From: an uncultured Piscirickettsiaceae bacterium
Lineage (GTDB): Bacteria; Pseudomonadota; Gammaproteobacteria; GCF-002020875
Assembly: GCA_964344135.1 (NCBI GenBank)
Contig: CAYFMF010000003.1
Coordinates: forward strand, 442 to 64,441
Reading direction: 5' to 3'
Length of the DNA: 64,000 nucleotides
Below are positions 1 through 64,000 of the stretch, piece by piece. The position numbers and the translations under genes were made by a program. Below the pieces are notes generated by a model. The model saw nothing but the letters and a program-made list of their open reading frames with translations, was not told the origin of the DNA and did not search any database. The stretch's first letter is position 1; each line of letters starts with the position of its first letter.

Positions 1-2
1 TG

Positions 3-188
3 GCCACTGCAAACGGGATCCGGACGATCGCCTTCCCCTCCATCAGTACCGGCATCTATGGCTACCCGAAGAGAGAGGCCGCAGAGATTGCCCTCTCTGC
101 TTTCAGAGAAGAGGAAAACCGGGTTGAACGAATTGTTGCCTGCTGCTTCAACACCACCGATGCATCGATCTACAACAGCCTGTTATGA
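3..188 (+). CDS. Macro-domain protein (O-acetyl-ADP-ribose deacetylase-like); N-terminus lies outside the window
   Basis: Frame-3 translation ...[55 protein letters not shown] contains the macro-domain ISTGIYGYP core. Stop TGA at 186-188. Confidence 0.65.
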
Positions 189-191
189 GTA

Positions 192-216
192 AACAGGCGG
201 CGCTGCCTGTTTTTTA
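192..216 (+). terminator. Rho-independent terminator after the macro-domain gene
   Basis: aaacaggcggcgctgcctgtttttt: GC stem acaggc/gcctgt followed by a T-run. Confidence 0.5.
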
Positions 217-546
217 GGCAATCCGTAAACCCGGGATGATTGACTGACAGAATTCGTCGGGGATGGAGTTATCTACAATCTTATCCACAGCTACTGTGGA
301 GAACCCGATTTCCTTTTGTCAGGTTACAGTGTTATGAAATTTGACAAGAATCCAGATTAAATATATTCCATATCTATCTGTTTCATGGATGATCTGGAAC
401 AGGTTTTTTGATAAAGCTCAAGTTGATTCTAACTGATTGTTTTTCTGTCAATGGCCCCCTCTTTGGGGCGCGCACCAATTAGTTGAAACTAATATCCACA
501 AGAGCCCATTACTCTATAAGCAGATTCTGCAAGAGTATTATCCCCC

Positions 547-813
547 CTATCCGGTGGAAAAACCGGGGGCCACATCCAGCTCAATCTCCTCACCAGCCAC
601 GGCTGTAACCTCTGACCACTCTGGCCCTCTCCACAACCACAGCTCCAGCGCATCAAGTTGCTGCGCTGATCCAGCGGCAATCACCTCGACAGTTCCATCA
701 GGCAGGTTTCTGGCTGATCCACTCAGACCGAGCCGACGTGCCTGCTGCTGCGTGGACCCCCGGTAGTAGACCCCCTGCACCCGACCAGAGACAATCCAGC
801 GCCTGCAGCCCAC
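547..813 (-). CDS. acyP: Acylphosphatase
   Basis: 88 aa; VSGRVQGVYYRGSTQQ...GSARNLPDGTVEVIAAG matches the two acylphosphatase signature motifs (VxGxVQGVxFR and GxxxNxxDGxVE). Confidence 0.8.
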   Translation of the reverse strand: MGCRRWIVSGRVQGVYYRGSTQQQARRLGLSGSARNLPDGTVEVIAAGSAQQLDALELWLWRGPEWSEVTAVAGEEIELDVAPGFSTG

Positions 814-816
814 CAG

Positions 817-1341
817 CTACTCAACCCCCATCAGGATCAGCACAGGGGGGTGGTCGCGACTGGAAACCACTGCACCCGGGCTGGATCTCTGCTCCAGAAT
901 CACCCCGGCCATCGGCGCCCTCAGCACACTCTGCTCCAGATCGAGGGCCGCCTCGTCGCGATCTGCTCTGTATCGCTCAACCTGGGCACGGATTGTTGTC
1001 ACCCGGTGCCTCACGTCTCTCAGGCTCTTTTCTGATGTCACCATCCGTTCAAAGAGCTCCAGCTGATCGGCCAGCTCCTCTTCCGCCTGCTGCAGATTGG
1101 CCTCCACCTCCTGCAGCTCTGCCTCGGAACGGCGCAGTCGAATCCGGTAGCGGCGCGGATCCAGCCTGAGCAGCTCCTGCCCGGACTCCACACGATCCCC
1201 TGGCTGAACCATCACCTGCTCCACCACCCCGGAGACCGGAACCCCCAGGGCGATTGTGGCTGACGGCTCCTCCGCCTGGCCGGTAGCGATAACAAACATC
1301 ATCCCCAGAACAGCCCATCCCCTTCTACTCATGGATAACAA
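817..1341 (-). CDS. Truncated efflux periplasmic adaptor (membrane fusion protein). It has an N-terminal anchor, a split lipoyl domain and a coiled-coil hairpin, but lacks the beta-barrel and membrane-proximal domains
   Basis: 174 aa. GVPVSGVVEQVMVQPGDRVESGQELLRLD and LRAPMAGVILEQ are the lipoyl half-motifs, with a long coiled coil between them. It overlaps the upstream TolC-like gene by 17 bp. Typical adaptors are about 350-400 aa. Confidence 0.6.
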   Translation of the reverse strand: MLSMSRRGWAVLGMMFVIATGQAEEPSATIALGVPVSGVVEQVMVQPGDRVESGQELLRLDPRRYRIRLRRSEAELQEVEANLQQAEEELADQLELFERMVTSEKSLRDVRHRVTTIRAQVERYRADRDEAALDLEQSVLRAPMAGVILEQRSSPGAVVSSRDHPPVLILMGVE

Positions 1342-2614
1342 TCTCCTTTCCGATCAATTGGTCCAGTCTGGCCCTGGTCAGCATGGCTGCAAAACGGCTG
1401 CTGGCACTGCGTAGATGTGAGGCGGAGACCCCAACCAGGGCATCACCAAAATTGGACTGTCGCTCCAGCTCATAGAGTGCACGATTTCGATCCAGCTCGA
1501 TATCACTGAAGGCCTCGGCTACCTGGTCCGCCCTCCACTGCGCCTCCAGCGCATTCAACTCCAGATAGTACTGGGCCGCAAGCTCGCCCACATTGCGCCG
1601 TTCACTCTCCAGACGGATACGTGCAAGCCTCAGCTCCTCTCGGGCCGCCGCAACCTCGTGCCCCTTTGTTCCCCCATCCAGAAGCGGAACCTCCAGCAGC
1701 AGAGAGGCGCGCCAGCGGTCCCGTGTGCTGGTTACCCTGGAGTTGTCCAGCAGCTCAAATGCGGCATCCAGTTCGGGAATGCCCTCCATCTCCGCATGCT
1801 CCACCCGATTTTGTGCAATCCTGATCTGCTGCTCTGCCTGACCGATGCCCCAGTTTCCCTCCATGGCCTGCTGCTGGATCTGATCCAGCTGCCCAATCTC
1901 CTCAAGCAGCTGGGGAGGTGTTGCAGTTGGAGAGAGCAGCATCCCGGGGAGCTCGCCTGGCCGGTTCATCGCCTCCGCGAGACGGATGCGACTGAGGCGT
2001 TGCTCCAGTTCACTCTGCTTCTGTTTTGCACGTGCATCCTCAAATCTGGACTCCGCACGCAACAGATCCAGATCGGAGTATTCGCCTGTGATCTCCTTGT
2101 CCTCCATCTTCTTGAAGCGGAGATAGGCAATGGTCATCGCCTCGTCATCAACCGTTCGCTGAAGGTCGGCCAGCAGCACCTGGAAAAATCGCTCCATGAT
2201 CTGCAGCTTGCTCTCCTCCAGAAAATGGAGCTGCTCCTGCTGACGAAGCCCCAGCTCATCCCTGGCGATCTGCTCTTCAACTGCAGTGCGGCCGAAATCA
2301 TAGAGTGGCTTCTCCACAACCAGTGCGAGCTGGTGATCCCCAACCCGATCTCCGACATTCTGCTGTAGCGTCTTCCAGCGGATTCTCCCCTTCAGATCAA
2401 CCGTCATTGCCTGCGCGCTCTCTACCTCACCCAGCCTGATGCGGGCCAGCTCCGTCTGCCCCTGAAGGAGCTGTTGCCGAGGATGATCCTGCGATGCAAA
2501 GTGAAGCGCCTGCTGCAGGGTCAGGGGCTCCGGTATCGAAGCGTGCTCTGCGGCCTGCAGTGGCATCGGCAGCAGCGCCAGCAGCAGGGGGAGACGGCGG
2601 AGAGTGAACCTCAT
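1325..2614 (-). CDS. TolC-family outer-membrane efflux protein
   Basis: 429 aa with a signal peptide (LLLALLPMPLQAAE). Two repeated coiled-coil/beta halves typical of outer-membrane factor proteins. Operonic overlap with both neighbours. Confidence 0.75.
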   Translation of the reverse strand: MRFTLRRLPLLLALLPMPLQAAEHASIPEPLTLQQALHFASQDHPRQQLLQGQTELARIRLGEVESAQAMTVDLKGRIRWKTLQQNVGDRVGDHQLALVVEKPLYDFGRTAVEEQIARDELGLRQQEQLHFLEESKLQIMERFFQVLLADLQRTVDDEAMTIAYLRFKKMEDKEITGEYSDLDLLRAESRFEDARAKQKQSELEQRLSRIRLAEAMNRPGELPGMLLSPTATPPQLLEEIGQLDQIQQQAMEGNWGIGQAEQQIRIAQNRVEHAEMEGIPELDAAFELLDNSRVTSTRDRWRASLLLEVPLLDGGTKGHEVAAAREELRLARIRLESERRNVGELAAQYYLELNALEAQWRADQVAEAFSDIELDRNRALYELERQSNFGDALVGVSASHLRSASSRFAAMLTRARLDQLIGKEIVIHE

Positions 2615-3135
2615 CCTCCTCTTCTCGTCCGCTTGTATCGAGAGAAGGAGCTCTGCAGATACCGCTGCTCAACGGCATACCTGCCCAGCAGCAGAAACTC
2701 CTCCACACTGGATGCGGCACCGGTATAGCGAACCACCATAACACCATCCAGGTTGTAGAAGGCCATCATCGGTGTCGCCCGCGCCCGGTTGCGCTCGGCA
2801 AAATCCTTCTCTACTACCTCGTTGCCTGAAAAATCGACAATCTCGATCTCCCCCTTCACATTCACTGGAAAAATCCTGAAGTGTTCACGGTAATAGTCCT
2901 GTACCTCGCTGCGGTTGAGAATGGTCCCCTTCATGCGCGCACAGAATGGACAGTCATCCTCCTCAAAAAAGAGAAAGATCCCCTGCTTCCCCTCCTCTGC
3001 CGCAATCTCCAGCTCTTCAGAGTAATCATTAAAGGTGGAGTGGAAGAAGTGGTCATCCGGACCACGAATCTCTCCATGCGCCGGAATGGTCACACAGAAG
3101 AAGAGGCCCAGCAGAGCCATTGCAAAAAACCTCAT
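2611..3135 (-). CDS. Periplasmic thioredoxin-fold protein with a CxxC (CPFC) active site
   Basis: 174 aa. Signal peptide MRFFAMALLGLFFCVTIPAHG, FLFFEEDDCPFCARM redox motif. Overlaps the TolC-like gene by 4 bp. Confidence 0.6.
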   Translation of the reverse strand: MRFFAMALLGLFFCVTIPAHGEIRGPDDHFFHSTFNDYSEELEIAAEEGKQGIFLFFEEDDCPFCARMKGTILNRSEVQDYYREHFRIFPVNVKGEIEIVDFSGNEVVEKDFAERNRARATPMMAFYNLDGVMVVRYTGAASSVEEFLLLGRYAVEQRYLQSSFSRYKRTRRGG

Positions 3136-3234
3136 AACACCCCCCTGATCGATCGTCTGTTCTTCTTGTTATGATCCCCCAGCGGCCACTTTCATCCATG
3201 GTTGAGGCCCCTCTTCAGTGGTAGGATACCGCCC

Positions 3235-4752
3235 ATGACGACGATCCAACAAGAAGATTTTATCTCCAGCATCGCTGATGCACTGCAGTTTATCTCCTAC
3301 TACCATCCAACCGATTTCATCCAGGCGATGGGAGAGGCCTGGGAGCGTGAACAGTCCCCTGCAGCCAGGGATGCGATTGCGCAGATCCTGATGAACTCAC
3401 GGATGTCCGCCCTCGGAAAGCGACCGATCTGTCAGGACACCGGCATTGTTGTTGCCTTCATCAAGGTTGGAATGGATGTGCAGTGGGAGGCCACCATGAG
3501 TCTGCAGGAGATGGTCAACGAGGGGGTTCGCCGTGCCTACACTGATCCCGAGAATACGCTGCGCGCCTCGGTACTGGCAGATCCTGCCGGAAGCCGGACC
3601 AACACCGGGGACAACACCCCGGCCGTCGTGCACATGGAGATCATCCCCGGAGACCAGGTCGAGGTCGCACTTGCGGCCAAGGGGGGAGGCTCCGAGAACA
3701 AGTCCAGGTTCGCCAACCTCTCCCCCTCGGCCAACGTCGCCGACTGGGTGGTCGAACAGATTCCCTCCATGGGTGCCGGCTGGTGCCCGCCCGGCATACT
3801 TGGAATCGGTATTGGCGGCACTGCCGAGAAGTCGATGCTGATGGCGAAGGAATCCTTGATGGAGCCGGTTGATATCCACCAACTCATCGAACGCGGCCCC
3901 TCCAGTCGTGCCGAGGAGCTCCGTCTGGAGATCTTCGATCGAGTCAATGGGTTGGGGATTGGTGCGCAGGGGCTTGGGGGGGTGACAACCGTACTCGATG
4001 TCAAGGTCATGGACTACCCGACCCATGCAGCATCACTGCCGGTCAGTCTGATCCCCAACTGTGTTGCCACCCGACACGCCCATTTCCATCTCGATGGAAG
4101 CGGAGCAGCAACACTCACGCCACCCGTTCTCGAGGATTGGCCCGATATCGAATGGGAGCCGAGCGCCGAAACCCGCCGTGTCAATCTCGACTCCATCTCC
4201 CCCGAGCAGATTCAGGAGTGGAAACCGGGAGAGACACTCCTCCTCTCTGGAAGGATTCTCACCGGGCGGGATGCAGCTCACAAGCGAATTTCCGACCTGC
4301 TTGAGAATGGAGAGGGACTTCCGGAAGGGGTCGATTTCACCAACCGCTTTATCTACTATGTTGGACCGGTCGACCCCGTAGATGATGAGGTGGTTGGCCC
4401 CGCCGGCCCCACAACCTCCACCCGCATGGACCCCTTCACCGACATGATGCTGGAGAAGACCGGACTGCTGGGAATGATTGGCAAGGCAGAACGGGGGGCA
4501 GCAACCATTGAGTCTATCAAGAACCACCGCTCGGTCTATCTGATCGCTGTGGGAGGAGCGGCCTACCTGGTGGCACAGGCGGTCCGCAAATCACGCATTG
4601 TCGCCTTCGAGGATCTTGGAATGGAGGCGATCTACGAATTTGAGGTGAGGGATATGCCGGTGACCGTTGCGGTCGACAGCCACGGAGACTCCGTCCACAA
4701 GAGTGGACCGGAGCAGTGGAGGATCAGAATTGAGGAGATGAAGGCTGGATAG
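3235..4752 (+). CDS. Class I (Fe-S dependent) fumarate hydratase
   Basis: About 506 aa from MTTIQQEDF. Catalytic and swivel regions (CQDTGI, GGGSENKS, GIGIGGTAEK) are conserved as in FumA/FumB. The ORF track starts 33 nt upstream at 3202. Confidence 0.85.
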   Translation: MTTIQQEDFISSIADALQFISYYHPTDFIQAMGEAWEREQSPAARDAIAQILMNSRMSALGKRPICQDTGIVVAFIKVGMDVQWEATMSLQEMVNEGVRRAYTDPENTLRASVLADPAGSRTNTGDNTPAVVHMEIIPGDQVEVALAAKGGGSENKSRFANLSPSANVADWVVEQIPSMGAGWCPPGILGIGIGGTAEKSMLMAKESLMEPVDIHQLIERGPSSRAEELRLEIFDRVNGLGIGAQGLGGVTTVLDVKVMDYPTHAASLPVSLIPNCVATRHAHFHLDGSGAATLTPPVLEDWPDIEWEPSAETRRVNLDSISPEQIQEWKPGETLLLSGRILTGRDAAHKRISDLLENGEGLPEGVDFTNRFIYYVGPVDPVDDEVVGPAGPTTSTRMDPFTDMMLEKTGLLGMIGKAERGAATIESIKNHRSVYLIAVGGAAYLVAQAVRKSRIVAFEDLGMEAIYEFEVRDMPVTVAVDSHGDSVHKSGPEQWRIRIEEMKAG

Positions 4753-4782
4753 GCTCCTAGCCCTTATCAGCACCCTCTCGAA

Positions 4783-5325
4783 TCAGTGCCCCTCACCCTT
4801 GTGGGAGAGATAGAGGGCCAGCCCGATCAGGGCGATGCCACCCGCCATATAGAGCAGATCCAGTGGTGTCCCAAAGTGCATGGATACCGTGTGCTCGAAG
4901 AACTTGACGATCAGGATCATCAGAATCACCTTGGCCAGCCGCGCCTTGAGATCATCCAGGCTCTTGATCAAGAGGATATTGGATGAGGTCTCTGCCCCCT
5001 CTGCGGCACCAATCTCGCTGATAAAGAGCTCATAGAGACCGAGGGAAAAAATCAGCAGCACCGTGGCCAGCAGGTATCCATCCACAATCTCCACAATGTG
5101 AGTCACCGTCTCTGCATGGAGCGCGGTCCGCACCGCCGCCTCCATCGCCGGATCTGCATAATCGACAAGATGGGCAACCATGTAGAAGGCATCCACGGTT
5201 GCCATATAGAACATGGCCAGTGATGCCAGCAGGCTGGAGATCACGGCCGTCAGGACAACCAGACGACTGCTCCAGAGAAAGTTTTCAAACAGTGTTTCCA
5301 GTGATTTCATCGAGATCCGTTCCAA
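4783..5325 (-). CDS. yqhA: YqhA-family (UPF0114) inner-membrane protein
   Basis: 180 aa, multi-TM, typical YqhA length and hydropathy layout. Confidence 0.7.
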   Translation of the reverse strand: MERISMKSLETLFENFLWSSRLVVLTAVISSLLASLAMFYMATVDAFYMVAHLVDYADPAMEAAVRTALHAETVTHIVEIVDGYLLATVLLIFSLGLYELFISEIGAAEGAETSSNILLIKSLDDLKARLAKVILMILIVKFFEHTVSMHFGTPLDLLYMAGGIALIGLALYLSHKGEGH

Positions 5326-5369
5326 AATTTGAGATTTCCATATATTCTACTATTTTTCGAGTTTTTGCC

Positions 5370-5750
5370 ATGTTGAATTCAAAACAGCAACGCCTCCGTG
5401 CAACCGCCCTTGTCAGCTACTTCTCGCTGATAACCTTCCTCCTGCTCTGGATCACCTGGCTCGCCCCCTCTCGCCACTTTCCAACCGCAATGGTACTGGT
5501 CGTGATGGTGGTTCCACTGCTGTTTCCACTACGAGGCATCCTCCATGGGCGCGCCTATACCCATGCCTGGACCGGGTTTCTCGCCCTCCTCTATCTGATC
5601 CACGGGATTAGTGATCTTTTTGCCAACCCGTCAGAGCGGATCTATGGTGCGATCGAAATTGTGCTGAGCCTGGCGCTCTTCTTCAGCTGCGCCTTCTATG
5701 CACGAACTGCCGGAGGCCGGGAGAGAGGGGGCCAGTCAGAGGGAGAGTAA
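5370..5750 (+). CDS. Small integral membrane protein (DUF2069-like)
   Basis: About 126 aa from the ATG at 5370 (MLNSKQQRLRATALVSYFSLITF...) with four hydrophobic helices. The longer track ORF (5199) overlaps yqhA and is unlikely. Confidence 0.45.
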   Translation: MLNSKQQRLRATALVSYFSLITFLLLWITWLAPSRHFPTAMVLVVMVVPLLFPLRGILHGRAYTHAWTGFLALLYLIHGISDLFANPSERIYGAIEIVLSLALFFSCAFYARTAGGRERGGQSEGE

Positions 5751-6431
5751 CTCCTTTACAAACGGGATTGTCAACCGGCGCTGGGCAATCAGGGTCTGCT
5801 GATCCAGCTTATCCAGCAGGGCAAAGAGCGCATGAAAATCACGCGCAGTACGGTTCATCAGAAAGGCGGCCACCTCGTCACTGATCACCATCCCCCGCTC
5901 CTCGGCCCGCTGCCTCAGTACCTGCCACTTCTCTCGGTCCTCCAGTGGAGCGAGGTGTTCCACAACCCCCTCACCCAGCCGGGAACGGAGATCCGGCAGC
6001 TGAATGGCCATTGCGGAGAGTGGAAGCTGCCCAGTGATGACTACTCGATGACCGATATCACGCATGCGGTTCAGGAGGTGGAACAGCGCCTCCTCCCACG
6101 CCGCATCACCAACGACTGCATTCAGGTCATCCAGTGCGACCAGGGCGTGGCGTTCAACCCCCTCAAACATCTCCACCCCCTCTCTCCTGAGGGCTGCCAG
6201 CGGGAGCACGATCGCCTGCCCCGGCGCACTCCGATCCAGGGCGTTGCAGGCAGCATGGAGCAGGTGGCTCTTTCCTGCCCCCTCCGCCCCCCAGAGATAG
6301 AGCAGGTGTGGGCCCACCCCTCTGCCAATCTCTTCCAGCACCGCCAGATGGGAACGGTCAGAGAGACCGTGGAAGTTTTCGAATGTGGCCCGTTCCGGAA
6401 GTGAGAGGGAGAGCGGAATCTGCTCACCCAT
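5736..6431 (-). CDS. hda: DnaA regulatory inactivator Hda
   Basis: Walker A GAEGAGKSHLLHA, DnaA-like AAA+ fold, about 231 aa from MGEQIPLSLSLPERATFENF (typical Hda N-terminus). Confidence 0.8.
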   Translation of the reverse strand: MGEQIPLSLSLPERATFENFHGLSDRSHLAVLEEIGRGVGPHLLYLWGAEGAGKSHLLHAACNALDRSAPGQAIVLPLAALRREGVEMFEGVERHALVALDDLNAVVGDAAWEEALFHLLNRMRDIGHRVVITGQLPLSAMAIQLPDLRSRLGEGVVEHLAPLEDREKWQVLRQRAEERGMVISDEVAAFLMNRTARDFHALFALLDKLDQQTLIAQRRLTIPFVKELLSL

Positions 6432-6978
6432 GGCGCTGCTCCCGATAGGCACACCAGCCCCAGGTCCAGACATAGTCGGCACCACTCAGCACGGTTGTGG
6501 TCAGCACCACATAGGCCGACATTGTGATCACCTCCTGACCGACCCAGCCGAAGGCCTGATTCATGACCACACCTAATACATAAGATATCTGAACAAATGT
6601 ATTGATTTTACTGACAATACTTGGAGCCATGTCATATTGGCCCACGGTATAGTGATAGACGGTTCCCCCCGCCACAATCAGCAGATCCCGAACCACAATC
6701 ACCAACACCAGCCAGACAGGAATCAGCCCCAGCCAGGCCAGCATGACGGTTGTAGAGACCAGCAGAAGCTTGTCTGCGAGAGGATCGAGAATGGATCCGA
6801 GACGGCTCTCCCACCCCATCCGCTTGGCCAGAAATCCATCCAGCCCATCACTCATCCCGGCAAATGCAAAAAGGTAGAGCGACTCCAGAAAGAACCCATT
6901 GGCCAGCAGCCAGACGATGGGGATGACCAGCACTATCCGCAACATGGTGATGAGATTTGGAATATCGCGTCGATCCAT
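6424..6978 (-). CDS. pgsA: CDP-diacylglycerol--glycerol-3-phosphate 3-phosphatidyltransferase
   Basis: 184 aa. CDP-alcohol phosphatidyltransferase motif DGLDGFLAKR...GSILDPLADK. Confidence 0.8.
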   Translation of the reverse strand: MDRRDIPNLITMLRIVLVIPIVWLLANGFFLESLYLFAFAGMSDGLDGFLAKRMGWESRLGSILDPLADKLLLVSTTVMLAWLGLIPVWLVLVIVVRDLLIVAGGTVYHYTVGQYDMAPSIVSKINTFVQISYVLGVVMNQAFGWVGQEVITMSAYVVLTTTVLSGADYVWTWGWCAYREQRHG

Positions 6979-7032
6979 AATCCGGTAGAATACGTGCTTT
7001 CAAATCCGTGGTCTAACAAAGATCGATAAAAC

Positions 7033-8079
7033 TTGATAATGAGTTCGAAAAAATCTCTAAGCTATAGTGATGCAGGTGTTGATATCGATGCCGGCAACGA
7101 CCTGATTGAACAGATCAAGCCCCTGGCGGCACGGACCAGACGCCCCGGCGTGATGGCCGGACTTGGCGGATTTGGTGCCCTGTTCGAGATCCCCCTCGAC
7201 CGCTACAAGAATCCGCTGCTGGTATCGGGAACGGATGGCGTTGGAACCAAGCTTCGGCTGGCGATGCAGCTGGAGAAGCATGACACTATCGGCATCGACC
7301 TGGTTGCGATGTGTGTCAATGACCTGATTGTGCAGGGTGCAGAGCCCCTCTTCTTTCTCGACTACTACGCCACCGGAAAGCTGGACAACGGGACCGCCGT
7401 CTCTGTAGTGGACGGGATTGCAACCGGCTGCGAGCAGGCAGGAGCTGCACTGATCGGTGGTGAGACGGCAGAGATGCCAGGAATGTACAGCGAGGGGGAT
7501 TATGACCTTGCCGGCTTCAGTGTTGGCATCGTCGAGAAGAGTGAGGTGATCGATGGCACCAGGGTATCGGCTGGTGACGTACTCATTGGCATGGCCTCTT
7601 CCGGCCCCCACTCCAACGGCTACTCCCTGATTCGCAAGATTCTTGAGGTCTCTGGAGCCGACATCCAGGGTGACCTCGAGGGCAGCCCACTCGGCGAGCA
7701 GCTTCTGGAGCCGACAAGAATTTACGTCAAGCCACTGCTGGAGCTGATGAGGCAACTCCCTGTCCACGCACTGGCCCACATCACCGGCGGCGGACTGACC
7801 GAAAATCTGCCCCGCGTACTCCCCCACCACACCACGGCCGCAATCGACAACAGCTCCTGGGAGTGGCCCGCCGTATTCCGCTGGCTACAGCAACAGGGCA
7901 ATGTCGAGGAGTCGGAGATGGTCCGCACCTTCAACTGTGGTGTCGGGATGGTGGTTGTGGTCTCTGCAGAGAATGCAGAGCGTACGATTGAGATACTGGA
8001 TGGAGCAGGCGAAGAGGCCTGGGTGCTTGGCACCATTACCGCCTCTGGGGATGAGACGCCCTCCGTCTCCTTCCATTAA
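7033..8079 (+). CDS. purM: Phosphoribosylformylglycinamidine cyclo-ligase
   Basis: 348 aa. [12 protein letters not shown]...[10 protein letters not shown] conserved PurM N-terminus. Confidence 0.9.
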
Positions 8080-8108
8080 TCGCATCCAGCCATCCCCCTG
8101 ATCCAGCT

Positions 8109-8798
8109 GTGACCACTGCAGCCCCATCTCCACAACCCATCACCATCGTAGTACTGATCTCCGGGCGGGGCAGCAACCTGCAGGCCCTGATCCACGCACA
8201 ACAGAAGCAACAGCTCAATGTCCGGTTTGGGGCCGTGATCAGCAACCGCCCGGACGCTCTGGGACTCCGGTTTGCCGAGAAGAGCGGCATCACCACCAAG
8301 GTAGTCGACCACACCCGCTTTGAGGGGCGCGAGGCCTATGACCAGGCACTGATTGAGGCAGTCGACCAGTACCAGCCGGATCTGGTGGTACTGGCTGGGT
8401 TCATGCGCATCCTTACCATTCCATTCGTACACCACTACCATGGCCGACTGATCAACATCCACCCCTCCCTGCTGCCCCTCCACAGAGGACTCCATACCCA
8501 TCAGCAGGCACTGGATGCAGGTGATGATGAGCACGGGGCCAGTGTCCACTTTGTGACCGAGGAGCTGGATGGCGGACCGGTCTTTATTCAGATCCGGGTC
8601 CCTGTTCTGGAGAGCGATAGTGCAGAGAGCCTGGCGGACCGTGTGCTCCAGCAGGAGCACCGCCTCTACCCGGAGGCTGTGCAGCTGATTGCCGATGGAC
8701 GGATCAGACTGGTTGACGACACCCTGCTCTTCGACCAAACTCCACTCAATGAGCCACTTCAACTGGACAGCCCCAACTGGGAGGCTGTCCGAGAATAG
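8109..8798 (+). CDS. purN: Phosphoribosylglycinamide formyltransferase
   Basis: IVVLISGRGSNLQALI, HPSLLP motifs. Follows purM as in the canonical purMN operon. Confidence 0.85.
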   Translation: MTTAAPSPQPITIVVLISGRGSNLQALIHAQQKQQLNVRFGAVISNRPDALGLRFAEKSGITTKVVDHTRFEGREAYDQALIEAVDQYQPDLVVLAGFMRILTIPFVHHYHGRLINIHPSLLPLHRGLHTHQQALDAGDDEHGASVHFVTEELDGGPVFIQIRVPVLESDSAESLADRVLQQEHRLYPEAVQLIADGRIRLVDDTLLFDQTPLNEPLQLDSPNWEAVRE

Positions 8799-8831
8799 AA
8801 ACCGTAGCGAAAATTACAGAGAGGCCATAAG

Positions 8832-9644
8832 GTGAGCTTAATGAATGAGGCGAATATTGGGCTATATTTAACGAGTTCAATAAGCTCAGATTATGGTCTA
8901 TCTGGGATTTGCAGTAGGTTCTCTATTCTCGGACAGCCTTCCAGGGCCCTGCTGCTTGCCACCACGCTCCTCTCGGGAGTGGCAGAGGCGCTTCCCGAAT
9001 CCTTCCATGCCCAATACAGCCTTAGCGGCAAGGGGATGACGCTGGGAGAGACCACCTACAACCTCAGCCCGATTCCCGAGAAGAAGAGGGAGCGCTTCAC
9101 CATCCATACCGAACCAACAGGGCTGGCCAGACTTCTTGTCAAGAAAGTCATCGACGAGGAGTCAATCTGGGAGTGGAATAGTGGTCTCATCCGCCCACTG
9201 CAGTACCACTACCGACAGAGCGGAAAACGGGAAAAGGAGCGCGCTCGACAGTTCGACTGGGAGAGAGGCGTCGTCACCCTTATGGACAACAGTGAGCCTG
9301 GAGCACTCGACCAGCTACAGCCCAATACCGTGGATGAGGCCCTCTTTCTGATTGCACTGATGCATGATCTGGAACAGGGCAGAGAGAGTATCAGCTACCG
9401 CGTTGCCAGGCGCGGCGGATGGTCTGACTACCGATTCACCATCGGGGAGCGCAAAACAGTCACGGTTCCGGCAGGAGAGTTTTCGACAATCCACATCAGC
9501 CGGCAGAAGGAGGGAAAGAGAACCTTCGAGCTCTGGAGCGCCCCTGCCCTGGGCTATCTTCCAGTACAGGTCGAGTACCGGGAGAAGGATGGAACACTGT
9601 TTCGCCTCCAGCTGAAAAAGAGCTCGATTCAGCCATCCTCCTGA
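8832..9644 (+). CDS. DUF3108-like secreted protein; start codon uncertain
   Basis: 270 aa. Hydrophobic leader ALLLATTLLSGVAEA. Position downstream of purN is typical for DUF3108 proteins in gammaproteobacteria. Confidence 0.55.
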   Translation: MSLMNEANIGLYLTSSISSDYGLSGICSRFSILGQPSRALLLATTLLSGVAEALPESFHAQYSLSGKGMTLGETTYNLSPIPEKKRERFTIHTEPTGLARLLVKKVIDEESIWEWNSGLIRPLQYHYRQSGKREKERARQFDWERGVVTLMDNSEPGALDQLQPNTVDEALFLIALMHDLEQGRESISYRVARRGGWSDYRFTIGERKTVTVPAGEFSTIHISRQKEGKRTFELWSAPALGYLPVQVEYREKDGTLFRLQLKKSSIQPSS

Positions 9645-10087
9645 AGCAGCGAGAGCGGAACCTCCACCATCTCGATCCCTGCCTCCTCGAAGATGAGGCG
9701 CGTCAGGGCAACACTCTCCTCCCAGCGGGACATCTCATCCGGGATGGTGGTCACTACGCGACTGATCCCGGTCTGAATGATCTTTGCCGCACAGCGGGAA
9801 CAGGGGGGCAGCGGATAGACATAGATGGTGTTGCCGGAAAGATCCGACCTGGAGAAGAGCAGCGCATTCTCCTCCGCATGGAGCACCAGCGAATACTTGG
9901 TCTCTCGATCATGCAACCGCTTGTCATCCGACAGCCCCTGAGGGAAACCGTTAAAACCGAGCGAGACCACCTTGTTGCCCTTGGCAACCACCGCACCCAC
10001 CTGGGTACTGGGGTCCTTTGACCACTCCGCCACATGGGAGGCGAGCCCCAGAAAACGCCGATCCCACTTGCTCAACTCATGTTCCAT
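9629..10087 (-). CDS. dCMP deaminase (ComEB-type cytidine/deoxycytidylate deaminase)
   Basis: 152 aa. Zinc-binding HAEENAL and PCSRCAAKII motifs. Confidence 0.8.
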   Translation of the reverse strand: MEHELSKWDRRFLGLASHVAEWSKDPSTQVGAVVAKGNKVVSLGFNGFPQGLSDDKRLHDRETKYSLVLHAEENALLFSRSDLSGNTIYVYPLPPCSRCAAKIIQTGISRVVTTIPDEMSRWEESVALTRLIFEEAGIEMVEVPLSLLQEDG

Positions 10088-10368
10088 TCACCACTCTCCT
10101 GATCCCTCTCTTCAATCGGCTGCTGAGTATATCGGTTCCTGGGAAGAGAAAAAACCATAGACCCTCAACACATTGTGGCTCTGAGGCAGTGCAGGACACT
10201 CTGTTGCAGAAGTGTCTGTGGCATGGACGCGCAGAGGTCAGGCCTGCGGGGATGTAGTTACGGCGTCTCCAGAAACGGGATGCCCTCTCCTCTGAAGGGA
10301 AAAGTATCAAAAAACCGCCATGGCCGAAAAGGCACATGACGGTCATTTGCCAATGAGTTCAATAGAGA

Positions 10369-11457
10369 CTACTGAATCACGATATTGGGGAACTTGGTGG
10401 TGAAATCCTTCTTCTGCTGCGCAAGCTTTGCCGATGCACGGCGTGCAATCTCGCGGTAGAGCCTTGCGATCTGACCCTCGGGATCCGCAACCACGGTCGG
10501 CTTGCCGCCATCGGTGTCACTGCGGATGGTCTTGTCCAGCGGGAGTCCGCCGAGGAAATCGACATGAGACTCCTCTGCCATGCGCTGACCACCGCCCTCG
10601 GCAAAGATATGCTCCTCATGGCCACAATTTGAGCAGATATGGATGCTCATGTTCTCGACCACGCCGAGCACAGGGACCTCCACCTTCTCAAACATCTTCA
10701 GCCCCTTGACCGCATCCAGCAGCGCAATATCCTGCGGTGTGGTCACGATGACCGCCCCGCTGACCGGAATTTTCTGGGCCAGTGTCAACTGAGTGTCACC
10801 GGTACCCGGTGGCAGATCAATAACCAGATAGTCCAGATTGTCCCACTGGGTATCCTTCAACAGCTGCTCCAGTGCCTGGGTAACCATCGGGCCACGCCAG
10901 ATCATCGGGGTATCCTCCTCCACCAGATACCCAATGGACATGGATTGAATCTGGTAGGAGCTGACCGGCTTCAGGCTCTTGCCATCCGGTGACTCCGGTT
11001 TTGCACCGTGAGCGCCCAGCATCCGTGGCTGACTGGGGCCATAAATATCGGCATCGAGCATCCCCACATTCGCCCCCTCTGCAGAGAGCGCAAGCGCCAG
11101 GTTGACCGCGGTGGTCGACTTTCCGACCCCCCCCTTGCCAGAGGCGACTGCAATAATGTTCTTCACACCATTGACGGACTGCACCCCCTTCTGCACGGCA
11201 TGAGCGACGATATTCCAGCTCACCTCCACTGTTGAGGCGCTAACACCATCAACAGCGTTGATAATCTCACTGATCTTCTCGCTCAACTCCTCCGCATAAC
11301 CCTTTGCAGGAAAGCCCAGCTCAATCTCTACCGTTACCGCTCCACCATCGATCCTCACATCCTTGATCGTCTTTGCAGAGACCAGATCACTCTCCAGATA
11401 GGGGTCGACATAGGCCGCGATTGCAGACTCAATCGTCTCGCGAGTCACTTCTGACAT
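10369..11457 (-). CDS. apbC: Iron-sulfur cluster carrier ATPase ApbC/Mrp
   Basis: 362 aa. N-terminal DUF59 domain, deviant Walker A GKGGVGKST, CxxC (CSNCGH) motif. Confidence 0.9.
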   Translation of the reverse strand: MSEVTRETIESAIAAYVDPYLESDLVSAKTIKDVRIDGGAVTVEIELGFPAKGYAEELSEKISEIINAVDGVSASTVEVSWNIVAHAVQKGVQSVNGVKNIIAVASGKGGVGKSTTAVNLALALSAEGANVGMLDADIYGPSQPRMLGAHGAKPESPDGKSLKPVSSYQIQSMSIGYLVEEDTPMIWRGPMVTQALEQLLKDTQWDNLDYLVIDLPPGTGDTQLTLAQKIPVSGAVIVTTPQDIALLDAVKGLKMFEKVEVPVLGVVENMSIHICSNCGHEEHIFAEGGGQRMAEESHVDFLGGLPLDKTIRSDTDGGKPTVVADPEGQIARLYREIARRASAKLAQQKKDFTTKFPNIVIQ

Positions 11458-11676
11458 GATAAAACTCCAAATTCATTTTCGATTAACAGAATTCACTAAT
11501 GCTAGCATATTCACACCGCTGAAGAGAACCAATAGTTGATGAATTTTGTAGGTTATTGTGCCAGGATCAATTTTCCTCCATTCACCCCGCTGAAGAGGGA
11601 TAAAACAGTGTGTAGTTTGTCGGCTAATTCGTTAAAATTGCAGGATTACCTGTAACAAAATAACAACAGACCTCTC

Positions 11677-13740
11677 ATGGCAGACTCCGCGCCCCGCAAG
11701 ATCCTGGTTACCAGTGCTCTCCCCTATGCAAATGGAAGCATCCATATTGGCCATCTGGTCGAGTACATTCAGACCGATATCTGGGCACGTTTCCAGAAGA
11801 TGCAGGGCAATGAGTGCTACTACGTCTGTGCCGATGATGCGCATGGCACCCCTATCATGCTGCGCGCCCAGAATGAGGGAATCACCCCGGAACAGCTGAT
11901 TGGTGACATGGCGGCGGAACACCAGGCAGACTTTGCAGAGTTCCTGATCGACTTTGACAACTACCACTCCACCCACTCCGATGAGAATCGTGAGCTCTCC
12001 AGCGAGATCTACAGACGCCTGCGAGAGAAGGGGTATATCACGACACGCACGATCGAGCAGGCCTATGATCCGGAACGCGAGATGTTTCTGCCCGATCGCT
12101 TCATCAAGGGGAGCTGCCCCAAGTGTGGAGCGGAGGATCAGTATGGGGACAACTGTGAGGCGTGCGGGGCCACCTACTCCACTGCCGAACTGAAGGATGC
12201 GGTCTCCGCCGTCTCTGGCGCCAGACCGGTCAACCGTGAGTCCGAGCACTACTTCTTCCGACTCTCCGAGTTTGAGGAGATGCTGAAGGGGTGGACCCAT
12301 GGAGGCCACCTCCAGGAGGAGGTCGCCAAGAAACTCAATGAGTGGTTTGAGGCCGGACTCCAGGAGTGGGATATCTCCAGGGATGCCCCCTACTTCGGCT
12401 TCAAGATCCCCGATACCGACGACAAATACTTCTATGTCTGGCTCGATGCCCCGATCGGTTACATGGCCAGCTTCAGGAATTTCTGCACAAAAAATGGGGT
12501 AGATTTTGATACCTTCTGGTCAAGTGAGAGCGAGGCGGAGCTCTACCACTTTATCGGCAAGGACATCATCTACTTCCACGCCCTCTTCTGGCCCGCGATG
12601 CTGGATGGGGCCGGTTTCCGCACCCCGACCGCGATCAATGCCCACGGCTTCCTGACCGTCAATGGGCAGAAGATGTCCAAATCCAGAGGGACCTTTATCA
12701 AGGCACGTACCTGGCTGGAACACCTCAATCCGGAGGCACTGCGCTACTACTTTGCCGCAAAACTGGGGCACGGAATCGAGGATCTGGATCTCAACCTTGA
12801 TGACTTCCGTGCCCGTGTCAATTCGGATCTGGTGGGCAAGGTGGTCAATATCGCCAGCCGCTGCGCCGGATTCATCACCAAACGGTTTGATGGACGACTC
12901 TCCGACCACTGCAGTGAGATGGAGCTCTACCAGGGTTTTGTCACTGCAGGCGACTCGATTGCCCAGCACTATGAGGATCGTGACTTTGGTCGTGCAGTGC
13001 GCGAGATCATGGCACTGGCAGACAGCGCCAACCGCTATATTGACGAGAAGAAACCCTGGGTGCTGGCCAAGGTGGAGGGGCGAGAGCAGGAGGTCCAGGA
13101 GGCGTGCAGTGTTGGGCTCAATCTGTTCCGTGCCCTGATGACCTATCTCAAGCCCGTTCTCCCACAGATGGCAGAAGAGGTGGAGAAGTTCCTCAATGCC
13201 GGCACACTGGACTGGGATGCGCTGCAGCACCCGCTTGAGGGAAGCACCATCAACCCCTTCAAGCCCCTGATGCGACGTGTTGAGGAGAAGGATACCGAGG
13301 CGATGGTTCAGGATTCAATGGAGTCCCTGCAGAGCCAGGAGGCTGAAACAAAACAGAAATCTTCTGCTGCTACAGTCGATGCCAGCGGCGACAGCGCCAT
13401 CGACCCCATTGCCGAGGAGATCAGCTTTGATGACTTTGCAAAGATTGACCTGCGTGTTGCCCGCATCGAAAAGGCCGAGCCGGTGGAGGGTGCGGATCGA
13501 CTGCTGCAGCTTACCCTTGACCTGGGTGGAGAGAAGAGAAATGTATTTGCCGGGATCAAGTCTGCCTACAGGCCAGAAGATCTGGAGGGAAAACTGACCG
13601 TGATGGTGGCCAACCTTGCTCCCAGAAAGATGCGCTTTGGACTCTCCGAGGGGATGGTCCTGGCTGCCGGACCTGGTGGGGATGATCTATTCATTCTCCA
13701 TCCGGACGATGGTGCGAAGCCGGGAATGAGGATCAAGTAA
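11677..13740 (+). CDS. metG: Methionine--tRNA ligase
   Basis: 687 aa. HIGH (ANGSIHIGH) and KMSKS motifs, zinc knuckle CPKCG...CEACG, C-terminal tRNA-binding domain. Divergent from mrp as in enterobacteria. Confidence 0.95.
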
Positions 13741-13741
13741 G

Positions 13742-14323
13742 TTGAGCGAGATTGCGCTAATTCTGGTTAGCACCATCCTGGTCAACAATTTCGTTCTGGT
13801 CAAATTCCTTGGCCTCTGCCCCTTTATGGGGGTCTCCAGAAAGCTGGAGACTGCCATCGGCATGGGGCTTGCGACCACCTTTGTTCTGACCCTCTCCGCC
13901 TCACTCAGCTATCTGGTCAACGAGTACCTCTTGATACCGCTCGGCCTGGGGTACCTCCGTACCATCGCATTCATTCTGGTGATTGCGGCAATCGTCAACT
14001 TCACCGAGATGTTTGTCCACAAGACCAGCCCCATGCTCTATCAGGTGCTGGGGATCTTCCTGCCACTGATCACCACAAACTGTGCGGTTCTGGGCGTTGC
14101 CCTGCTCAATACCCGTGAGCAGCACAGCTTTATCGAGTCAGCGGCCTTCGGTTTTGGTGCAGCAGTCGGCTTCTCGCTGGTCCTGGTTGCCTTTGCTGCC
14201 ATCCGTGAACGTGTACGTGCGGCCGATGTCCCTGAACCCTTCCGTGGCGCATCCATTGCAATGATCACTGCCGGACTTCTCTCCATCGCATTTATGGGGT
14301 TTACCGGTCTGGTACATGGATAG
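13742..14323 (+). CDS. rnfA: Rnf electron-transport complex subunit A
   Basis: 193 aa, TTG start. Aligns residue for residue with RsxA ([21 protein letters not shown]). Confidence 0.9.
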
Positions 14324-14335
14324 GAGGGACTCCAG

Positions 14336-14920
14336 ATGCTAAATGCGGTTCTTGCAATTGCCCTCCTCGCCTCACTGTTCGGGGCACTACTGGGCTTTGC
14401 ATCGATCCGCTACAGGGTTGAGGGGGATCCGATTGTCGACAACATCGATGAGCTGCTTCCCCAGACCCAGTGCGGACAGTGCGGATACCCGGGCTGTCGC
14501 CCCTATGCGGAGGCCATTGCCAGCGGGGAGGCCGAGATCAATCTCTGCCCTCCCGGAGGAGAGGCTGTCATGGTTTCGCTCGCCAGTCTGCTCGACCGTG
14601 AACCGGTTGCACTGGAGCAGGAGCAGAGGATTCCCGGGATTGCACTGATTGATGAGCAGGTCTGCATTGGGTGCACGCTCTGCATTCAGGCCTGTCCGGT
14701 GGATGCCATTCTGGGGGCAGCCAAACAGATGCACACGGTCATTGCCGATGAGTGTACTGGCTGCGAGCTCTGCCTCCCCCCCTGCCCGGTGGACTGCATC
14801 ACCATGGAGCCCATCCCGTTCGAGCTTGGTGACTGGATCTATCCGGAACCACCCCCCATCTCGGGCCACGGGGCCCAGAGTGACGAGGCGTCTCTGATGA
14901 CCACAAGGGAGGCCGCGTAA
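14336..14920 (+). CDS. rnfB: Rnf complex subunit B (ferredoxin-type)
   Basis: CGQCGYPGC...CPPGG and two 4Fe-4S CxxCxxCxxxCP motifs. Confidence 0.9.
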
Positions 14921-14923
14921 CAG

Positions 14924-16567
14924 ATGATGCGCCCCCTGCACCGATTCCATGGCGGCATCCACCCGCAGCAACACAAGAAGCTGACACGGGATCGCGCTAT
15001 TGAGGCCGTTCCAGTGCCCGACGAGGTGGTAGTTACCCTCCACCAGGGGGTCGGAAGCGTCAACCGCCCCATTGTCTCTGTCGGTGACCCGGTCAAGAAG
15101 GGACAGCGGTTGAGCGAGTGCTTCAACCCCACCAGTGTACCGATCCACTCCCCCTGCACAGGAACCGTTACCGCCATTGAGAAACGCCCCTTCCCCCACC
15201 CCTCCGGGATGGAGGATCAGGCCATTGTAATCCGCTGCGTAGATAATCAGAGTACCCCCGTACCCTCTAGCGAGAAGCCAGAGCTGCAACCCCTGCTGCA
15301 GGAGCTCTCCCCGGAGGAGATTGTGACACGTATCCGGATGGGCGGGGTGATTGGTCTTGGTGGTGCCGGCTTTCCAACCTCCGTCAAGGTCCGTACAGGG
15401 ACCCAGCTCCCGATCAGAACCCTGATCATCAATGGCATGGAGTGCGAGCCCTACATCACCTGTGACGATGCACTGATGCGGGAGCAGGCGACAGAGATCA
15501 TCCACGGGATCGAGATCCTGGATCATCTGCTGAGACCGGAGGAGATCCTGGTGGGAGTTGAGGATAACAAGCCCGAGGCCATTCAGGCGATGAAAAAGGC
15601 TGCGGACCGCTCCGCCTCGCAGATCGAGATTATTACCACACCCACCATCTACCCCTCCGGTGGAGAGAGACAGCTGATCAAGATCCTGACCGGTCAGGAG
15701 GTACCCAGTGGCGGCCTCCCCCATGACCTCTCTATCCTCTGCCAGAATGTGGCAACAGCCAGCTCCATCTACCACACCCTGATCGGAGAACCACTGACAG
15801 AGCGCCTGGTCACCGTTACCGGAGACGGTGTGGAGAGGCCGGGAAACTACCGGGTTCCGATCGGCATGCCGATTGAGGAGTTGCTGCAGCAGTGCGCTGT
15901 TACCAGAGAGAGTGCCCGAATCACCGTTGGCGGCCCGATGATGGGATTCCCGCTGCTGAACCGGCGCAGCCCGATCACAAAAACGGTCAACTGCCTGATC
16001 GTGGAGAAGAGCAGCTCGCTTCCAGCTGCACCAACACGACGCAACTGCATCCGCTGTGCCGCCTGCAGTGATGCCTGCCCTGCACTGCTGCTCCCCCAGC
16101 AGCTCTACTGGGCAGCCCAGTCAAGAGACTTTGAGCGTACTGAGGCACTGCACCTCTTTGACTGCATTGAGTGTGGCTGCTGCAACCATGTCTGCCCGAG
16201 CCATATCCCGCTGGTGGAGTACTATCGCCATGCAAAGGGGGTGCTGCGCAGCCAGCAGCATGAGCAGAAGAAGGCGGATCGTGCCCGTAATCGCCATGAG
16301 TTCCGGGACGCTCGCCTGCTTCGGGAGAAGGAGGAGAAGGCAAGAAAACTGGCGAAGAAGCGGGCCGCTCTCAAGGCCAGGGAGAAGAGCGGAGGCCAGG
16401 ATGACAGTGGGAAGAAAGAGGCGATCCGTGCGGCCATTGAGCGGGCAAAGGCAAAGCGCTCTGCCATGAAGGGCAGCCCGGAGGCGGACCCGGCAGAAGA
16501 GCAGCAGGCCGAAAAAGAGCATGATTCAGATAAAAACAGCAATGGAGTGAGCAATGGTTCCGCATAA
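14924..16567 (+). CDS. rnfC: Rnf complex subunit C with a Lys/Glu/Arg-rich C-terminal tail
   Basis: 547 aa. NADH/FMN-binding region GGAGFPT, two ferredoxin CxxCxxCxxxCP motifs. The low-complexity tail resembles the extension of RsxC. Confidence 0.9.
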   Translation: MMRPLHRFHGGIHPQQHKKLTRDRAIEAVPVPDEVVVTLHQGVGSVNRPIVSVGDPVKKGQRLSECFNPTSVPIHSPCTGTVTAIEKRPFPHPSGMEDQAIVIRCVDNQSTPVPSSEKPELQPLLQELSPEEIVTRIRMGGVIGLGGAGFPTSVKVRTGTQLPIRTLIINGMECEPYITCDDALMREQATEIIHGIEILDHLLRPEEILVGVEDNKPEAIQAMKKAADRSASQIEIITTPTIYPSGGERQLIKILTGQEVPSGGLPHDLSILCQNVATASSIYHTLIGEPLTERLVTVTGDGVERPGNYRVPIGMPIEELLQQCAVTRESARITVGGPMMGFPLLNRRSPITKTVNCLIVEKSSSLPAAPTRRNCIRCAACSDACPALLLPQQLYWAAQSRDFERTEALHLFDCIECGCCNHVCPSHIPLVEYYRHAKGVLRSQQHEQKKADRARNRHEFRDARLLREKEEKARKLAKKRAALKAREKSGGQDDSGKKEAIRAAIERAKAKRSAMKGSPEADPAEEQQAEKEHDSDKNSNGVSNGSA

Positions 16568-17573
16568 CCCCAGTACAACAGCACGCGAGATGGGGATGGT
16601 TATCCTTGCCCTGATCCCCGGACTGCTGGCACTGACATGGATTTTTGGCGCCGGAATGCTGATCCATGCCGCGATCACTGTCACTACCGCCGTTGCAGCA
16701 GAGTCACTGATTCTGGCCCTCCGTGGGCGCTCACCGATGAGCGGCATCAGTGATCTCAGTGCAGTGCTCACCGCACTGCTGCTGGCTGCAGCACTGCCCC
16801 CTCTCCTCCCCTGGTGGATGGCCGTTCTGGGCACCCTGTTTGCGATCATTCTGGCCAAACAGCTCTACGGGGGGCTGGGACAGAATCCGTTTAACCCCGC
16901 CATGGTCGGCTATGTCATTCTGCTGATCTCCTTTCCACTGGAGATGACCAGCTGGCTCCCCCCCTCCGGACTGGATGGATCGACCATCGGGGTCATACAG
17001 ACACTACAGGTCATCCTTGGTGTTGGTGATTTTCCACCGCTCGACACCCTGACCGGGGCAACCCCACTGGATGCGATGAAGACCTCTCTGGACCAGGGGT
17101 TCACCATTCGTGAGAGCTGGGAGAGGGTTCCGCTGGGGATGATGGCTGGGGCGGGATGGGAGTGGATCAACCTGGCATTCCTCGCTGGAGGGCTGATCCT
17201 GCTGGCAACACGGACCATCTCCTGGCAGATACCGCTCAGCATGCTGGTTGCCCTGCATCTGACCGCCTTCCTCTTCAACACCATCGATCCCGCAAACTTC
17301 ACCACCCCGCTCTATCACCTGCTCAGCGGTGGCATCATGCTCGGTGCCTTCTTTATCGCAACCGACCCGGTCACCGCCAGCACCACACCGATGGGGAGAA
17401 TCTGGTTTGGTGCAGGCATTGGGGTTCTGGTCTATATCATACGGACCTGGGGCGGTTATCCCGATGCGGTCGCGTTCAGTGTTCTGCTGATGAACATGTT
17501 TGCCCCGCTGATTGACCACTTTACACAGCCTGCCGTCTATGGGGCACAGCAGTCGGAGGAGCACCGGGAGTGA
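16554..17573 (+). CDS. rnfD: Rnf complex subunit D
   Basis: 339 aa polytopic NqrB/RnfD family. Overlaps rnfC by 14 bp. Confidence 0.9.
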   Translation: MVPHNPSTTAREMGMVILALIPGLLALTWIFGAGMLIHAAITVTTAVAAESLILALRGRSPMSGISDLSAVLTALLLAAALPPLLPWWMAVLGTLFAIILAKQLYGGLGQNPFNPAMVGYVILLISFPLEMTSWLPPSGLDGSTIGVIQTLQVILGVGDFPPLDTLTGATPLDAMKTSLDQGFTIRESWERVPLGMMAGAGWEWINLAFLAGGLILLATRTISWQIPLSMLVALHLTAFLFNTIDPANFTTPLYHLLSGGIMLGAFFIATDPVTASTTPMGRIWFGAGIGVLVYIIRTWGGYPDAVAFSVLLMNMFAPLIDHFTQPAVYGAQQSEEHRE

Positions 17574-18298
17574 GCGAGCAGGAGAACAATGGGGTGATCC
17601 CCGAGTGGGTGCGTATCGCCCTGCGCAGTGCCGGGATGCTCGCGCTCTTTGCCCTCTTCGGAACCGCACTGGTTGCCGTCACCCATGACCTGACCCGGGA
17701 GCAGATTGCCGAGAACAAGCGACTTGCACTGCTCAAGTCACTGACACAACTGGTACCCGAATCCGAGTATGACAACAACCTGCTGGAGGATACTCGCCCC
17801 CTGCCGGCCAGTGATCTCCTGGGGACCAGCGAGATGACCAATGCCTACCTTGCCAAGCGTGATGGGGCCGTTCACACCATACTGATCACCCCAGCCACCC
17901 AGGAGGGGTACAACGGCACCATCAACCTGCTGGTTGCCATCCGGGCCGATGGCTCCCTCGCTGGTGTCCGTGTACTCGGTCACTCGGAGACCCCGGGGCT
18001 GGGCGACCTGATCGATGTCAAGAAGTCGGACTGGATCCACTCCTTTGCCGGCCACTCTCTGGACAATCTCACCAAGAAACAGTGGGGTGTGAAAAAGGAT
18101 GGTGGAATCTTTGACCAGTTTACCGGGGCAACCATCACCCCACGTGCAATTGTGAAGGCCGTTCACAAGAGCCTGCGCTATTTTGCAGAGCACCGCGAAC
18201 AACTGTTGTTGTGCGCCTCCATGCCCAGGAGCACCATTCGAAAAAGTGGCGAAACAGCGATAACCATCAGCAACCAACTATGTACAGATAGAGGATAG
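17570..18298 (+). CDS. rnfG: Rnf complex subunit G (FMN-binding)
   Basis: GTG start overlapping the rnfD stop. FMN-attachment motif [10 protein letters not shown]. Confidence 0.85.
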
Positions 18299-18309
18299 AG
18301 GGAACCACA

Positions 18310-19029
18310 ATGAGTGAAGAGACTTCCCAGGCGGCACCCGCTGTTGTTGACTACAGAAAAATCATCAATGATGGCCTCTGGACCAATAATGCAGGTCTGG
18401 TCCAGCTGCTGGGGCTCTGTCCACTGCTGGCGGTAACCACAACCACAATCAACGGATTGGGGCTGGGGCTTGCAACCACGCTGACCCTGATCATCTCCAA
18501 CCTGATGGTCTCCTCAATCCGCAATATCGTCACCAAGGAGATCCGTATCCCGGTCTTTGTCCTGATCATCGCCTGCACCGTAACCGGCATTGAGCTGGCG
18601 ATGAATGCCTGGTTCCACGAACTCTTCCTGGTGCTCGGTATCTTCATCCCCCTGATCGTCACCAACTGTGCCATTATCGGCCGTGCAGAGGCCTTTGCCA
18701 GCCGCAACTCGCTGCTCCCCTCGCTGGCTGATGCCATCAGTATGGGCATTGGTTTTACCCTGATTCTGATGCTGCTGGGTGGGATGCGCGAGATATTCGG
18801 TTTTGGAACCCTGCTTGCACAGTCTGACTTGATGTTTGGAGAGGGTGCAGGCTGGATGACCATGACCCTGGTTGAGGATTATCGCGGCTTCCTGCTTGCC
18901 ATCCTCCCCCCAGGCGCATTTATCGGGCTTGGACTGATCATCGCGGCAAAGAACCGGATTGATCAGCGGATGGAAATGGCCAGAGTGGAGTCCAGCCAGA
19001 GCCCGGATGCCGTGACACAGACCGCCTGA
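18310..19029 (+). CDS. rnfE: Rnf complex subunit E
   Basis: 239 aa. RnfA/RnfE family ([23 protein letters not shown]). Confidence 0.9.
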
Positions 19030-19042
19030 CCCCTGAATCACC

Positions 19043-19675
19043 GTGAACAGGACCATTCGGGAAGAGATCTTCAGGCGCCTTGCCGAGGCCATCCCCGACC
19101 CAACCACAGAACTCAACTATCGCTCTCCATTTGAGCTTCTGGTCTCCGTTGTCCTCTCGGCACAGGCCACCGATGTCAGCGTCAACAAGGCGACAGAAAA
19201 GCTGTTTGCCGTCGCCAACACCCCACGGGCGCTGCTTGAACTCGGTGAGAAGCGACTAAGAGACTATATCAAGACCATCGGCCTCTACAACAGCAAGGCA
19301 AGACATCTGATCCAGACCGCGACCATTCTTCATCAGCAGTATGGTGATCAGGTTCCGGATCAGCGCAGTGATCTTGAGTCCCTCCCCGGGGTGGGGCGCA
19401 AGACCGCCAATGTAATCCTCAATACCGCCTTTGGTCAGCCCACCATTGCAGTGGACACCCATATCTTCCGGGTCTCCAACCGCACCCGGATAGCCCCGGG
19501 AAAGAGTGTTCTTGAGGTGGAGAAGAGACTGCTGAGGCATGTTCCCAAACCATATCGACAGGATGCCCACCACCTGCTGATCCTCCATGGTCGCTACACC
19601 TGCACTGCACGCAACCCGAAATGTGCGACATGCTGTATCCTTGATCTCTGTGAATACAGAGAAAAAACAGCATGA
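19043..19675 (+). CDS. nth: Endonuclease III
   Basis: 210 aa, GTG start. Near-collinear with E. coli Nth (HhH-GPD, LPGVGRKTANVILN, C-x6-C-x2-C-x5-C cluster). Confidence 0.9.
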   Translation: MNRTIREEIFRRLAEAIPDPTTELNYRSPFELLVSVVLSAQATDVSVNKATEKLFAVANTPRALLELGEKRLRDYIKTIGLYNSKARHLIQTATILHQQYGDQVPDQRSDLESLPGVGRKTANVILNTAFGQPTIAVDTHIFRVSNRTRIAPGKSVLEVEKRLLRHVPKPYRQDAHHLLILHGRYTCTARNPKCATCCILDLCEYREKTA

Positions 19676-19765
19676 ACTGTAACGTACCAGAAAGTCAGCA
19701 TGGTGGCCCAGAGATGGCCATGGCTGAATCTGCCTCTCTCACACAGTGATGATCGACACAACATC

Positions 19766-20200
19766 ATGATTTTTACCCAGAACCGTGAAGAGATCCGCCG
19801 CTTCTACCTGCAGGCATGGGAGAAGCAGCAGCAGGGGTTTCCCCTGGAGCCACTGGAGGCGCAGATTGTGGACATCATCCAGGCACACCCCGAATACCAC
19901 CCGCTACTGGCGCAGGGAGAGGATGGAATCGACCGCGAGTGGACGCCGGAGATGGGCGAGAGCAACCCCTTTCTCCACATGGGGATGCATCTGGCGATCC
20001 GTGAACAGCTCTCCACCGATCGCCCACCAGGAATACGTGATGCGACCAGAACGCTGCTCAAGCAGATTGGGGATGGCCATGAGACCGAGCACCGGATGAT
20101 GGAGTGCCTCGGCGAGACCCTCTGGCGTGGACAGCGAGACGGCAAGGGGCCGGATGAGCAGGCCTATCTACAGTGTGTAATCAGGCTGGGACGCAGGTAA
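19766..20200 (+). CDS. DUF1841-family protein
   Basis: About 144 aa from MIFTQNREEIRRFY. NPFLHMGMHLAIREQL motif typical of DUF1841. Confidence 0.5.
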   Translation: MIFTQNREEIRRFYLQAWEKQQQGFPLEPLEAQIVDIIQAHPEYHPLLAQGEDGIDREWTPEMGESNPFLHMGMHLAIREQLSTDRPPGIRDATRTLLKQIGDGHETEHRMMECLGETLWRGQRDGKGPDEQAYLQCVIRLGRR

Positions 20201-20292
20201 CCGGTAGCCTCTCGATAGCCTGATACTGTTTCTGGAGGTATTTGCAAATACCTCTCTGGTCAGAACTATTGAGATATGGACGAGGCTAGCGG

Positions 20293-21270
20293 CTAAACAA
20301 CGGAGTCCGGCTGCTCCGCCCCCTCCTTCTTCGGAGGCATCAGATCCTCCTTGCTGACCCCCAGTGCCAGAATCGTGTTGCTGGCCACGTAGATCGAGGA
20401 GTAGGTTCCAACCACCACACCCACAATCAGCGCCAGCGCAAAGCCGTGGATGATCTCCCCTCCCAGGAAGAAGAGTGCAAGCAGTACGATCAGGGTTGTG
20501 ATCGATGTCATCAAGGTACGGGAGAGGGTCTGGTTCAGGGATCCATTGATTACCTCTATGGGTGTCCCCTTGCGCATCTTCCTGAAGTTCTCGCGAATAC
20601 GGTCAAATACAACAATGGTGTCGTTGAGCGAATAGCCGATCACCGCAAGGATGGCGGCCAGTACCGGGAGGTCAAACTCAATCTGCAGCAGAGAGAAGAC
20701 CCCAAGGGTCAGAATCACATCATGGATCAGCGCGGCAACCGCCCCGACCGAGAAGCGGTACTCAAAACGGAGCGCCACGTAGATCAGAATCGCAAACAGC
20801 GAGAAGAGTACCGCAAGCCCACCATCCTCCGTCAACTCGTCACCAACCTGGGGGCCTACAAACTCGACACGACGCATCTTCACGTCACCGGTTGCACGAC
20901 CTCGTTCCTCGGTTGCACGACCTCGTTCCTCGGTTGATTTCAGCACAGCCAGCACCTGGCTGCTGAGATCAGCCGCCTTCACCCCCTCGCGCGGAGCCAG
21001 CCGAATCAGCACATCCTGTGCGGTTCCAAAGTGCTGCACCACCGCCTCACCGAAACCGGCACCGTCCAGCGCGCCTCTTATCCGATCCAGCTCCGCCGGC
21101 TCCGAATAACCCACCTCGATCAGGGTTCCGCCGGTAAAATCAATCCCCGGATTGAGCTTCAGGGTAAAGAGTGAGGCCAGTGATACCAGAATCAGTGCGG
21201 TGGAGAAGAGCGCAGCAATCCTGCGCTTTCCCATGAAATCCAGTCCAAGTCCCTCTTTCAATATCTGCAT
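20293..21270 (-). CDS. secF: Protein translocase subunit SecF
   Basis: 325 aa. Contains an in-frame 21-bp tandem duplication (TEERGRA x2) in the periplasmic loop. Confidence 0.9.
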   Translation of the reverse strand: MQILKEGLGLDFMGKRRIAALFSTALILVSLASLFTLKLNPGIDFTGGTLIEVGYSEPAELDRIRGALDGAGFGEAVVQHFGTAQDVLIRLAPREGVKAADLSSQVLAVLKSTEERGRATEERGRATGDVKMRRVEFVGPQVGDELTEDGGLAVLFSLFAILIYVALRFEYRFSVGAVAALIHDVILTLGVFSLLQIEFDLPVLAAILAVIGYSLNDTIVVFDRIRENFRKMRKGTPIEVINGSLNQTLSRTLMTSITTLIVLLALFFLGGEIIHGFALALIVGVVVGTYSSIYVASNTILALGVSKEDLMPPKKEGAEQPDSVV

Positions 21271-21285
21271 TGTTCTCTCCTAAAC

Positions 21286-23148
21286 CTAAATCGACAGTTC
21301 CTTGACCTTGCGACCGCCGTAGATCAGGTTAACCACAGAGCGCGTTCCCATGATTGCGGTAAACATCGAGGTGACAATACCGATCGAGAGGGTTACCGCA
21401 AATCCCTTGATGGGGCCGGTGCCAAACGCAAACAGCACAATCGCAGCAATCAGCGTGGTTACATTTGCATCGGTAATGGTGGAGAAGGCCTTGTCATATC
21501 CGGCATGGATACTGGCCTGTGGCGAGTTGCCATTGCGCAGCTCCTCACGGATACGCTCAAAGATCAATACATTGGCATCCACCGCCATACCGACCGTCAA
21601 AACAATGCCGGCAATGCCAGGCAGGGTCAGTGTCGCCTGAATCAGCGAGAGCACCGCAACGATCAACACCAGGTTGAGTGTCAGCGCCATATTGGCAACC
21701 AGACCAAACAGCCGGTAGTAGATGGCCATGAAAAAGAGCACCAGGACAAAGCCGATCATGACGGAGAGGAACCCCTTGTCAATGTTGTCCTGTCCCAGGC
21801 TGGGCCCCACTGTGCGCTCCTCGACAATCTCCATCGGTACTGCCAACGCACCCGCTCTGAGCAGCAGCGCAAGATCACGTGCCTCTTCGGTGCTGTCAAG
21901 GCCGGTCACCTGAAAACGCTTGCCGAGCTGATCGCGGATCACCGCAACATTGATCACCTCCTGCTTCTTCTTGCGGACCTTGATCCGCTCCCCGTTCTCG
22001 ATCCGGGTCTCCATCTTGGTCTCGATAAAGACAACCGCCATGCGCTTGCCAATATTGTCCCGTGTACCGTTGGACATCCTGCGAGCACCCTTTCCATCCA
22101 GGGTAATGAATACCGCAGGGCTGCCGGACTGCTGCTCGATTCCGGATGCAGCATCGATCACCGAGTCACCGGTCAGCAGAACCCGCCGCTTCAGCAGTAC
22201 CGGCTCTCCGCTACGCTCCTTGTAGAGCAGCGCTCCAGCCGGCACGCGTCCCTGACTGGCCGCCTCATAGGGGTCATGCCCTTCGGCAACCAGACGAAAC
22301 TCCAGTGTTGCGGTGGCACCCAGGATCTCCTTCGCGCGTGCCGTATCCTGAACACCGGGCAGCTGGACCACAATTCGGTTCTTGCCCTGCTGCTGAATCA
22401 CCGGCTCCGCCACACCCAGCTCGTTGACACGGTTTCTCAGTGTGGTGATATTCTGCTGCAATGCAAACTTGCGAGTCTCCTCAATCTCCTGCTCCCCGAT
22501 ATTCAGTATCAGTTGTGAGACCCCGCCACTCTCCCGCTCCTCACTCAAGAGACGTGGATACTCCTGCACGATGCGTGCACGTGCCAGATCCCGACCCACC
22601 TCATCGCTGAAGCCAAGAAGGAGACCGCCCCCGGCGCCACGACCAATGCTCTTGTAGCGAATCTTCTCCTTGCGCAGGATCACACGCAGATCACTTACAT
22701 AACGCTGCTCTGCCTTGGTGATCGCCTCATCCATATCCACCTCCATCAGGAAGTGGACCCCTCCACGCAGGTCCAGCCCCAGATACATCGGCTCCCCACC
22801 CATGGCGCGGAGCCACCCTGGCGTGGTCTGCGCGAGGTTGAGGGCGGTAATGTATTGATCACCCAGCTCCTGACGGATCCAGTCGAGGCCCAGCAGCTGA
22901 TCCTCGGTGTTGTTGAAGCGGGCCAGCAGCATCCCCCCCTCCTCTCCCACGGACTTGAAGGGGATCCCCTTCTGCTGCAACAGGTTCTCCACCCGTGAAC
23001 GGGTGGCCGGAGTCAGCTCTCCACGCTCTGCCAGAGAGATCTGCACCGCGGGATCCTCACCATAGAGATTCGGAAGCGCATAAATTGCAGCCACCAGAAC
23101 AACCACTGCGATCAGCAGATGCTTCCAGAGCGGGTATTGATTAATCAT
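21286..23148 (-). CDS. secD: Protein translocase subunit SecD
   Basis: 620 aa. 12-TM SecDF superfamily with the large P1 periplasmic domain. Confidence 0.9.
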   Translation of the reverse strand: MINQYPLWKHLLIAVVVLVAAIYALPNLYGEDPAVQISLAERGELTPATRSRVENLLQQKGIPFKSVGEEGGMLLARFNNTEDQLLGLDWIRQELGDQYITALNLAQTTPGWLRAMGGEPMYLGLDLRGGVHFLMEVDMDEAITKAEQRYVSDLRVILRKEKIRYKSIGRGAGGGLLLGFSDEVGRDLARARIVQEYPRLLSEERESGGVSQLILNIGEQEIEETRKFALQQNITTLRNRVNELGVAEPVIQQQGKNRIVVQLPGVQDTARAKEILGATATLEFRLVAEGHDPYEAASQGRVPAGALLYKERSGEPVLLKRRVLLTGDSVIDAASGIEQQSGSPAVFITLDGKGARRMSNGTRDNIGKRMAVVFIETKMETRIENGERIKVRKKKQEVINVAVIRDQLGKRFQVTGLDSTEEARDLALLLRAGALAVPMEIVEERTVGPSLGQDNIDKGFLSVMIGFVLVLFFMAIYYRLFGLVANMALTLNLVLIVAVLSLIQATLTLPGIAGIVLTVGMAVDANVLIFERIREELRNGNSPQASIHAGYDKAFSTITDANVTTLIAAIVLFAFGTGPIKGFAVTLSIGIVTSMFTAIMGTRSVVNLIYGGRKVKELSI

Positions 23149-23164
23149 CGTATTTGCAGACCAG

Positions 23165-23500
23165 TTAGTTGGACTTCAGGGTTCCCTTCGGCATCAGCTG
23201 TGCAATCTGACCCTTCTGAACGGTCAGTGTCACGCCATCAGCCACCTCAATATCGACAAAGTTCTCTCCAACCTTGCGGATCTTTCCAAGAATTCCACCG
23301 GTGGTGACCGCCTCATCCCCCTTGGAGAGCTCCTCCACCATCTTGCGATGCTCCTTGGCCTTCTTCTGTTGCGGCCTGATCAGCAGGAAATAGAAGATCA
23401 CAAAAAGAATAACCATCGGAAGCAGCCCAGCCCATGCAGGTGCCTGCTCAGCGCCCGCAGCGGCACTCTGTGCCATTGCGTCAGAAACGAAAAAACTCAT
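23165..23500 (-). CDS. yajC: Preprotein translocase subunit YajC
   Basis: 111 aa, single TM. Conserved position upstream of secD. Confidence 0.85.
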   Translation of the reverse strand: MSFFVSDAMAQSAAAGAEQAPAWAGLLPMVILFVIFYFLLIRPQQKKAKEHRKMVEELSKGDEAVTTGGILGKIRKVGENFVDIEVADGVTLTVQKGQIAQLMPKGTLKSN

Positions 23501-23537
23501 TACACACTCCTTTGTTCAAACAGCAGCAGATAGTACC

Positions 23538-24671
<1,134 letters not shown>

Positions 24672-24788
24672 CTATTCATTGTCAGGGTACGCTATACAAC
24701 ATCCCTGTTCGCTCGACGATAGCCATCCCCGGCTAACAACGCCCCTGAAATAAACATGGGGATACTTGTCAGATGACTCATGATTGCT

Positions 24789-25835
24789 CTACTCCGGCAG
24801 ATCATCCGCCCCACCACGTCCGTTGATCAACATCGCATCCCCATAGCTGAAGAAGCGGTAGCGCTCCCTGATCGCATGCCGATAGGCATCCATTACGGCC
24901 TGGTACCCTCCAAAGGCGGTGACCAGCATCATCAGGGTCGACTCGGAGAGGTGAAAGTTGGTCAGCAGTGCATCCACGGTATTGAAATGGTACCCCGGGG
25001 TGATGAAGATGTCTGTCTCCCCGGAAAAGGGGGCGATCTCCCCACCCCTGGAGGCACTCTCCAGGCTGCGTACTGCGGTGGTACCCACCGCAATCACCCG
25101 CCCCCCTGCGCCCTTTGTGGCTCGTATCTGATCACAAAGCGCGGCAGTCACCTCAAACCACTCACTGTGCATCACATGGTCCTCAATCCGCTCGGTGCGA
25201 ACCGGCTGAAAGGTTCCCGCCCCCACATGGAGTGTGACAAATCCCGTCTGCACACCCATCTCCCTGATCTGCTGGAGGATCTTGTCGGTAAAGTGGAGCC
25301 CGGCCGTGGGTGCAGCCACCGCCCCCTGGTGGCGCGCATAGACGGTCTGGTAACGCTCCCGATCCTCCGCATCGGCCTCGCGCTCGATATAGGGGGGGAG
25401 CGGAATTCGCCCCAGTGACTCCAGCAGCTCAACAGCCGGCCTCGGGTCGAGAAACTCAACCTCAAACAGTGCACCCCTGCGCCCCACAACCCTCACCTCC
25501 AGCTCCCCCTCCAGGATCAGTAGAGCCCCTGACTTTGGAGACTTGCTGGAGCGCAGATGTGCCAGAACGTGGTGCTGGCCGAGCACCCGCTCCACCAGTA
25601 GCTCCACCTTGCCACCACTCTCCTTGCGCCCGAAGAGACGGGCCGGGATCACCCTGGTATCGTTAAACACAAGCAGATCATTTGGTTTAACAAGACCCAG
25701 TATCTCACTGAATTCACGGCCATATAAGGAACCATCTGGAGCCAGAACCAGAAGCCGGCTCTGCCCCCTCTCCTCGGGTGGAGACTGGGCGATCAGCTCA
25801 GCTGGAAGATCAAACCGAAAGTCACTTTTGCGCAT
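24789..25835 (-). CDS. queA: S-adenosylmethionine:tRNA ribosyltransferase-isomerase
   Basis: 348 aa, [20 protein letters not shown]-terminus. queA-tgt-yajC-secDF synteny. Confidence 0.9.
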
Positions 25836-25910
25836 GGCGCGCTAGGATAACATTCCTTATCAATTCCATGGCAAAATGGCCCCTTTCAGACAATAACAAG
25901 AACAGATGCC

Positions 25911-26759
25911 ATGAAATGGATTGGGGCACACGTCAGTACTGCCGGAGGGGTGCAAAATGCACCAGAGAACGCCTACAGGATCGGCGCCAGGGCCTTCGCC
26001 CTCTTCACCAAGAACCAGCGCCAGTGGAGCGCAAAGCCTCTCACCAGCGAGCAGATCGATGGCTTTCAGGCCGCAATGGAGCAGTATGGCTACACGCCGG
26101 AGCAGGTGCTCCCCCACGACAGCTACCTGATCAACCTTGGCCACCCCGAGAGGGAGGCGCGGGAGAAGTCACTAAACGCCTTCATCGATGAGCTGGAGCG
26201 CTGCCACCAGCTGGGGCTCACCCTGCTCAACTTCCACCCTGGCAGTCACCTGCGAAAGATCAGCGAGGAGAGCTGTCTCGACCTGATCGCGGACTCCATC
26301 AATCAGGCACTGGAGAAGACCACCGGGGTTACTGCGGTGATTGAGAATACCGCTGGACAGGGCTCCAACCTGGGATACCGCCTTGAACATCTCGCCCATA
26401 TCATTGACCGGGTAGAGGACAAATCCCGAGTCGGGGTCTGCATCGACACCTGTCACGCCTTTGCGGCCGGTTACGACCTGCGCACCGCAGATGCCTACAA
26501 CCAGACGATGGATGCCTTCGGGGAGATCGTCGGATTCGACTACCTGCGTGGAATGCACATCAACGACTGCAAATCGGAGTTCGAGAGCCGGGTCGATCGT
26601 CACCACAGCATTGGCGAGGGGACCATCGGGCTCGAGGGGTTCCGCATGGTGATGAATGACAAAAGGATTGACCAGATCCCGATGGTGCTGGAGACCATCA
26701 ACAGTGAACTCTGGAGAGAGGAAATCGAGTTACTTTACGGTATGATTACCACCGACTGA
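25911..26759 (+). CDS. nfo: Endonuclease IV
   Basis: 282 aa. Near-collinear with E. coli Nfo (MKxIGAHVS...[11 protein letters not shown]...[11 protein letters not shown]...[18 protein letters not shown]). Confidence 0.9.
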
Positions 26760-26786
26760 TCCAGCCACCACAGTAGAGAGAACCCA

Positions 26787-28070
26787 TTGGATATTAACAA
26801 CTTTGAAGCCTATTGTGATCAGTTTGATCGCGCTGTCAACGAGCTGGGGATCGAAGAGAATCTGGCCGAACTGCTGAAACACCCTGACCGTGAACTCCTC
26901 GTGGAACTCCCGCTGGTTCGGGATGATGGCTCCCTGATGGTCCTCCACGGCTATCGGGTTCAACACAACAATGCCCGTGGCCCCTTCAAGGGGGGGCTGC
27001 GTTTTCATGAGTGTGTCGATCTGGACGAGGTGCGTGCCCTCTCAGCACTGATGACCTTCAAGACCGCCCTGGTCGATATCCCCTATGGTGGTGGCAAGGG
27101 GGGGATCCAGGTGGACCCCAAGAAGCTCTCCTCACATGAACTGGAGCAGCTGACTCGAACCTTTGTCCGCGCCATCAGTCCGGTGATCGGGGTCCATACC
27201 GACATCCCGGCACCCGATGTAAACACCAATGCCCAGATCATGGCCTGGTTCATGGATGAATACAGTCAGCTTCACGGCTACAGCCCCGGAATTGTCACCG
27301 GAAAGCCGCTCAATCTCGGAGGCTCGAAGGGAAGAAATGCCGCTACCGGATATGGAGTCTCCATCGTGCTGCGTGAGGTTGCCGAGTACCGCAACATGGA
27401 GCTGAAGGGTGCAACAGTTGTAATCCAGGGATTTGGCAATGTGGGGAGCTGGGCTGCCAAATACCTTGATGAATTTGGCTGCAAGATCATTGCAGTCAGT
27501 GACAGCAAGGGGGCCATTATCGATAACAGTGGGCTCGATATTACGGCACTGATTGAATACAAGCAGACACATGGGACCATCCAGGGTTTTGGAAACAGTC
27601 ACTCCATCGATGCCGAAACACTTCTCTATACACCCTGCGACTTTCTGGTCCCGGCGGCACTGGGTGGCGTGATCCACAAAAAGAACGCCAATAATCTGCG
27701 CTGCAAGATCGTGATCGAGGCAGCCAACGGCCCCACCACCCCAACCGCTGACACGATTTTATGGAGCAAGAACATTCCTGTGGTTCCCGACATCCTGACC
27801 AATGCGGGTGGTGTGATCGCCTCCTACTACGAATGGGTCCAGAACCTGCAGCGCCACTACTGGGAGGAGGAAGAGGTCAACAGCAAGATGGAGAAGAAAC
27901 TGACCAGCGCCTTCTGTGAGGTTGCCGCACTCGCCCACTCCAAAAGGGAGCTCTCCTATCGTACTGCCGCCTTTATGCTGGCAATTAAACGGGTAACCGA
28001 TACCACAACGATTCGTGGACGACTCGGCTCTCCCTGCGCCATCACCCCTGATCTGCCCCAAGACACTTAA
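26787..28070 (+). CDS. gdhA: Glu/Leu/Phe/Val dehydrogenase family, most likely glutamate dehydrogenase
   Basis: 427 aa. KGGLRFH...PYGGGKGG catalytic motif and C-terminal Rossmann domain GFGNVGSWAA. Confidence 0.8.
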   Translation: MDINNFEAYCDQFDRAVNELGIEENLAELLKHPDRELLVELPLVRDDGSLMVLHGYRVQHNNARGPFKGGLRFHECVDLDEVRALSALMTFKTALVDIPYGGGKGGIQVDPKKLSSHELEQLTRTFVRAISPVIGVHTDIPAPDVNTNAQIMAWFMDEYSQLHGYSPGIVTGKPLNLGGSKGRNAATGYGVSIVLREVAEYRNMELKGATVVIQGFGNVGSWAAKYLDEFGCKIIAVSDSKGAIIDNSGLDITALIEYKQTHGTIQGFGNSHSIDAETLLYTPCDFLVPAALGGVIHKKNANNLRCKIVIEAANGPTTPTADTILWSKNIPVVPDILTNAGGVIASYYEWVQNLQRHYWEEEEVNSKMEKKLTSAFCEVAALAHSKRELSYRTAAFMLAIKRVTDTTTIRGRLGSPCAITPDLPQDT

Positions 28071-28476
28071 TCCCGGACACCTCCCAGAAATCTGGCCCAT
28101 AATCGATAAAGATCTCCTCTCCGGGACGGATCCTCTTCAGTGCCTCGATCCGTGCCTTTTTCCAACGTGTTGAGACCACAAACTGTGCATTGGGTTTTGC
28201 CGAATGGTTTACATAGCGGGTGTAATTCTCCCCCACAATCAGACAGTCCCGACAGACCCAGAGCAGATAGTGTGAATCAATATAGGGGCTGCGTTCCGAC
28301 TGGGCATCGGTGATGATCTTCCCCAGATAGGGGCCGATGGTATCCCCTCTCTGGAGCGTCACAAGCGAAAAGAGCCCCTCTCCACACCCACTGATTGTGG
28401 ATGGAGCCACCTCAAAGTGGTGCTCCTCAAACTGTCTCGATTGTCCCATTCTCCACCCGATCTCCTCTCGCCCCAA
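28042..28476 (-). CDS. SET-domain protein (putative protein-lysine N-methyltransferase)
   Basis: 144 aa. GCGEGLFS, RYVNHSAKPNAQF and GEEIFIDYG match SET-domain motifs (GxG, NHS/RxxNH, ELxxDY). Convergent 29-bp overlap with the gdh 3' end. Confidence 0.65.
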   Translation of the reverse strand: MGREEIGWRMGQSRQFEEHHFEVAPSTISGCGEGLFSLVTLQRGDTIGPYLGKIITDAQSERSPYIDSHYLLWVCRDCLIVGENYTRYVNHSAKPNAQFVVSTRWKKARIEALKRIRPGEEIFIDYGPDFWEVSGIKCLGADQG

Positions 28477-28589
28477 ACAGCCGACAAGACACTATTCAAG
28501 CGCTCAATTGAATTGTATTTCAGCCAATTTCATGTTAATATAGCAGAAATTGATGCACCATATTTAAACTCCAAACCCAAGAGGTTTTC

Positions 28590-29339
28590 ATGAAAAAACT
28601 GAATCTTGTAATGCGTACAGCTGCTGGCGCCCTGATAGCCAGCAGCATGGCGATGCCGGTCGCTGCAGAAGAGGCTGCCACTGGGCAGGTTGCTGAACAA
28701 CAGGCAGCGGCTGCCACACAGCAGGCTGAGCCACGCAAGCGCCGTCCACAGAGCCGCCCCCCCATGCCCTATGGCCCTGGGATGACACCCCCTTATGGCA
28801 TGATGCCTCCGGGCATGGCTCCCTATGGCCCTGGCCCCTACGGGATGGCACCTCCACAGGGTTTTGGCCCCTATGGCCCTCCCGGCATGAGCCCCTACGG
28901 CCCACCAATGGGCTATGCGCCCCCCGGCTACGGGCCTGGCGGCTACAATGCCCCCGGTTTCAACCCCTCATTCAACCCACCCACCATGGAGCCACCCTGG
29001 GGGAATGACAAGAACTTTGACATGAGCCCGATGAAATTCTGGCCGGTTCCCGGAACAGGAAACCCCTGGCACTACAAGCCATGGGAGCCCGGTGCCCCCT
29101 GGGGTGATTCCGACAAGTTCTCCGATCCACCCGATGAGGCCTTCCACGAGGCGGAGGATTTCCTCGCCGACGCCCCAAGAATGCCTGGTGGCTGGGAGCT
29201 GCCCAACATCTCCATGCCAAGCCCCTTCGAGATCGGAGAGCAGGTTGGAGACCAGAGCTGGCTGCTGCCGGAAAACTTCAAGATGCGTGACCGCAATCGT
29301 CCCAAGCGCTACCGGAAGTACTTCCAGAACGAGCAGTAA
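28590..29339 (+). CDS. Secreted low-complexity Pro/Gly/Tyr/Met-rich repeat protein
   Basis: 249 aa. Signal peptide MKKLNLVMRTAAGALIASSMAMPVAA, then reiterated PYGPG/PPGM units (PYGPGMTPPYGMMPPGMAPYGPGPYGMAPP...). Good RBS, genome-typical GC3. Confidence 0.55.
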   Translation: MKKLNLVMRTAAGALIASSMAMPVAAEEAATGQVAEQQAAAATQQAEPRKRRPQSRPPMPYGPGMTPPYGMMPPGMAPYGPGPYGMAPPQGFGPYGPPGMSPYGPPMGYAPPGYGPGGYNAPGFNPSFNPPTMEPPWGNDKNFDMSPMKFWPVPGTGNPWHYKPWEPGAPWGDSDKFSDPPDEAFHEAEDFLADAPRMPGGWELPNISMPSPFEIGEQVGDQSWLLPENFKMRDRNRPKRYRKYFQNEQ

Positions 29340-29350
29340 CAACGCTACCG

Positions 29351-29521
29351 ATGGGAGGCTGGGGCTGCCCGCATGATGCCAACGGCATCTGCCTGAAGGT
29401 ACCGAAGACCCGCTGCGATCCGGGGATGAAGGGGTGCGTTCTGGCCGGCCGCTTCCGCTTCAGCAAGGAGCAGAAGAACCGCCCCGGTGGCCCCAAAAAG
29501 CGCAGCTACGAGACAGAGTAG
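29351..29521 (+). CDS. Candidate 56-aa Cys4 mini-protein (not in the ORF track because it is under 60 aa)
   Basis: MGGWGCPHDANGICLKVPKTRCDPGMKGCVLAGRFRFSKEQKNRPGGPKKRSYETE. Lies 12 nt after the upstream stop and immediately before a strong intrinsic terminator. Four Cys and a basic tail. Confidence 0.3.
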   Translation: MGGWGCPHDANGICLKVPKTRCDPGMKGCVLAGRFRFSKEQKNRPGGPKKRSYETE

Positions 29522-29545
29522 CCGCTCTCGACCTGCCCATAGAGA

Positions 29546-29575
29546 AGAGCCCTCAACTGAGGGCTCTTTTTTTTG
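29546..29575 (+). terminator. Rho-independent terminator
   Basis: agagccctc-aact-gagggctct followed by TTTTTTTT. Confidence 0.7.
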
Positions 29576-29763
29576 TTCAGATCAGGTGTTCCGGTGGGCC
29601 CGCATTGACGGTGCATCCGGATGATTTATGTCAAATACATTTATGCAAACCGGCAGGAAGATCACTATTCGAGGACAAACACTCTTGTTGAGAAGGCAGT
29701 GGTTAGATGCTACGGTTAACAACAAGATACAGCACGGCACCCCATTGGGAGGGGGGAACAACA

Positions 29764-30354
29764 ATGAACATACTAATCGCTGACGATCACTACCTCTATC
29801 TGCAGGGGCTGCGCCTGCTACTCAATGGGCAGCACAAGAAGCTGCGCTACCATGAGGCCAGGGATCTCGCCTCTGTGCTGGATCAGCTGGGCCACCACCC
29901 CATTGAGCTGCTGCTGCTCGATCTGCGGATGCCCGACATGGAGGGGTTTGACGGGGTCTACCAGATCCGTGAGCGCTACCCTGAGCTGCCGATTGTGATC
30001 ATTACCAGCTCAGAGAGCCGCACCGATGTCCAGGCTGCAATCAATGCCGGGGTTCAGGGGTATATCCTCAAGTCACTGGATCACAAGGCGATGACCGATG
30101 CGCTCAATGAGGTGGTTGCCGGCAACCCGTTCTTCCCCGACCTCAGTCAGCCACTCTCTGGCCCACTGGAGAATCTGACCAATCGGCAGCTGGAGATCCT
30201 GCACCTGATCAATGACGGGATGGGGAATCGTGAGATTGGCAAGCGGCTGGGGATTACCGAAGGGACCGTGGGGCAGCATGTTCACGCCCTGCTCAGCGCA
30301 CTGAAGGTAAAAAACCGTTCCGAGGCGGCGCGCATCCTTCGTGAGTATGAGTAG
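29764..30354 (+). CDS. NarL/LuxR-family response regulator (REC domain plus LuxR helix-turn-helix)
   Basis: MNILIADDHYLYLQGL...LLLDLRMPDMEGF receiver domain. C-terminal NRQLEILHLINDGMGNREIGKRLGITEGTV LuxR helix-turn-helix motif. Confidence 0.85.
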   Translation: MNILIADDHYLYLQGLRLLLNGQHKKLRYHEARDLASVLDQLGHHPIELLLLDLRMPDMEGFDGVYQIRERYPELPIVIITSSESRTDVQAAINAGVQGYILKSLDHKAMTDALNEVVAGNPFFPDLSQPLSGPLENLTNRQLEILHLINDGMGNREIGKRLGITEGTVGQHVHALLSALKVKNRSEAARILREYE

Positions 30355-30982
30355 CACCCACCCGCACCACGCACTGGGGCAGTTTCTCTCCACAGCAATT
30401 CACGACATCAAGCAGCCGCTCAATGTGCTACAGATGTATCTGGGGATCCTGCAGGAGCAGGCCGGCCTCCCAAAGGGGGACGAATTGACCCAGATCGCAA
30501 ATGGCTCCCTGAAATCACTACAGTCAATGCTCAACCTGCTCAGCAACTGGGCGCGTGCTGATGAAGGGGGACTCAGGATCCAGCCAGAGTGGGTAACGCC
30601 ATCAACATGGTCTCAACATCTCGAGAAGCAGGAGTGGCTCTCCCACCCCCTCCCGGCAGTGGATCTCTCTGCTGAGGAGACTCATCGGTCGATCGATCTT
30701 GCCCTGCTCACCCAGACCCTGCGCGACATCCTGACCCTGCTCCCCAGGGGGACAGCCATCACCGCAACCCCCACCCCATGGAGCCTTGAACTCCAGCTCA
30801 CCCCGCCACTACAGCGTGGCAGTGATGGTGAGCTTCTGTTTAGCGATGCCCTGCATCAACTGGCAGTGGATGGCGGAGGCGCCGTCCTGAAGGCGCTCGG
30901 CTTTCAGCAGCGGCTGGTAGAGCGTGATGGGGCGGTTGTGATTGCCATTCAGGGGGCGGAGAGTATGGTTGCTGCGCCATGA
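30341..30982 (+). CDS. HisKA (DHp) domain protein lacking recognisable ATPase boxes
   Basis: 213 aa. H-box AIHDIKQPLNVLQMYLGIL, but no N/G1/G2 motifs. Overlaps the regulator gene by 14 bp and the downstream kinase gene by 4 bp. Confidence 0.5.
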   Translation: MSMSSTHPHHALGQFLSTAIHDIKQPLNVLQMYLGILQEQAGLPKGDELTQIANGSLKSLQSMLNLLSNWARADEGGLRIQPEWVTPSTWSQHLEKQEWLSHPLPAVDLSAEETHRSIDLALLTQTLRDILTLLPRGTAITATPTPWSLELQLTPPLQRGSDGELLFSDALHQLAVDGGGAVLKALGFQQRLVERDGAVVIAIQGAESMVAAP

Positions 30983-33261
30983 TCGAGCTGACCAGAGCGT
31001 GGTTGTTCCGAGTTGCCACCCTGTTACTGCTCGCCTTTGGAGCCGGGGCCACCCATGCCGAGGAGGAGCTGGTTCCGGTCAGGCTGCAGCTGAACTGGTT
31101 CCACCAGTTTGAGTTTGCCGGCTTCTATGCGGCGCTGGAGCAGGGCTACTACCGTGATGCGGGGCTGGATGTAACGATCATCCCCGCCACCTTCACGACA
31201 GTTGCCGCCGATGAGCTGACCAGTGGAAATGCCGACTATGCGGTGGGCTACGCGGGCACCATGCTGAAGAAGGCCGCCGGGCAGCCCATTGTCGCCCTCA
31301 AGTCCATCCTTCAGTACTCCCCCTACGCCCTGATGGTACGTGCCGACTCCGCAATCCAGCAACCCGCGGATCTGCGACACAAGCGAATCATGATGCCCCC
31401 CAACCCCAACGCCTCGGAACTGTTTGCGATGCTGCAGGAACATGGTATTAAGCCAAACCAGATTCTGCGCATGGACCACAGCCACAAGCTTGAGGATCTC
31501 ATCTCAGGCAAGGCGGATGCCATCAGCATCTACACCACCAACGAGCCCTTCCGCCTCAGAGAGATGGGGTTTGAGCCACGCATCTTTGACCCCCGGGACA
31601 GCGGAGTGGACTTTTATGGTGACATTCTGATCACAACCGAACAGAAGATCCAGGAGCGCCCAGAGGAGGTACAGCGCTTTGCCGAGGCGACCATGATGGG
31701 ATGGGAGTATGCATCCACCCACCCCACAGAGCTGATCCAGACCATTGTTGAGCACTACAACGGAAAAGAACAGGGAGGGCTGGAAAAAAGTTTTGATGCA
31801 CTCCAGTTTGAGGCGACCGAGATTATCAAAAGGGTCTCTCCCATTCTGATCGATATCGGCCATATGAGTCGCAAACGGTGGCAGAGGTCGCTGTTGACCT
31901 ATCTGGATCAGGGGATGGTGAATCAGCGGTACCGGGACCCCGCTGAACAGGAGCGGTTACTGGATGAGTTTCTCTACACCCCCCCGATCGCAATCACCCT
32001 GCCCCATCTGCTCACCCACTATCGCACCGAGGCCACCATTGTATCCGTGATACTTGTCATCATCAGCGGGCTCATCCTCCTCTACCTTATTCAGTTGAGG
32101 AGGACGGTGGAGGCAACCCTCAACAAGGAGGAGTTCATGGCGAGAATGAGCCATGAGATTCGAACCCCGATGAATGGCATCATGGGGGTGCTGGAGTTGC
32201 TGCGGCTGACCCCGCTCAACCGGGAACAGCAGGATCACCTCAATACCATGCAGAGCTCGGGGACAAGGCTGTTGACCATCATCAACGGGATTCTCGACCT
32301 CTCCAAGATTGAGGCGGGAAAGATCAACCTTGAATCAACCCCATTTGACCTCTTCCGGGTTCTGCAGGAGATTGACGACCTGATCTCCCCACTGGCTCAC
32401 AACAAGGGGGTCAGACTCACACTGGCCAATGACCCCCAACTGCCACAGTGGGTGAAGGGAGACCCGACCCGCCTGCAGCAGATTCTGCTCAATCTGACCG
32501 GCAACGGAATCAAGTTTACCTCCCATGGTGGAGTGACTCTACACACTACACTGGTTGAGAGCAGTCAGGGGCAGGCCCTCATTGAGTTCACTGTCGAGGA
32601 TAGCGGAATCGGCATCAGCGATGAGGCGCAACACCATATCTTTGAGCAGTTCACCCAGGCCAGCGCTGAGACGACCCGTCACCACGGTGGGACTGGACTG
32701 GGGCTGACCATCTCCCAGCAGCTGGTTCAGAAGATGGGCAGCACCATCGTGCTCTCCAGTACTCCGGGAGAGGGAAGCCGCTTCAGCTTCAGGCTCGATC
32801 TGGAGATCGCCACCCCACCGCAGGGGCCGGAGGAGAGTCGGTCCGCAAGAACTGCCCTGGATCCAGCACTGCTCCCCTGCGCTGTACTGCTGGTTGAGGA
32901 CAATGAGACCAACCGGATTGTGGCCCAGAAACTGCTGGAACACATTGGCTGCGAGGTGGAGAATGCAGAGAATGGGGAGGTTGCCCTCAACCGGGTCGTC
33001 GGGCGCAACACCCCCTACGATCTGATCCTGATGGATCTGAACATGCCACTGATGGATGGGGTGGAGGCAGCCCGCCGTATCCGGGGGGGCGGAATCGAAA
33101 CCCCCATTGTTGCACTGACCGCAGAGATCCAGTCCGATGGCAGGCGCTGCCATGAGGCGGGGATTGATGACCTGCTCTACAAGCCATTCTCCATGAGTGA
33201 TCTCGTTGAGAAGATCAACCAGTGGGTCGGAGCTGAGAGCAAGCCCTCACAGAAACAATAA
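30979..33261 (+). CDS. Hybrid sensor histidine kinase/response regulator with a periplasmic SBP-like (NMT1/SsuA-TauA-type) sensor domain
   Basis: 760 aa. Signal/TM, SBP-like domain (LQLNWFHQFEFAGFY...), TM, H-box SHEIRTPMNGI, N-box LNLTGNGIKFT, G1 DSGIGI, G2 GGTGLGLTIS, C-terminal REC domain (LLVEDNETN...DLILMDLNMP). Confidence 0.85.
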   Translation: MIELTRAWLFRVATLLLLAFGAGATHAEEELVPVRLQLNWFHQFEFAGFYAALEQGYYRDAGLDVTIIPATFTTVAADELTSGNADYAVGYAGTMLKKAAGQPIVALKSILQYSPYALMVRADSAIQQPADLRHKRIMMPPNPNASELFAMLQEHGIKPNQILRMDHSHKLEDLISGKADAISIYTTNEPFRLREMGFEPRIFDPRDSGVDFYGDILITTEQKIQERPEEVQRFAEATMMGWEYASTHPTELIQTIVEHYNGKEQGGLEKSFDALQFEATEIIKRVSPILIDIGHMSRKRWQRSLLTYLDQGMVNQRYRDPAEQERLLDEFLYTPPIAITLPHLLTHYRTEATIVSVILVIISGLILLYLIQLRRTVEATLNKEEFMARMSHEIRTPMNGIMGVLELLRLTPLNREQQDHLNTMQSSGTRLLTIINGILDLSKIEAGKINLESTPFDLFRVLQEIDDLISPLAHNKGVRLTLANDPQLPQWVKGDPTRLQQILLNLTGNGIKFTSHGGVTLHTTLVESSQGQALIEFTVEDSGIGISDEAQHHIFEQFTQASAETTRHHGGTGLGLTISQQLVQKMGSTIVLSSTPGEGSRFSFRLDLEIATPPQGPEESRSARTALDPALLPCAVLLVEDNETNRIVAQKLLEHIGCEVENAENGEVALNRVVGRNTPYDLILMDLNMPLMDGVEAARRIRGGGIETPIVALTAEIQSDGRRCHEAGIDDLLYKPFSMSDLVEKINQWVGAESKPSQKQ

Positions 33262-33297
33262 ACCCCTCGAGAGAGGGGCCTATCAGGTATGGCGCGG

Positions 33298-33849
33298 TTA
33301 TCTCCAGTAGGGAGGCGGTGCCATCATTGGCGGCATGGCCGGTGCAAATGGCGGCTGTCCACCACCCATCCCCATAGGGGCAGGTCCATAGGGGTAGGGA
33401 GCCGGACCATAACCATAAGGGGCCGGTGGAGCTCCATAGTATTGTGGAGCATAGTAGTTATCCCCGTAGTAGCGGTTCTCTCCACGACTGCGGCCACGTC
33501 CCTTGTACTTCTTCTCTCCGCTTCCCCTGCCCTCGCCATGAGCCTCGCCCTTGAGCTTGGTGTCGAGATTGAGATCCCACTCCACATCGGTATTGAGGTC
33601 GCTCATTGCATCTCCCATCCCCATGCTGTCCATCATCGAATCGACGGCACCCCAGCCGTGCTCCCCACCAAACGGGCCACGCTTATCATTACTACCCCAG
33701 CCAAAGGGGGCCATGGGGTGGTCAGAACGGTCTCCCCAGTCACTCCAGCCATCCTGCATATCCCAATCTTTCGGGTTCCAGAAGGCCGAGGCACCGCTTG
33801 AGAGCGCCATTGCTGTTGCAGCCACAACGATTTTTACCATGTATTTCAT
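33298..33849 (-). CDS. Secreted low-complexity Gly/Pro/Tyr/Met/Trp-rich protein
   Basis: 183 aa. Signal peptide MKYMVKIVVAATAMALSSGASA; WGDRSDHPMAPFGWG, MMDSMGMGDAM, YYGDNYYAPQYYGAPPAPYGYGPAPYPYGPAPMGMGGG. Compositional paralogue of the 28590..29339 protein. Confidence 0.5.
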   Translation of the reverse strand: MKYMVKIVVAATAMALSSGASAFWNPKDWDMQDGWSDWGDRSDHPMAPFGWGSNDKRGPFGGEHGWGAVDSMMDSMGMGDAMSDLNTDVEWDLNLDTKLKGEAHGEGRGSGEKKYKGRGRSRGENRYYGDNYYAPQYYGAPPAPYGYGPAPYPYGPAPMGMGGGQPPFAPAMPPMMAPPPYWR

Positions 33850-33940
33850 AATTCAGACTCAAACCAGGGTTGGATTAATCAACCGTTTCAGTAAATGCTT
33901 TAATTGTACCCTCTTTTACCCCTTTAATCAAGCAATAATG

Positions 33941-34008
33941 GGGGTCAGGTCTTTCATTTTGCATTGGTGGCAAGGTGGCCCACCAATGTAAAATGAAAGA
34001 CCTGACCC
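33941..34008 (+). repeat. Near-perfect 30-bp inverted repeat (long hairpin) with an 8-nt loop
   Basis: ggggtcaggtctttcattttgcattggtgg-caaggtgg-ccaccaatgtaaaatgaaagacctgacccc. The single mismatch is a G-U wobble only on the + strand transcript. Confidence 0.7.
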
Positions 34009-34020
34009 CCCCCATAACAG

Positions 34021-34725
34021 TTATATCGGCAGCAGCACCATGCTGGCAAGGGAGTGTACCACCCCCGTCAGCTGACGGTTGGTCTGGTCAGCAATCAGGA
34101 TCGCAATCAGGTCCTGGTTTGCGGCCGCCCGGCTGATCTGGTTACTGACCTGCTGGCCGTTCTGCAGCAGCAGGGGTCTCCTTCCCTCCACCCCTGCCTG
34201 CTCAACCATCCTCAATGCGGTCTCGAAATTTCGGGCGGTATTGTAGATCTTCTGCGGGTCGAGCTGATCGAGCATATAGAGCTCAGTGGTGCCGTTATAG
34301 GAGCGCATGGTCATTGAGACCAGTGCTGCGGTAAAGAGCAGCACCCGATCCCCCTGGTAGCTCTCATCAAAGGCGAGATGGAGCAGGTTGTTGCCCCGTG
34401 CGCGCCCAAACTCCGGGAAGTTCCAGCGAATCCGTTGGCCGAAAACCCGCTTCACATTGGCCTCTATGGATGGGTATTGGGCCCGCTCCAGCTGCTGCGG
34501 ATTGGCGGCGTAGAGCTCTGCCATCATCATCCGCAGTGACCTCAACACCTCACGCTGCCCCAGCTCGGCGGCACGGCTGAGGTCCGATTTTGCCAGCATG
34601 CGGACGTCGTAACTGCCGGCATCGGAGTGGATCTTCTTGTAGCGCTCAGGGTTGGTGACACAGCCACTCCCCATCAACAGGGTGGCAGCAAGGCAGAGGA
34701 GGACAGACAACCGCGAGCAACTCAT
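34021..34725 (-). CDS. Hypothetical secreted protein or lipoprotein
   Basis: 234 aa. Leader MSCSRLSVLLCLAATLLMGSGC (Cys after the leader suggests a lipobox). No recognisable catalytic motif. Confidence 0.45.
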   Translation of the reverse strand: MSCSRLSVLLCLAATLLMGSGCVTNPERYKKIHSDAGSYDVRMLAKSDLSRAAELGQREVLRSLRMMMAELYAANPQQLERAQYPSIEANVKRVFGQRIRWNFPEFGRARGNNLLHLAFDESYQGDRVLLFTAALVSMTMRSYNGTTELYMLDQLDPQKIYNTARNFETALRMVEQAGVEGRRPLLLQNGQQVSNQISRAAANQDLIAILIADQTNRQLTGVVHSLASMVLLPI

Positions 34726-34770
34726 TTACAATTCCGGAAGAACCATTAGTAAAAGGAGAGGATACCAAAT

Positions 34771-35427
34771 ATGAATCTCGAACTCGTCAGTTTCAAGCTC
34801 TGTCCCTATGTTCAGCGTGCGGTGATCGCACTCAAGGAGAAGGAGGTCCCCTACAGGATCACCTATATCGACCTATCGGATCCACCACAGTGGTTCCTGG
34901 ATATCTCGCCACTTGGAAAGGTTCCCCTGCTGCGGGTTGATGGCGAGGTGCTTTTTGAGTCCGCCGTGATCAGCGAGTTTATTGACGAGACCACCGAGGG
35001 GAGCCTCCACCCGCAGGATCCGCTGCAGCGTGCAAGGAATCGTGGATGGATTGAGTACTGCTCCTCCTGTCTTGAGGTGCTCTATACAATCAACACCACC
35101 ACGGAACAAGAGTTATTTGATGAGGCGGTCGACACCATGCGGGGGCGGCTGACAAAGCTCGAGGCGGTTCTGGAGAGCACTCCCTTCTTCAATGGTGAAC
35201 AGTTCTCACTGGTGGATGCCGCATTTGCCCCGCTCTTCATGCGCCTCGACCTCCTGGAGCAGAAGGCCGGAGTCACCACCTGTAGCGGCCTGTCCAGGGT
35301 CTGCAGCTGGCGCGATACCCTGCTGGCACGAGAGAGTGTTCAACACTCCGTGGTTGAGGAGTTCCCGATGATGTTCCAGGGGATGCTGAAGATGAAGGGG
35401 GGCATTGCCGGCTCTCTTGTTGAGTAA
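34771..35427 (+). CDS. Glutathione S-transferase family protein
   Basis: 218 aa. N-terminal thioredoxin-like GST fold (FKLCPYVQRAVIALKEKEVPY...GKVPLL...ESAVISEFI). Confidence 0.75.
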   Translation: MNLELVSFKLCPYVQRAVIALKEKEVPYRITYIDLSDPPQWFLDISPLGKVPLLRVDGEVLFESAVISEFIDETTEGSLHPQDPLQRARNRGWIEYCSSCLEVLYTINTTTEQELFDEAVDTMRGRLTKLEAVLESTPFFNGEQFSLVDAAFAPLFMRLDLLEQKAGVTTCSGLSRVCSWRDTLLARESVQHSVVEEFPMMFQGMLKMKGGIAGSLVE

Positions 35428-35439
35428 ACAATAATCGGC

Positions 35440-37476
35440 CTATTGGCCACTCTCCAACAGGCAAACAACACGGTGTGACCTGCTGAGGTTCCGGGATTCA
35501 GGAATCTCATGACTACACCGCTCCATCGCCTGTGGACAGCGCGGATGGAAGGGGCACCCCGATGGAGGGTGGATCGGTGACCCCTGATCCCCCTGCAGAC
35601 GAATCACCTCACGCCGACTCTCCCGATCCACCGTGGGCACTGCCGAGAGCAGGGCCTGAGTGTAGGGGTGGCGTGGTGTGGTCATCACCTCATCAACCGT
35701 ACCATACTCGACAATCCTGCCGAGATACATCACCGCAACCTCCTGGGCAAACCAGGAGACCACAGAGAGGTTGTGGGTGATGAAGAGATAGGAGAGCTCC
35801 TGTTGCTTCTGCAGCTCGCGCAACAGGTTGAGGATCTGCGCCTGCACCGACACATCGAGCGCACTGGTCGGTTCATCGCAGATGATCAGTTTCGGGTTGA
35901 CCGCCAGTGCACGGGCAATGGCGATGCGCTGACGCTGCCCCCCAGAGAACTCATGTGGATAGCGGCGCGCCATCTCGGCAGTGAGCCCTACCTGCTCCAG
36001 CAGTGAGCCGATCTGCCGCTCCCGTTCCACGCCGCTGTATTGCCCCTCCAGCAGGGCATCCATCCCCTCACCGATGATATCGGAAACCATCATCCGCGGA
36101 TTCATTGAGGCGTAGGGATCCTGGAAGATCATCTGAAAGTTGGAGCGGAACGATCTCAGCGCCCTCCCCCGCAGGGAGTCAAGATCGGTTCCGTCCAGGG
36201 AGATGGAGCCCGCCGTCGGCTCCAGTAGACGCAGGATCGACTTGCCCACCGTGGTCTTGCCACAGCCGGACTCCCCAACCAGTGCCACGGTCTGACCGCG
36301 ATTGACTGCAAGATCGACCCCATCCACAGCCCGCACCGCCCCCACGGTACGGTGAAAGAACCCCTTCCTGACCGGGAAGTGGACCTTGAGCCCCTCCACG
36401 TTCAACAGGGAACCCCCTCTCCCCTCCCCGACCGGTTCAACCGGTTGTTCAACGGGAGAGGGTGATTCAGCTGTTGGCTGCGCAAGGGTGGCACCCCCCT
36501 CACCACCACCAAAGAGGTGGCAGCGCACCCCCTGTCCCTGGCCCAGTGAGGACCATTGAGGTGCAGACTCCCCACAGATCGCCCAGCCATGGTCACAGCG
36601 GTTGCGAAAGGTGCAACCCTGGAATTGCTCGGTCAATGGGGGGACGGTGCCGTGCAGCACCGAGAGCGGCCTGTGCCGCTTTCCGGCATCCGGCAGGGCG
36701 TCAAACAGACGCCGGGTATAGGGGTGCGCGGGGTTGGCAAAGAAGGGTTCCCGTGGTGCCTGCTCGATCAGCTGGCCGGCATACATCACCGCAACCCGAT
36801 CGGCCATCTCCGCCACCACCCCCAGATCGTGGGTGATCAGCAGGATCGCCATCCCCCGCTCCTGCTGCAGGCGCCGCAGCAGGTCGAGAATCTGGGCCTG
36901 AATGGTGACATCCAGTGCCGTGGTTGGTTCATCGGCGATCAGCAGATCCGGCTCTCCGGCCAGGGCGATGGCAATCATCACCCGCTGCTTCATCCCACCC
37001 GAGAGCTGGTGCGGATAGTGATCAATCCGCTGCCCGGAATCGGGAAGCCCTACATCCTCCAGCAGCTCGATGACACGCTGGCGCTGTGCCCTGGCACCGC
37101 TCCCGGCATGGTTCCGCAACACCTCTCCCACCTGATCACCAACCGTCAGTACCGGGTTGAGCGAGGTCATCGGCTCCTGGAAGATCATCGCAACCCGTCC
37201 ACCACGAATCTGGCGCATCTCTCGCTCCGGGAGATCCAGCAGGCTCTCCCCCTCCAGCGCCACCTCGCCACTCACCCGCTCAAGGGCCACCTCCGGGAGC
37301 AGCTGCATGATCGAGAGTGCGGTGATGGACTTTCCGCAGCCCGACTCCCCCAGCAGCGCAAAGGTCTCCCCCTTGCGGATCTCCAGTGAGATCTCGTCCA
37401 CCGCGCGCACCACCCCCTGACGGGTGGAGAACCAGGTCTGGAGATTGGAAACCTTGAGCAGTGGGGCGAAACTCAT
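35440..37476 (-). CDS. ABC transporter ATP-binding protein with duplicated ATPase domains (YejF/DppDF-fusion type)
   Basis: 678 aa. Two Walker A motifs (GESGCGKS x2), two LSGGQ signatures ([16 protein letters not shown]) and Walker B motifs. Confidence 0.85.
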
Positions 37477-38915
37477 TTTCTGCCTCGCTGCATCCGTGGA
37501 TCGAAGGCCTCACGCACCACATCGGAGAAGAGGTTGGCCGCCAGCACCAGGGTAAACATGAAGAGGAAGGAGGCCAGCAGGGTCCACCAGACCACCGGCT
37601 CGCGTGCCATCTCCAGACGTGCACCGTTGATCATGTTGCCCCAGCTGTGCATGGTGGGGTCCACCCCGACCCCTACATAGGAGAGGACTGCCTCGGCCAG
37701 CACCAGCCCGCTGAAGTCGAGCACCACGGAGATCAGCACCACATGGAGCACATTGGGGAGGATGTGGCGGGTGATGATGCGCAGATTCCGCACCCCGAAG
37801 GCGTGGGCCGCGGTGATGTAGTCCATCTCCCGCAGCTTCAGGGTCTCGCCACGCAACAGCCGGCAGAGACCGGTCCAGCTGGTGACCCCGAGAATGATAC
37901 AGAGAAAGAGCAGCCGCAGATCGGCCCGCTCCTCGGTGGTCTCAAACAGTGCCGCATTGCTGTCGATATAGACCTGAATCATCAGGATGGCCGCCGCAAT
38001 CAGCAGCACCCCGGGGATGGAGTTGAGGGTGGTGTAGGTGTACTGGATCAGATCATCGATCCAGCCACGGAAGAATCCGGCCATGATCCCGAGCAGAATG
38101 GCGAAGGGGAGCATGATCAGGGTGGTCAGGGTCCCTATCACCAGACCGGTACGGATACTCTTGACCGCCTGATAGAAGACATCCTGACCCACCTTGTCGG
38201 TACCCAGAATATGGTATTTGACCCCAATCTGGATCGCCACCATCACCAACATGGAGGTAATAAAAGTGACCAACAGAATGGTTCTCCACGGGGTTGGGGT
38301 CCGCCCCTGGACCACCGCACCGGCCCAGCGCAGCCGGGAGCCCTCTCCCCTTCGCCTGCCGACCCAGAGCATCAACAGCAGTGCAATCGTGAGCCAGAGC
38401 AGAACCCCCTTCCCCACCCCCTGCAGGGTGTTCTCCGCCAGATCTGCCCCGCGCTGCCCCGGATCATCGAGATGGGCACCACCAAACCGGAGGCGCGGAA
38501 AGTCACGCCGGATCTCACCCGATGGGCTCTCCACCATCTCGCGCACATAGAGCTCGGTTGCCAGCGGTGCAGAGTAGCTCTTCTCACTGTCACGACGCAG
38601 CCCGCCCACCATCCAGTCGAGCACGGTACGCGCCTCCACCGCATAGTGGACCTCCTCCCCCGGCTCGCTCTGTTCCAGCGCCGGCCGGTAGTGGATGGAG
38701 TCGAGCAGACCAATCACCACATAGACCAGTAGTACCACCAGGGAACCCATCGCCAGCCGGCTTCGGGCCACCCGGTACCACGGCTCCAGCAGATGGGGAC
38801 GACGACGGGTATAGGAGACCCCAAAGAGAATCACCGCCACCAGCAACCAGATCAGCAGATCGGTCCAGAGCAGCAGCGGCTTGGCTCCGACAGATGCATA
38901 CAGTGCATCAAGCAT
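37473..38915 (-). CDS. ABC transporter permease (YejE/DppC-type)
   Basis: 480 aa with a long N-terminal extension. Overlaps the ATPase gene by 4 bp. Confidence 0.8.
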   Translation of the reverse strand: MLDALYASVGAKPLLLWTDLLIWLLVAVILFGVSYTRRRPHLLEPWYRVARSRLAMGSLVVLLVYVVIGLLDSIHYRPALEQSEPGEEVHYAVEARTVLDWMVGGLRRDSEKSYSAPLATELYVREMVESPSGEIRRDFPRLRFGGAHLDDPGQRGADLAENTLQGVGKGVLLWLTIALLLMLWVGRRRGEGSRLRWAGAVVQGRTPTPWRTILLVTFITSMLVMVAIQIGVKYHILGTDKVGQDVFYQAVKSIRTGLVIGTLTTLIMLPFAILLGIMAGFFRGWIDDLIQYTYTTLNSIPGVLLIAAAILMIQVYIDSNAALFETTEERADLRLLFLCIILGVTSWTGLCRLLRGETLKLREMDYITAAHAFGVRNLRIITRHILPNVLHVVLISVVLDFSGLVLAEAVLSYVGVGVDPTMHSWGNMINGARLEMAREPVVWWTLLASFLFMFTLVLAANLFSDVVREAFDPRMQRGRK

Positions 38916-39023
38916 TGTGCCACTCCTCTCTTAACCTCGCGCAAAGAGGCCAAGGCGCAAAGGAGAGCGCAATAGAGTTGTTAACTTTGCACCTTGGCCT
39001 CTTTGCGCGAGATAGCTGTTTCC

Positions 39024-40001
39024 TCATGAGAGCCGAACCCTCGGATCTACAACGGTATAGGAGAGATCCGTCAGCAGCAGACCGATGATATAGAGCACCG
39101 CACCGAGGAAGACCATGGCCCGGACAATGGCAAAGTCCTGGGCGTTGATCGCCTCAATGGTGTAACTGCCCAGGCCGGGTATTCCGAAAAAGGATTCGGT
39201 AATCAGGCTCCCCATAAAGAGCAGCGGCAGCACCACCACCGCACCGGTGAGGATCGGGATCATCGCATTCCTCAACACATGGTGGAACAGTACCCGACTC
39301 TCGGAGAGCCCCTTGGCACGGGCGGTACGGACATAATCCTTCCCCATCTCCTCAAGGAAGATGGTGCGATACCAGCGGGTTCCGGAGCCGATTCCGGAGA
39401 TCACCCCGATGACCACTGGAAGGATCACGAAGCGGAAGGCCCCCAGCCCCCCCTCATAGCCGGAGATGGGAACCAGGTGCATCAGCTTGCCCACCACAAA
39501 CTGCCCGCCAATGATGTAGAAGAGGCCGGAGATTGACATCAGCACCACCGTCAACACCACGCCCGAGAGGTCAAGATAGGTGGCGCGGAAGAAGACCATC
39601 AACATCGCAAAGGTGATATTGGTCATCAGCCCGATGACAAAGATAGGTACCGCAATGGCGAGGCTGGGGCCCATCCGCTCCCGGATATCCCCGCCAATAT
39701 CGCGCCCGTCATCAGCCACCCCAAAATCGAAACGAAACAGCTTGAGGGACTCAGAGACAATCAGGGTCTCGGTCAGCTTCTCACTACCCGATGCCGACTC
39801 ATTCCAGAGCAGCGGGCGGTCATAGCCCCGCTCCTGCTTCCAGTTCTCGATCGCCTCCTCGGTGACATGCTTCATCCCCAGGTGCATGCGTGCCATGTCA
39901 TCCGGGGTGTTGACCACGAAGAAGAGGAAGAAGGTGATCAGGTTGACCCCGACCAGGATCGGGAAGGCGTAGAGGATACGGCGCAGAATATAGTTCAGCA
40001 T
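39024..40001 (-). CDS. ABC transporter permease (YejB/DppB-type)
   Basis: Start taken at MLNYILRRILYAFPILVG (strong GGGGGGAG RBS). The ORF track extends 129 nt further upstream without supporting features. Confidence 0.8.
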   Translation of the reverse strand: MLNYILRRILYAFPILVGVNLITFFLFFVVNTPDDMARMHLGMKHVTEEAIENWKQERGYDRPLLWNESASGSEKLTETLIVSESLKLFRFDFGVADDGRDIGGDIRERMGPSLAIAVPIFVIGLMTNITFAMLMVFFRATYLDLSGVVLTVVLMSISGLFYIIGGQFVVGKLMHLVPISGYEGGLGAFRFVILPVVIGVISGIGSGTRWYRTIFLEEMGKDYVRTARAKGLSESRVLFHHVLRNAMIPILTGAVVVLPLLFMGSLITESFFGIPGLGSYTIEAINAQDFAIVRAMVFLGAVLYIIGLLLTDLSYTVVDPRVRLS

Positions 40002-40003
40002 GG

Positions 40004-42184
40004 TCAGCTCCCCCCCTGGATACGGAGTGAGCTGCGCTCCTTTCTGCGCACCCCAAGCCAGGCGGGGACAATCAGCAGCAACAGCACCGCCCCGCCCCCC
40101 CAGAGTGGCCAGAGTACCGGGCGGTTCCACTCATTGCGCAGCCGCTTCCGCTCAACCGGATCAAGCCGGACATATTTCAGGGTGTTGTTGGCCATCAGGT
40201 TGGGCTTGGTATTGCGGTACCAGGAGTGGTAGAGGCCAAAGTTCTTGGGGTGCATCCCCCAGACCCAGGGGGCATCCTCTCGCAGCAGGGCCACCATGCG
40301 GTCGATCATCTGCTGCCGCTGCGCTCCATTCTCCATGTTCTTCATCTCTTCAAAGAGGCGGTTGAACTCCGGGCTGTCATAGTTGGAGGCATTCTCCCCA
40401 TTCTTCCCCATCTTGGCATTGGGGCCATAGAGCAGAAAGAGGAAGTTCTCGGGATCGGGATAGTCGGCATTCCACCCCCAGAGGTAGATCTGGGCACTGC
40501 CGTTGAGCATCTTGTCCTGAAAACGGTTGTAGTCGGTATTGCGAATCACCAGCTGCAGATCGATCTTCTCAAACTGCTTGCGATACCAGTCCATCCGCGC
40601 CTTGTCATCCGGTCCACTGGCGGTCACATCGAAATAGAGGGTCAGCGGCTTGCCTGTCTCGCGATCGCGCCCCTTGGGATAACCGGCCTCGGCCAGCAGC
40701 GCGCGTGCCTCCTCCAGTGGGCGACGCTTTGCTCTGCCACTCTCCCAGCGGTAGACCAGCGGATTGATACCAGGCTCCCCCTCCTTGTGACCAAAGATCC
40801 CGGCGGGGAGCGGCCCCTGTGCCGCAATCCCGCGCCCGTTAGAGAAGATGGAGATGAACTCCTCATAGTCGACCGCAATGGAGATCGCCTGACGCAGCTT
40901 CCTGGCACGCTCACTCTCTCCACCAACCACAGGATCTGCCATATTGAACCCCATATAGAAGATCGAGGTGGAGACCGAGGTCTGGAGGCGCATCCCCTGC
41001 GCCTCCATCTCCGGCGTGAGGGCCGCTTCACCACCGGCGGTAATCTGCACCGCCTGATCAAAACTGTCGGAGCTGATCCCGGAGGCATCGTAGTAGCCCT
41101 GGAGAAACTTGTTCCAGTAGGGGATCGTCTCCTTCTCCAGACTGAACTCGATTCGGTCGAGGAACGGGATCGGCTCTCCTGCACTGGCCAACAGACCACT
41201 CTCCCTGTCTTCCGCCTCCCCCTCCAGCGGATAGTGTTCAGGATGGTGGTTGGGGTTGCGCTCCAGAACCATCTTGCGGTTGGGGTTGTTGAGCGTCAGC
41301 ATGAAGGGGCCGCTTCCAACCGGATACCAGTCGAGGGTGATGTTCTTCTCCCGTAGCAGTGGCTGGGCATGAAAGCGGTCCGCCTCCCATGGCATGGGGG
41401 AGAAGAAGGGCATCGCCAGCCAGTAGATGAACTGGGGGTACTTGCCCTTTATCTTGATCCGGTAGGTCAGGCTGTCCACCCGCTCCACCCCCTCAAGCGG
41501 GAACTCCCGCAGATCAAGCCAGCCGTCCGGGTCCCCCTCTCTGGACTGCTTCAGCGCGTCACGCAGGGGCTGTAGCCCAACAATATGTTCTGTCATCAGC
41601 CCGAATATCGGGGAGTGGAGCGCGGGGTGGGCAAGGCGCTTGATCTGATAAATATAATCCTCTGCGGTCACCTTGCGTGTGCCCTGTTGCGGAAAATCGG
41701 CCATCCGCTCGATTCCGGCGGCCTCATCCTCCCCCAGATTGGCATAGCGCATCTCCCCCTGCTCATCCCTTACAAAGGCGGGATGGGGCTGATAGTGTGC
41801 CCCCTCCCGCACCCGAACCTCATAGATGGAGTGGGCAATCCTCTCAACCGGCGCATCCTCGGGCAGCTGCTCTCCATCGGCATCCAGGTAGATCACCCTG
41901 GGCATCACTGCCGCCCCCAGAGGCTCAAGCTGATAGGGGCGCTTGAGATAGTGGTACTGCAGTGGCGGCTCATAGATCTGCCCAATAAAGGTGTACTCAT
42001 TGGAGCTGTAGGAGCGCGCAGGATCGAGGTGTTTCGGTCGTCCGGAGAAGGAGGAGTAGAGCACCTGCTCCTCCACCCCCTCCTGTGGATAGGGGTTGTT
42101 CCAGCTCGCCTGGAGAGGCAGTGAAAGGACCATTCCGACCAGGATGGTGAATAATCCCCCTCTTTTATTCTTGTTAGCGCCCAC
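40004..42184 (-). CDS. ABC transporter family-5 substrate-binding protein (YejA-like) with a C-terminal hydrophobic anchor
   Basis: 726 aa. Signal peptide, SBP_bac_5-like body. C-terminus ...NRPVLWPLWGGGAVLLLLIVPAWLGVRRKERS is a predicted transmembrane helix. Confidence 0.75.
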   Translation of the reverse strand: MGANKNKRGGLFTILVGMVLSLPLQASWNNPYPQEGVEEQVLYSSFSGRPKHLDPARSYSSNEYTFIGQIYEPPLQYHYLKRPYQLEPLGAAVMPRVIYLDADGEQLPEDAPVERIAHSIYEVRVREGAHYQPHPAFVRDEQGEMRYANLGEDEAAGIERMADFPQQGTRKVTAEDYIYQIKRLAHPALHSPIFGLMTEHIVGLQPLRDALKQSREGDPDGWLDLREFPLEGVERVDSLTYRIKIKGKYPQFIYWLAMPFFSPMPWEADRFHAQPLLREKNITLDWYPVGSGPFMLTLNNPNRKMVLERNPNHHPEHYPLEGEAEDRESGLLASAGEPIPFLDRIEFSLEKETIPYWNKFLQGYYDASGISSDSFDQAVQITAGGEAALTPEMEAQGMRLQTSVSTSIFYMGFNMADPVVGGESERARKLRQAISIAVDYEEFISIFSNGRGIAAQGPLPAGIFGHKEGEPGINPLVYRWESGRAKRRPLEEARALLAEAGYPKGRDRETGKPLTLYFDVTASGPDDKARMDWYRKQFEKIDLQLVIRNTDYNRFQDKMLNGSAQIYLWGWNADYPDPENFLFLLYGPNAKMGKNGENASNYDSPEFNRLFEEMKNMENGAQRQQMIDRMVALLREDAPWVWGMHPKNFGLYHSWYRNTKPNLMANNTLKYVRLDPVERKRLRNEWNRPVLWPLWGGGAVLLLLIVPAWLGVRRKERSSLRIQGGS

Positions 42185-42318
42185 TATGTCTGTGTAGAAT
42201 TAGCCGGATAAAGGAGTCGGTTCGGTTCCCATTGGTGTCACCATTGTGAGGATTGGATCATATCAGAATATCACGCGTTAAAACCGCGTTGAAAGCGAAA
42301 AGCGGACGAGGATTTGTG

Positions 42319-43119
42319 ATGGGATTCATGCAGGGAAAAAAGGCGCTGGTTGTCGGTGTCGCCAGTAACCGTTCAATCGCCTGGGGGATCGCCAAGGCGA
42401 TGCACCGTGAGGGGGCCGAGATTGCCCTCACCTACCAGGGTGACAAACTGAAGGGGCGTGTCGAGAAGCTCGCCGCAGAGCTCGGAAGCGAGATCACCAT
42501 CCCCTGCGATGTCTCCAGTGATGAGGAGATCAGAAACACCTTCAAGCGCCTCTCCACCCACTGGGATGGCCTCGACTGCCTGGTCCACTCGGTCGCCTTC
42601 TCTCCCAAGGGGGAGCTGGATGGGCGTTTTGTCGATTCGGTCACCCGGGAGGGGTTCAAGATTGCCCACGACATCAGCTCATTCAGCTTTTCGGCACTGG
42701 CCCGTGAATCCCTGCCGATGATGGAGGGTCGCAACGGCTCCATGTTGACGCTGAGCTATCTGGGCGCAGTGCGCTCCATCCCCCACTACAACGTGATGGG
42801 GCTGGCCAAGGCGAGCCTGGAGGCCAATGTGCGCGCACTGGCCGCTGACCTGGGGCCGGATGGAATCCGCGTCAATGGCCTCTCTGCCGGTCCGATCAAG
42901 ACACTGGCCGCAAAGGGAATTGGCGACTTCAACCTGCTGCTCGACTACTCGGAGAAGAATTCACCGCTGCGCCGCAATGTCACCATTGACGAGGTGGGTA
43001 ATGTGGGGGCCTTCCTCTGCTCCGATCTCAGCTCTGGAGTCACTGGAGAGATCACCTATGTGGACGGTGGCTACAACACAACCGGAATGGGGATCTATGG
43101 GATCGCGGATGGCTCCTGA
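42319..43119 (+). CDS. fabI: Enoyl-[acyl-carrier-protein] reductase (NADH)
   Basis: Start [25 protein letters not shown] as in E. coli FabI. Catalytic Y...K motif present. Confidence 0.85.
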
Positions 43120-43144
43120 GCGCTTTGCGGATAATCGATAACGC

Positions 43145-43171
43145 AAAAGCCCGGCACTGCCGGGCTTTTTG
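43145..43171. terminator. Bidirectional intrinsic terminator between fabI and ppiD
   Basis: aaaa-gcccggc-act-gccgggc-ttttt, with A-run and T-run flanks. Confidence 0.7.
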
Positions 43172-43194
43172 TTGAGAGAACTCACACTCTTCGA

Positions 43195-45123
43195 TCAGTT
43201 AAGCTGATCCTCGTGAATCACAACCTCTGCACGCTCTCGCAGATTGGCCACATAGCTCTGATAGTGACTCATCACATTGCGATTGCGCAGCTCTCGGCGC
43301 AGTGCCTCCCGCTCCTTCTCACTCATCGCATCCAGATTACCATCCTCAACCGCACTGAACTCGATCAATGCATAACCGCCCCCCTGCAGCTCACTTCCTG
43401 CATAGGAGAGCACTCCACCATCCAGAGTATCCGTGTTGATCCGGAACAGGCGTGTCACCACCTCGGGCGGGAGTGACTGGTTGTTGCGCCCAATCTTCTC
43501 AACCTCACCCCACTCGACTGCAGCCTGTTCAGCCACAGCCTGTGGAGTCATCTCCCCAGCCTGAACTTTCTGCAGCAGCTCCAGCCCCTGGTTGCGCGCC
43601 TCTACCCGGGCACGCTGGTCGAGGATGGCATCAACCACCTGCAGACGCACCTCATCGAGCGGTTTCCTGGTGGCCGGCTTGTGTTCATGGATACGGACAA
43701 CCACCATGCGATCCTCCGCAAGCTCTATTGGATCACTGTTCTTGCCGTTGGTCAGTACCATGTCGGAGAAGGCCTCCTTGATCACCCCGGGATTGGTTGC
43801 AATCCCGCTGGCCCCACCCTGACGGCCAAAGAGTGTGCTCTGCTTGACCTTCAGCCCCACCGCCGCTGCCGCACCCTCCAGCGTATCCGGCTCCTCATAG
43901 GCAATATTGGCGATGGTCTCGGCATGTTCATAAAAGAGATCCTCTGCAGTGCGCCGTCTCAACTCTGCACTCAGTTCACCCCGCACCTCCTCAAAGGGGC
44001 GAATCTCCTCGGCCTGGATCTCCTCCAGACGAATCAGGTGAAAACCAAATGGGGTACGGATTGGGTCGGAGAGCTCTCCCACCTGCATCGAGAAGACGGC
44101 CTCATCAAACTCCGGCACCATGATGCCACGTGGAAAGAAGTCAAGATCTCCCCCAGCCGATGCAGAGCCCGGATCATCCGAGTATGCTGCTGCCAACGCC
44201 TCAAACGACTCTCCTGCAGCCAGCTTCTCCTGCACCTCATCCAGCCGTGCCTGGGCAGCAGTGGTGGCGGCCTCATCCGCCCCCTCAGCCAGCTCGATCA
44301 GGATATGGCGTGCGTGACGCTCCTCATCGGCCAGCATGCCGCCCTTGCGCTCCTCATAGAGCTTCTCCAGGGCACTCTCCTCAACAGGCACACCTCGTGC
44401 GAGGTCGGCAACAGCGAGCTCGATATAGTCCAGGCTGACCTGCTCCGGAATCTCGTAGAGAGCGGCATTCAACTCATACTGTGCGGCAATCTCCTCGTCA
44501 TCCACCACGCGATTCCCGATGCGCTGCAGTGTGGCAGGGATGGTCAGGAGGCGCATGGTACGCACCTGATCCTGGAGACGAACCGCCTCGCGCAGCTCCT
44601 GTGGGGTGACAAAGGAGGCGTGGCGGAAGGCGGTCAAGAGCTGAGACTGCATCAGATCGGTACGGATGCCACTCTCGAAAAAGGGCTTGCTCATCCCCTG
44701 GGCAGAGAGCAGCTGCTCATAGAGTGCGGAGCTGAACCTGCCATCATGCTGGAATGCCTCGATGCGCTGTATCTGTCCAAACAGAAGCTCATCACCGATA
44801 CGGAAACCGTCACTCTCCACCGCCTGTGTCAGGAGATCATTCTCGATCATTGCATCCAGTACCGCACGACGCATCTGTGGATTTTCCATCATCTCCGGAC
44901 GATAGTTTGTCCCCATCAGTGAGCGCAGCTTCTCCCGCTGCTGCTGCAGGGAGCGCTGATAGTCATTCAGGCTGATCTCTGTGCCATTAACCTCGGCCAC
45001 GACCGCACCGCTCCCCCCCTCAAAGTAGGAGTTAATTCCCCAGAGCGCAAACGGGATAATCAACAATCCGACAATCACCCAGGCGATCCAGCTCTGCGCC
45101 TGATCATGAATACTCTGCAACAT
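43195..45123 (-). CDS. ppiD: Periplasmic chaperone/peptidyl-prolyl isomerase PpiD
   Basis: 642 aa. N-terminal TM anchor, parvulin-like domain, SurA-like chaperone regions. Confidence 0.85.
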   Translation of the reverse strand: MLQSIHDQAQSWIAWVIVGLLIIPFALWGINSYFEGGSGAVVAEVNGTEISLNDYQRSLQQQREKLRSLMGTNYRPEMMENPQMRRAVLDAMIENDLLTQAVESDGFRIGDELLFGQIQRIEAFQHDGRFSSALYEQLLSAQGMSKPFFESGIRTDLMQSQLLTAFRHASFVTPQELREAVRLQDQVRTMRLLTIPATLQRIGNRVVDDEEIAAQYELNAALYEIPEQVSLDYIELAVADLARGVPVEESALEKLYEERKGGMLADEERHARHILIELAEGADEAATTAAQARLDEVQEKLAAGESFEALAAAYSDDPGSASAGGDLDFFPRGIMVPEFDEAVFSMQVGELSDPIRTPFGFHLIRLEEIQAEEIRPFEEVRGELSAELRRRTAEDLFYEHAETIANIAYEEPDTLEGAAAAVGLKVKQSTLFGRQGGASGIATNPGVIKEAFSDMVLTNGKNSDPIELAEDRMVVVRIHEHKPATRKPLDEVRLQVVDAILDQRARVEARNQGLELLQKVQAGEMTPQAVAEQAAVEWGEVEKIGRNNQSLPPEVVTRLFRINTDTLDGGVLSYAGSELQGGGYALIEFSAVEDGNLDAMSEKEREALRRELRNRNVMSHYQSYVANLRERAEVVIHEDQLN

Positions 45124-45188
45124 GCTCTACTACCTTCCTCTTGTGATAAAAAAAGGGCGCACCTGAAAGCAGGCACGCCCTTGAGTAG

Positions 45189-45265
45189 TGGCGGAGCGGA
45201 CGGGACTCGAACCCGCGACCCCCGGCGTGACAGGCCGGTATTCTAACCAACTGAACTACCGCTCC
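45189..45265 (-). tRNA. tRNA-Asp (GTC)
   Basis: Reverse complement ggagcggtagttcagttggttagaataccggcctgtcacgccgggggtcgcgggttcgagtcccgtccgctccgcca. Cloverleaf with anticodon GUC and encoded CCA. Confidence 0.85.
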
Positions 45266-45281
45266 ACAATTCATCAATATT

Positions 45282-45358
45282 TGGTGGGTGCTGCAGGGAT
45301 CGAACCTGCGACCCTCGCCTTGTAAGGGCGATGCTCTCCCAGCTGAGCTAAGCACCCC
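45282..45358 (-). tRNA. tRNA-Val (TAC)
   Basis: Reverse complement ggggtgcttagctcagctgggagagcatcgcccttacaaggcgagggtcgcaggttcgatccctgcagcacccacca. Anticodon UAC. Confidence 0.85.
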
Positions 45359-45502
45359 ATCCTGCAGGAACCCTTCGGTTCTCCACTCGGACAGCGCGCG
45401 CTAGTTTACGGTATCCTCCTCCGCTTTACCAGTTCAAAACGGGAGTTTTTTCAAAAAAAACATGCCCTGAAACGGCTCACACTGGAGGCCACAACCCGCC
45501 CC

Positions 45503-47953
45503 TTAATGGGTCTGAATCACAGAGGAGTCCGAACCCTCGGCAGCGTGGTTATCCCCACTCTCCGCACCCTCACCCTCTGCCTCAATCTCATGCTCATTCA
45601 GCGGCTCCGGTGAGTACTGCAGCGCAATCTCCAGTACCTCATCCACCCAGCGTACCGGTTTTACCTCAAGATCCTTGAGAATATTCTCCGGAATCTCCTT
45701 GAGATCCTTTCTGTTCTCCTCGGGAATCAGTACCGTCTTGATTCCACCCCGATGGGCGGCGAGCATCTTCTCCTTGAGCCCGCCAATCGGCAATACCTCG
45801 CCACGCAGGGTGATCTCTCCGGTCATCGCCACGTCGGCCCGTACCGGAATGCCGGTCAGCACGGAGACCAGTGCGGTACACATCCCGATCCCGGCGCTGG
45901 GGCCATCCTTGGGAATTGCACCCTCAGGGACATGGATATGGATATCACTCTTCTCATACTCTGAGGGCTTGATGCCCAGCACCGCAGAGCGGCTCCTGAC
46001 AACAGTCATGGCTGCCTGGATCGACTCCTTCATCACCTCACCCAGCTGTCCGGTCACGGAGAATTTGCCCTTTCCGGGCATCACCGCACCCTCGATGGTC
46101 AACAGCTCTCCACCCACCTGGGTCCAGGCCAGGCCTGTCACCTGACCCACCTGATCCTTCTCATCCGCCAGACCATAACGGAACTTCTTGACCCCGAGAT
46201 AGTGCTCCAGATTACGGACCGAGACCGAGACCCTGCCCTTCTGTTTCTTCAGCACCAGCTCCTTGACCACCTTGCGCAACACCTTGGATAGTTCACGCTC
46301 AAGGTTTCGCACCCCGGCCTCGCGAGTGTAGTGGCGAATCACCTGCAGAATCGCCCCCTCGCTGATGCTCACCTCCTTCTGCCTGAGGCCATTGCTCTTC
46401 ATCTGCTTGGGAATCAGGTAGCGCTGGGCAATATTGAGCTTCTCCTCCTCGGTATAACCGGGGATTCGAATCACCTCCATCCTGTCTTTAAGGGGCCCTG
46501 GAATGTTCATGCTGTTTGCAGTGGCCACAAACATCACATCGGAGAGATCGTAGTCGACCTCCAGATAGTGGTCTGCAAAGGTGTCATTCTGCTCCGGATC
46601 GAGCACCTCCAGCAGCGCCGATGCCGGATCACCCCGAAAGTCCATCGCCATCTTGTCAATCTCGTCGAGCAGGAAGAGCGGATTCCTGACCTCAACCTTG
46701 CTCATGTTCTGGATGATCTTGCCCGGCATGGAGCCGATATAGGTGCGCCGGTGACCACGAATCTCCGCCTCATCCCGTACACCGCCGAGTGACATGCGGA
46801 CAAATTTTCGGCTGGTGGCACGAGCAATCGACTGCCCCAGCGAGGTCTTGCCAACACCGGGAGGGCCGACCAGACAGAGGATGGCACCCTTGATCTTGCC
46901 GACACGCTTCTGTACGGCCAGATACTCAAGGATGCGCTCCTTGACCTCCTCCAGTCCGTAGTGGTCCTCATTGAGAATCTTCTCGGCACGTACCAGATCA
47001 CTGCGCAGACGGGAGCGTTTCACCCAGGGGACACCGAGCAGGGTCTCGATATAGGTGCGTACCACCGCTGCCTCGGCAGACATCGGCGACATCATCTTCA
47101 GCTTCTTGAGCTCCGATTCCGCCTTCTCTCTGGCCTCTTTGGACATCCTGGTCTCTTTGACCTTGCGCTCCAGCTCATCAGTCTCACTGCTGCCATCCTC
47201 GGACTCCCCGAGCTCCTTCTGGATCGCCTTGATCTGCTCATTGAGATAGAACTCGCGCTGGTTGCGCTCCATCTGTTTCTTGACCCGCCCCTGAACCCGC
47301 TTCTCCACCTCAAGGATATCGAGCTCACCCTCCATCACGGAGAGAATATGCTCCATCCGCTCCTGCACGTCGAAGGTCTCCAGCAACTGCTGCTTCTCCT
47401 CGATCTTGAGCGTCATGTGGGCGGCCACCGTATCACTGAGCCGCGACGGGTCGTCGATTCCAGCCAGCGAGGTGAGGACCTCTGGTGGAATCTTCTTGTT
47501 CATTTTGACGTAGTGCTCAAACTGCCCCTGGATGGAGCGTGCCAGCACATCGACCTCGGTACCACCTGCTACCCGTTCTCGGTGAAGTGTAACCCGCGCG
47601 CGGAGCTGCCCCTGATCCTCCCCAATAGAGCGAATCAGTGCCCGATTGACCCCCTCCACCAGCACCTTGACGGTACCGTCAGGCAGTCTCAGCAGCTGCA
47701 GAATGGTGGCCACGGTACCGGCAGAGAAGAGATCCTCGACCTCTGGCTCATCCTTGCCTGCACTCTTCTGGGCGACCAGCAGAATCTGTTTCTCATCCGC
47801 CATGGCGCTCTCCAGTGCCGCAATCGAACGCGGACGACCGACAAACAGCGGGATCACCATGTGTGGATAGACCACTACATCACGCAGTGGCAGAACGGAG
47901 TACTCCTGCTCCAGTGGATCGGAAAAATCCAGGCTCTTCTCTTCAGTCCCCAT
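45503..47953 (-). CDS. lon: ATP-dependent Lon protease
   Basis: 816 aa. Lon N-domain, AAA+ GPPGVGKTS, proteolytic Ser-Lys dyad region (PKDGPSAG). Confidence 0.95.
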
Positions 47954-47959
47954 GGGGTA

Positions 47960-49228
47960 CTATTCGGATGCTGCGAGCTTCTGCTGCTCGCCACCCTCAA
48001 GGATCAGCAGTGGCTCTGATTTCCCCTCAATAACCGAGGCATCGACAACCACCTTCTCCACATTCTCGTAGGATGGGAGGTGGTACATGGTATCGAGCAG
48101 TGCGTGCTCAAGGATGGAGCGCAGACCACGTGCACCGGTCTTGCGCTTGATCGCCTTCTTGGCAATGGCACGCAGCGCATCCTCGCGGATATCGAGCTCA
48201 ACACCCTCCATCTCAAAGAGCTTGCCATACTGCTTGGTCAGTGCATTCTTCGGTTCGGTGAGAATCCGTATCAGGGCATCCTCATCCAGCTCCTGCAGGG
48301 TGGCCTCCACCGGGAGACGTCCCACAAACTCCGGAATCAGACCATACTTGATCAGATCCTCAGGCTCCACATCGGTGAGGATCTCACCCACAGAGCGCTC
48401 ATCATCCTTGCCCTTGACCTCGGCAGAGAAGCCAATACCGCTCTTCTCGGAGCGGTCACGAATGATCTTGTCCAGCCCGGCAAAGGCACCACCACAGATA
48501 AAGAGGATCTTGCTGGTATCGACCTGCAGGAACTCCTGCTGCGGGTGCTTGCGTCCACCCTGCGGTGGAACCGATGCAGTGGTCCCCTCGACCAGCTTCA
48601 GCAGCGCCTGCTGCACACCCTCACCAGAGACATCGCGGGTGATGGAGGGGTTATCGGACTTGCGTGAAATCTTGTCGATCTCGTCCACATAGATGATGCC
48701 ACTCTCGGCGCGCTCAACGTCATAGTCACACTTCATCAGCAGTTTCTGGATGATGTTCTCGACATCCTCACCCACGTACCCCGCCTCTGTCAGGGTGGTG
48801 GCATCGGCAATGGTAAAGGGGACATTGAGAATACGGGCCAGTGTCTCGGCCAGCAGTGTCTTGCCGGATCCGGTTGGGCCGATCAGCAATACATTGCTCT
48901 TTGCCAGCTCCACATCATCCCGCTTGTAGCCGGACTCCACACGCTTGTAGTGGTTGTAGACAGCAACCGAGAGGGTCTTCTTGGCCTGGTCCTGGCTGAT
49001 CACATAGTCATCGAGTGTTGCACGGATCTTCTCCGGAATCGGCAGAGAGGATTCCGAGCTCTCCCCCTCACTCTCATCCTGCTCCTCCCGAATGATGTCA
49101 TTGCAGAGCTCGACACACTCATCACAGACATAAACAGATGGGCCTGCGATCAGTTTTCGCACCTCATTCTGGCTCTTTCCGCAGAAAGAGCAGTAGAGCA
49201 ACTTGCCATCTTCTTCGTTATCACTCAT
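47960..49228 (-). CDS. clpX: ATP-dependent Clp protease ATP-binding subunit ClpX
   Basis: 422 aa. Zinc-binding CSFCGK...CDEC, Walker A GPTGSGKT. Confidence 0.95.
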
Positions 49229-49539
49229 CCAGTCAGTACCTTATCTATTGTCATTAACCCGTATTGGAACCTTAAATCTTACACACTCGCCCTGATCCTG
49301 CAAGTACCTGCATCAACTACTGCCCGGATCCGCATATGGAACCACGGATTTGGGATCAACATATTGATCCAACAGAAAAAATCCACTCTTTCCGGCAACT
49401 GCCAGGAGGCGGTCGAAAAATGGCGCACCTACCCTTCCAGAGAGGGCGTTTCCCGGATCCCAATAATTTCAGGTGTGTTGGCAGCTCCTGCCACCGATTA
49501 TACGGAAGAGCCTCCAAAGAAACCAACTATTTTTGTTGG

Positions 49540-50148
49540 TTATTGCTCTCGACTGGAGAGCACCTGATCAATCAGACCATACTCCACCGAGACATCACCA
49601 CTCATGAAATTGTCACGATCGGTATCCCTGCGGATCTGCTCCATGGGCTGTCCGGTATGGTTTGCCAGGATGGTATTGAGACGCTCACGCACATCCAGTA
49701 TCTCCTTGGCGTGGATCTCGATATCCGAGGCCTGCCCCTGGAAACCGCCGAGCGGCTGATGAATCATCATTCTGGAGTGTGGCAGGCAGAAACGCTTGCC
49801 CTTGGCACCCCCCGTCAACAGCAGTGCCCCCATGCTGGCCGCCTGACCAATGCACATGGTGCTGACATCCGGCTTGATGAACTGCATGGTGTCATAGATG
49901 GAGAGCCCGGCCGTAACCGACCCACCCGGTGAGTTGATGTAGAGGTGAATGTCCTTGTCCGGATTCTCCGACTCCAGGAAGAGTAGTTGTGCCACCACCA
50001 GATTGGCCATCTGGTCCTCGACGGGCCCCACCAGAAAGATGACGCGCTCCTTGAGCAGACGGGAGTAGATGTCATAGGCGCGCTCCCCGCGCGAGGACTG
50101 CTCCACCACCATGGGGACCATGCCAAGATTCTCGATTGGTGAACTCAT
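49540..50148 (-). CDS. clpP: ATP-dependent Clp protease proteolytic subunit ClpP
   Basis: 202 aa. Active site GQAASMG with the His/Asp triad region. Confidence 0.95.
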
Positions 50149-50208
50149 TTGATTACTCTTCCTCCAGATAGTTGAATCGTTAACAGCCGATAGAGGCGTT
50201 TTGGCACC

Positions 50209-51513
50209 CTACGCCGTTTGACCGGCATTGGCCTTCTGCATCAGCTCCTCAAAACCCATGCTCGCCTCACTGACCTCGGCATCCTTCATGACCAGATCCA
50301 CAACCTGCTCCTCAAGGGCCAGATTCTGCACCCCCTCCAGATACTGAGGGTTCTTGTTGTACCACTCAATCACCTCTTTTGGATCCTCATAACCGGCAGC
50401 CATACGCTCAATATGGCTCTGTACCAGTGTTGGGTCGACCTGGACATTGTGCTCACGCACCACCTCGGCAAGGACCAGCCCCAGCTTGACCCTGCGCTCG
50501 GCCTGCCCCTTGAAGAGGTCCGGGCTCAGCACACCCTCCTGCCCCTGCATCTGCTGCTTCATGTTCTCGACCATGCGGGCGGCCTCCTCGTCAATCAATG
50601 CACCGGGCACATCAAAACCGTGGCTCTCATAGAGTCCATCCATCACCTGGCTCTTGTTGACCGTCTCAACAGCCTGATCACACTCACGCTGCATATTCTC
50701 CCGAATCTGCTTGCGGAACGCCTCAACCCCCCCCTCCGTCACCCCATACCCGGAGATAAACTCATCATCCACCTCGGGAAGCACCTGCTCGGAGACGGTG
50801 CTGACCTTGATTGCGAACTGAGCCTCCTTTCCAGCCAGCTCTTCGGCCGCATAGTCCTCGGGGAAGGTGACATCGATACTCTTCTCATCGCCCGCCTTCA
50901 TTCCAGCAATCCCCTCCTCAAATCCCCCAATCATTGAACCGGATCCGAGGGTTACGGGAACCCCCTCTGCCGAGCCGCGCTCAAAGGCCTCGCCATCGAT
51001 GGTGCCGGCAAAGTCGATCACCACCTGGTCACCATCGGCCGCCTCTCGCTCAACCTCGCTCCAGCTCTGCTGCTGGCTACGCAGGTTGTCAATCATCTTG
51101 TCCATGTCCTCCTCACCAATCTCAACCACCGGCTTCTCCACCTTGATCCCGGCAAAGGAGGTGATCTCAAACTCGGGATAGACCTCAAAGGTCGCCTTAA
51201 AGGTCAGCGCCTTGCCTGCCGCAATCTCCTCTGGGTCGATCTGTGGCGCACCGGCCGGAGAGAGCTTCTCCTGGTTGACCGCCTCACCAAAGCTGGCCTG
51301 AATCACCTCTCCAGCCACCTCATGCAGTACGGAATCGCCAAAACGCTTCTTCACCACCGCCATCGGCACCTTGCCCGGGCGGAAACCATTCAGTTTGACC
51401 GTATTTTTCATTCGATTGAGGCGATCAGCCACCTCCTTGTCAACGCGCTCCGCCGGAACGGTGACTGTCATGATGCGCTCTAGCCCCTGGCTTGTCTCTA
51501 CAGATACTTCCAT
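50209..51513 (-). CDS. tig: Trigger factor
   Basis: 434 aa. Ribosome-binding GFRPGKVP motif and FKBP-type PPIase domain. tig-clpP-clpX-lon synteny. Confidence 0.9.
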   Translation of the reverse strand: MEVSVETSQGLERIMTVTVPAERVDKEVADRLNRMKNTVKLNGFRPGKVPMAVVKKRFGDSVLHEVAGEVIQASFGEAVNQEKLSPAGAPQIDPEEIAAGKALTFKATFEVYPEFEITSFAGIKVEKPVVEIGEEDMDKMIDNLRSQQQSWSEVEREAADGDQVVIDFAGTIDGEAFERGSAEGVPVTLGSGSMIGGFEEGIAGMKAGDEKSIDVTFPEDYAAEELAGKEAQFAIKVSTVSEQVLPEVDDEFISGYGVTEGGVEAFRKQIRENMQRECDQAVETVNKSQVMDGLYESHGFDVPGALIDEEAARMVENMKQQMQGQEGVLSPDLFKGQAERRVKLGLVLAEVVREHNVQVDPTLVQSHIERMAAGYEDPKEVIEWYNKNPQYLEGVQNLALEEQVVDLVMKDAEVSEASMGFEELMQKANAGQTA

Positions 51514-51739
51514 GTCTACTTCTCGATTCAGTGGTTGATGGTTGGAGGCTCCGGAAGTCCACTTCCGCTGAGCCGTGAAAGCGGCCTATTGTAGTACAGC
51601 AGTGGATAAATAACTATCTCCAGGAGCCTGTCGGATTTATGGGTGCCACGGCAAAAAAGCCCTGACGCAGTGACAGATTCATGAGTAGAATTGAGTTCTT
51701 GATCATGGAAGCATATCGAACCGACATGGAGAAGAAGCA

Positions 51740-53692
51740 GTGAGCAGCGAAGAGACCGGAACCACAAAAGTCTATCCCGTCAACAGTGCGTTTGCCGCAC
51801 AGGCCAATGTTACTGCAGAGCAGTACGAGGAGATGTACCAGCACTCCATTACCGACCCCGAGGGGTTCTGGAGCGAACAGGCCACCCGCTACCTCACCTG
51901 GTTCACTCCATGGGAGACCACCCTGGATTGGAGCTACAGCGGTGATGTACACATCAACTGGTTCAGGGGTGGAAAACTGAATGCCTCCTACAACTGTCTC
52001 GATCGCCACCTTGAGGAGCGTGGGGATCAGGTCGCCATCCTCTGGGAGGGGGATGACCCCAACGAGGATCGCAGCATCACCTACCGGGAGCTCCACGCTG
52101 AGGTGAGCCGGTTCGCCAACGTACTGAAGTCTCGTGGGGTCAACAGGGGGGATCGGGTCTCCATCTATATGCCGATGATCCCGGAGGCGGCTGTCGCAAT
52201 GCTCGCCTGCACCCGTATCGGTGCGGTCCACTCCGTGGTCTTTGGCGGCTTCTCCCCCGATGCACTGCGTGACCGTATCCTGGACTCCGACTGTCAGGTG
52301 GTGATCACCGCCGACCAGAGCATTCGCGGAGGCAAGAAGGTTCCCCTGAAGCAGAATGCAGACCAGGCGATCGCCTCCTGCCCCAACGTGCACACCTGCA
52401 TTGTGGTGCAGCGGGGTGGAGAGCCTGTCGACTGGAGCGAGGAGCGAGATCTCTGGTACCACAAGGCAATGGAGAGCGCCTCTGCGGAGTGCCCTCCCGA
52501 AGAGATGGATGCCGAGGATCCGATGTTTATCCTCTACACCTCCGGATCCACCGGAAAGCCGAAGGGGGTACAGCACACCACCGGTGGCTATATGCTCCAC
52601 GCCGCAATCACCCACAAACTCACCTTCGACTACAAGGATGGGGAGATCTACTGGTGTACCGCCGATGTGGGATGGGTCACCGGACACACCTATATTCTCT
52701 ATGGCCCACTCGCCAATGGTGCCACCACCATGATGTTCGAGGGGATCCCCACCTACCCCACCACCTCCCGCTTCTGGGAGGTCTGTGACAAGCACAGTGT
52801 TGCCAGCTTCTACACCGCACCCACCGCAATCCGTGCCCTGATGTCCAGTGGTAACGAACCGGTAGAGAGGACCTCGCGCAAATCCCTGCGCCTGCTGGGA
52901 ACGGTCGGCGAACCGATCAACCCCGAGGCATGGGAGTGGTACTACAATGTTGTCGGTGACGGACGCTGTCCGATTGTAGACACCTGGTGGCAGACCGAGA
53001 CTGGTGGACACCTGATCACCCCACTCCCTGGTGCCCACCCGCTGAAACCGGGCTCTGCCAGCCGCCCCTTCTTCGGAGTACAGCCGGTGCTGCTGGATGA
53101 TGAGGGGAACGAACTGGAGGGGACAACCTCCGGCAATCTGGCGATGAAGTTCCCGTGGCCCGGACAGATGCGTACCCTCTATGGTGATCACGACCGCTTT
53201 ATCGAAACCTACTTTACCCAGTTCCCCGGCTACTACTTCACAGGAGATGGGGCACGCCGCGACGAGGATGGGTACTGGTGGATCACCGGCCGTGTAGACG
53301 ATGTACTCAATGTCTCCGGACACCGTCTGGGAACAGCCGAGATTGAGTCTGCCCTGGTGCTGCATGAGATGGTCGCAGAGGCGGCTGTGGTCGGTTATCC
53401 CCATGAGATCACTGGCCAGGGGATCTACGCCTTCGTCACCCTGATGCAGGGTGAGACAGCAACCGATGCCCTGAAGAGTGACCTCGTAGCACTGGTGCGC
53501 AAGGAGATTGGCCCCATTGCCAGGATCAACATCATCCAGTGGGCGCCCGGCCTGCCCAAAACCCGCTCTGGAAAGATCATGCGCCGCATCCTGCGCAAGA
53601 TTGCCGCCAATGAGCTGGATGACCTGGGTGATACCTCAACCCTGGCCGACCCCAGCGTAGTTGAGGAACTGATTGAGAACCGAAAGTATTGA
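51740..53692 (+). CDS. acs: Acetyl-coenzyme A synthetase
   Basis: 650 aa. AMP-binding motif [11 protein letters not shown], conserved acylation-site Lys near the C-terminus (SGKIMRR). Confidence 0.95.
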
Positions 53693-53757
53693 GGTCGCGT
53701 TACCGAAAGCATTGAGGTCGCGTTACCGAACGCATTGATGTTGCGCCACCGGGAAAA
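53689..53757 (+). repeat. Three imperfect 23-bp tandem direct repeats spanning the acs stop codon
   Basis: ccgaaagtattgaggtcgcgtta / ccgaaagcattgaggtcgcgtta / ccgaacgcattgatgttgcgcca. Confidence 0.7.
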
Positions 53758-53940
53758 CCGGTAATCTCACAACCGGCCAACCGGGGGAAATCGGAACATC
53801 AGGAGCTGCTAACATACTGGTGCAATATGGAAAAATCTTGCACTCTATTATTGGATACGTATGATTGATCTGAATAAACTGCTCTATCCATATGCAGAGA
53901 TCCGACCAGAAGAGTTGGCAACGCATAGCAGGGAGGAAAT

Positions 53941-54612
53941 ATGCTCGTAAAAATTACTGTTCTGTCACTGGCAGCTCTTCTTTCACCCATTGCCGGCGCC
54001 TGGGATGGTCTGGACCGTGGAGGCGAGATTGAGGAGTCAATGACACTCACTCCCGACATTGAGAACGGAAAAAAACTCTATAAAACCTGTGCCTTCTGTC
54101 ACACACCGGATGGGTGGGGCATGGAGCCCGGAATCGGTAAATACCGGGTTCCGGGAACCTATCCACAACTGGCGGGCCAACACCAGTCGGTACTGATCAA
54201 GCAGCTCTACGATATCCGTCAGCTCAATCGGGACAACCCCACCATGTACCCCTTTACACTGGCCCGCTATATTGGAGGTGCCCAGGATGTTGCCGATGTA
54301 ACCGCCTACATCACCACCCTCTCCATCAACCACTTCAATCAGCATGGGGATGGATCTGATCTGGCGCTTGGAAAAGAGCTCTACGAGGAGAACTGCGTCA
54401 AGTGTCACGGGGAGAATGGTGAGGGAGATACTGAAAACTTCTACCCGCGCCTCTCCAACCAGCACTACCCCTATATGCTGAGACAGTTTGTCTGGATCAA
54501 GGATGGAAAGCGCAGAAACGCCAACAGCAAGATGGTCAAACAGATCCAGAGATTTACCTATCGCGACATGAAGGCGGTCATTGACTATGCCTCCAGACTG
54601 GATGCCCAGTAA
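53941..54612 (+). CDS. Periplasmic diheme cytochrome c (c4-like)
   Basis: 223 aa. Signal peptide, two CxxCH motifs (CAFCH, CVKCH) in two cytochrome-c domains with Met ligand regions. Confidence 0.75.
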   Translation: MLVKITVLSLAALLSPIAGAWDGLDRGGEIEESMTLTPDIENGKKLYKTCAFCHTPDGWGMEPGIGKYRVPGTYPQLAGQHQSVLIKQLYDIRQLNRDNPTMYPFTLARYIGGAQDVADVTAYITTLSINHFNQHGDGSDLALGKELYEENCVKCHGENGEGDTENFYPRLSNQHYPYMLRQFVWIKDGKRRNANSKMVKQIQRFTYRDMKAVIDYASRLDAQ

Positions 54613-54673
54613 CCTGCCTGTAGAAGAATAAAACACAACAACAGTCATAGAGCCTCTAGAGGGAGAGACCTAG

Positions 54674-55378
54674 ATGAAAAAACTACTGATTCCAGCCCTG
54701 ATCTTTATTGCCGGCATGGTGGCACTTGGGGGCGTCAATGTCTTCTTTGCCGCTACCAACGAGATGGAGTTCTGTACCTCCTGCCACTCGATGAAGATCA
54801 ACCTCGAGGAGTATCGCCACACCGTCCACTACGAGAATCAGTCCGGTGTTCAGGCCACCTGCTCGGACTGTCATGTACCCAAACAGTTCATCCCCAAGGT
54901 AATGGCCAAGATCATGGCGGCCAAGGATGTATACCACTGGGTCATGGGCACCATTGAGCCTGATGAGTCCCAACTGGTTTCAGCGGACAGCAGTGGCAAC
55001 TGTCCCGACCTCTTTATCCCTGTTGAGGAGGGCTCCAACCTCTGCGTCCCCAATTATGGGGATCCCTATAGCGAGGATGAGATGAGCGAGGAGGCTGAGG
55101 CGCGTCGTGAGGCGGCACTGGAGAAATACAATGCCTACCGCTGGAAGATGGCCAACAGTGTCTGGGACAAGATGAAGGCCACGGATTCACGTGAATGCAG
55201 AAACTGTCACTCCTTCGACAACATGAACCTCGACGAGCAGGACCGCAGTGCACGCAAGAAGCATGGTCGTGCCACCGACAAGGGTCAGACCTGTATCGAC
55301 TGCCACAAGGGGATAGCCCATGCCGAGCCGGATGAACCTGATGATGAAGAGGAAGAGGAAGAGGATGAAGAGGCATAG
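54674..55378 (+). CDS. NapC/NirT-family membrane-anchored tetraheme cytochrome c (quinol dehydrogenase type) with an acidic C-terminal tail
   Basis: 234 aa. N-terminal TM. Four CxxCH motifs (CTSCH, CSDCH, CRNCH, CIDCH). Tail DEPDDEEEEEEDEEA. Confidence 0.8.
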   Translation: MKKLLIPALIFIAGMVALGGVNVFFAATNEMEFCTSCHSMKINLEEYRHTVHYENQSGVQATCSDCHVPKQFIPKVMAKIMAAKDVYHWVMGTIEPDESQLVSADSSGNCPDLFIPVEEGSNLCVPNYGDPYSEDEMSEEAEARREAALEKYNAYRWKMANSVWDKMKATDSRECRNCHSFDNMNLDEQDRSARKKHGRATDKGQTCIDCHKGIAHAEPDEPDDEEEEEEDEEA

Positions 55379-55408
55379 CCCAGCCCACTGGATGCCGGCC
55401 TATCGGAA

Positions 55409-56365
55409 ATGAATCGGAGCAGTATCATGAAAACAATAACCACCATCGTACTATCCCTCCTCTTCTCCAGTGCCTGCCTCGCTGATGCCGCACTGGACCA
55501 GTCACTGCGCAGGGCTGTGATCAATGGGGAGCTTGCTGAGGTTAAACAGCTGATCAGCCAGGGTGCTGATATCAACAGTAGTGGAGAGTTTGGCCACACC
55601 CCACTGATCTATGCGGCCGAGGATGGTCAGATTGAGATTGCCCAGCTGCTGATTGAACATGGTGCCCGTATCGACCGGCAGACCAGGGGAGGATACACCG
55701 CCCTCTCCGCCGCTGCCGATGAAAGCAGCATTGCCCTGGTCTCCCTGCTCCTGAAGGCTGGAGCCGACCCACATATCAAGACCCGTAATGGAATGGATGC
55801 GCTGATGATTGCGGTCCGCAGCGGAGATGCAGATGTGATCTCGATGCTGATGGCCTATAACAGCAACATCAACACCGCAAACCGCCATGGACAGACCCCG
55901 TTGATGATCGCCTCCCAGAGCGGCAATATCGATGTGGTCCATATGATGTTGCTGGCTGATGCCGGCATGAACATCCGTGACAAGAATGGCAGAACCGCCC
56001 TGATGATCGCCGCAGACACCCAGAGCCTGGAGGTGGTAACCGCCCTGCTGAATCGTGGGGCCTTAACCTCGGTGACGGATGATCATGGTGCCACCGCCCT
56101 GCACTATGCAATCAAGCGCAAGGGAAGCGCCATTGCAGAGACCCTTCTCAACCGTGGCGCCAATGTCAATGTGGCAGATAACGACAGCTGGACCCCGTTA
56201 ATGGATGCGGTCAGCCGTGGAAACAGCAAACTGGCAAAACTGCTGATACAGCGAGGTGCCGATGTAGAGGTCCATGATCAGGAAGGCCACAGCCTCCCCC
56301 AGATCGCCGAGATGAACCGCCGCCACCAGCTGGCTGAATATCTTCAGGGGCTTATCAAGCGCTAG
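55409..56365 (+). CDS. Periplasmic ankyrin-repeat protein
   Basis: 318 aa. Signal peptide (start may be the MKTITTIVLSLLFSSACLA methionine at about 55427). About 8 tandem 33-residue ANK repeats (GxTPLxxAA...GADxN). Confidence 0.8.
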   Translation: MNRSSIMKTITTIVLSLLFSSACLADAALDQSLRRAVINGELAEVKQLISQGADINSSGEFGHTPLIYAAEDGQIEIAQLLIEHGARIDRQTRGGYTALSAAADESSIALVSLLLKAGADPHIKTRNGMDALMIAVRSGDADVISMLMAYNSNINTANRHGQTPLMIASQSGNIDVVHMMLLADAGMNIRDKNGRTALMIAADTQSLEVVTALLNRGALTSVTDDHGATALHYAIKRKGSAIAETLLNRGANVNVADNDSWTPLMDAVSRGNSKLAKLLIQRGADVEVHDQEGHSLPQIAEMNRRHQLAEYLQGLIKR

Positions 56366-56600
56366 CCGGTTACGGTAGCACCAACACCAAACCAATGCCG
56401 GATAACCTACAGAGCACTCCACCATGGAGAGAGCTCCTGTAGCTTAACGGCACAGAACCCACTGACGGGATTGGTGGCTCCGAAGCATGCGGGTTACTCG
56501 ATCACGAGCACCGTTCTCCAACAATATTGAGTACTTGATCTAGAGACCTAACTCGAATAAGGTACTGTTTCTGGTTATTCATGTTCAGGGGGAGAGGTAT

Positions 56601-57218
56601 ATGAGAAAGGTACTGCTTGGCACAATATTAACAACCATTCTGGCATCGCCGGTAACCATGGTTACAGCCGCAGAGGAGGCCGCTGCGGAGAAGGCTGCTG
56701 TAGCAGAGGATATCTCTGTCCACGTTCAAGAGAGTCGTGCTCTGGCCAAGAAGCTGTTTGTCAAACTGAAACATGCGCTGGTTACGGGGATGAAGGCGGG
56801 AGGCCCCTCTACGGCAATCACCGCCTGTAACGTACAGGCGCAGCCCATTACCCGTGCAGCATCCAACCGCCGTACCGGGCTCAATATTCGTCGCACCAGT
56901 CTGCGCCTGCGCAATCCAAAGAATGCCCCCGATGCCTGGGAGATTCGGGTTCTGGAACAGTTTGAGGGGCGCTTTGCCGCAGGTGAGGATCCCAGCAAGG
57001 TGGAGTACCACGAGGTGGTGGAACAGAAAGGTGGCGAACGACTCTTCCGTTACATGAAAGCGATCCCGGCCAGCAAGCCCTGCATGGTCTGTCATGGCGA
57101 GCTGATTGCACCGGATGTACTGAAGACCATTCGGGATCTCTATCCCTATGAGCAGGCAACCGGCTTCAAGCCGGGAGATCTTCGTGGTGCCTTCTCGGTC
57201 ACCAGAGAGCTCGATTGA
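56601..57218 (+). CDS. DUF3365/Tll0287-like periplasmic heme-c protein
   Basis: 205 aa. Signal peptide, PAS-like body, single C-terminal CxxCH (CMVCHG), as in Tll0287-family proteins. Confidence 0.55.
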   Translation: MRKVLLGTILTTILASPVTMVTAAEEAAAEKAAVAEDISVHVQESRALAKKLFVKLKHALVTGMKAGGPSTAITACNVQAQPITRAASNRRTGLNIRRTSLRLRNPKNAPDAWEIRVLEQFEGRFAAGEDPSKVEYHEVVEQKGGERLFRYMKAIPASKPCMVCHGELIAPDVLKTIRDLYPYEQATGFKPGDLRGAFSVTRELD

Positions 57219-57285
57219 TGTTGTAGTCCATTCAACAATAAGTTAAGAGCACCATGCCTGTGGAGGCGGGAATGGTGCGCTGTCG

Positions 57286-59283
57286 ATGTCAGCAGCGGAA
57301 GGGAGGAGTGCTGTGAACCGATTTGTACAGATCACAAGACTATGGGTGCTGATGCTTCTGCTTGGAGTATACGGCACAACCCTCTATGCGGCATCCGACA
57401 ACTCGAAGACGGGTGCAAAGAAAATCGTGCCCAACAAGGTCTGTATTAAATGCCACTCCGATGAGGAAAACAAATTTGAGACCCTCTATGAGGATGAGGA
57501 TGATGAGGAAGGGACCGAGGTCTACATCTACGTCGATGAGGAGAAGTTTGAGGAGAGTGTTCACGGCAAACAGAACTGTGTAGGGTGTCACACCAACATC
57601 ACCAAGAAGTACCACCAGGAACAGCCGGTGATCAGCGTGAGCTGTATCCAGTGCCACAAGGAGGAGTGGGAGAAGCAGCAGGGGGAGGAGCATCCCAGGT
57701 ATGATCGCCTCGATGTGGTGATGCAGCAGATCGACGGCTATATGGATTCGGTCCATGCCCGCCCCAGCATCGCAGACCAGTCCAGGACCAACGCCACCTG
57801 CCATGACTGTCACGACCCACATAACATCGGCACCCTCGGCAGTGAGGCCCGTGCCGACCATCGACTGAAGAACCCAGAAGTCTGCGGACGCTGTCACGAA
57901 GAGCAGAAAGAGGCCTACCTCACCTCCGCACATGGCAGGGAGGTGGTGGAGAATGGCAATAGTGAGGCCGCGGTCTGTTCCGACTGTCACACTACCCACA
58001 ACATCGACTCCCCGGACCGGGATCCCATCAAGCTGACGATTACCCAAAACTGTGGGGATTGCCATGAGGATGCCTACAAGACCTACCGCTCCTCCTACCA
58101 TGGGCAGGTAAACCGCCTGGGGTACACCAATACCGCAAAGTGTTATGACTGCCACGGCAGCCATGAACTCAAGAAGGTAGAGGACCCAACCTCAAGCGTC
58201 CATCTGGAGAACCGCCTGGAGACCTGCCAACAGTGTCATGAGGATGCGCCAGAGGGGTTTTTGAGCTTCCACGCCCATGCCAATGTCGATGACTATGAGC
58301 GTTATCCGGAGATCTATCTCACTGCAAAGTTCATGAACTACCTGATCATTGCGGTCTTTGCCTTCTTCTGGACCCATGTCCTGCTCTGGTTCCATCGTGA
58401 GTACAAGGATCGCAAGCAGGGCAAGGGGTATCAGCCTCCACCTGCAGCGCTGTTGGCAGCCAAGGAGCGGATCTATTTCCGTCGCTTCAGTGCAACCTGG
58501 CGGGTCATTCACCTGCTGTTTGCGGTCAGCACCATGACACTGGTGCTCACCGGGTCATCCCTGCTCTTCTCGCATACCGCCTGGGCTCCGGTCGTGATTG
58601 GTCTGCTGGGTGGGCCGGAGATCGAGGCCATTATTCACCGTACCGCAGCGACTACCTGGCTGTCGGTCTTCCTGGTCCACTTTGGAATTGCCAGCTACAA
58701 CATCATCAAGAACCGCAAGAGCTTCCGCTGGTTCGGCCCCACCTCCATGTTGCCCAACTGGCAGGATCTGCGTGATGTGGTTGCCATGTTCCGCTGGTTC
58801 TTCGGAAGAGCTGAACGTCCCGACTTTGACCGCTGGTCCTACTGGCAAAAGTTTGATTACTGGGCACCATTCTGGGGTGCAGGAGTGATTGGGCTGAGCG
58901 GAATGATGCTCTTCTCGCCAACCCTGGCTGCTACCGTCCTCCCTGGATACGTCTTCAACATTGCAACCATCATCCATGCGGAAGAGGCACTGCTGGCAAC
59001 CATGTTCCTGTTTACGGTCCACTTCTTCAATGCCCACTTCCGCCCGGACAAGTTCCCGATGAGCACAACCATCTTTACCGGGGCGATCCCGCTGGATGAG
59101 TTCAAGCATGAGCACCGTCTGGAGTATGAGCGCCTGAAAGAGAGTGGAGAGCTCTCCAGGTACCTGATCAAGAAGCCATCAAAGGCGATGCAGACCGGCT
59201 CCAACCTGCTCGGTGCCATCCTGATCTTCTCCGGATTGACGCTGTTGACCCTGGTGATGATCGGTTATATCAGCACGATGTAA
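57286..59283 (+). CDS. CbcL-like fusion: periplasmic nonaheme cytochrome c domain joined to a diheme cytochrome b (HydC/FdnI-type) membrane domain
   Basis: 665 aa. Nine CxxCH motifs (CIKCH, CVGCH, CIQCH, CHDCH, CGRCH, CSDCH, CGDCH, CYDCH, CQQCH), then about 5-6 TM helices with conserved His pairs (VIHLLF, IIHRTA, FLVHFG, TIIHAEE...TVHFFNAHF). Confidence 0.75.
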   Translation: MSAAEGRSAVNRFVQITRLWVLMLLLGVYGTTLYAASDNSKTGAKKIVPNKVCIKCHSDEENKFETLYEDEDDEEGTEVYIYVDEEKFEESVHGKQNCVGCHTNITKKYHQEQPVISVSCIQCHKEEWEKQQGEEHPRYDRLDVVMQQIDGYMDSVHARPSIADQSRTNATCHDCHDPHNIGTLGSEARADHRLKNPEVCGRCHEEQKEAYLTSAHGREVVENGNSEAAVCSDCHTTHNIDSPDRDPIKLTITQNCGDCHEDAYKTYRSSYHGQVNRLGYTNTAKCYDCHGSHELKKVEDPTSSVHLENRLETCQQCHEDAPEGFLSFHAHANVDDYERYPEIYLTAKFMNYLIIAVFAFFWTHVLLWFHREYKDRKQGKGYQPPPAALLAAKERIYFRRFSATWRVIHLLFAVSTMTLVLTGSSLLFSHTAWAPVVIGLLGGPEIEAIIHRTAATTWLSVFLVHFGIASYNIIKNRKSFRWFGPTSMLPNWQDLRDVVAMFRWFFGRAERPDFDRWSYWQKFDYWAPFWGAGVIGLSGMMLFSPTLAATVLPGYVFNIATIIHAEEALLATMFLFTVHFFNAHFRPDKFPMSTTIFTGAIPLDEFKHEHRLEYERLKESGELSRYLIKKPSKAMQTGSNLLGAILIFSGLTLLTLVMIGYISTM

Positions 59284-59292
59284 CAGCAGCCT

Positions 59293-59331
59293 CCCCTTAT
59301 ATATGCGGCCATAGCCGTCATATATAAGGGG
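59293..59331 (+). terminator. Strong GC-clamped hairpin downstream of the CbcL-like gene
   Basis: ccccttatatatg-cggccatagccg-catatataagggg: 13-bp stem. Weak or absent U-tract. Confidence 0.45.
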
Positions 59332-59510
59332 GGGGTGAACTGCCTCCTGCGCAAATTATTTCCTTGCATCAGAAGTTTTATTTGAATTATTATAGGAGTG
59401 TTCTGCGCGGGGGGCTGCCGGACTGATTAACCATCTATTTGACTCCTCCCGAATAGAGCAAAATTAATATTAATTTTAAATAAAATCTCTAAATAACTTT
59501 AGGAGGAGAT

Positions 59511-60107
59511 ATGAAAGCAACGAAACTTGCAGTAGCCGTTCTCGGCAGCTGTGCAATCAGTTTCTCTGCGTTCGCAGGAAACATGACAGGGGCTGACGGA
59601 TCCATGCTCGCCAACACCTGTGCTGGTTGTCACGGCACAGACGGAGCCAGCGTTGGTCCAGCCATCCCATCCATTGGTGGAATGTCTGCAACCTACATCA
59701 CCGACATGATGGCAGCATACAAGTCTGGTGATACCAACAGCACCATCATGGGCCGTATCGCAAAGGGCTACAGTGAGGATGAGGTTGGTGCGATCGCCAA
59801 CTTCTTCGCCGATCAGCCACAGTCCCGTGCAGACCAGTCCTTTGACAGTGCCAAGGTCGCCAAGGGGCAGAAGCTGCATGACAAGTACTGTGAGAAGTGT
59901 CACTCTGAGGGTGGCGCACTGGCAGATGACGATTCCGGCATTCTCGCTGGGCAGCTGATGCCTTATCTTGAGTACAGTATGGAGGATTTCCACAATGGTG
60001 ATCGCTCTATGCCGAAGAAGATGAAGAAGAAGGTCAAGAAGCTGAACAAGAAGGAAGGCGACGCTGGTGTTGACGCTATCTTCCACTACTACGCAAGCCA
60101 GCGCTAA
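59511..60107 (+). CDS. fccA: Flavocytochrome c sulfide dehydrogenase, diheme cytochrome subunit
   Basis: 198 aa. Signal peptide, two CxxCH motifs (CAGCHG, CEKCHS). Immediately upstream of fccB. Contains a Lys-rich insertion PKKMKKKVKKLNKKEG. Confidence 0.75.
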   Translation: MKATKLAVAVLGSCAISFSAFAGNMTGADGSMLANTCAGCHGTDGASVGPAIPSIGGMSATYITDMMAAYKSGDTNSTIMGRIAKGYSEDEVGAIANFFADQPQSRADQSFDSAKVAKGQKLHDKYCEKCHSEGGALADDDSGILAGQLMPYLEYSMEDFHNGDRSMPKKMKKKVKKLNKKEGDAGVDAIFHYYASQR

Positions 60108-60122
60108 GGAGGAGCTATAACA

Positions 60123-61451
60123 ATGAGTAAATTTAATCGTAGAGACTTTCTGAAGGTTTCTGGTAGTGCCGTAGGTGCCGCATCCGTTGCCGGTATGGGG
60201 CTGTATGCAGGTAACTCCTTCGCTGGCTCCAAGGGCCGCGTCGTTGTTGTTGGTGGTGGTATGGGCGGTGCAACAGCTGCCAAATACATCAAGCGCGCTG
60301 ATGCTGCCATTGATGTCACCATCATCGAGCCTAACAAGACCTACTACACTGGTTTCACCAGTAATCTGACACTCTCAGGCATGGTCACCATGGATCAGCT
60401 GGCTCACACCTATGAGGGTCTGGCTGCAATGGGAATCAACATTGTTCACGACGCTGTGACCGAGATCGGTGACAATGCGGTGAAGACTGCAGGTGGCGGC
60501 AGCTACGGCTTTGACCGCTGTGTGGTCTCTCCTGGTGTGGACTTCAAGTTTGTTGAGGGACACAGTGAGGAGGTTGCCAACAACTCCGTAACCCACGCCT
60601 ACAAGTCTGGCCACCAGATGAATCTGCTGGGGCAGCAGCTCAAGGCGATGAAGGATGGCGGTACAGTTGTAATTGCTGCACCACGCAACCCATTCCGTTG
60701 CCCTCCCGGACCTTATGAGCGTACCAGCCAGATCGCTGCCTACCTCAAGGCCAACAAGCCAAAATCAAAGATCATTGTTCTTGATCCAAAGGACAAGTTC
60801 TCCAAGTTTGGTCTGTTCCGCGAGGCGTGGTCTGTGCACTACGGCTTCGATGGTGCCCAGGATGGTGGTGAAAACTCCATGATCACCTGGGTCAAGGGTG
60901 CAGCCGGTGGTGCACTGGAGGCCGTTGAGGCTGACAGCAACACTGCAGTTGCAGCTGTTGAGGAGTTCAAGGCGGACGTACTGAATGTTATCCCCGACAT
61001 GAAGGCGGGTAATGTTGCCTCTGCCAATGGGCTGACTGATGGTGACTGGTGTCCAGTAGACCTGCAGACTTTCGAATCCAAGAAGCGTGCAAACATCTAC
61101 GTAATTGGTGACTCCAGTGCTGCCAAGGGTCTGCCGAAGTCTGGCTATGCGGCCAGCTCAGAGGCAAAGGTCTGTGCAGCAGCGGTTGTAGCGGCACTGA
61201 ACGGCAACTCTGCCCCAATCCCCGCCTACACCAACACCTGCTACAGTGTGGTTGCACCGAACGATGCGTTCTCTGTTGCAGCGGTCTACCAGCTGGCAGC
61301 AGACAAGTCGAAGGTCATGAAGGTCTCCGGCGGTCTGACTCCAAGCGGTGACAAGCGCAACGCTGCGTTCCGTGAGCGTGAGGTTGCCTATGCACTGAGC
61401 TGGTATGACAACATCACCTCTGATGCCTTCAACAACGCCAAGAAGTTGTAA
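60123..61451 (+). CDS. fccB: Flavocytochrome c sulfide dehydrogenase, flavoprotein subunit
   Basis: 442 aa. Tat signal SKFNRRDFLK, FAD-binding VVVVGGGMGGATAAKY. Confidence 0.85.
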   Translation: MSKFNRRDFLKVSGSAVGAASVAGMGLYAGNSFAGSKGRVVVVGGGMGGATAAKYIKRADAAIDVTIIEPNKTYYTGFTSNLTLSGMVTMDQLAHTYEGLAAMGINIVHDAVTEIGDNAVKTAGGGSYGFDRCVVSPGVDFKFVEGHSEEVANNSVTHAYKSGHQMNLLGQQLKAMKDGGTVVIAAPRNPFRCPPGPYERTSQIAAYLKANKPKSKIIVLDPKDKFSKFGLFREAWSVHYGFDGAQDGGENSMITWVKGAAGGALEAVEADSNTAVAAVEEFKADVLNVIPDMKAGNVASANGLTDGDWCPVDLQTFESKKRANIYVIGDSSAAKGLPKSGYAASSEAKVCAAAVVAALNGNSAPIPAYTNTCYSVVAPNDAFSVAAVYQLAADKSKVMKVSGGLTPSGDKRNAAFREREVAYALSWYDNITSDAFNNAKKL

Positions 61452-61495
61452 AGCAGTAGAGGCGTTGTCTTAACAAGCAACGCTGGAAAAAGAGA

Positions 61496-61525
61496 CCCTC
61501 AGAAGGCAACTTCTGAGGGTTTTTT
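61496..61525 (+). terminator. Rho-independent terminator after fccB
   Basis: ccctcagaag-gcaa-cttctgaggg followed by TTTTTT. Confidence 0.8.
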
Positions 61526-61556
61526 CATGAACATGGAAACAGAGTGTACGCTCTAT

Positions 61557-61826
61557 CTACAGCGCTTTCTGGACTACACTTGCCCTGACCATCCGCGGAA
61601 ACAGCCTTAGAACATCATCAACGGAGATCAGACCGTTATACATTGTAATCTCCCTTCTCTTCACCAGCTCCTGGATAATGACCCGCCGGACCTTCAGAAT
61701 CTCACACAGAAGGCAGGATGACATGAACCTTTTATTGCACCCATCGCAACTGAGCTCAATGGAGCAACCATTAATCAACTGATCCAGCTCTCTCTCAGAC
61801 ATACAATTCAAACCCCCTCTCTTCAT
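61557..61826 (-). CDS. Hypothetical small Cys-rich protein
   Basis: 89 aa (or about 81 aa from MSERELDQ). Cys pattern CSIELSCDGCNKRFMSSCLLC. Between fccB and soxA. Function unknown. Confidence 0.35.
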   Translation of the reverse strand: MKRGGLNCMSERELDQLINGCSIELSCDGCNKRFMSSCLLCEILKVRRVIIQELVKRREITMYNGLISVDDVLRLFPRMVRASVVQKAL

Positions 61827-61870
61827 CTAGAACTCCTGTCCCAATCATCACTCCAGTAGCAGCGGACGTA

Positions 61871-61917
61871 AATACGTATAACTACGTATTGATGCAAATG
61901 ATTCTCGTTACTATAAT
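61871..61917 (+). promoter_or_regulatory. Consensus-like sigma70 promoter (TTGATG-17-TATAAT) with an abutting 8-4-8 inverted repeat operator candidate
   Basis: aatacgta-taac-tacgtatt overlaps the -35 ttgatg (61889-94). 17-nt spacer. Perfect -10 tataat (61912-17). Confidence 0.5.
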
Positions 61918-61923
61918 GAAGCC

Positions 61924-62006
61924 ACATTTAGAGAGTAGTCGTTGAGTTTCCTCCCATAGATTGACGACTGTTGTTGCCGGCATATCAATGATATGCCGGC
62001 TTTTTT
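61924..62006 (+). ncRNA. Candidate small RNA, about 80 nt, between the promoter above and an intrinsic terminator
   Basis: The transcript would contain stem agtcgt/acgact enclosing a UUCCUCCC loop, then terminator gccggcatatcaatgatatgccggc plus TTTTTT (61976-62006). There is no + strand ORF for it to serve. Confidence 0.35.
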
Positions 62007-62013
62007 AACGGAC

Positions 62014-62045
62014 AAAAAAACCCGGCCATTGCTGACCGGGCTATC
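62014..62045 (-). terminator. Intrinsic terminator for soxA (minus strand)
   Basis: Minus-strand reading agcccgg-tcagcaatgg-ccgggtt followed by TTTTT. Confidence 0.5.
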
Positions 62046-62096
62046 GTCTTAATGGATTGTCGTCACAGGGTGAATCTGTGACAAGCTCCCAGAAGG

Positions 62097-62957
62097 CTAC
62101 TTGCGATAGGCAGGACCATTAAACTCCAGACCATTACTCATATAGGTATGGAAGTACTCCAGGTTGCGATACTCCCTGCTCTGGGCCTTGAATGGCTTGG
62201 CGCGTACCTGCTTGTTACACCCCCCGAAACGGCGGTGCAGGGTACCAAAGCCATCACCCGACTTGGACTTGCCTGACCACTTGGCACGGAATACCGGGAA
62301 ACCTGTGGTATGCCCCAATGCGGGAGAGAGCAGATCGGCACGAATATGCTGGCCTGACTGATAGACGTGGCAGTCCGCACAGGCAAGGTTGAGCTGTCCA
62401 CGCTTGGCATAGAAGAAGCGCTTGCCATCCTCATAGGCTGCCAGCGCCTTTGGATCATCAGGAATCACTACATTGACCTTTTGGCCACGCGCCTCATAGT
62501 TGATATAGGCTGAGAGGTGGGCCATCTTGCCCTTTTTCCACTTCAGTGGCTTCTCGCCATTCTCCTTACGACACTTGTTGATGTCCCCCTCGAGGGTCAC
62601 AACCTCACCACTCTTGGCATCCCAGTGTGGATAGCGGACACGCACTGCAGCAACATCATCTCCGAAGCAGCTGGCATAGCCATTACCGTTGGCAAAGGGC
62701 TTGTTCCACTCCTCTTCACCCTCTTCCACAAACTGCTCATAGGGGGGGAACTCCTCGATGGCCTCCCACTGCTGGCGAAAGGTTGGACTGATTGAGTAGA
62801 CCCCATTCTTGAAGTCACCCATCTCGGTCTGCGGGAACTTCTCTACAAAGTAGGCACGGAAGGCCTTCAAATCTTCTTCAGGGGTTGCGTGCACATTGGC
62901 TACAGCCATAGTCAGGGCGACAGCACATACACGCTTCAGGATAGTCCCGGCATTCAA
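62097..62957 (-). CDS. soxA: Sulfur-oxidation c-type cytochrome SoxA
   Basis: 286 aa. Signal peptide, heme motif CADCH, conserved SoxA C-terminal region. Downstream of soxYZ. Confidence 0.8.
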   Translation of the reverse strand: MNAGTILKRVCAVALTMAVANVHATPEEDLKAFRAYFVEKFPQTEMGDFKNGVYSISPTFRQQWEAIEEFPPYEQFVEEGEEEWNKPFANGNGYASCFGDDVAAVRVRYPHWDAKSGEVVTLEGDINKCRKENGEKPLKWKKGKMAHLSAYINYEARGQKVNVVIPDDPKALAAYEDGKRFFYAKRGQLNLACADCHVYQSGQHIRADLLSPALGHTTGFPVFRAKWSGKSKSGDGFGTLHRRFGGCNKQVRAKPFKAQSREYRNLEYFHTYMSNGLEFNGPAYRK

Positions 62958-63065
62958 AACGTTCTCCTTTGGTTGTCATCATTTCCCCTCCCACCGTTTT
63001 GGTGGGAGGGGTTCCAGGTTTTGGCAATCTTCTCTTTCAATACCTACAGGGTGCAGGCAGTGAAC

Positions 63066-63380
63066 TTATTTTGCTGCCTTGCTTCCTGTTGCACTCTCTC
63101 CCTTGTTGTCGGTCCAGGTGACGCTAATCTTGTCACCCTTCTCTCCCGCGACCTTGAATCGCAGATAGGGGTTCTTCGAGATTGTGGAGTTGAAGTCCGC
63201 AGTCATGAAGACAGCACCGTTCTTCTCCGCAGTTACTGTCTGGATAAAGTGTTCAGGAATCTTCTCACCTGTCTTCTTGTCCTTTCTCAGACCGGTCTCC
63301 ATTGGGTGACTCATCAGACACTTGATGTCAATGACACCCTTTTTTGCCTTGGCTCTCAGCTTTACTGCTTTCTTTGCCAT
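63066..63380 (-). CDS. soxZ: Thiosulfate-oxidation carrier complex protein SoxZ
   Basis: 104 aa. Typical SoxZ size and sequence (IKCLMSHPMETG...FKVAGEKGDKISVTWTDNKG). Confidence 0.8.
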   Translation of the reverse strand: MAKKAVKLRAKAKKGVIDIKCLMSHPMETGLRKDKKTGEKIPEHFIQTVTAEKNGAVFMTADFNSTISKNPYLRFKVAGEKGDKISVTWTDNKGESATGSKAAK

Positions 63381-63437
63381 TTTGTTTTCCTCTAATTTTT
63401 CTGTTTATTCCATAGTGGGATATGCAGGCACTGCCTA

Positions 63438-63881
63438 CTAGCCACCACATCCGCCGATGGTTACCTTGACCTGTGTCTTGGCGTTCACGGTGCCCGATGC
63501 GGTCTTGACTACGCCATAGACATCACCCGTCTTGCCCATCTTGAGACGGGTAGAGACATAGGGAACAGCACCTTCACTAAGGTGATAGGTAGCGGCAAGT
63601 GGGCGCCCATTGGCAGCGGCGACAATACTGATGCTCTCGACGATACCGTCAATACTGGTGGCATCAACTGTTACCGGTACAACTGCGCCATTCTCAGCAA
63701 TCTCCGGGGCCTTGATCTTGACAGCACCACTGGCATCACCTACATCAGCAAATGTGTCAGCCTCCATTACCGCTGTTGGCCAGGCAGCCAGTACAGCACG
63801 TGGGGTCAACAGGCCGGCGCCCAGTGCAGCTGTAACCGCACTACCGGCAAGTGTTCCCTTCATAAACAATCTTCTTTTCAT
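63438..63881 (-). CDS. soxY: Thiosulfate-oxidation carrier protein SoxY
   Basis: 147 aa. Tat-like leader RRLFMKGTLAGSAV. Invariant C-terminal swinging-arm motif VKVTIGGCGG. Confidence 0.9.
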   Translation of the reverse strand: MKRRLFMKGTLAGSAVTAALGAGLLTPRAVLAAWPTAVMEADTFADVGDASGAVKIKAPEIAENGAVVPVTVDATSIDGIVESISIVAAANGRPLAATYHLSEGAVPYVSTRLKMGKTGDVYGVVKTASGTVNAKTQVKVTIGGCGG

Positions 63882-64000
63882 CTTATTCTCCTTCTTAGTA
63901 CATGTATTCCACAGTCTGAAATTGCAATCCTCTTGATGACAACCGCGGAACTACAGACTGTAAATAAAATCCGTCACTTTGTCGATCTCTGATTCACTCA

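What the first reader, a model, noticed from the sequence alone, without database searches (positions are those of the whole stretch)
53941..59283. Multi-cytochrome electron-transfer island upstream of fccAB/soxYZA with two different quinone-interacting modules
Five co-oriented genes encode a diheme c4-like cytochrome, a NapC/NirT tetraheme quinol dehydrogenase, a periplasmic ankyrin-repeat protein, a Tll0287/DUF3365-like heme-c protein and a CbcL-like nonaheme-c/diheme-b fusion. CbcL-type proteins are known from Geobacter as inner-membrane quinone oxidoreductases for low-potential extracellular electron transfer. I am not aware of a described role for one in a sulfur oxidiser next to flavocytochrome c and Sox. 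The island may couple periplasmic sulfur-oxidation cytochromes to the quinone pool in either direction, or support electron transfer to an external acceptor.
Basis: partly seen in the sequence, partly recalled or inferred. Interest (0 to 1): 0.65.

Follow-up and report, generated by a model that had tools for sequence, protein, structure and literature searches.

The report
Membrane cytochrome partnered with sulfide dehydrogenase
The five cytochrome-related genes are real, and the large membrane cytochrome belongs to a sulfur-bacteria branch of a known family that usually sits next to the sulfide-oxidising enzyme FccAB, which suggests an unreported route for electrons from sulfide into the membrane quinone pool.

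Summary

The fusion belongs to the known CbcL/MtrH/MtoC family (more than 700 clusters at 50% identity). It falls in a distinct clade with 100% bootstrap support, found in sulfur oxidisers.
- No member of this clade has an MtoA-type decaheme or porin neighbour, whereas 19 of 77 loci outside it do.
- In the sister subclade, 28 of 36 loci have fccA-fccB directly adjacent, often within 0-35 nt.
- In the window's own subclade the conserved partners are a c4 plus an ankyrin protein, and Tll0287.
- Two relatives carry all the same genes in a different order.

Best reading: this is an inner-membrane link between periplasmic sulfur-oxidation cytochromes and quinone, most likely sulfide to FccAB to nine hemes to two b hemes to quinone, working as an FdnI-type redox loop. 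The direction is inferred, not shown. Extracellular electron transfer is not supported. I found no paper describing the FccAB link. Verdict: new variant of a known kind, interest about 0.6.

The parts
53941..54612 (+). Diheme cytochrome c4 with a signal peptide. First gene of the c4-NapC-Ank module.
   Evidence: 2 CXXCH. PF00034 matches twice. PDB cytochromes c4 8uf3, 6q2u and 1etp match at E 1e-15 to 2e-10. It is homologous to FccA of the same window (22% identity, E 2e-9).
54674..55378 (+). NapC/NirT-family tetraheme membrane cytochrome. It has one N-terminal TM helix, an insert of about 50 aa between hemes 2 and 3, and an acidic C-terminal tail.
   Evidence: PF03264 scores 207.6 bits. TIGR02161 scores 195 bits, below its 310 cut-off. 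4 CXXCH and a TM helix at residues 8-26. NrfH 2j7a matches at 1.4e-6. The long form is confined to about 19 clusters.
55409..56365 (+). Secreted (periplasmic) ankyrin-repeat protein. Public gene calls use an alternative start at 55427.
   Evidence: PF12796 at 4e-68. Signal-peptide-like N-terminus. Ankyrin proteins of about 315 aa follow c4 next to the fusion gene in Magnetofaba, Sedimenticola, Ca. Venteria and L084.
56366..56600 (.). 235-nt intergenic gap, the boundary between the c4-NapC-Ank module and the Tll0287-fusion module.
   Evidence: The modules are separated and inverted relative to each other in L084 and L092. No terminator-like site was found.
56601..57218 (+). Tll0287-like periplasmic monoheme c protein. 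The heme is probably Cys/His-ligated.
   Evidence: PF11845 scores 94.7 bits. PDB 5b82 matches at 6e-9. Cys76 and CMVCH are invariant in six orthologues, and the gene always lies directly upstream of the fusion gene.
57286..57396 (+). Fusion protein residues 1-37: signal peptide or N-terminal anchor. Public gene calls start at 57313.
   Evidence: Hydrophobic segment at residues 19-37. Gene calls.
57397..58305 (+). Fusion protein residues 38-340: periplasmic nine-heme c domain, probably all bis-His.
   Evidence: 9 CXXCH. All nine motifs are invariant. Ten further His are invariant or nearly so, and no Met is invariant, in 49 sequences. This matches what is reported for CbcL.
58306..59283 (+). 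Fusion protein residues 341-665: six-TM domain with an FdnI/HyaC-type diheme cytochrome b core in TM2-5.
59287..59337 (+). Hairpin with 19-nt arms just after the fusion gene stop. It has no T run, so it is not a canonical terminator.
59511..60107 (+). fccA, the diheme subunit of flavocytochrome c sulfide dehydrogenase.
   Evidence: 2 CXXCH. PF00034. 83% identical to the fccA of L084.
60123..61451 (+). fccB, the flavoprotein subunit, with a TAT signal.
   Evidence: PF21706 at 2e-42, PF09242 at 6e-23, and a TAT signal.
61490..61526 (+). Stem-loop followed by TTTTTT, an intrinsic terminator after fccB.
   Evidence: The same stem was reported on the - strand.
62097..63881 (-). soxA (62097-62957), soxZ (63066-63380) and soxY (63438-63881), transcribed convergently.
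   Evidence: TIGR04484 SoxA scores 238 bits. SoxY, SoxZ and SoxA orthologues sit beside the same genes in L084 and L092.

Best explanation
The 665-aa protein is an inner-membrane oxidoreductase of the CbcL/MtrH/MtoC family. A periplasmic wire of nine bis-His c hemes is fused to an FdnI-type diheme cytochrome b. The quinone site probably lies at the cytoplasmic-side heme, as in FdnI.

The protein belongs to a clade of this family that serves the periplasmic cytochromes of sulfur oxidation rather than an outer-membrane conduit. Each member is encoded next to a c4-fold diheme partner. That partner is FccA, with its flavoprotein FccB, in the sister subclade, and a c4 plus an ankyrin protein in the window's subclade. 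Here all of these lie together beside soxYZA.

The most likely flow is: sulfide is oxidised by FccB in the periplasm, and electrons pass from the FccA hemes to the nine-heme wire, across the membrane through the two b hemes, and reduce quinone with cytoplasmic protons. That would be a charge-separating sulfide:quinone redox loop built like formate dehydrogenase-N. It would conserve energy that monotopic SQR does not.

c4 and the NapC-type protein give parallel links between the cytochrome c level, the quinone pool and the terminal oxidases or reductases. The Tll0287-like Cys/His heme protein is a partner or redox sensor of the wire. The ankyrin protein is a scaffold.

Shown: the architecture, the fold, the heme ligands, the clade and the gene linkage. 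Inferred: physical contact with FccA, the direction of flow, the quinone-site position, and the roles of Tll0287 and the ankyrin protein.
For: Architecture: nine CXXCH and six TM helices. All nine motifs and ten extra His are conserved, with no conserved Met, as reported for CbcL.

Heme ligands and quinone site: the four FdnI heme ligands align with invariant H409, H451, H564 and H579. The FdnI stretch holding N110, G112 and Q113, the inhibitor (HQNO) site named from memory of the FdnI structure paper, aligns with the most conserved block of the family, with Q113, K114 and W118 matching Q521, K522 and W526.

Clade: 100% NJ bootstrap for the sulfur-oxidiser clade, split into the window's subclade and the fccAB-linked subclade.

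Linkage: 28 of 36 loci at 53-65% identity have fccA-fccB directly adjacent. In the <53% class 0 of 77 do, and 19 of those 77 have an MtoA-like decaheme. fccA starts -1 to about 35 nt after the fusion stop. Independent gene calls with Pfam labels confirm the triad in Ca. Thiodiazotropha. The flanks of the triads are unrelated.

Window subclade: the fusion-c4-Ank order is seen in Magnetofaba australis, Sedimenticola and Ca. Venteria, and Tll0287 lies directly upstream in 7 of 19 loci.

Rearranged relatives: L084 (80% identity) and L092 (74%) keep c4, NapC, Ank, Tll0287, the fusion, fccAB and soxYZA together despite inversions.

Partner homology: c4 and FccA are homologous.

Transcription: no + strand terminator was found before the one after fccB.

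Energetics, from memory and textbook values: S0/HS- at about -270 mV to ubiquinone at about +100 mV spans about 370 mV, similar to formate to menaquinone in Fdn-N.
Against: No experiment or structure shows that FccA docks on the nine-heme domain.

Gene linkage does not give direction. FdnI-fold proteins also run backwards, as in PhsC (from memory), and Geobacter CbcL is a quinol oxidase (PMC9129911).

In the window's own subclade the conserved neighbour is a His/Met c4, which is probably high-potential and would more naturally accept than donate electrons. Only 4 of 19 loci of that subclade have fccAB within 10 kb.

In this window fccAB is separated from the fusion gene by 227 nt and a hairpin, and probably has its own promoter.

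The FCSD hemes of Allochromatium lie near 0 mV (from memory), which leaves little driving force for the transmembrane step under standard conditions.

The hhalign match to FdnI has only 43% probability. Pfam and TIGRFAM matches to the b domain are below their curated cut-offs.

The trees are NJ only.
Confidence: 0.5

Rival explanations
1. The direction is reversed and the protein acts as a bc1 bypass. The fusion protein, like the NapC-type protein, oxidises quinol and reduces the c4 cytochrome, which then feeds the cbb3 oxidase or periplasmic denitrification enzymes. FccAB and Sox simply reduce the same c4 pool and are co-located for that reason.
For: The conserved partner in the window's subclade is a His/Met diheme c4. 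c4 is a known cbb3 donor, and the solved cbb3 complex entries 8smr and 8snh also hold a c4 chain that matches the window's c4. In the Escarpia symbiont the c4-Ank-fusion group lies near a cd1 NirS-like gene, a cupredoxin and a NapC fusion. The characterised family member CbcL is a quinol oxidase that reduces a periplasmic cytochrome.
Against: With an FdnI-type cytoplasmic-side quinone site, quinol oxidation would dissipate membrane potential, which is a poor substitute for bc1. This reading does not explain why 28 of 36 sister-clade loci are wired to FccAB, a dehydrogenase that donates electrons, with near-overlapping genes.
Confidence: 0.22
2. Extracellular electron transfer. As for CbcL in Geobacter or MtoC/MtrH in iron oxidisers and reducers, the protein connects the quinone pool to an outer-membrane conduit and an external mineral, electrode or partner cell.
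For: It belongs to the family. Many beta- and alpha-proteobacterial relatives sit beside a 10-heme MtoA-like gene, a porin-sized gene of about 750 aa and a small MtoD-like monoheme gene.
Against: None of the 55 loci of the sulfur-oxidiser clade has a decaheme neighbour, against 19 of 77 outside it. No other cytochrome or porin-cytochrome gene occurs in the 64-kb window. A conduit elsewhere in the genome could not be excluded.
Confidence: 0.07
3. A reverse loop driven by proton-motive force. Quinol is oxidised at the cytoplasmic side and the membrane potential pushes electrons out onto low-potential hemes (the nine-heme wire, Tll0287). These reduce a sulfur compound in the periplasm, for example stored sulfur or polysulfide through FccAB running backwards during anoxia, as proposed for PhsC.
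For: The FdnI fold with a probable cytoplasmic-side quinone site. Bis-His hemes, with CbcL at -194 mV. A Tll0287-type Cys/His heme, which has a low potential in the founding member (from memory). Sulfur-storing bacteria are known to respire stored sulfur (from memory).
Against: FccAB reversal has not been reported. With ubiquinone the reaction is about 370 mV uphill, more than one membrane potential can supply. No sulfur or polysulfide reductase genes lie in the locus.
Confidence: 0.06
4. The modules are neighbours without a shared function. Cytochrome genes cluster loosely in these genomes, and the fusion protein has an unrelated partner.
For: In the window's subclade some relatives have the fusion gene alone, or only with Tll0287 (L085, L087-L090). 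Gene order is not conserved.
Against: The same seven gene families stay together through rearrangements at 74-80% identity. fccAB is adjacent in 78% of sister-clade loci, where chance would give well under 1% for one or a few fccAB copies in a genome of several Mb (the chance figure is my estimate).
Confidence: 0.1

Closest known systems
MtoC / MtrH (Gallionella capsiferriformans, Dechloromonas aromatica, Rhodoferax ferrireducens), the beta-proteobacterial branch of the CbcL/MtrH/MtoC family (PMC6295460)
   Same: The length (about 650-700 aa), the 8-9 CXXCH and the six-TM b domain are the same. Proteins in Gallionella, Rhodoferax, Sulfuritalea and Sulfuricaulis MAGs that have MtoD-, MtoA- and MtoB-like neighbours are 44-48% identical. 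Like them, the window protein is encoded next to its presumed periplasmic cytochrome partner.
   Different: It is a separate clade with 100% bootstrap support. It has no MtoA, MtoB or MtoD neighbours. Its partners are FccAB, or c4 plus ankyrin plus Tll0287. MtoC is proposed to take electrons from extracellular Fe(II). Here the donor would be a periplasmic sulfide dehydrogenase.
CbcL (GSU0274) of Geobacter sulfurreducens
   Same: Nine c hemes, all apparently bis-His, with ten extra conserved His, fused to a HydC/FdnI-like diheme b domain with six TM helices.
   Different: CbcL is only about 35% identical to the MtoC group according to PMC6295460. I could not obtain its sequence for a direct comparison. 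CbcL oxidises menaquinol and reduces PpcA for low-potential extracellular acceptors. This clade lives in ubiquinone-type sulfur oxidisers (the quinone type is assumed from taxonomy) with FccAB or c4 partners and no conduit.
FdnI, the gamma subunit of E. coli formate dehydrogenase-N (PDB 1kqf/1kqg), and HyaC
   Different: Sequence similarity is marginal (16% identity, profile scores below cut-offs). There are two extra TM helices. The electron input is a covalently fused nine-heme domain rather than an Fe-S subunit.
Flavocytochrome c sulfide dehydrogenase with soluble acceptors, and SQR
   Same: The same FccAB enzyme and the same net chemistry as SQR (sulfide to quinone) if the proposed chain operates.
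   Different: Classical FccAB is described as reducing soluble cytochromes c, and its physiological role is unresolved, since A. vinosum fccAB mutants oxidise sulfide normally (PMC11267869). SQR is monotopic and not charge-separating. Membrane-bound FCSDs have been reported from Thiobacillus sp. W5 and Ectothiorhodospira vacuolata (references seen, papers not readable), but no link to this protein is known.

Membership tests
CbcL/MtrH/MtoC family | N-terminal periplasmic multiheme c domain (nine CXXCH in CbcL) | tested here: met
   Nine CXXCH at residues 53-318 behind a signal or anchor segment. All nine are invariant in 49 homologues.
CbcL/MtrH/MtoC family | All c hemes bis-His: about ten conserved non-motif His and no conserved Met in the periplasmic domain | tested here: met
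   H93, H110, H157, H216, H238, H272, H293 and H331 are invariant. H179 and H306 are at least 90% conserved. No Met is invariant before residue 350. PMC9129911 reports the same pattern for CbcL. Ligation itself was not measured.
CbcL/MtrH/MtoC family | C-terminal six-TM HydC/FdnI-like diheme cytochrome b with conserved His ligands | tested here: met
CbcL/MtrH/MtoC family | Sequence homology to named members | tested here: inconclusive
   44-48% identity over the full length to proteins in Gallionella, Rhodoferax and Sulfuricaulis MAGs that carry MtoD/MtoA/MtoB-like neighbours. I found no sequence of GSU0274 or of the type MtoC/MtrH proteins to compare directly (one search found none).
CbcL/MtrH/MtoC family (as an extracellular electron transfer component) | Genomic or functional link to an outer-membrane porin-cytochrome conduit or extracellular acceptor | tested here: not met
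   None of the 55 loci of the clade has a decaheme neighbour, against 19 of 77 in the other clades. Nothing of the kind occurs in the 64-kb window. The rest of the genome was not searched.
CbcL/MtrH/MtoC family | Quinol oxidase or quinone reductase activity | not testable with these tools
   Needs biochemistry.
NapC/NirT family (ORF 54674-55378) | N-terminal TM helix plus four CXXCH and a match to PF03264 | tested here: met
   207.6 bits against a cut-off of 24.1. TM helix at residues 8-26 and four motifs. It is not an equivalog of NapC, NirT or TorC, because all NCBIfam scores are below their cut-offs.
Cytochrome c4 (ORF 53941-54612) | Two class I c domains, each with CXXCH and a downstream Met | tested here: met
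   Two PF00034 stretches. Solved c4 proteins match at E 1e-15 to 2e-10. Met residues lie downstream of both motifs in the translation.
Tll0287-like (PF11845) | PAS-like domain with one heme c (CXXCH near the C-terminus) and a distal Cys ligand | tested here: met
   94.7 bits against a cut-off of 24.1. 5b82 matches at 6e-9. Cys76 and CMVCH are invariant in six orthologues. The phmmer alignment places Cys76 four residues away from the Tll0287 Cys, so the ligand equivalence is probable, not proven.
Flavocytochrome c sulfide dehydrogenase FccAB | Diheme FccA followed by a TAT-exported flavoprotein with FCSD central and flavin-binding domains | tested here: met
   PF21706 at 2e-42, PF09242 at 6e-23 and a TAT signal, with a diheme gene 15 nt upstream.

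The most novel reading that the evidence does not exclude
FccAB plus this nine-heme/diheme-b protein form a charge-separating sulfide:quinone oxidoreductase, a redox loop analogous to formate dehydrogenase-N. It would be a third, energy-conserving route of sulfide oxidation beside SQR and soluble FccAB, and it would give flavocytochrome c a physiological acceptor and role. The same scaffold would have been re-used with different periplasmic partners: MtoD/MtoA for iron, FccAB for sulfide, and c4-ankyrin for an unknown donor.
Probability: 0.35. Interest if true: 0.8.

Novelty: new variant of a known kind. Interest (0 to 1): 0.6.

Why it matters
What flavocytochrome c sulfide dehydrogenase does in vivo, and where its electrons go, has been unclear for decades. 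Mutants of Allochromatium oxidise sulfide normally, and the enzyme is usually drawn as feeding an unspecified soluble cytochrome c (PMC11267869).

A conserved membrane partner, encoded in the same tight operon in Thiodiazotropha, Sedimenticola, Tepidiphilus, Rhodospirillales and many metagenomic lineages, gives a concrete and testable acceptor. If the FdnI-type topology holds, it also gives a way to gain proton-motive force directly from sulfide.

The result also changes how CbcL/MtoC hits should be read in genome surveys. In this clade they should not be scored as evidence of extracellular electron transfer or iron oxidation. Symbionts of tubeworms and lucinid clams carry these genes, so their energy budgets are affected.

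Tried and rejected
1. I looked for a named Geobacter CbcL sequence among the 50% representatives. Ten nine-heme representatives were looked up and none carried an organism or CbcL name. No direct identity to GSU0274 is therefore given.

2. Single-sequence phmmer of the b domain against the PDB found nothing meaningful. Only fold search and a profile comparison recovered FdnI.

No paper links fccAB with CbcL, MtoC or MtrH, and none describes a periplasmic ankyrin paired with c4. Three papers could not be read: Sousa et al. 2018 on the genomic context of FCSD, Kostanjevecki et al. 2000 and Visser et al. 1997 on membrane-bound FCSD. A prior mention there cannot be excluded.

4. Mis-assembly or frameshift of the fusion is rejected.

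5. A mobile island is not indicated. No integrase-sized gene or tRNA lies next to the locus; the only tRNAs are at 45.2 kb. GC is only slightly lower than in the rest of the window.

6. The 89-aa ORF between fccB and soxA has no homologue outside the same species and is not treated as part of the system.

7. The promoter scan gave no more sites than shuffled sequence and was not used.

8. The most similar solved sequence to the nine-heme domain is 28pb_A, named only 'Cytochrome c' (E 1e-6). Its identity could not be established.

Full report
**1.

The window has five + strand ORFs at exactly the reported coordinates.

| ORF | Size | Assignment | Main evidence |
|---|---|---|---|
| 53941-54612 | 223 aa | Diheme cytochrome c4 | Two CXXCH; two PF00034 stretches; solved c4 proteins at E 1e-15 to 2e-10 |
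| 54674-55378 | 234 aa | NapC/NirT-family tetraheme | One N-terminal TM helix, four CXXCH; PF03264 207.6 bits vs cut-off 24.1 |
| 55409-56365 | 318 aa | Ankyrin-repeat protein | PF12796 4e-68; signal-peptide-like N-terminus |
| 56601-57218 | 205 aa | Tll0287-like | PF11845 94.7 bits; PDB 5b82 at 6e-9; one CXXCH |
| 57286-59283 | 665 aa | Nine-heme c / diheme b fusion | Nine CXXCH followed by six hydrophobic helices |

The NapC-type protein is not an equivalog of NapC, NirT or TorC by NCBIfam cut-offs. In the Tll0287-like protein, Cys76 is invariant in six orthologues, which fits the Cys/His heme of the founding member.

fccA, fccB, a terminator, and then soxA, soxZ and soxY on the opposite strand follow.

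The fusion is real. It is one open frame and is identical in three independent assemblies. More than a hundred homologues listed at 53-81% identity, nearly all of about 650 aa, have the same architecture.

**2. The fusion protein**

An alignment of 49 homologues shows several things.
- All nine heme motifs are invariant.
- Ten further histidines in the periplasmic part are invariant or nearly so.
- There is no conserved methionine in that part.
- The membrane domain is very strongly conserved.

PMC9129911 reports the same pattern for the periplasmic domain of Geobacter CbcL: nine bis-His hemes, ten extra conserved His, apparent potential -194 mV.

An AlphaFold2 model (mean pLDDT 79, pTM 0.72) was searched against solved structures.
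- Foldseek's only confident match is FdnI, the cytochrome b subunit of E. coli formate dehydrogenase-N (probability 1.00, TM 0.69). HyaC follows.

A profile comparison with the E. coli FdnI sequence has only 43% probability (E 2.5e-4). Even so, it places the four heme-ligand histidines of FdnI (H18, H57, H155, H169) exactly on the invariant H409, H451, H564 and H579.

The FdnI core therefore corresponds to helices 2-5, with an extra helix on each side.

With the heme domain in the periplasm, H451 and H564 lie near the periplasmic face and H409 and H579 near the cytoplasmic face, as in FdnI.

The FdnI stretch K108-YNAGQK-W118 includes the residues I recall as lining the quinone-inhibitor (HQNO) site at the cytoplasmic heme, from the FdnI structure paper. 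It aligns with the most conserved block of the family, with Q113, K114 and W118 on Q521, K522 and W526. A cytoplasmic-side quinone site is thus a reasonable inference, but not a result.

**3. Family and clade**

PMC6295460 defined the CbcL/MtrH/MtoC family. It describes the family as widespread (15 phyla), present in both iron reducers and iron oxidisers, and about 35% identical between CbcL and MtoC. It noted one homologue in the sulfur oxidiser Sulfuricaulis.

I collected 80 genomic and 80 metagenomic loci with up to 10 kb of flank. I then searched them with the window's proteins.

| Identity to the window protein | Loci with enough flank | fccB within 10 kb | fccA-fccB directly adjacent | c4 + Ank | Tll0287 | MtoA-like decaheme |
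|---|---|---|---|---|---|---|
| >= 65% (the window's subclade) | 19 | 4 | 0 | 7 | 7 | 0 |
| 53-65% (sister subclade) | 36 | 28 | 28 | 1 | 0 | 0 |
| < 53% (other clades) | 77 | 0 | 0 | 0 | 0 | 19 |

A neighbour-joining tree with 60 bootstrap replicates puts all sequences of at least 53% identity in one clade (100%). That clade splits into the window's subclade (100%) and an fccAB-linked subclade.

In the other clades the frequent neighbours are a 10-heme MtoA-like gene, a porin-sized gene and a small MtoD-like monoheme gene.

**4. The linkage to fccAB**

In the sister subclade, 28 of 36 loci with enough flank have fccA-fccB directly adjacent. The pair is either co-directional downstream or divergent upstream.
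- fccA starts between -1 and about 35 nt after the stop of the fusion gene.
- The genes flanking the three-gene unit differ from locus to locus.
- Independent gene calls with Pfam labels show the same triad in a Candidatus Thiodiazotropha genome.
- Carriers include Sedimenticola, Thiodiazotropha, Tepidiphilus and a Rhodospirillales MAG.

For one or a few fccAB copies in a genome of several Mb, chance adjacency would be well under 1%. That figure is my estimate.

**5. The window's own subclade**

Here the conserved unit is the fusion gene followed by a c4 and an ankyrin protein of about 315 aa. It is seen in Magnetofaba australis IT-1, a Sedimenticola symbiont and Candidatus Venteria. A Tll0287-like gene lies directly upstream in the closest relatives.

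Two relatives, at 80% and 74% identity, carry every gene of the window's locus: c4, NapC, Ank, Tll0287, the fusion, fccAB and soxYZA, and in one of them also acs. In both, the three modules c4-NapC-Ank, Tll0287-fusion and fccAB are in different relative orientations.

This matches the two long intergenic gaps in the window (235 and 227 nt). The second gap contains a hairpin without a T run and an AT-rich stretch ahead of fccA.

Genes that stay together through rearrangement are better evidence of a shared function than fixed gene order would be.

c4 and FccA are homologous diheme proteins. In both subclades, therefore, the gene next to the fusion gene encodes a c4-fold partner. More distant clades also have c4-like di- or tetraheme genes downstream.

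**6. Mechanism**

The firm part is that this is an inner-membrane protein able to move electrons between periplasmic c-type cytochromes and the quinone pool through two transmembrane b hemes, and that in this clade the periplasmic side is the sulfur-oxidation machinery.

The direction is inferred. FccAB is a dehydrogenase. Where it is the hard-wired partner, electrons should run from sulfide through FAD and the FccA hemes into the nine-heme wire, across the membrane, and onto quinone.

If the quinone site is at the cytoplasmic face, as in FdnI, this is a charge-separating redox loop. The span from sulfide to ubiquinone (about 370 mV, textbook values from memory) is about the same as from formate to menaquinone in Fdn-N.

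Several points argue against simply transferring this to the window's protein.
- Its conserved neighbour is a His/Met c4, probably high-potential.
- fccAB here has its own transcription signals.
- FdnI-fold proteins can run in reverse (PhsC, from memory), and CbcL itself oxidises quinol.

I therefore give the general role about 0.65-0.7 and the sulfide-to-quinone direction about 0.4 for this locus. The combined confidence is 0.5.

The main rival is quinol oxidation feeding c4 and then cbb3 oxidase or denitrification enzymes. The Escarpia symbiont locus has nirS-like, cupredoxin and NapC-fusion genes nearby.

Extracellular electron transfer has no contextual support in this clade.

The roles of Tll0287 (partner or redox sensor) and of the ankyrin protein (scaffold) are guesses. 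No literature on either pairing was found.

**7. Novelty**

The architecture and the family are known. What appears to be new is a sulfur-oxidiser clade of the family with FccAB (or c4-ankyrin and Tll0287) as its encoded partner, and the redox-loop reading that follows from it.

Ten full-text searches found no paper making this link. The papers that mention both subjects treat them separately.

The main paper on the genomic context of FCSD (Sousa et al. 2018) and the two papers on membrane-bound FCSD were not readable. That keeps the novelty claim provisional.

**8. Verdict**

The finding is a new variant of a known kind.

Interest is 0.6. A specialist in sulfur bioenergetics would find the conserved fusion-fccAB operon unexpected, and it makes the old question of FccAB's acceptor directly testable. 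The mechanism, however, rests on comparative genomics and fold inference only.

Noticed in passing
window 13742-19029 (+): A complete rnfABCDGE operon (Rnf-Nqr, Fe-S, RnfC, RnfD, FMN-binding and RnfE families) lies in the same window. It points to ferredoxin-linked reverse or forward electron flow in this sulfur oxidiser.
   Followed up: partly
window 59287-59337: A hairpin with 19-nt arms (89% complementary) lies immediately after the stop of the fusion gene, with no T run. It may be an RNA-stability or attenuation element between the fusion gene and fccAB.
   Followed up: no
window 55325-55378 and 57484-57513: Two acidic runs are peculiar to this lineage. One is the NapC C-terminal tail EPDEPDDEEEEEEDEEA. 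The other is a YEDEDDEEG insert near heme 1 of the fusion protein, where relatives have ERDDGT. They may be docking or cation-binding surfaces.
   Followed up: no
window 54674-55378: The NapC/NirT protein carries an insert of about 50 aa between hemes 2 and 3. Only about 19 protein clusters (>= 63% identity, all uncultured Gammaproteobacteria) share this long form. Typical relatives are 180-200 aa.
   Followed up: partly
L004 1151-3991 (-), Escarpia laminata endosymbiont: A 946-aa protein fuses a NapC/NirT tetraheme module to an ethylbenzene-dehydrogenase-like heme-b domain and a DOMON domain. It sits next to a cd1 NirS-like gene and a cupredoxin, about 6 kb from the c4-Ank-fusion group.
   Followed up: no
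L026-L029, L057, L058 (Alphaproteobacteria); L147, L148: Some loci carry a second copy of the fusion gene, convergent and 4-6 kb downstream in most of the alpha-proteobacterial loci and in tandem in L147 and L148. The copies with an ORF call (L028, L029, L058) have 5-7 hemes, and tetraheme c4-like genes lie in between.
   Followed up: no
window 61557-61826 (-): An 89-aa Cys-rich ORF between fccB and soxA is called as a gene in public assemblies. It has no Pfam match and no homologue outside the same species.
   Followed up: yes
PDB entry 28pb chain A, against window 57286-59283: The closest solved sequence to the nine-heme domain is a 278-aa chain named only 'Cytochrome c' (E 1e-6). Its first CXXCH motifs line up in the same order as those of the window protein. 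It did not appear among the fold-search matches listed, and its identity is unknown.
   Followed up: partly
L084 2997-4430 (+): The closest relative (80% identity) has an extra 477-aa multiheme cytochrome (PF13447) between soxA and fccB. The window lacks it.
   Followed up: no

Follow-up and report, generated by a model that had tools for sequence, protein, structure and literature searches.

A candidate base-pairing small RNA gene between fccB and soxA of an uncultured gammaproteobacterial sulfur oxidiser and its sister species

Background

In NfeR1/alpha-r14, CCUCCUCCC motifs located in hairpin loops silence mRNAs by occluding the ribosome-binding site, and each of its three hairpins carries an identical CCUCCUCCC (PMC10746234). 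In the gammaproteobacterium Xanthomonas, the apical C-rich loops of the small RNA (sRNA) sX13 repress mRNAs that have G-rich motifs near the start codon (PMC3771888). The sX13 molecule is 115 nt long, Hfq-independent, and made of three stem-loops with CCCC or CCCCC. RsaE/RoxS and the mycobacterial 6C RNA are further sRNAs with C-rich loops that are functionally similar to sX13. A loop bearing CCUCC mimics the 3' end of 16S rRNA, and a free 5' tail, a hairpin, a U-rich linker, and a terminator ending in U6 make up the usual modular design of base-pairing sRNAs that act in trans. Lineage-restricted sRNA candidates are common. To our knowledge, post-transcriptional regulation is essentially unexplored in uncultured marine gammaproteobacterial sulfur oxidisers, and a literature search found no small RNA that controls the Sox pathway or that of flavocytochrome c sulfide dehydrogenase (FCSD).

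The window analysed here is a 64-kb stretch of DNA from such an organism, in which a candidate regulatory sRNA had been proposed between fccB and soxA from inspection of the sequence. The element resembles alpha-r14/NfeR1 and AbcR1/2 of the alpha-rhizobia in being short and trans-encoded, with a promoter and a terminator of its own and a CCUCC(C) loop, and its putative operator parallels the control of NfeR1 transcription by dedicated regulators. It differs from them in its host (a gammaproteobacterial sulfur oxidiser rather than an alphaproteobacterium), in possessing one non-terminator hairpin and one UUUCCUCCC motif instead of three, and in showing neither an Rfam match to alpha-r14/AbcR at E <= 10 nor detectable sequence homology with them. 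Unlike sX13, it combines a single CCUCCC loop with an invariant 5' tail and with a U-rich linker before the terminator, a layout nearer to that of enterobacterial Hfq-type sRNAs, and no sequence or covariance-model similarity to sX13-type RNAs was detected. Likeness to the Fur-repressed, iron-sparing RNAs RyhB and PrrF extends to its size, the free-standing gene, the AT-richness of the promoter and a possible operator across its spacer, the haem-protein-rich locus, and the best loop match in the window, which falls on a cytochrome c ribosome-binding site. However, no covariance-model match to RyhB/PrrF was obtained and the palindrome at the promoter is based on TACGTA rather than being a Fur box. 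A Fur box over the promoter spacer was also considered and rejected, since its score of 13/19 equals background (14 sites in the window score at least 13/19 and 72 score at least 12/19). We regard the element as an uncatalogued, ordinary, lineage-restricted regulator candidate of a well-known kind.

The reading preferred here, to which a probability of about 0.6 was assigned as a whole, is that positions 61871-62006 would constitute a free-standing gene for a non-coding RNA of ~83 nt, transcribed from the + strand between a sigma-70-type promoter and its own intrinsic terminator and most likely acting in trans through base pairing with mRNAs. Its CCUCC loop would block G-rich ribosome-binding sites and thereby repress translation, the invariant 5' end may serve as a second or alternative seed, and a dimeric DNA-binding protein probably controls transcription through a conserved TACGTA-N4-TACGTA that overlaps the -35. 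In this reading, transcription, mRNA pairing, the part that serves as seed, the targets, and the identity and sign of the regulator are matters of inference. If expressed, the element would be a well-defined new sRNA of this uncultured marine sulfur oxidiser, and its position beside fccAB and sox together with the operator-like site would make it a practical entry point to the regulation of sulfide versus thiosulfate oxidation.

Architecture of the candidate gene

The coordinates of all features are given in Table 1. The gap between fccB and soxA is AT-rich, as had been proposed (42-46% GC compared with 57% for the window), and the identity of the flanking genes was confirmed with Pfam. The predicted promoter was found on the + strand with 10/12 consensus matches. 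Only four sites in the window, counting both strands, reach 10/12, and a perfect TATAAT occurs only in the promoter of the candidate sRNA. The terminator follows the promoter at a distance of 58 nt.

Table 1. Features of the fccA-soxA region and, for segments of the candidate gene, the number of bases identical in the sister genome L005
Feature	Position	Strand	Identical in L005	Details
fccA	59511-60107			Pfam-confirmed
fccB	60123-61451	+		Pfam-confirmed
89-aa ORF	61557-61826	minus		between the fccB terminator and the sRNA promoter
Segment upstream of palindrome			16/42	
Palindrome block	61867-61890		22/24	
Inverted repeat	61871-61890	.		perfect 8-4-8, AATACGTA-TAAC-TACGTATT; arms 100% complementary
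Sigma-70-type promoter	61889..61917	+		TTGATG-17-TATAAT
-35	61889-61894	+	4/6	TTGATG
Promoter spacer			11/17	17 bp
-10	61912-61917	+	6/6	TATAAT
Discriminator			3/7	
Predicted sRNA transcript	61924..62006	+		~83 nt; start inferred from the -10, 3' end in the T tract
Core	61925-61962	+	38/38	CATTTAGAGAGTAGTCGTTGAGTTTCCTCCCATAGATT
Hairpin 1	61938..61968	+		8-bp stem, GUCGUUGA / UUGACGAC, 61938-61945 with 61961-61968
Hairpin 1 loop	61946-61960	+		GUUUCCUCCCAUAGA, 15 nt; carries the anti-Shine-Dalgarno-like CCUCC
Segment following the core	61963-61975		9/13	
Intrinsic terminator	61976..62006	+		stem 61976-62000, T6 at 62001-62006
T tract	62001-62006		6/6	T6
soxA terminator	62042..62019	minus		faces the candidate sRNA
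soxA	62097-62957	minus		Pfam-confirmed

The original prediction described the terminator as a textbook one with a 12-bp GC stem. The hairpin and T6 were confirmed, but the all-GC stem was not: the arms, GCCGGCATATCA and TGATATGCCGGC, are 12 nt each with one base between them, which amounts to 11 pairs and a 3-nt loop, and 7 of the 11 pairs are G-C. The sequence preceding the hairpin is TGTTGTT and the minus strand has no U tract; the terminator should therefore serve the + strand only. By strict criteria, three strong terminators are present in the 64 kb, namely that of the sRNA, one after a tRNA pair, and that of soxA. The sRNA terminator is an orphan, as the nearest stop codon on the same strand, that of fccB, lies 549 nt upstream with the fccB terminator between the two. 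The soxA terminator opposes it, and the expectation that the two transcripts would not overlap held, with predicted 3' ends at least ~7 nt apart. A cis-regulatory leader or riboswitch was considered and rejected: a strong terminator closes the element and no same-strand gene follows it, the next gene being soxA, which is convergent and encoded on the other strand.

The inverted repeat said to abut the -35 is present and shares its last two bases with that hexamer (an overlap of 2 bp). It consists of two TACGTA hexamers 10 bp apart, or one helical turn, with its centre at about -43.5 relative to the predicted start, and is a candidate binding site of a dimeric regulator. This position is near that of class II activator sites, and repression through occlusion of the -35 is also compatible with it. 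The palindrome occurs once in the window, with no second copy in the 64 kb even when 3 mismatches were allowed, so that no regulon can be defined, and no regulator gene was evident nearby. The palindrome may be an operator, as had been suggested; it is conserved in the sister species (22/24 bases), but it could not be matched to a regulator.

Predicted transcript and its fold

The start of the transcript was deduced from the -10 and may fall anywhere in 61922-61926. The 83-nt transcript 61924-62006 was predicted to fold with -30.1 kcal/mol (z = -5.2), and none of 200 dinucleotide shuffles was as stable; the corresponding RNA of the sister genome gave -27.5 kcal/mol (z = -5.5). The predicted layout comprises, in order, a free 5' tail of ~14 unpaired nt (ACAUUUAGAGAGUA), hairpin 1, a short U-rich linker (CUGUUGUU, less U-rich in the sister genome), and the terminator hairpin with its U6 tail. 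In this fold CCUCCCAU is unpaired in the hairpin loop, and the expected transcript of ~80 nt with an anti-Shine-Dalgarno-like loop corresponds to a predicted one of 83 nt whose loop carries UUUCCUCCC. The RNAalifold consensus of the two versions contained two helices, with the loop and the 5' tail unpaired. The stem of hairpin 1 includes U.G and G.U pairs, which become A.C mismatches in a minus-strand RNA, and the minus-strand RNA folds without this stem. A functional RNA would therefore be expected from the + strand, because the wobble pairs and the U tract work only there.

Comparison with the sister species

The one sister species available is represented by L005, a metagenome-assembled genome (MAG) of an uncultured Piscirickettsiaceae bacterium with ~94% identical SoxA and ~97% identical FccB. 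Its soxA and fccB genes are likewise convergent, and the candidate region aligns between them. A promoter and terminator scan of L005 independently called TTGTTA-17-TATAAT on the same strand and, on the corresponding strand, an 11-bp terminator with T6. Conservation of the promoter, hairpin, and terminator in related genomes had been named as a check of the original prediction; when it was carried out, all three were found to be kept in L005 on the same strand.

Fourfold degenerate sites of fccA, fccB, and soxA served as the neutral baseline between the window and L005 (326 of 436 identical, or 0.75). Against this baseline the identities listed in Table 1 have a distinct arrangement, with the palindrome block forming the upstream border of the conserved segment. 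The invariant core begins at the predicted +1 and spans the single-stranded 5' end together with the 5' arm and loop of hairpin 1. A run of 38 identical bases would be expected with a probability of 0.75^38, or ~2e-5, at a fixed position, and of ~1e-3 anywhere in the 220-nt alignment. The kept -10 and -35, the variable spacer, and the invariance from +1 form the pattern of a transcribed functional RNA rather than that of general DNA conservation.

In the terminator stem, one two-sided compensatory change (C-G to U-A) separates the window from L005, whose terminator loop is longer by 2 nt, and hairpin 1 shows one half-compensatory change of U.G to U-A. Structural support amounts to these two informative substitutions, because only two distinct sequences exist. 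At the level of the alignment, the core that would be transcribed is under purifying selection and the substitutions preserve the structure.

These observations bear on the alternative that no functional + strand RNA exists and that the region instead works at the level of DNA, for example as a site of protein binding or recombination, or is part of a minus-strand transcript (soxA read-through, or a promoter or untranslated region), the promoter and terminator being coincidental. A weak promoter-like sequence on the minus strand (TTGTCC-16-TATCAT, 62015..61988) is also kept in L005, and gene content between soxA and fccB varies among relatives, so that the interval appears recombination-prone. 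We nevertheless consider this alternative quite unlikely: conservation follows the logic of the promoter with invariance from +1, the terminator has changed in a compensatory manner, the U tract is present on the + strand only, the G.U pairs in hairpin 1 can form in RNA of the + strand only, none of the minus-strand ORFs across the region is conserved, and L005 has no downstream minus-strand gene before the fccB terminator. An independent small RNA gene on the + strand with its own promoter and terminator, as originally proposed, is well supported by this comparison, and that such an RNA is made appears probable, with good odds in its favour.

Coding potential of the interval

The original prediction had placed no ORF between promoter and terminator. 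This stands insofar as the only ORF conserved between the window and L005, both strands considered, is one of nine codons on the + strand (MKPHLESSR in the window, MEIHLESSR in L005), the ATG of which lies inside the -10 hexamer and which has no ribosome-binding site. It required correction in that the candidate sRNA is overlapped on the minus strand by short ORFs of 33-34 aa and an ORF of 89 aa is present in the gap. The architecture of promoter and terminator, the polarity towards the + strand, and the lack of a conserved ORF are direct readings of the two sequences.

The overlapping minus-strand ORFs are not conserved (34 aa in the window and 11 aa in L005), are not hydrophobic, and begin 25 nt from the sole Shine-Dalgarno-like sequence. 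That the locus encodes a micro-peptide, or an antitoxin RNA whose type I toxin is encoded by a small ORF on the opposite strand, would agree with the retention of the nine-codon ORF in both genomes and with the minus-strand ORFs overlapping the RNA, and yet is very improbable given that the nine-codon ATG is part of the -10 with no ribosome-binding site and that the minus-strand ORFs have the properties just listed. The type I system as such was rejected, there being no conserved small hydrophobic ORF on the opposite strand.

The 89-aa ORF was present in all contigs of the window's species and absent from L005, where an indel of ~330 nt accounts for the difference. The scenario that had been given as a refutation of the sRNA, namely that the region is nothing more than the promoter or 5' UTR of a minus-strand small ORF, could be excluded because L005 retains the unit without the 89-aa ORF, and the ORF was for the same reason rejected as an explanation of the region. 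It is also unlikely to encode the regulator of the palindrome, from which it is divergently oriented, because L005 keeps the palindrome without it. The GC content of the ORF is below the genome average and its codon positions have a coding-like distribution (GC3 0.61 > GC1 0.47 > GC2 0.36). No Pfam, NCBIfam, or PHROG assignment was obtained, and a word-indexed search returned only the self match. An exhaustive HMMER search returned five small distant homologues (65-222 aa) with a common C-terminal ...MYNGLLD..VLRLFPNL motif. A single-sequence AlphaFold model was unusable (pLDDT 48). The ORF is probably a recently acquired small gene.

Possible mode of action and targets

Repression by Shine-Dalgarno occlusion is preferred as the mode of action because the CCUCC loop resembles the 3' end of 16S rRNA and because NfeR1/alpha-r14 and sX13 provide precedents; action of the predicted sRNA through this loop is given a little under an even chance. 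A duplex scan of the whole 64-kb window placed its top matches inside coding regions. A scan of the window for 8-mer complements yielded 35 observed compared with ~62 expected, and near gene starts 3 compared with ~1.4 expected. The best match in a start region was that of a dihaem cytochrome c gene at 53941 (GGGAGGAAA, -19.2 kcal/mol), a value reached by 27% of controls in which CCUCC was kept and the flanks were shuffled (p ~0.27, with 64 kb searched). The only other copy of GGGAGGAA in the window is the Shine-Dalgarno sequence of this gene, a perfect 9-nt complement to the sRNA loop. The sequence GGGAGGAAAUAUG at 53931-53943 comprises the ribosome-binding site and start codon of the gene, which encodes 223 aa and is the first of a cluster that also includes genes for a NapC/NirT tetrahaem cytochrome and for an ankyrin-repeat protein of 318 aa. 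Control of the two flanking sulfur-oxidation operons, which had been suggested from the location, was not borne out, as the target scans of the window were not above chance; what links the sRNA to sulfur oxidation is its position, because target predictions in the window do not exceed chance.

The invariant 5' end bears on a different alternative, in which the small RNA is real and works by another mode, such as binding or sequestering a protein, acting as an RNA sponge, or activating a target through its 5' end. Conservation of the whole 38-nt core extends beyond the loop, and nt 3-11 of the sRNA are an exact 9-nt complement to UCUCUAAAU in the fccA leader (59486-59494; p ~0.024, uncorrected, with several leaders examined). 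In the minimum-energy fold of that leader, the UCUCUAAAU stretch pairs with the fccA Shine-Dalgarno sequence, and the leader is ~97% conserved in L005. One variant, suggested by the modelled fold, is an activating anti-antisense mechanism, in which the sRNA 5' end would free the fccA ribosome-binding site from its predicted masking by the AUCUCU/AGGAGAU pairing. Set against these points, the leader fold is no better than shuffles (z = -1.5, not significant), the duplex of the sRNA 5' end with the leader is weak and rich in A-U pairs (-9.7 kcal/mol) and ranks only second among 58 start regions, and no protein-binding motif such as repeated GGA was found. The pairing between 5' end and leader offers no covariation to test because both partners are invariant. 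Another mode of this sort is rated unlikely.

The elements of the base-pairing model can be combined into a dedicated riboregulator of sulfur lithotrophy, located between the FCSD operon and the sox operon, in which the predicted 5' end would pair with UCUCUAAAU where this stretch is predicted to mask the fccA ribosome-binding site, the CCUCCC loop would repress cytochrome mRNAs such as that of the 53941 gene, and both actions would jointly switch electron-donor pathways post-transcriptionally, controlled by the regulator that binds the TACGTA palindrome. We give this elaboration low odds.

The fccA leader has further features of its own. The promoter and leader at 59373-59510 are ~97% identical to L005 over ~140 nt, compared with 75% at neutral sites. 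A hairpin with the arms UCUAUUU/GAAUAGA is located at 59434-59457, and its loop, CUCCUCCC, is complementary to the fccA Shine-Dalgarno sequence itself (AGGAGGAG). The leader also holds a G6 run and had no Rfam match. Judged from its sequence, it may be a cis-regulatory element. A common origin of the sRNA and the fccA leader hairpin (TCCTCCC..ATAGA) was considered and rejected, the alignment score of 17 being equal to the shuffle mean of 16.7.

Distribution and neighbouring elements

Several metagenome contigs come from the species of the window, and their intergenic region is identical to it. At a SoxA identity of at least 90%, the cluster holds only this species and L005; in L102, L103, and L104 the intergenic region is identical to that of the window or the species is the same. 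Searches of the intergenic region with blastn and nhmmer against 84 soxA loci of other species gave matches in L005 and in the window's own species only. When a covariance model of the two sequences was run over 641 kb, the best additional matches, in L050 and L065, covered the terminator only and lacked the loop. An exact scan of metagenome contigs for an 18-mer of the loop returned 17 matches, which were attributed to chance because the flanking stem was missing in all of them. More distant relatives (SoxA 75-83% identical) have different genes between soxA and fccB, and no homologue of the sRNA was detected with blastn, nhmmer, or the covariance model in those that still possess both genes. 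The predicted sRNA is known, on the basis of these searches, from two closely related species only. An Rfam cmscan of 61400-62150 at E <= 10 gave only terminator-like chance matches, and the scan of the whole window at gathering thresholds gave two tRNAs only.

Several related MAGs have soxA and fccB side by side and convergent. In L006, L009, L011, and L013 the two genes are separated by ~0.3 kb to 3.9 kb, with different gene content in each and a second soxYZ pair in L009, and from these comparisons the interval appears to be a hotspot of gene gain and loss.

A hairpin with the arms ACCCTCAGAAG/CTTCTGAGGGT is located at 61495-61520. As an A-rich run flanks one side and a T run the other, it should terminate transcription in both directions (of fccB on the + strand and of the 89-aa ORF on the minus strand), and this bidirectional terminator is kept in L005, L011, and L013. 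In the 3' UTR of soxA, between the stop codon and the terminator on the minus-strand transcript, a 7-bp inverted repeat (GTCACAG-N7-CTGTGAC) is present at 62062-62082. Its arms are identical in L005 but the loop has changed at 5 of its 7 positions, a pattern suggestive of a conserved stem-loop or of a protein-binding palindrome. The repeat overlaps a promoter-like TTGTCA-17-GACAAT, which has 10/12 consensus matches in L005.
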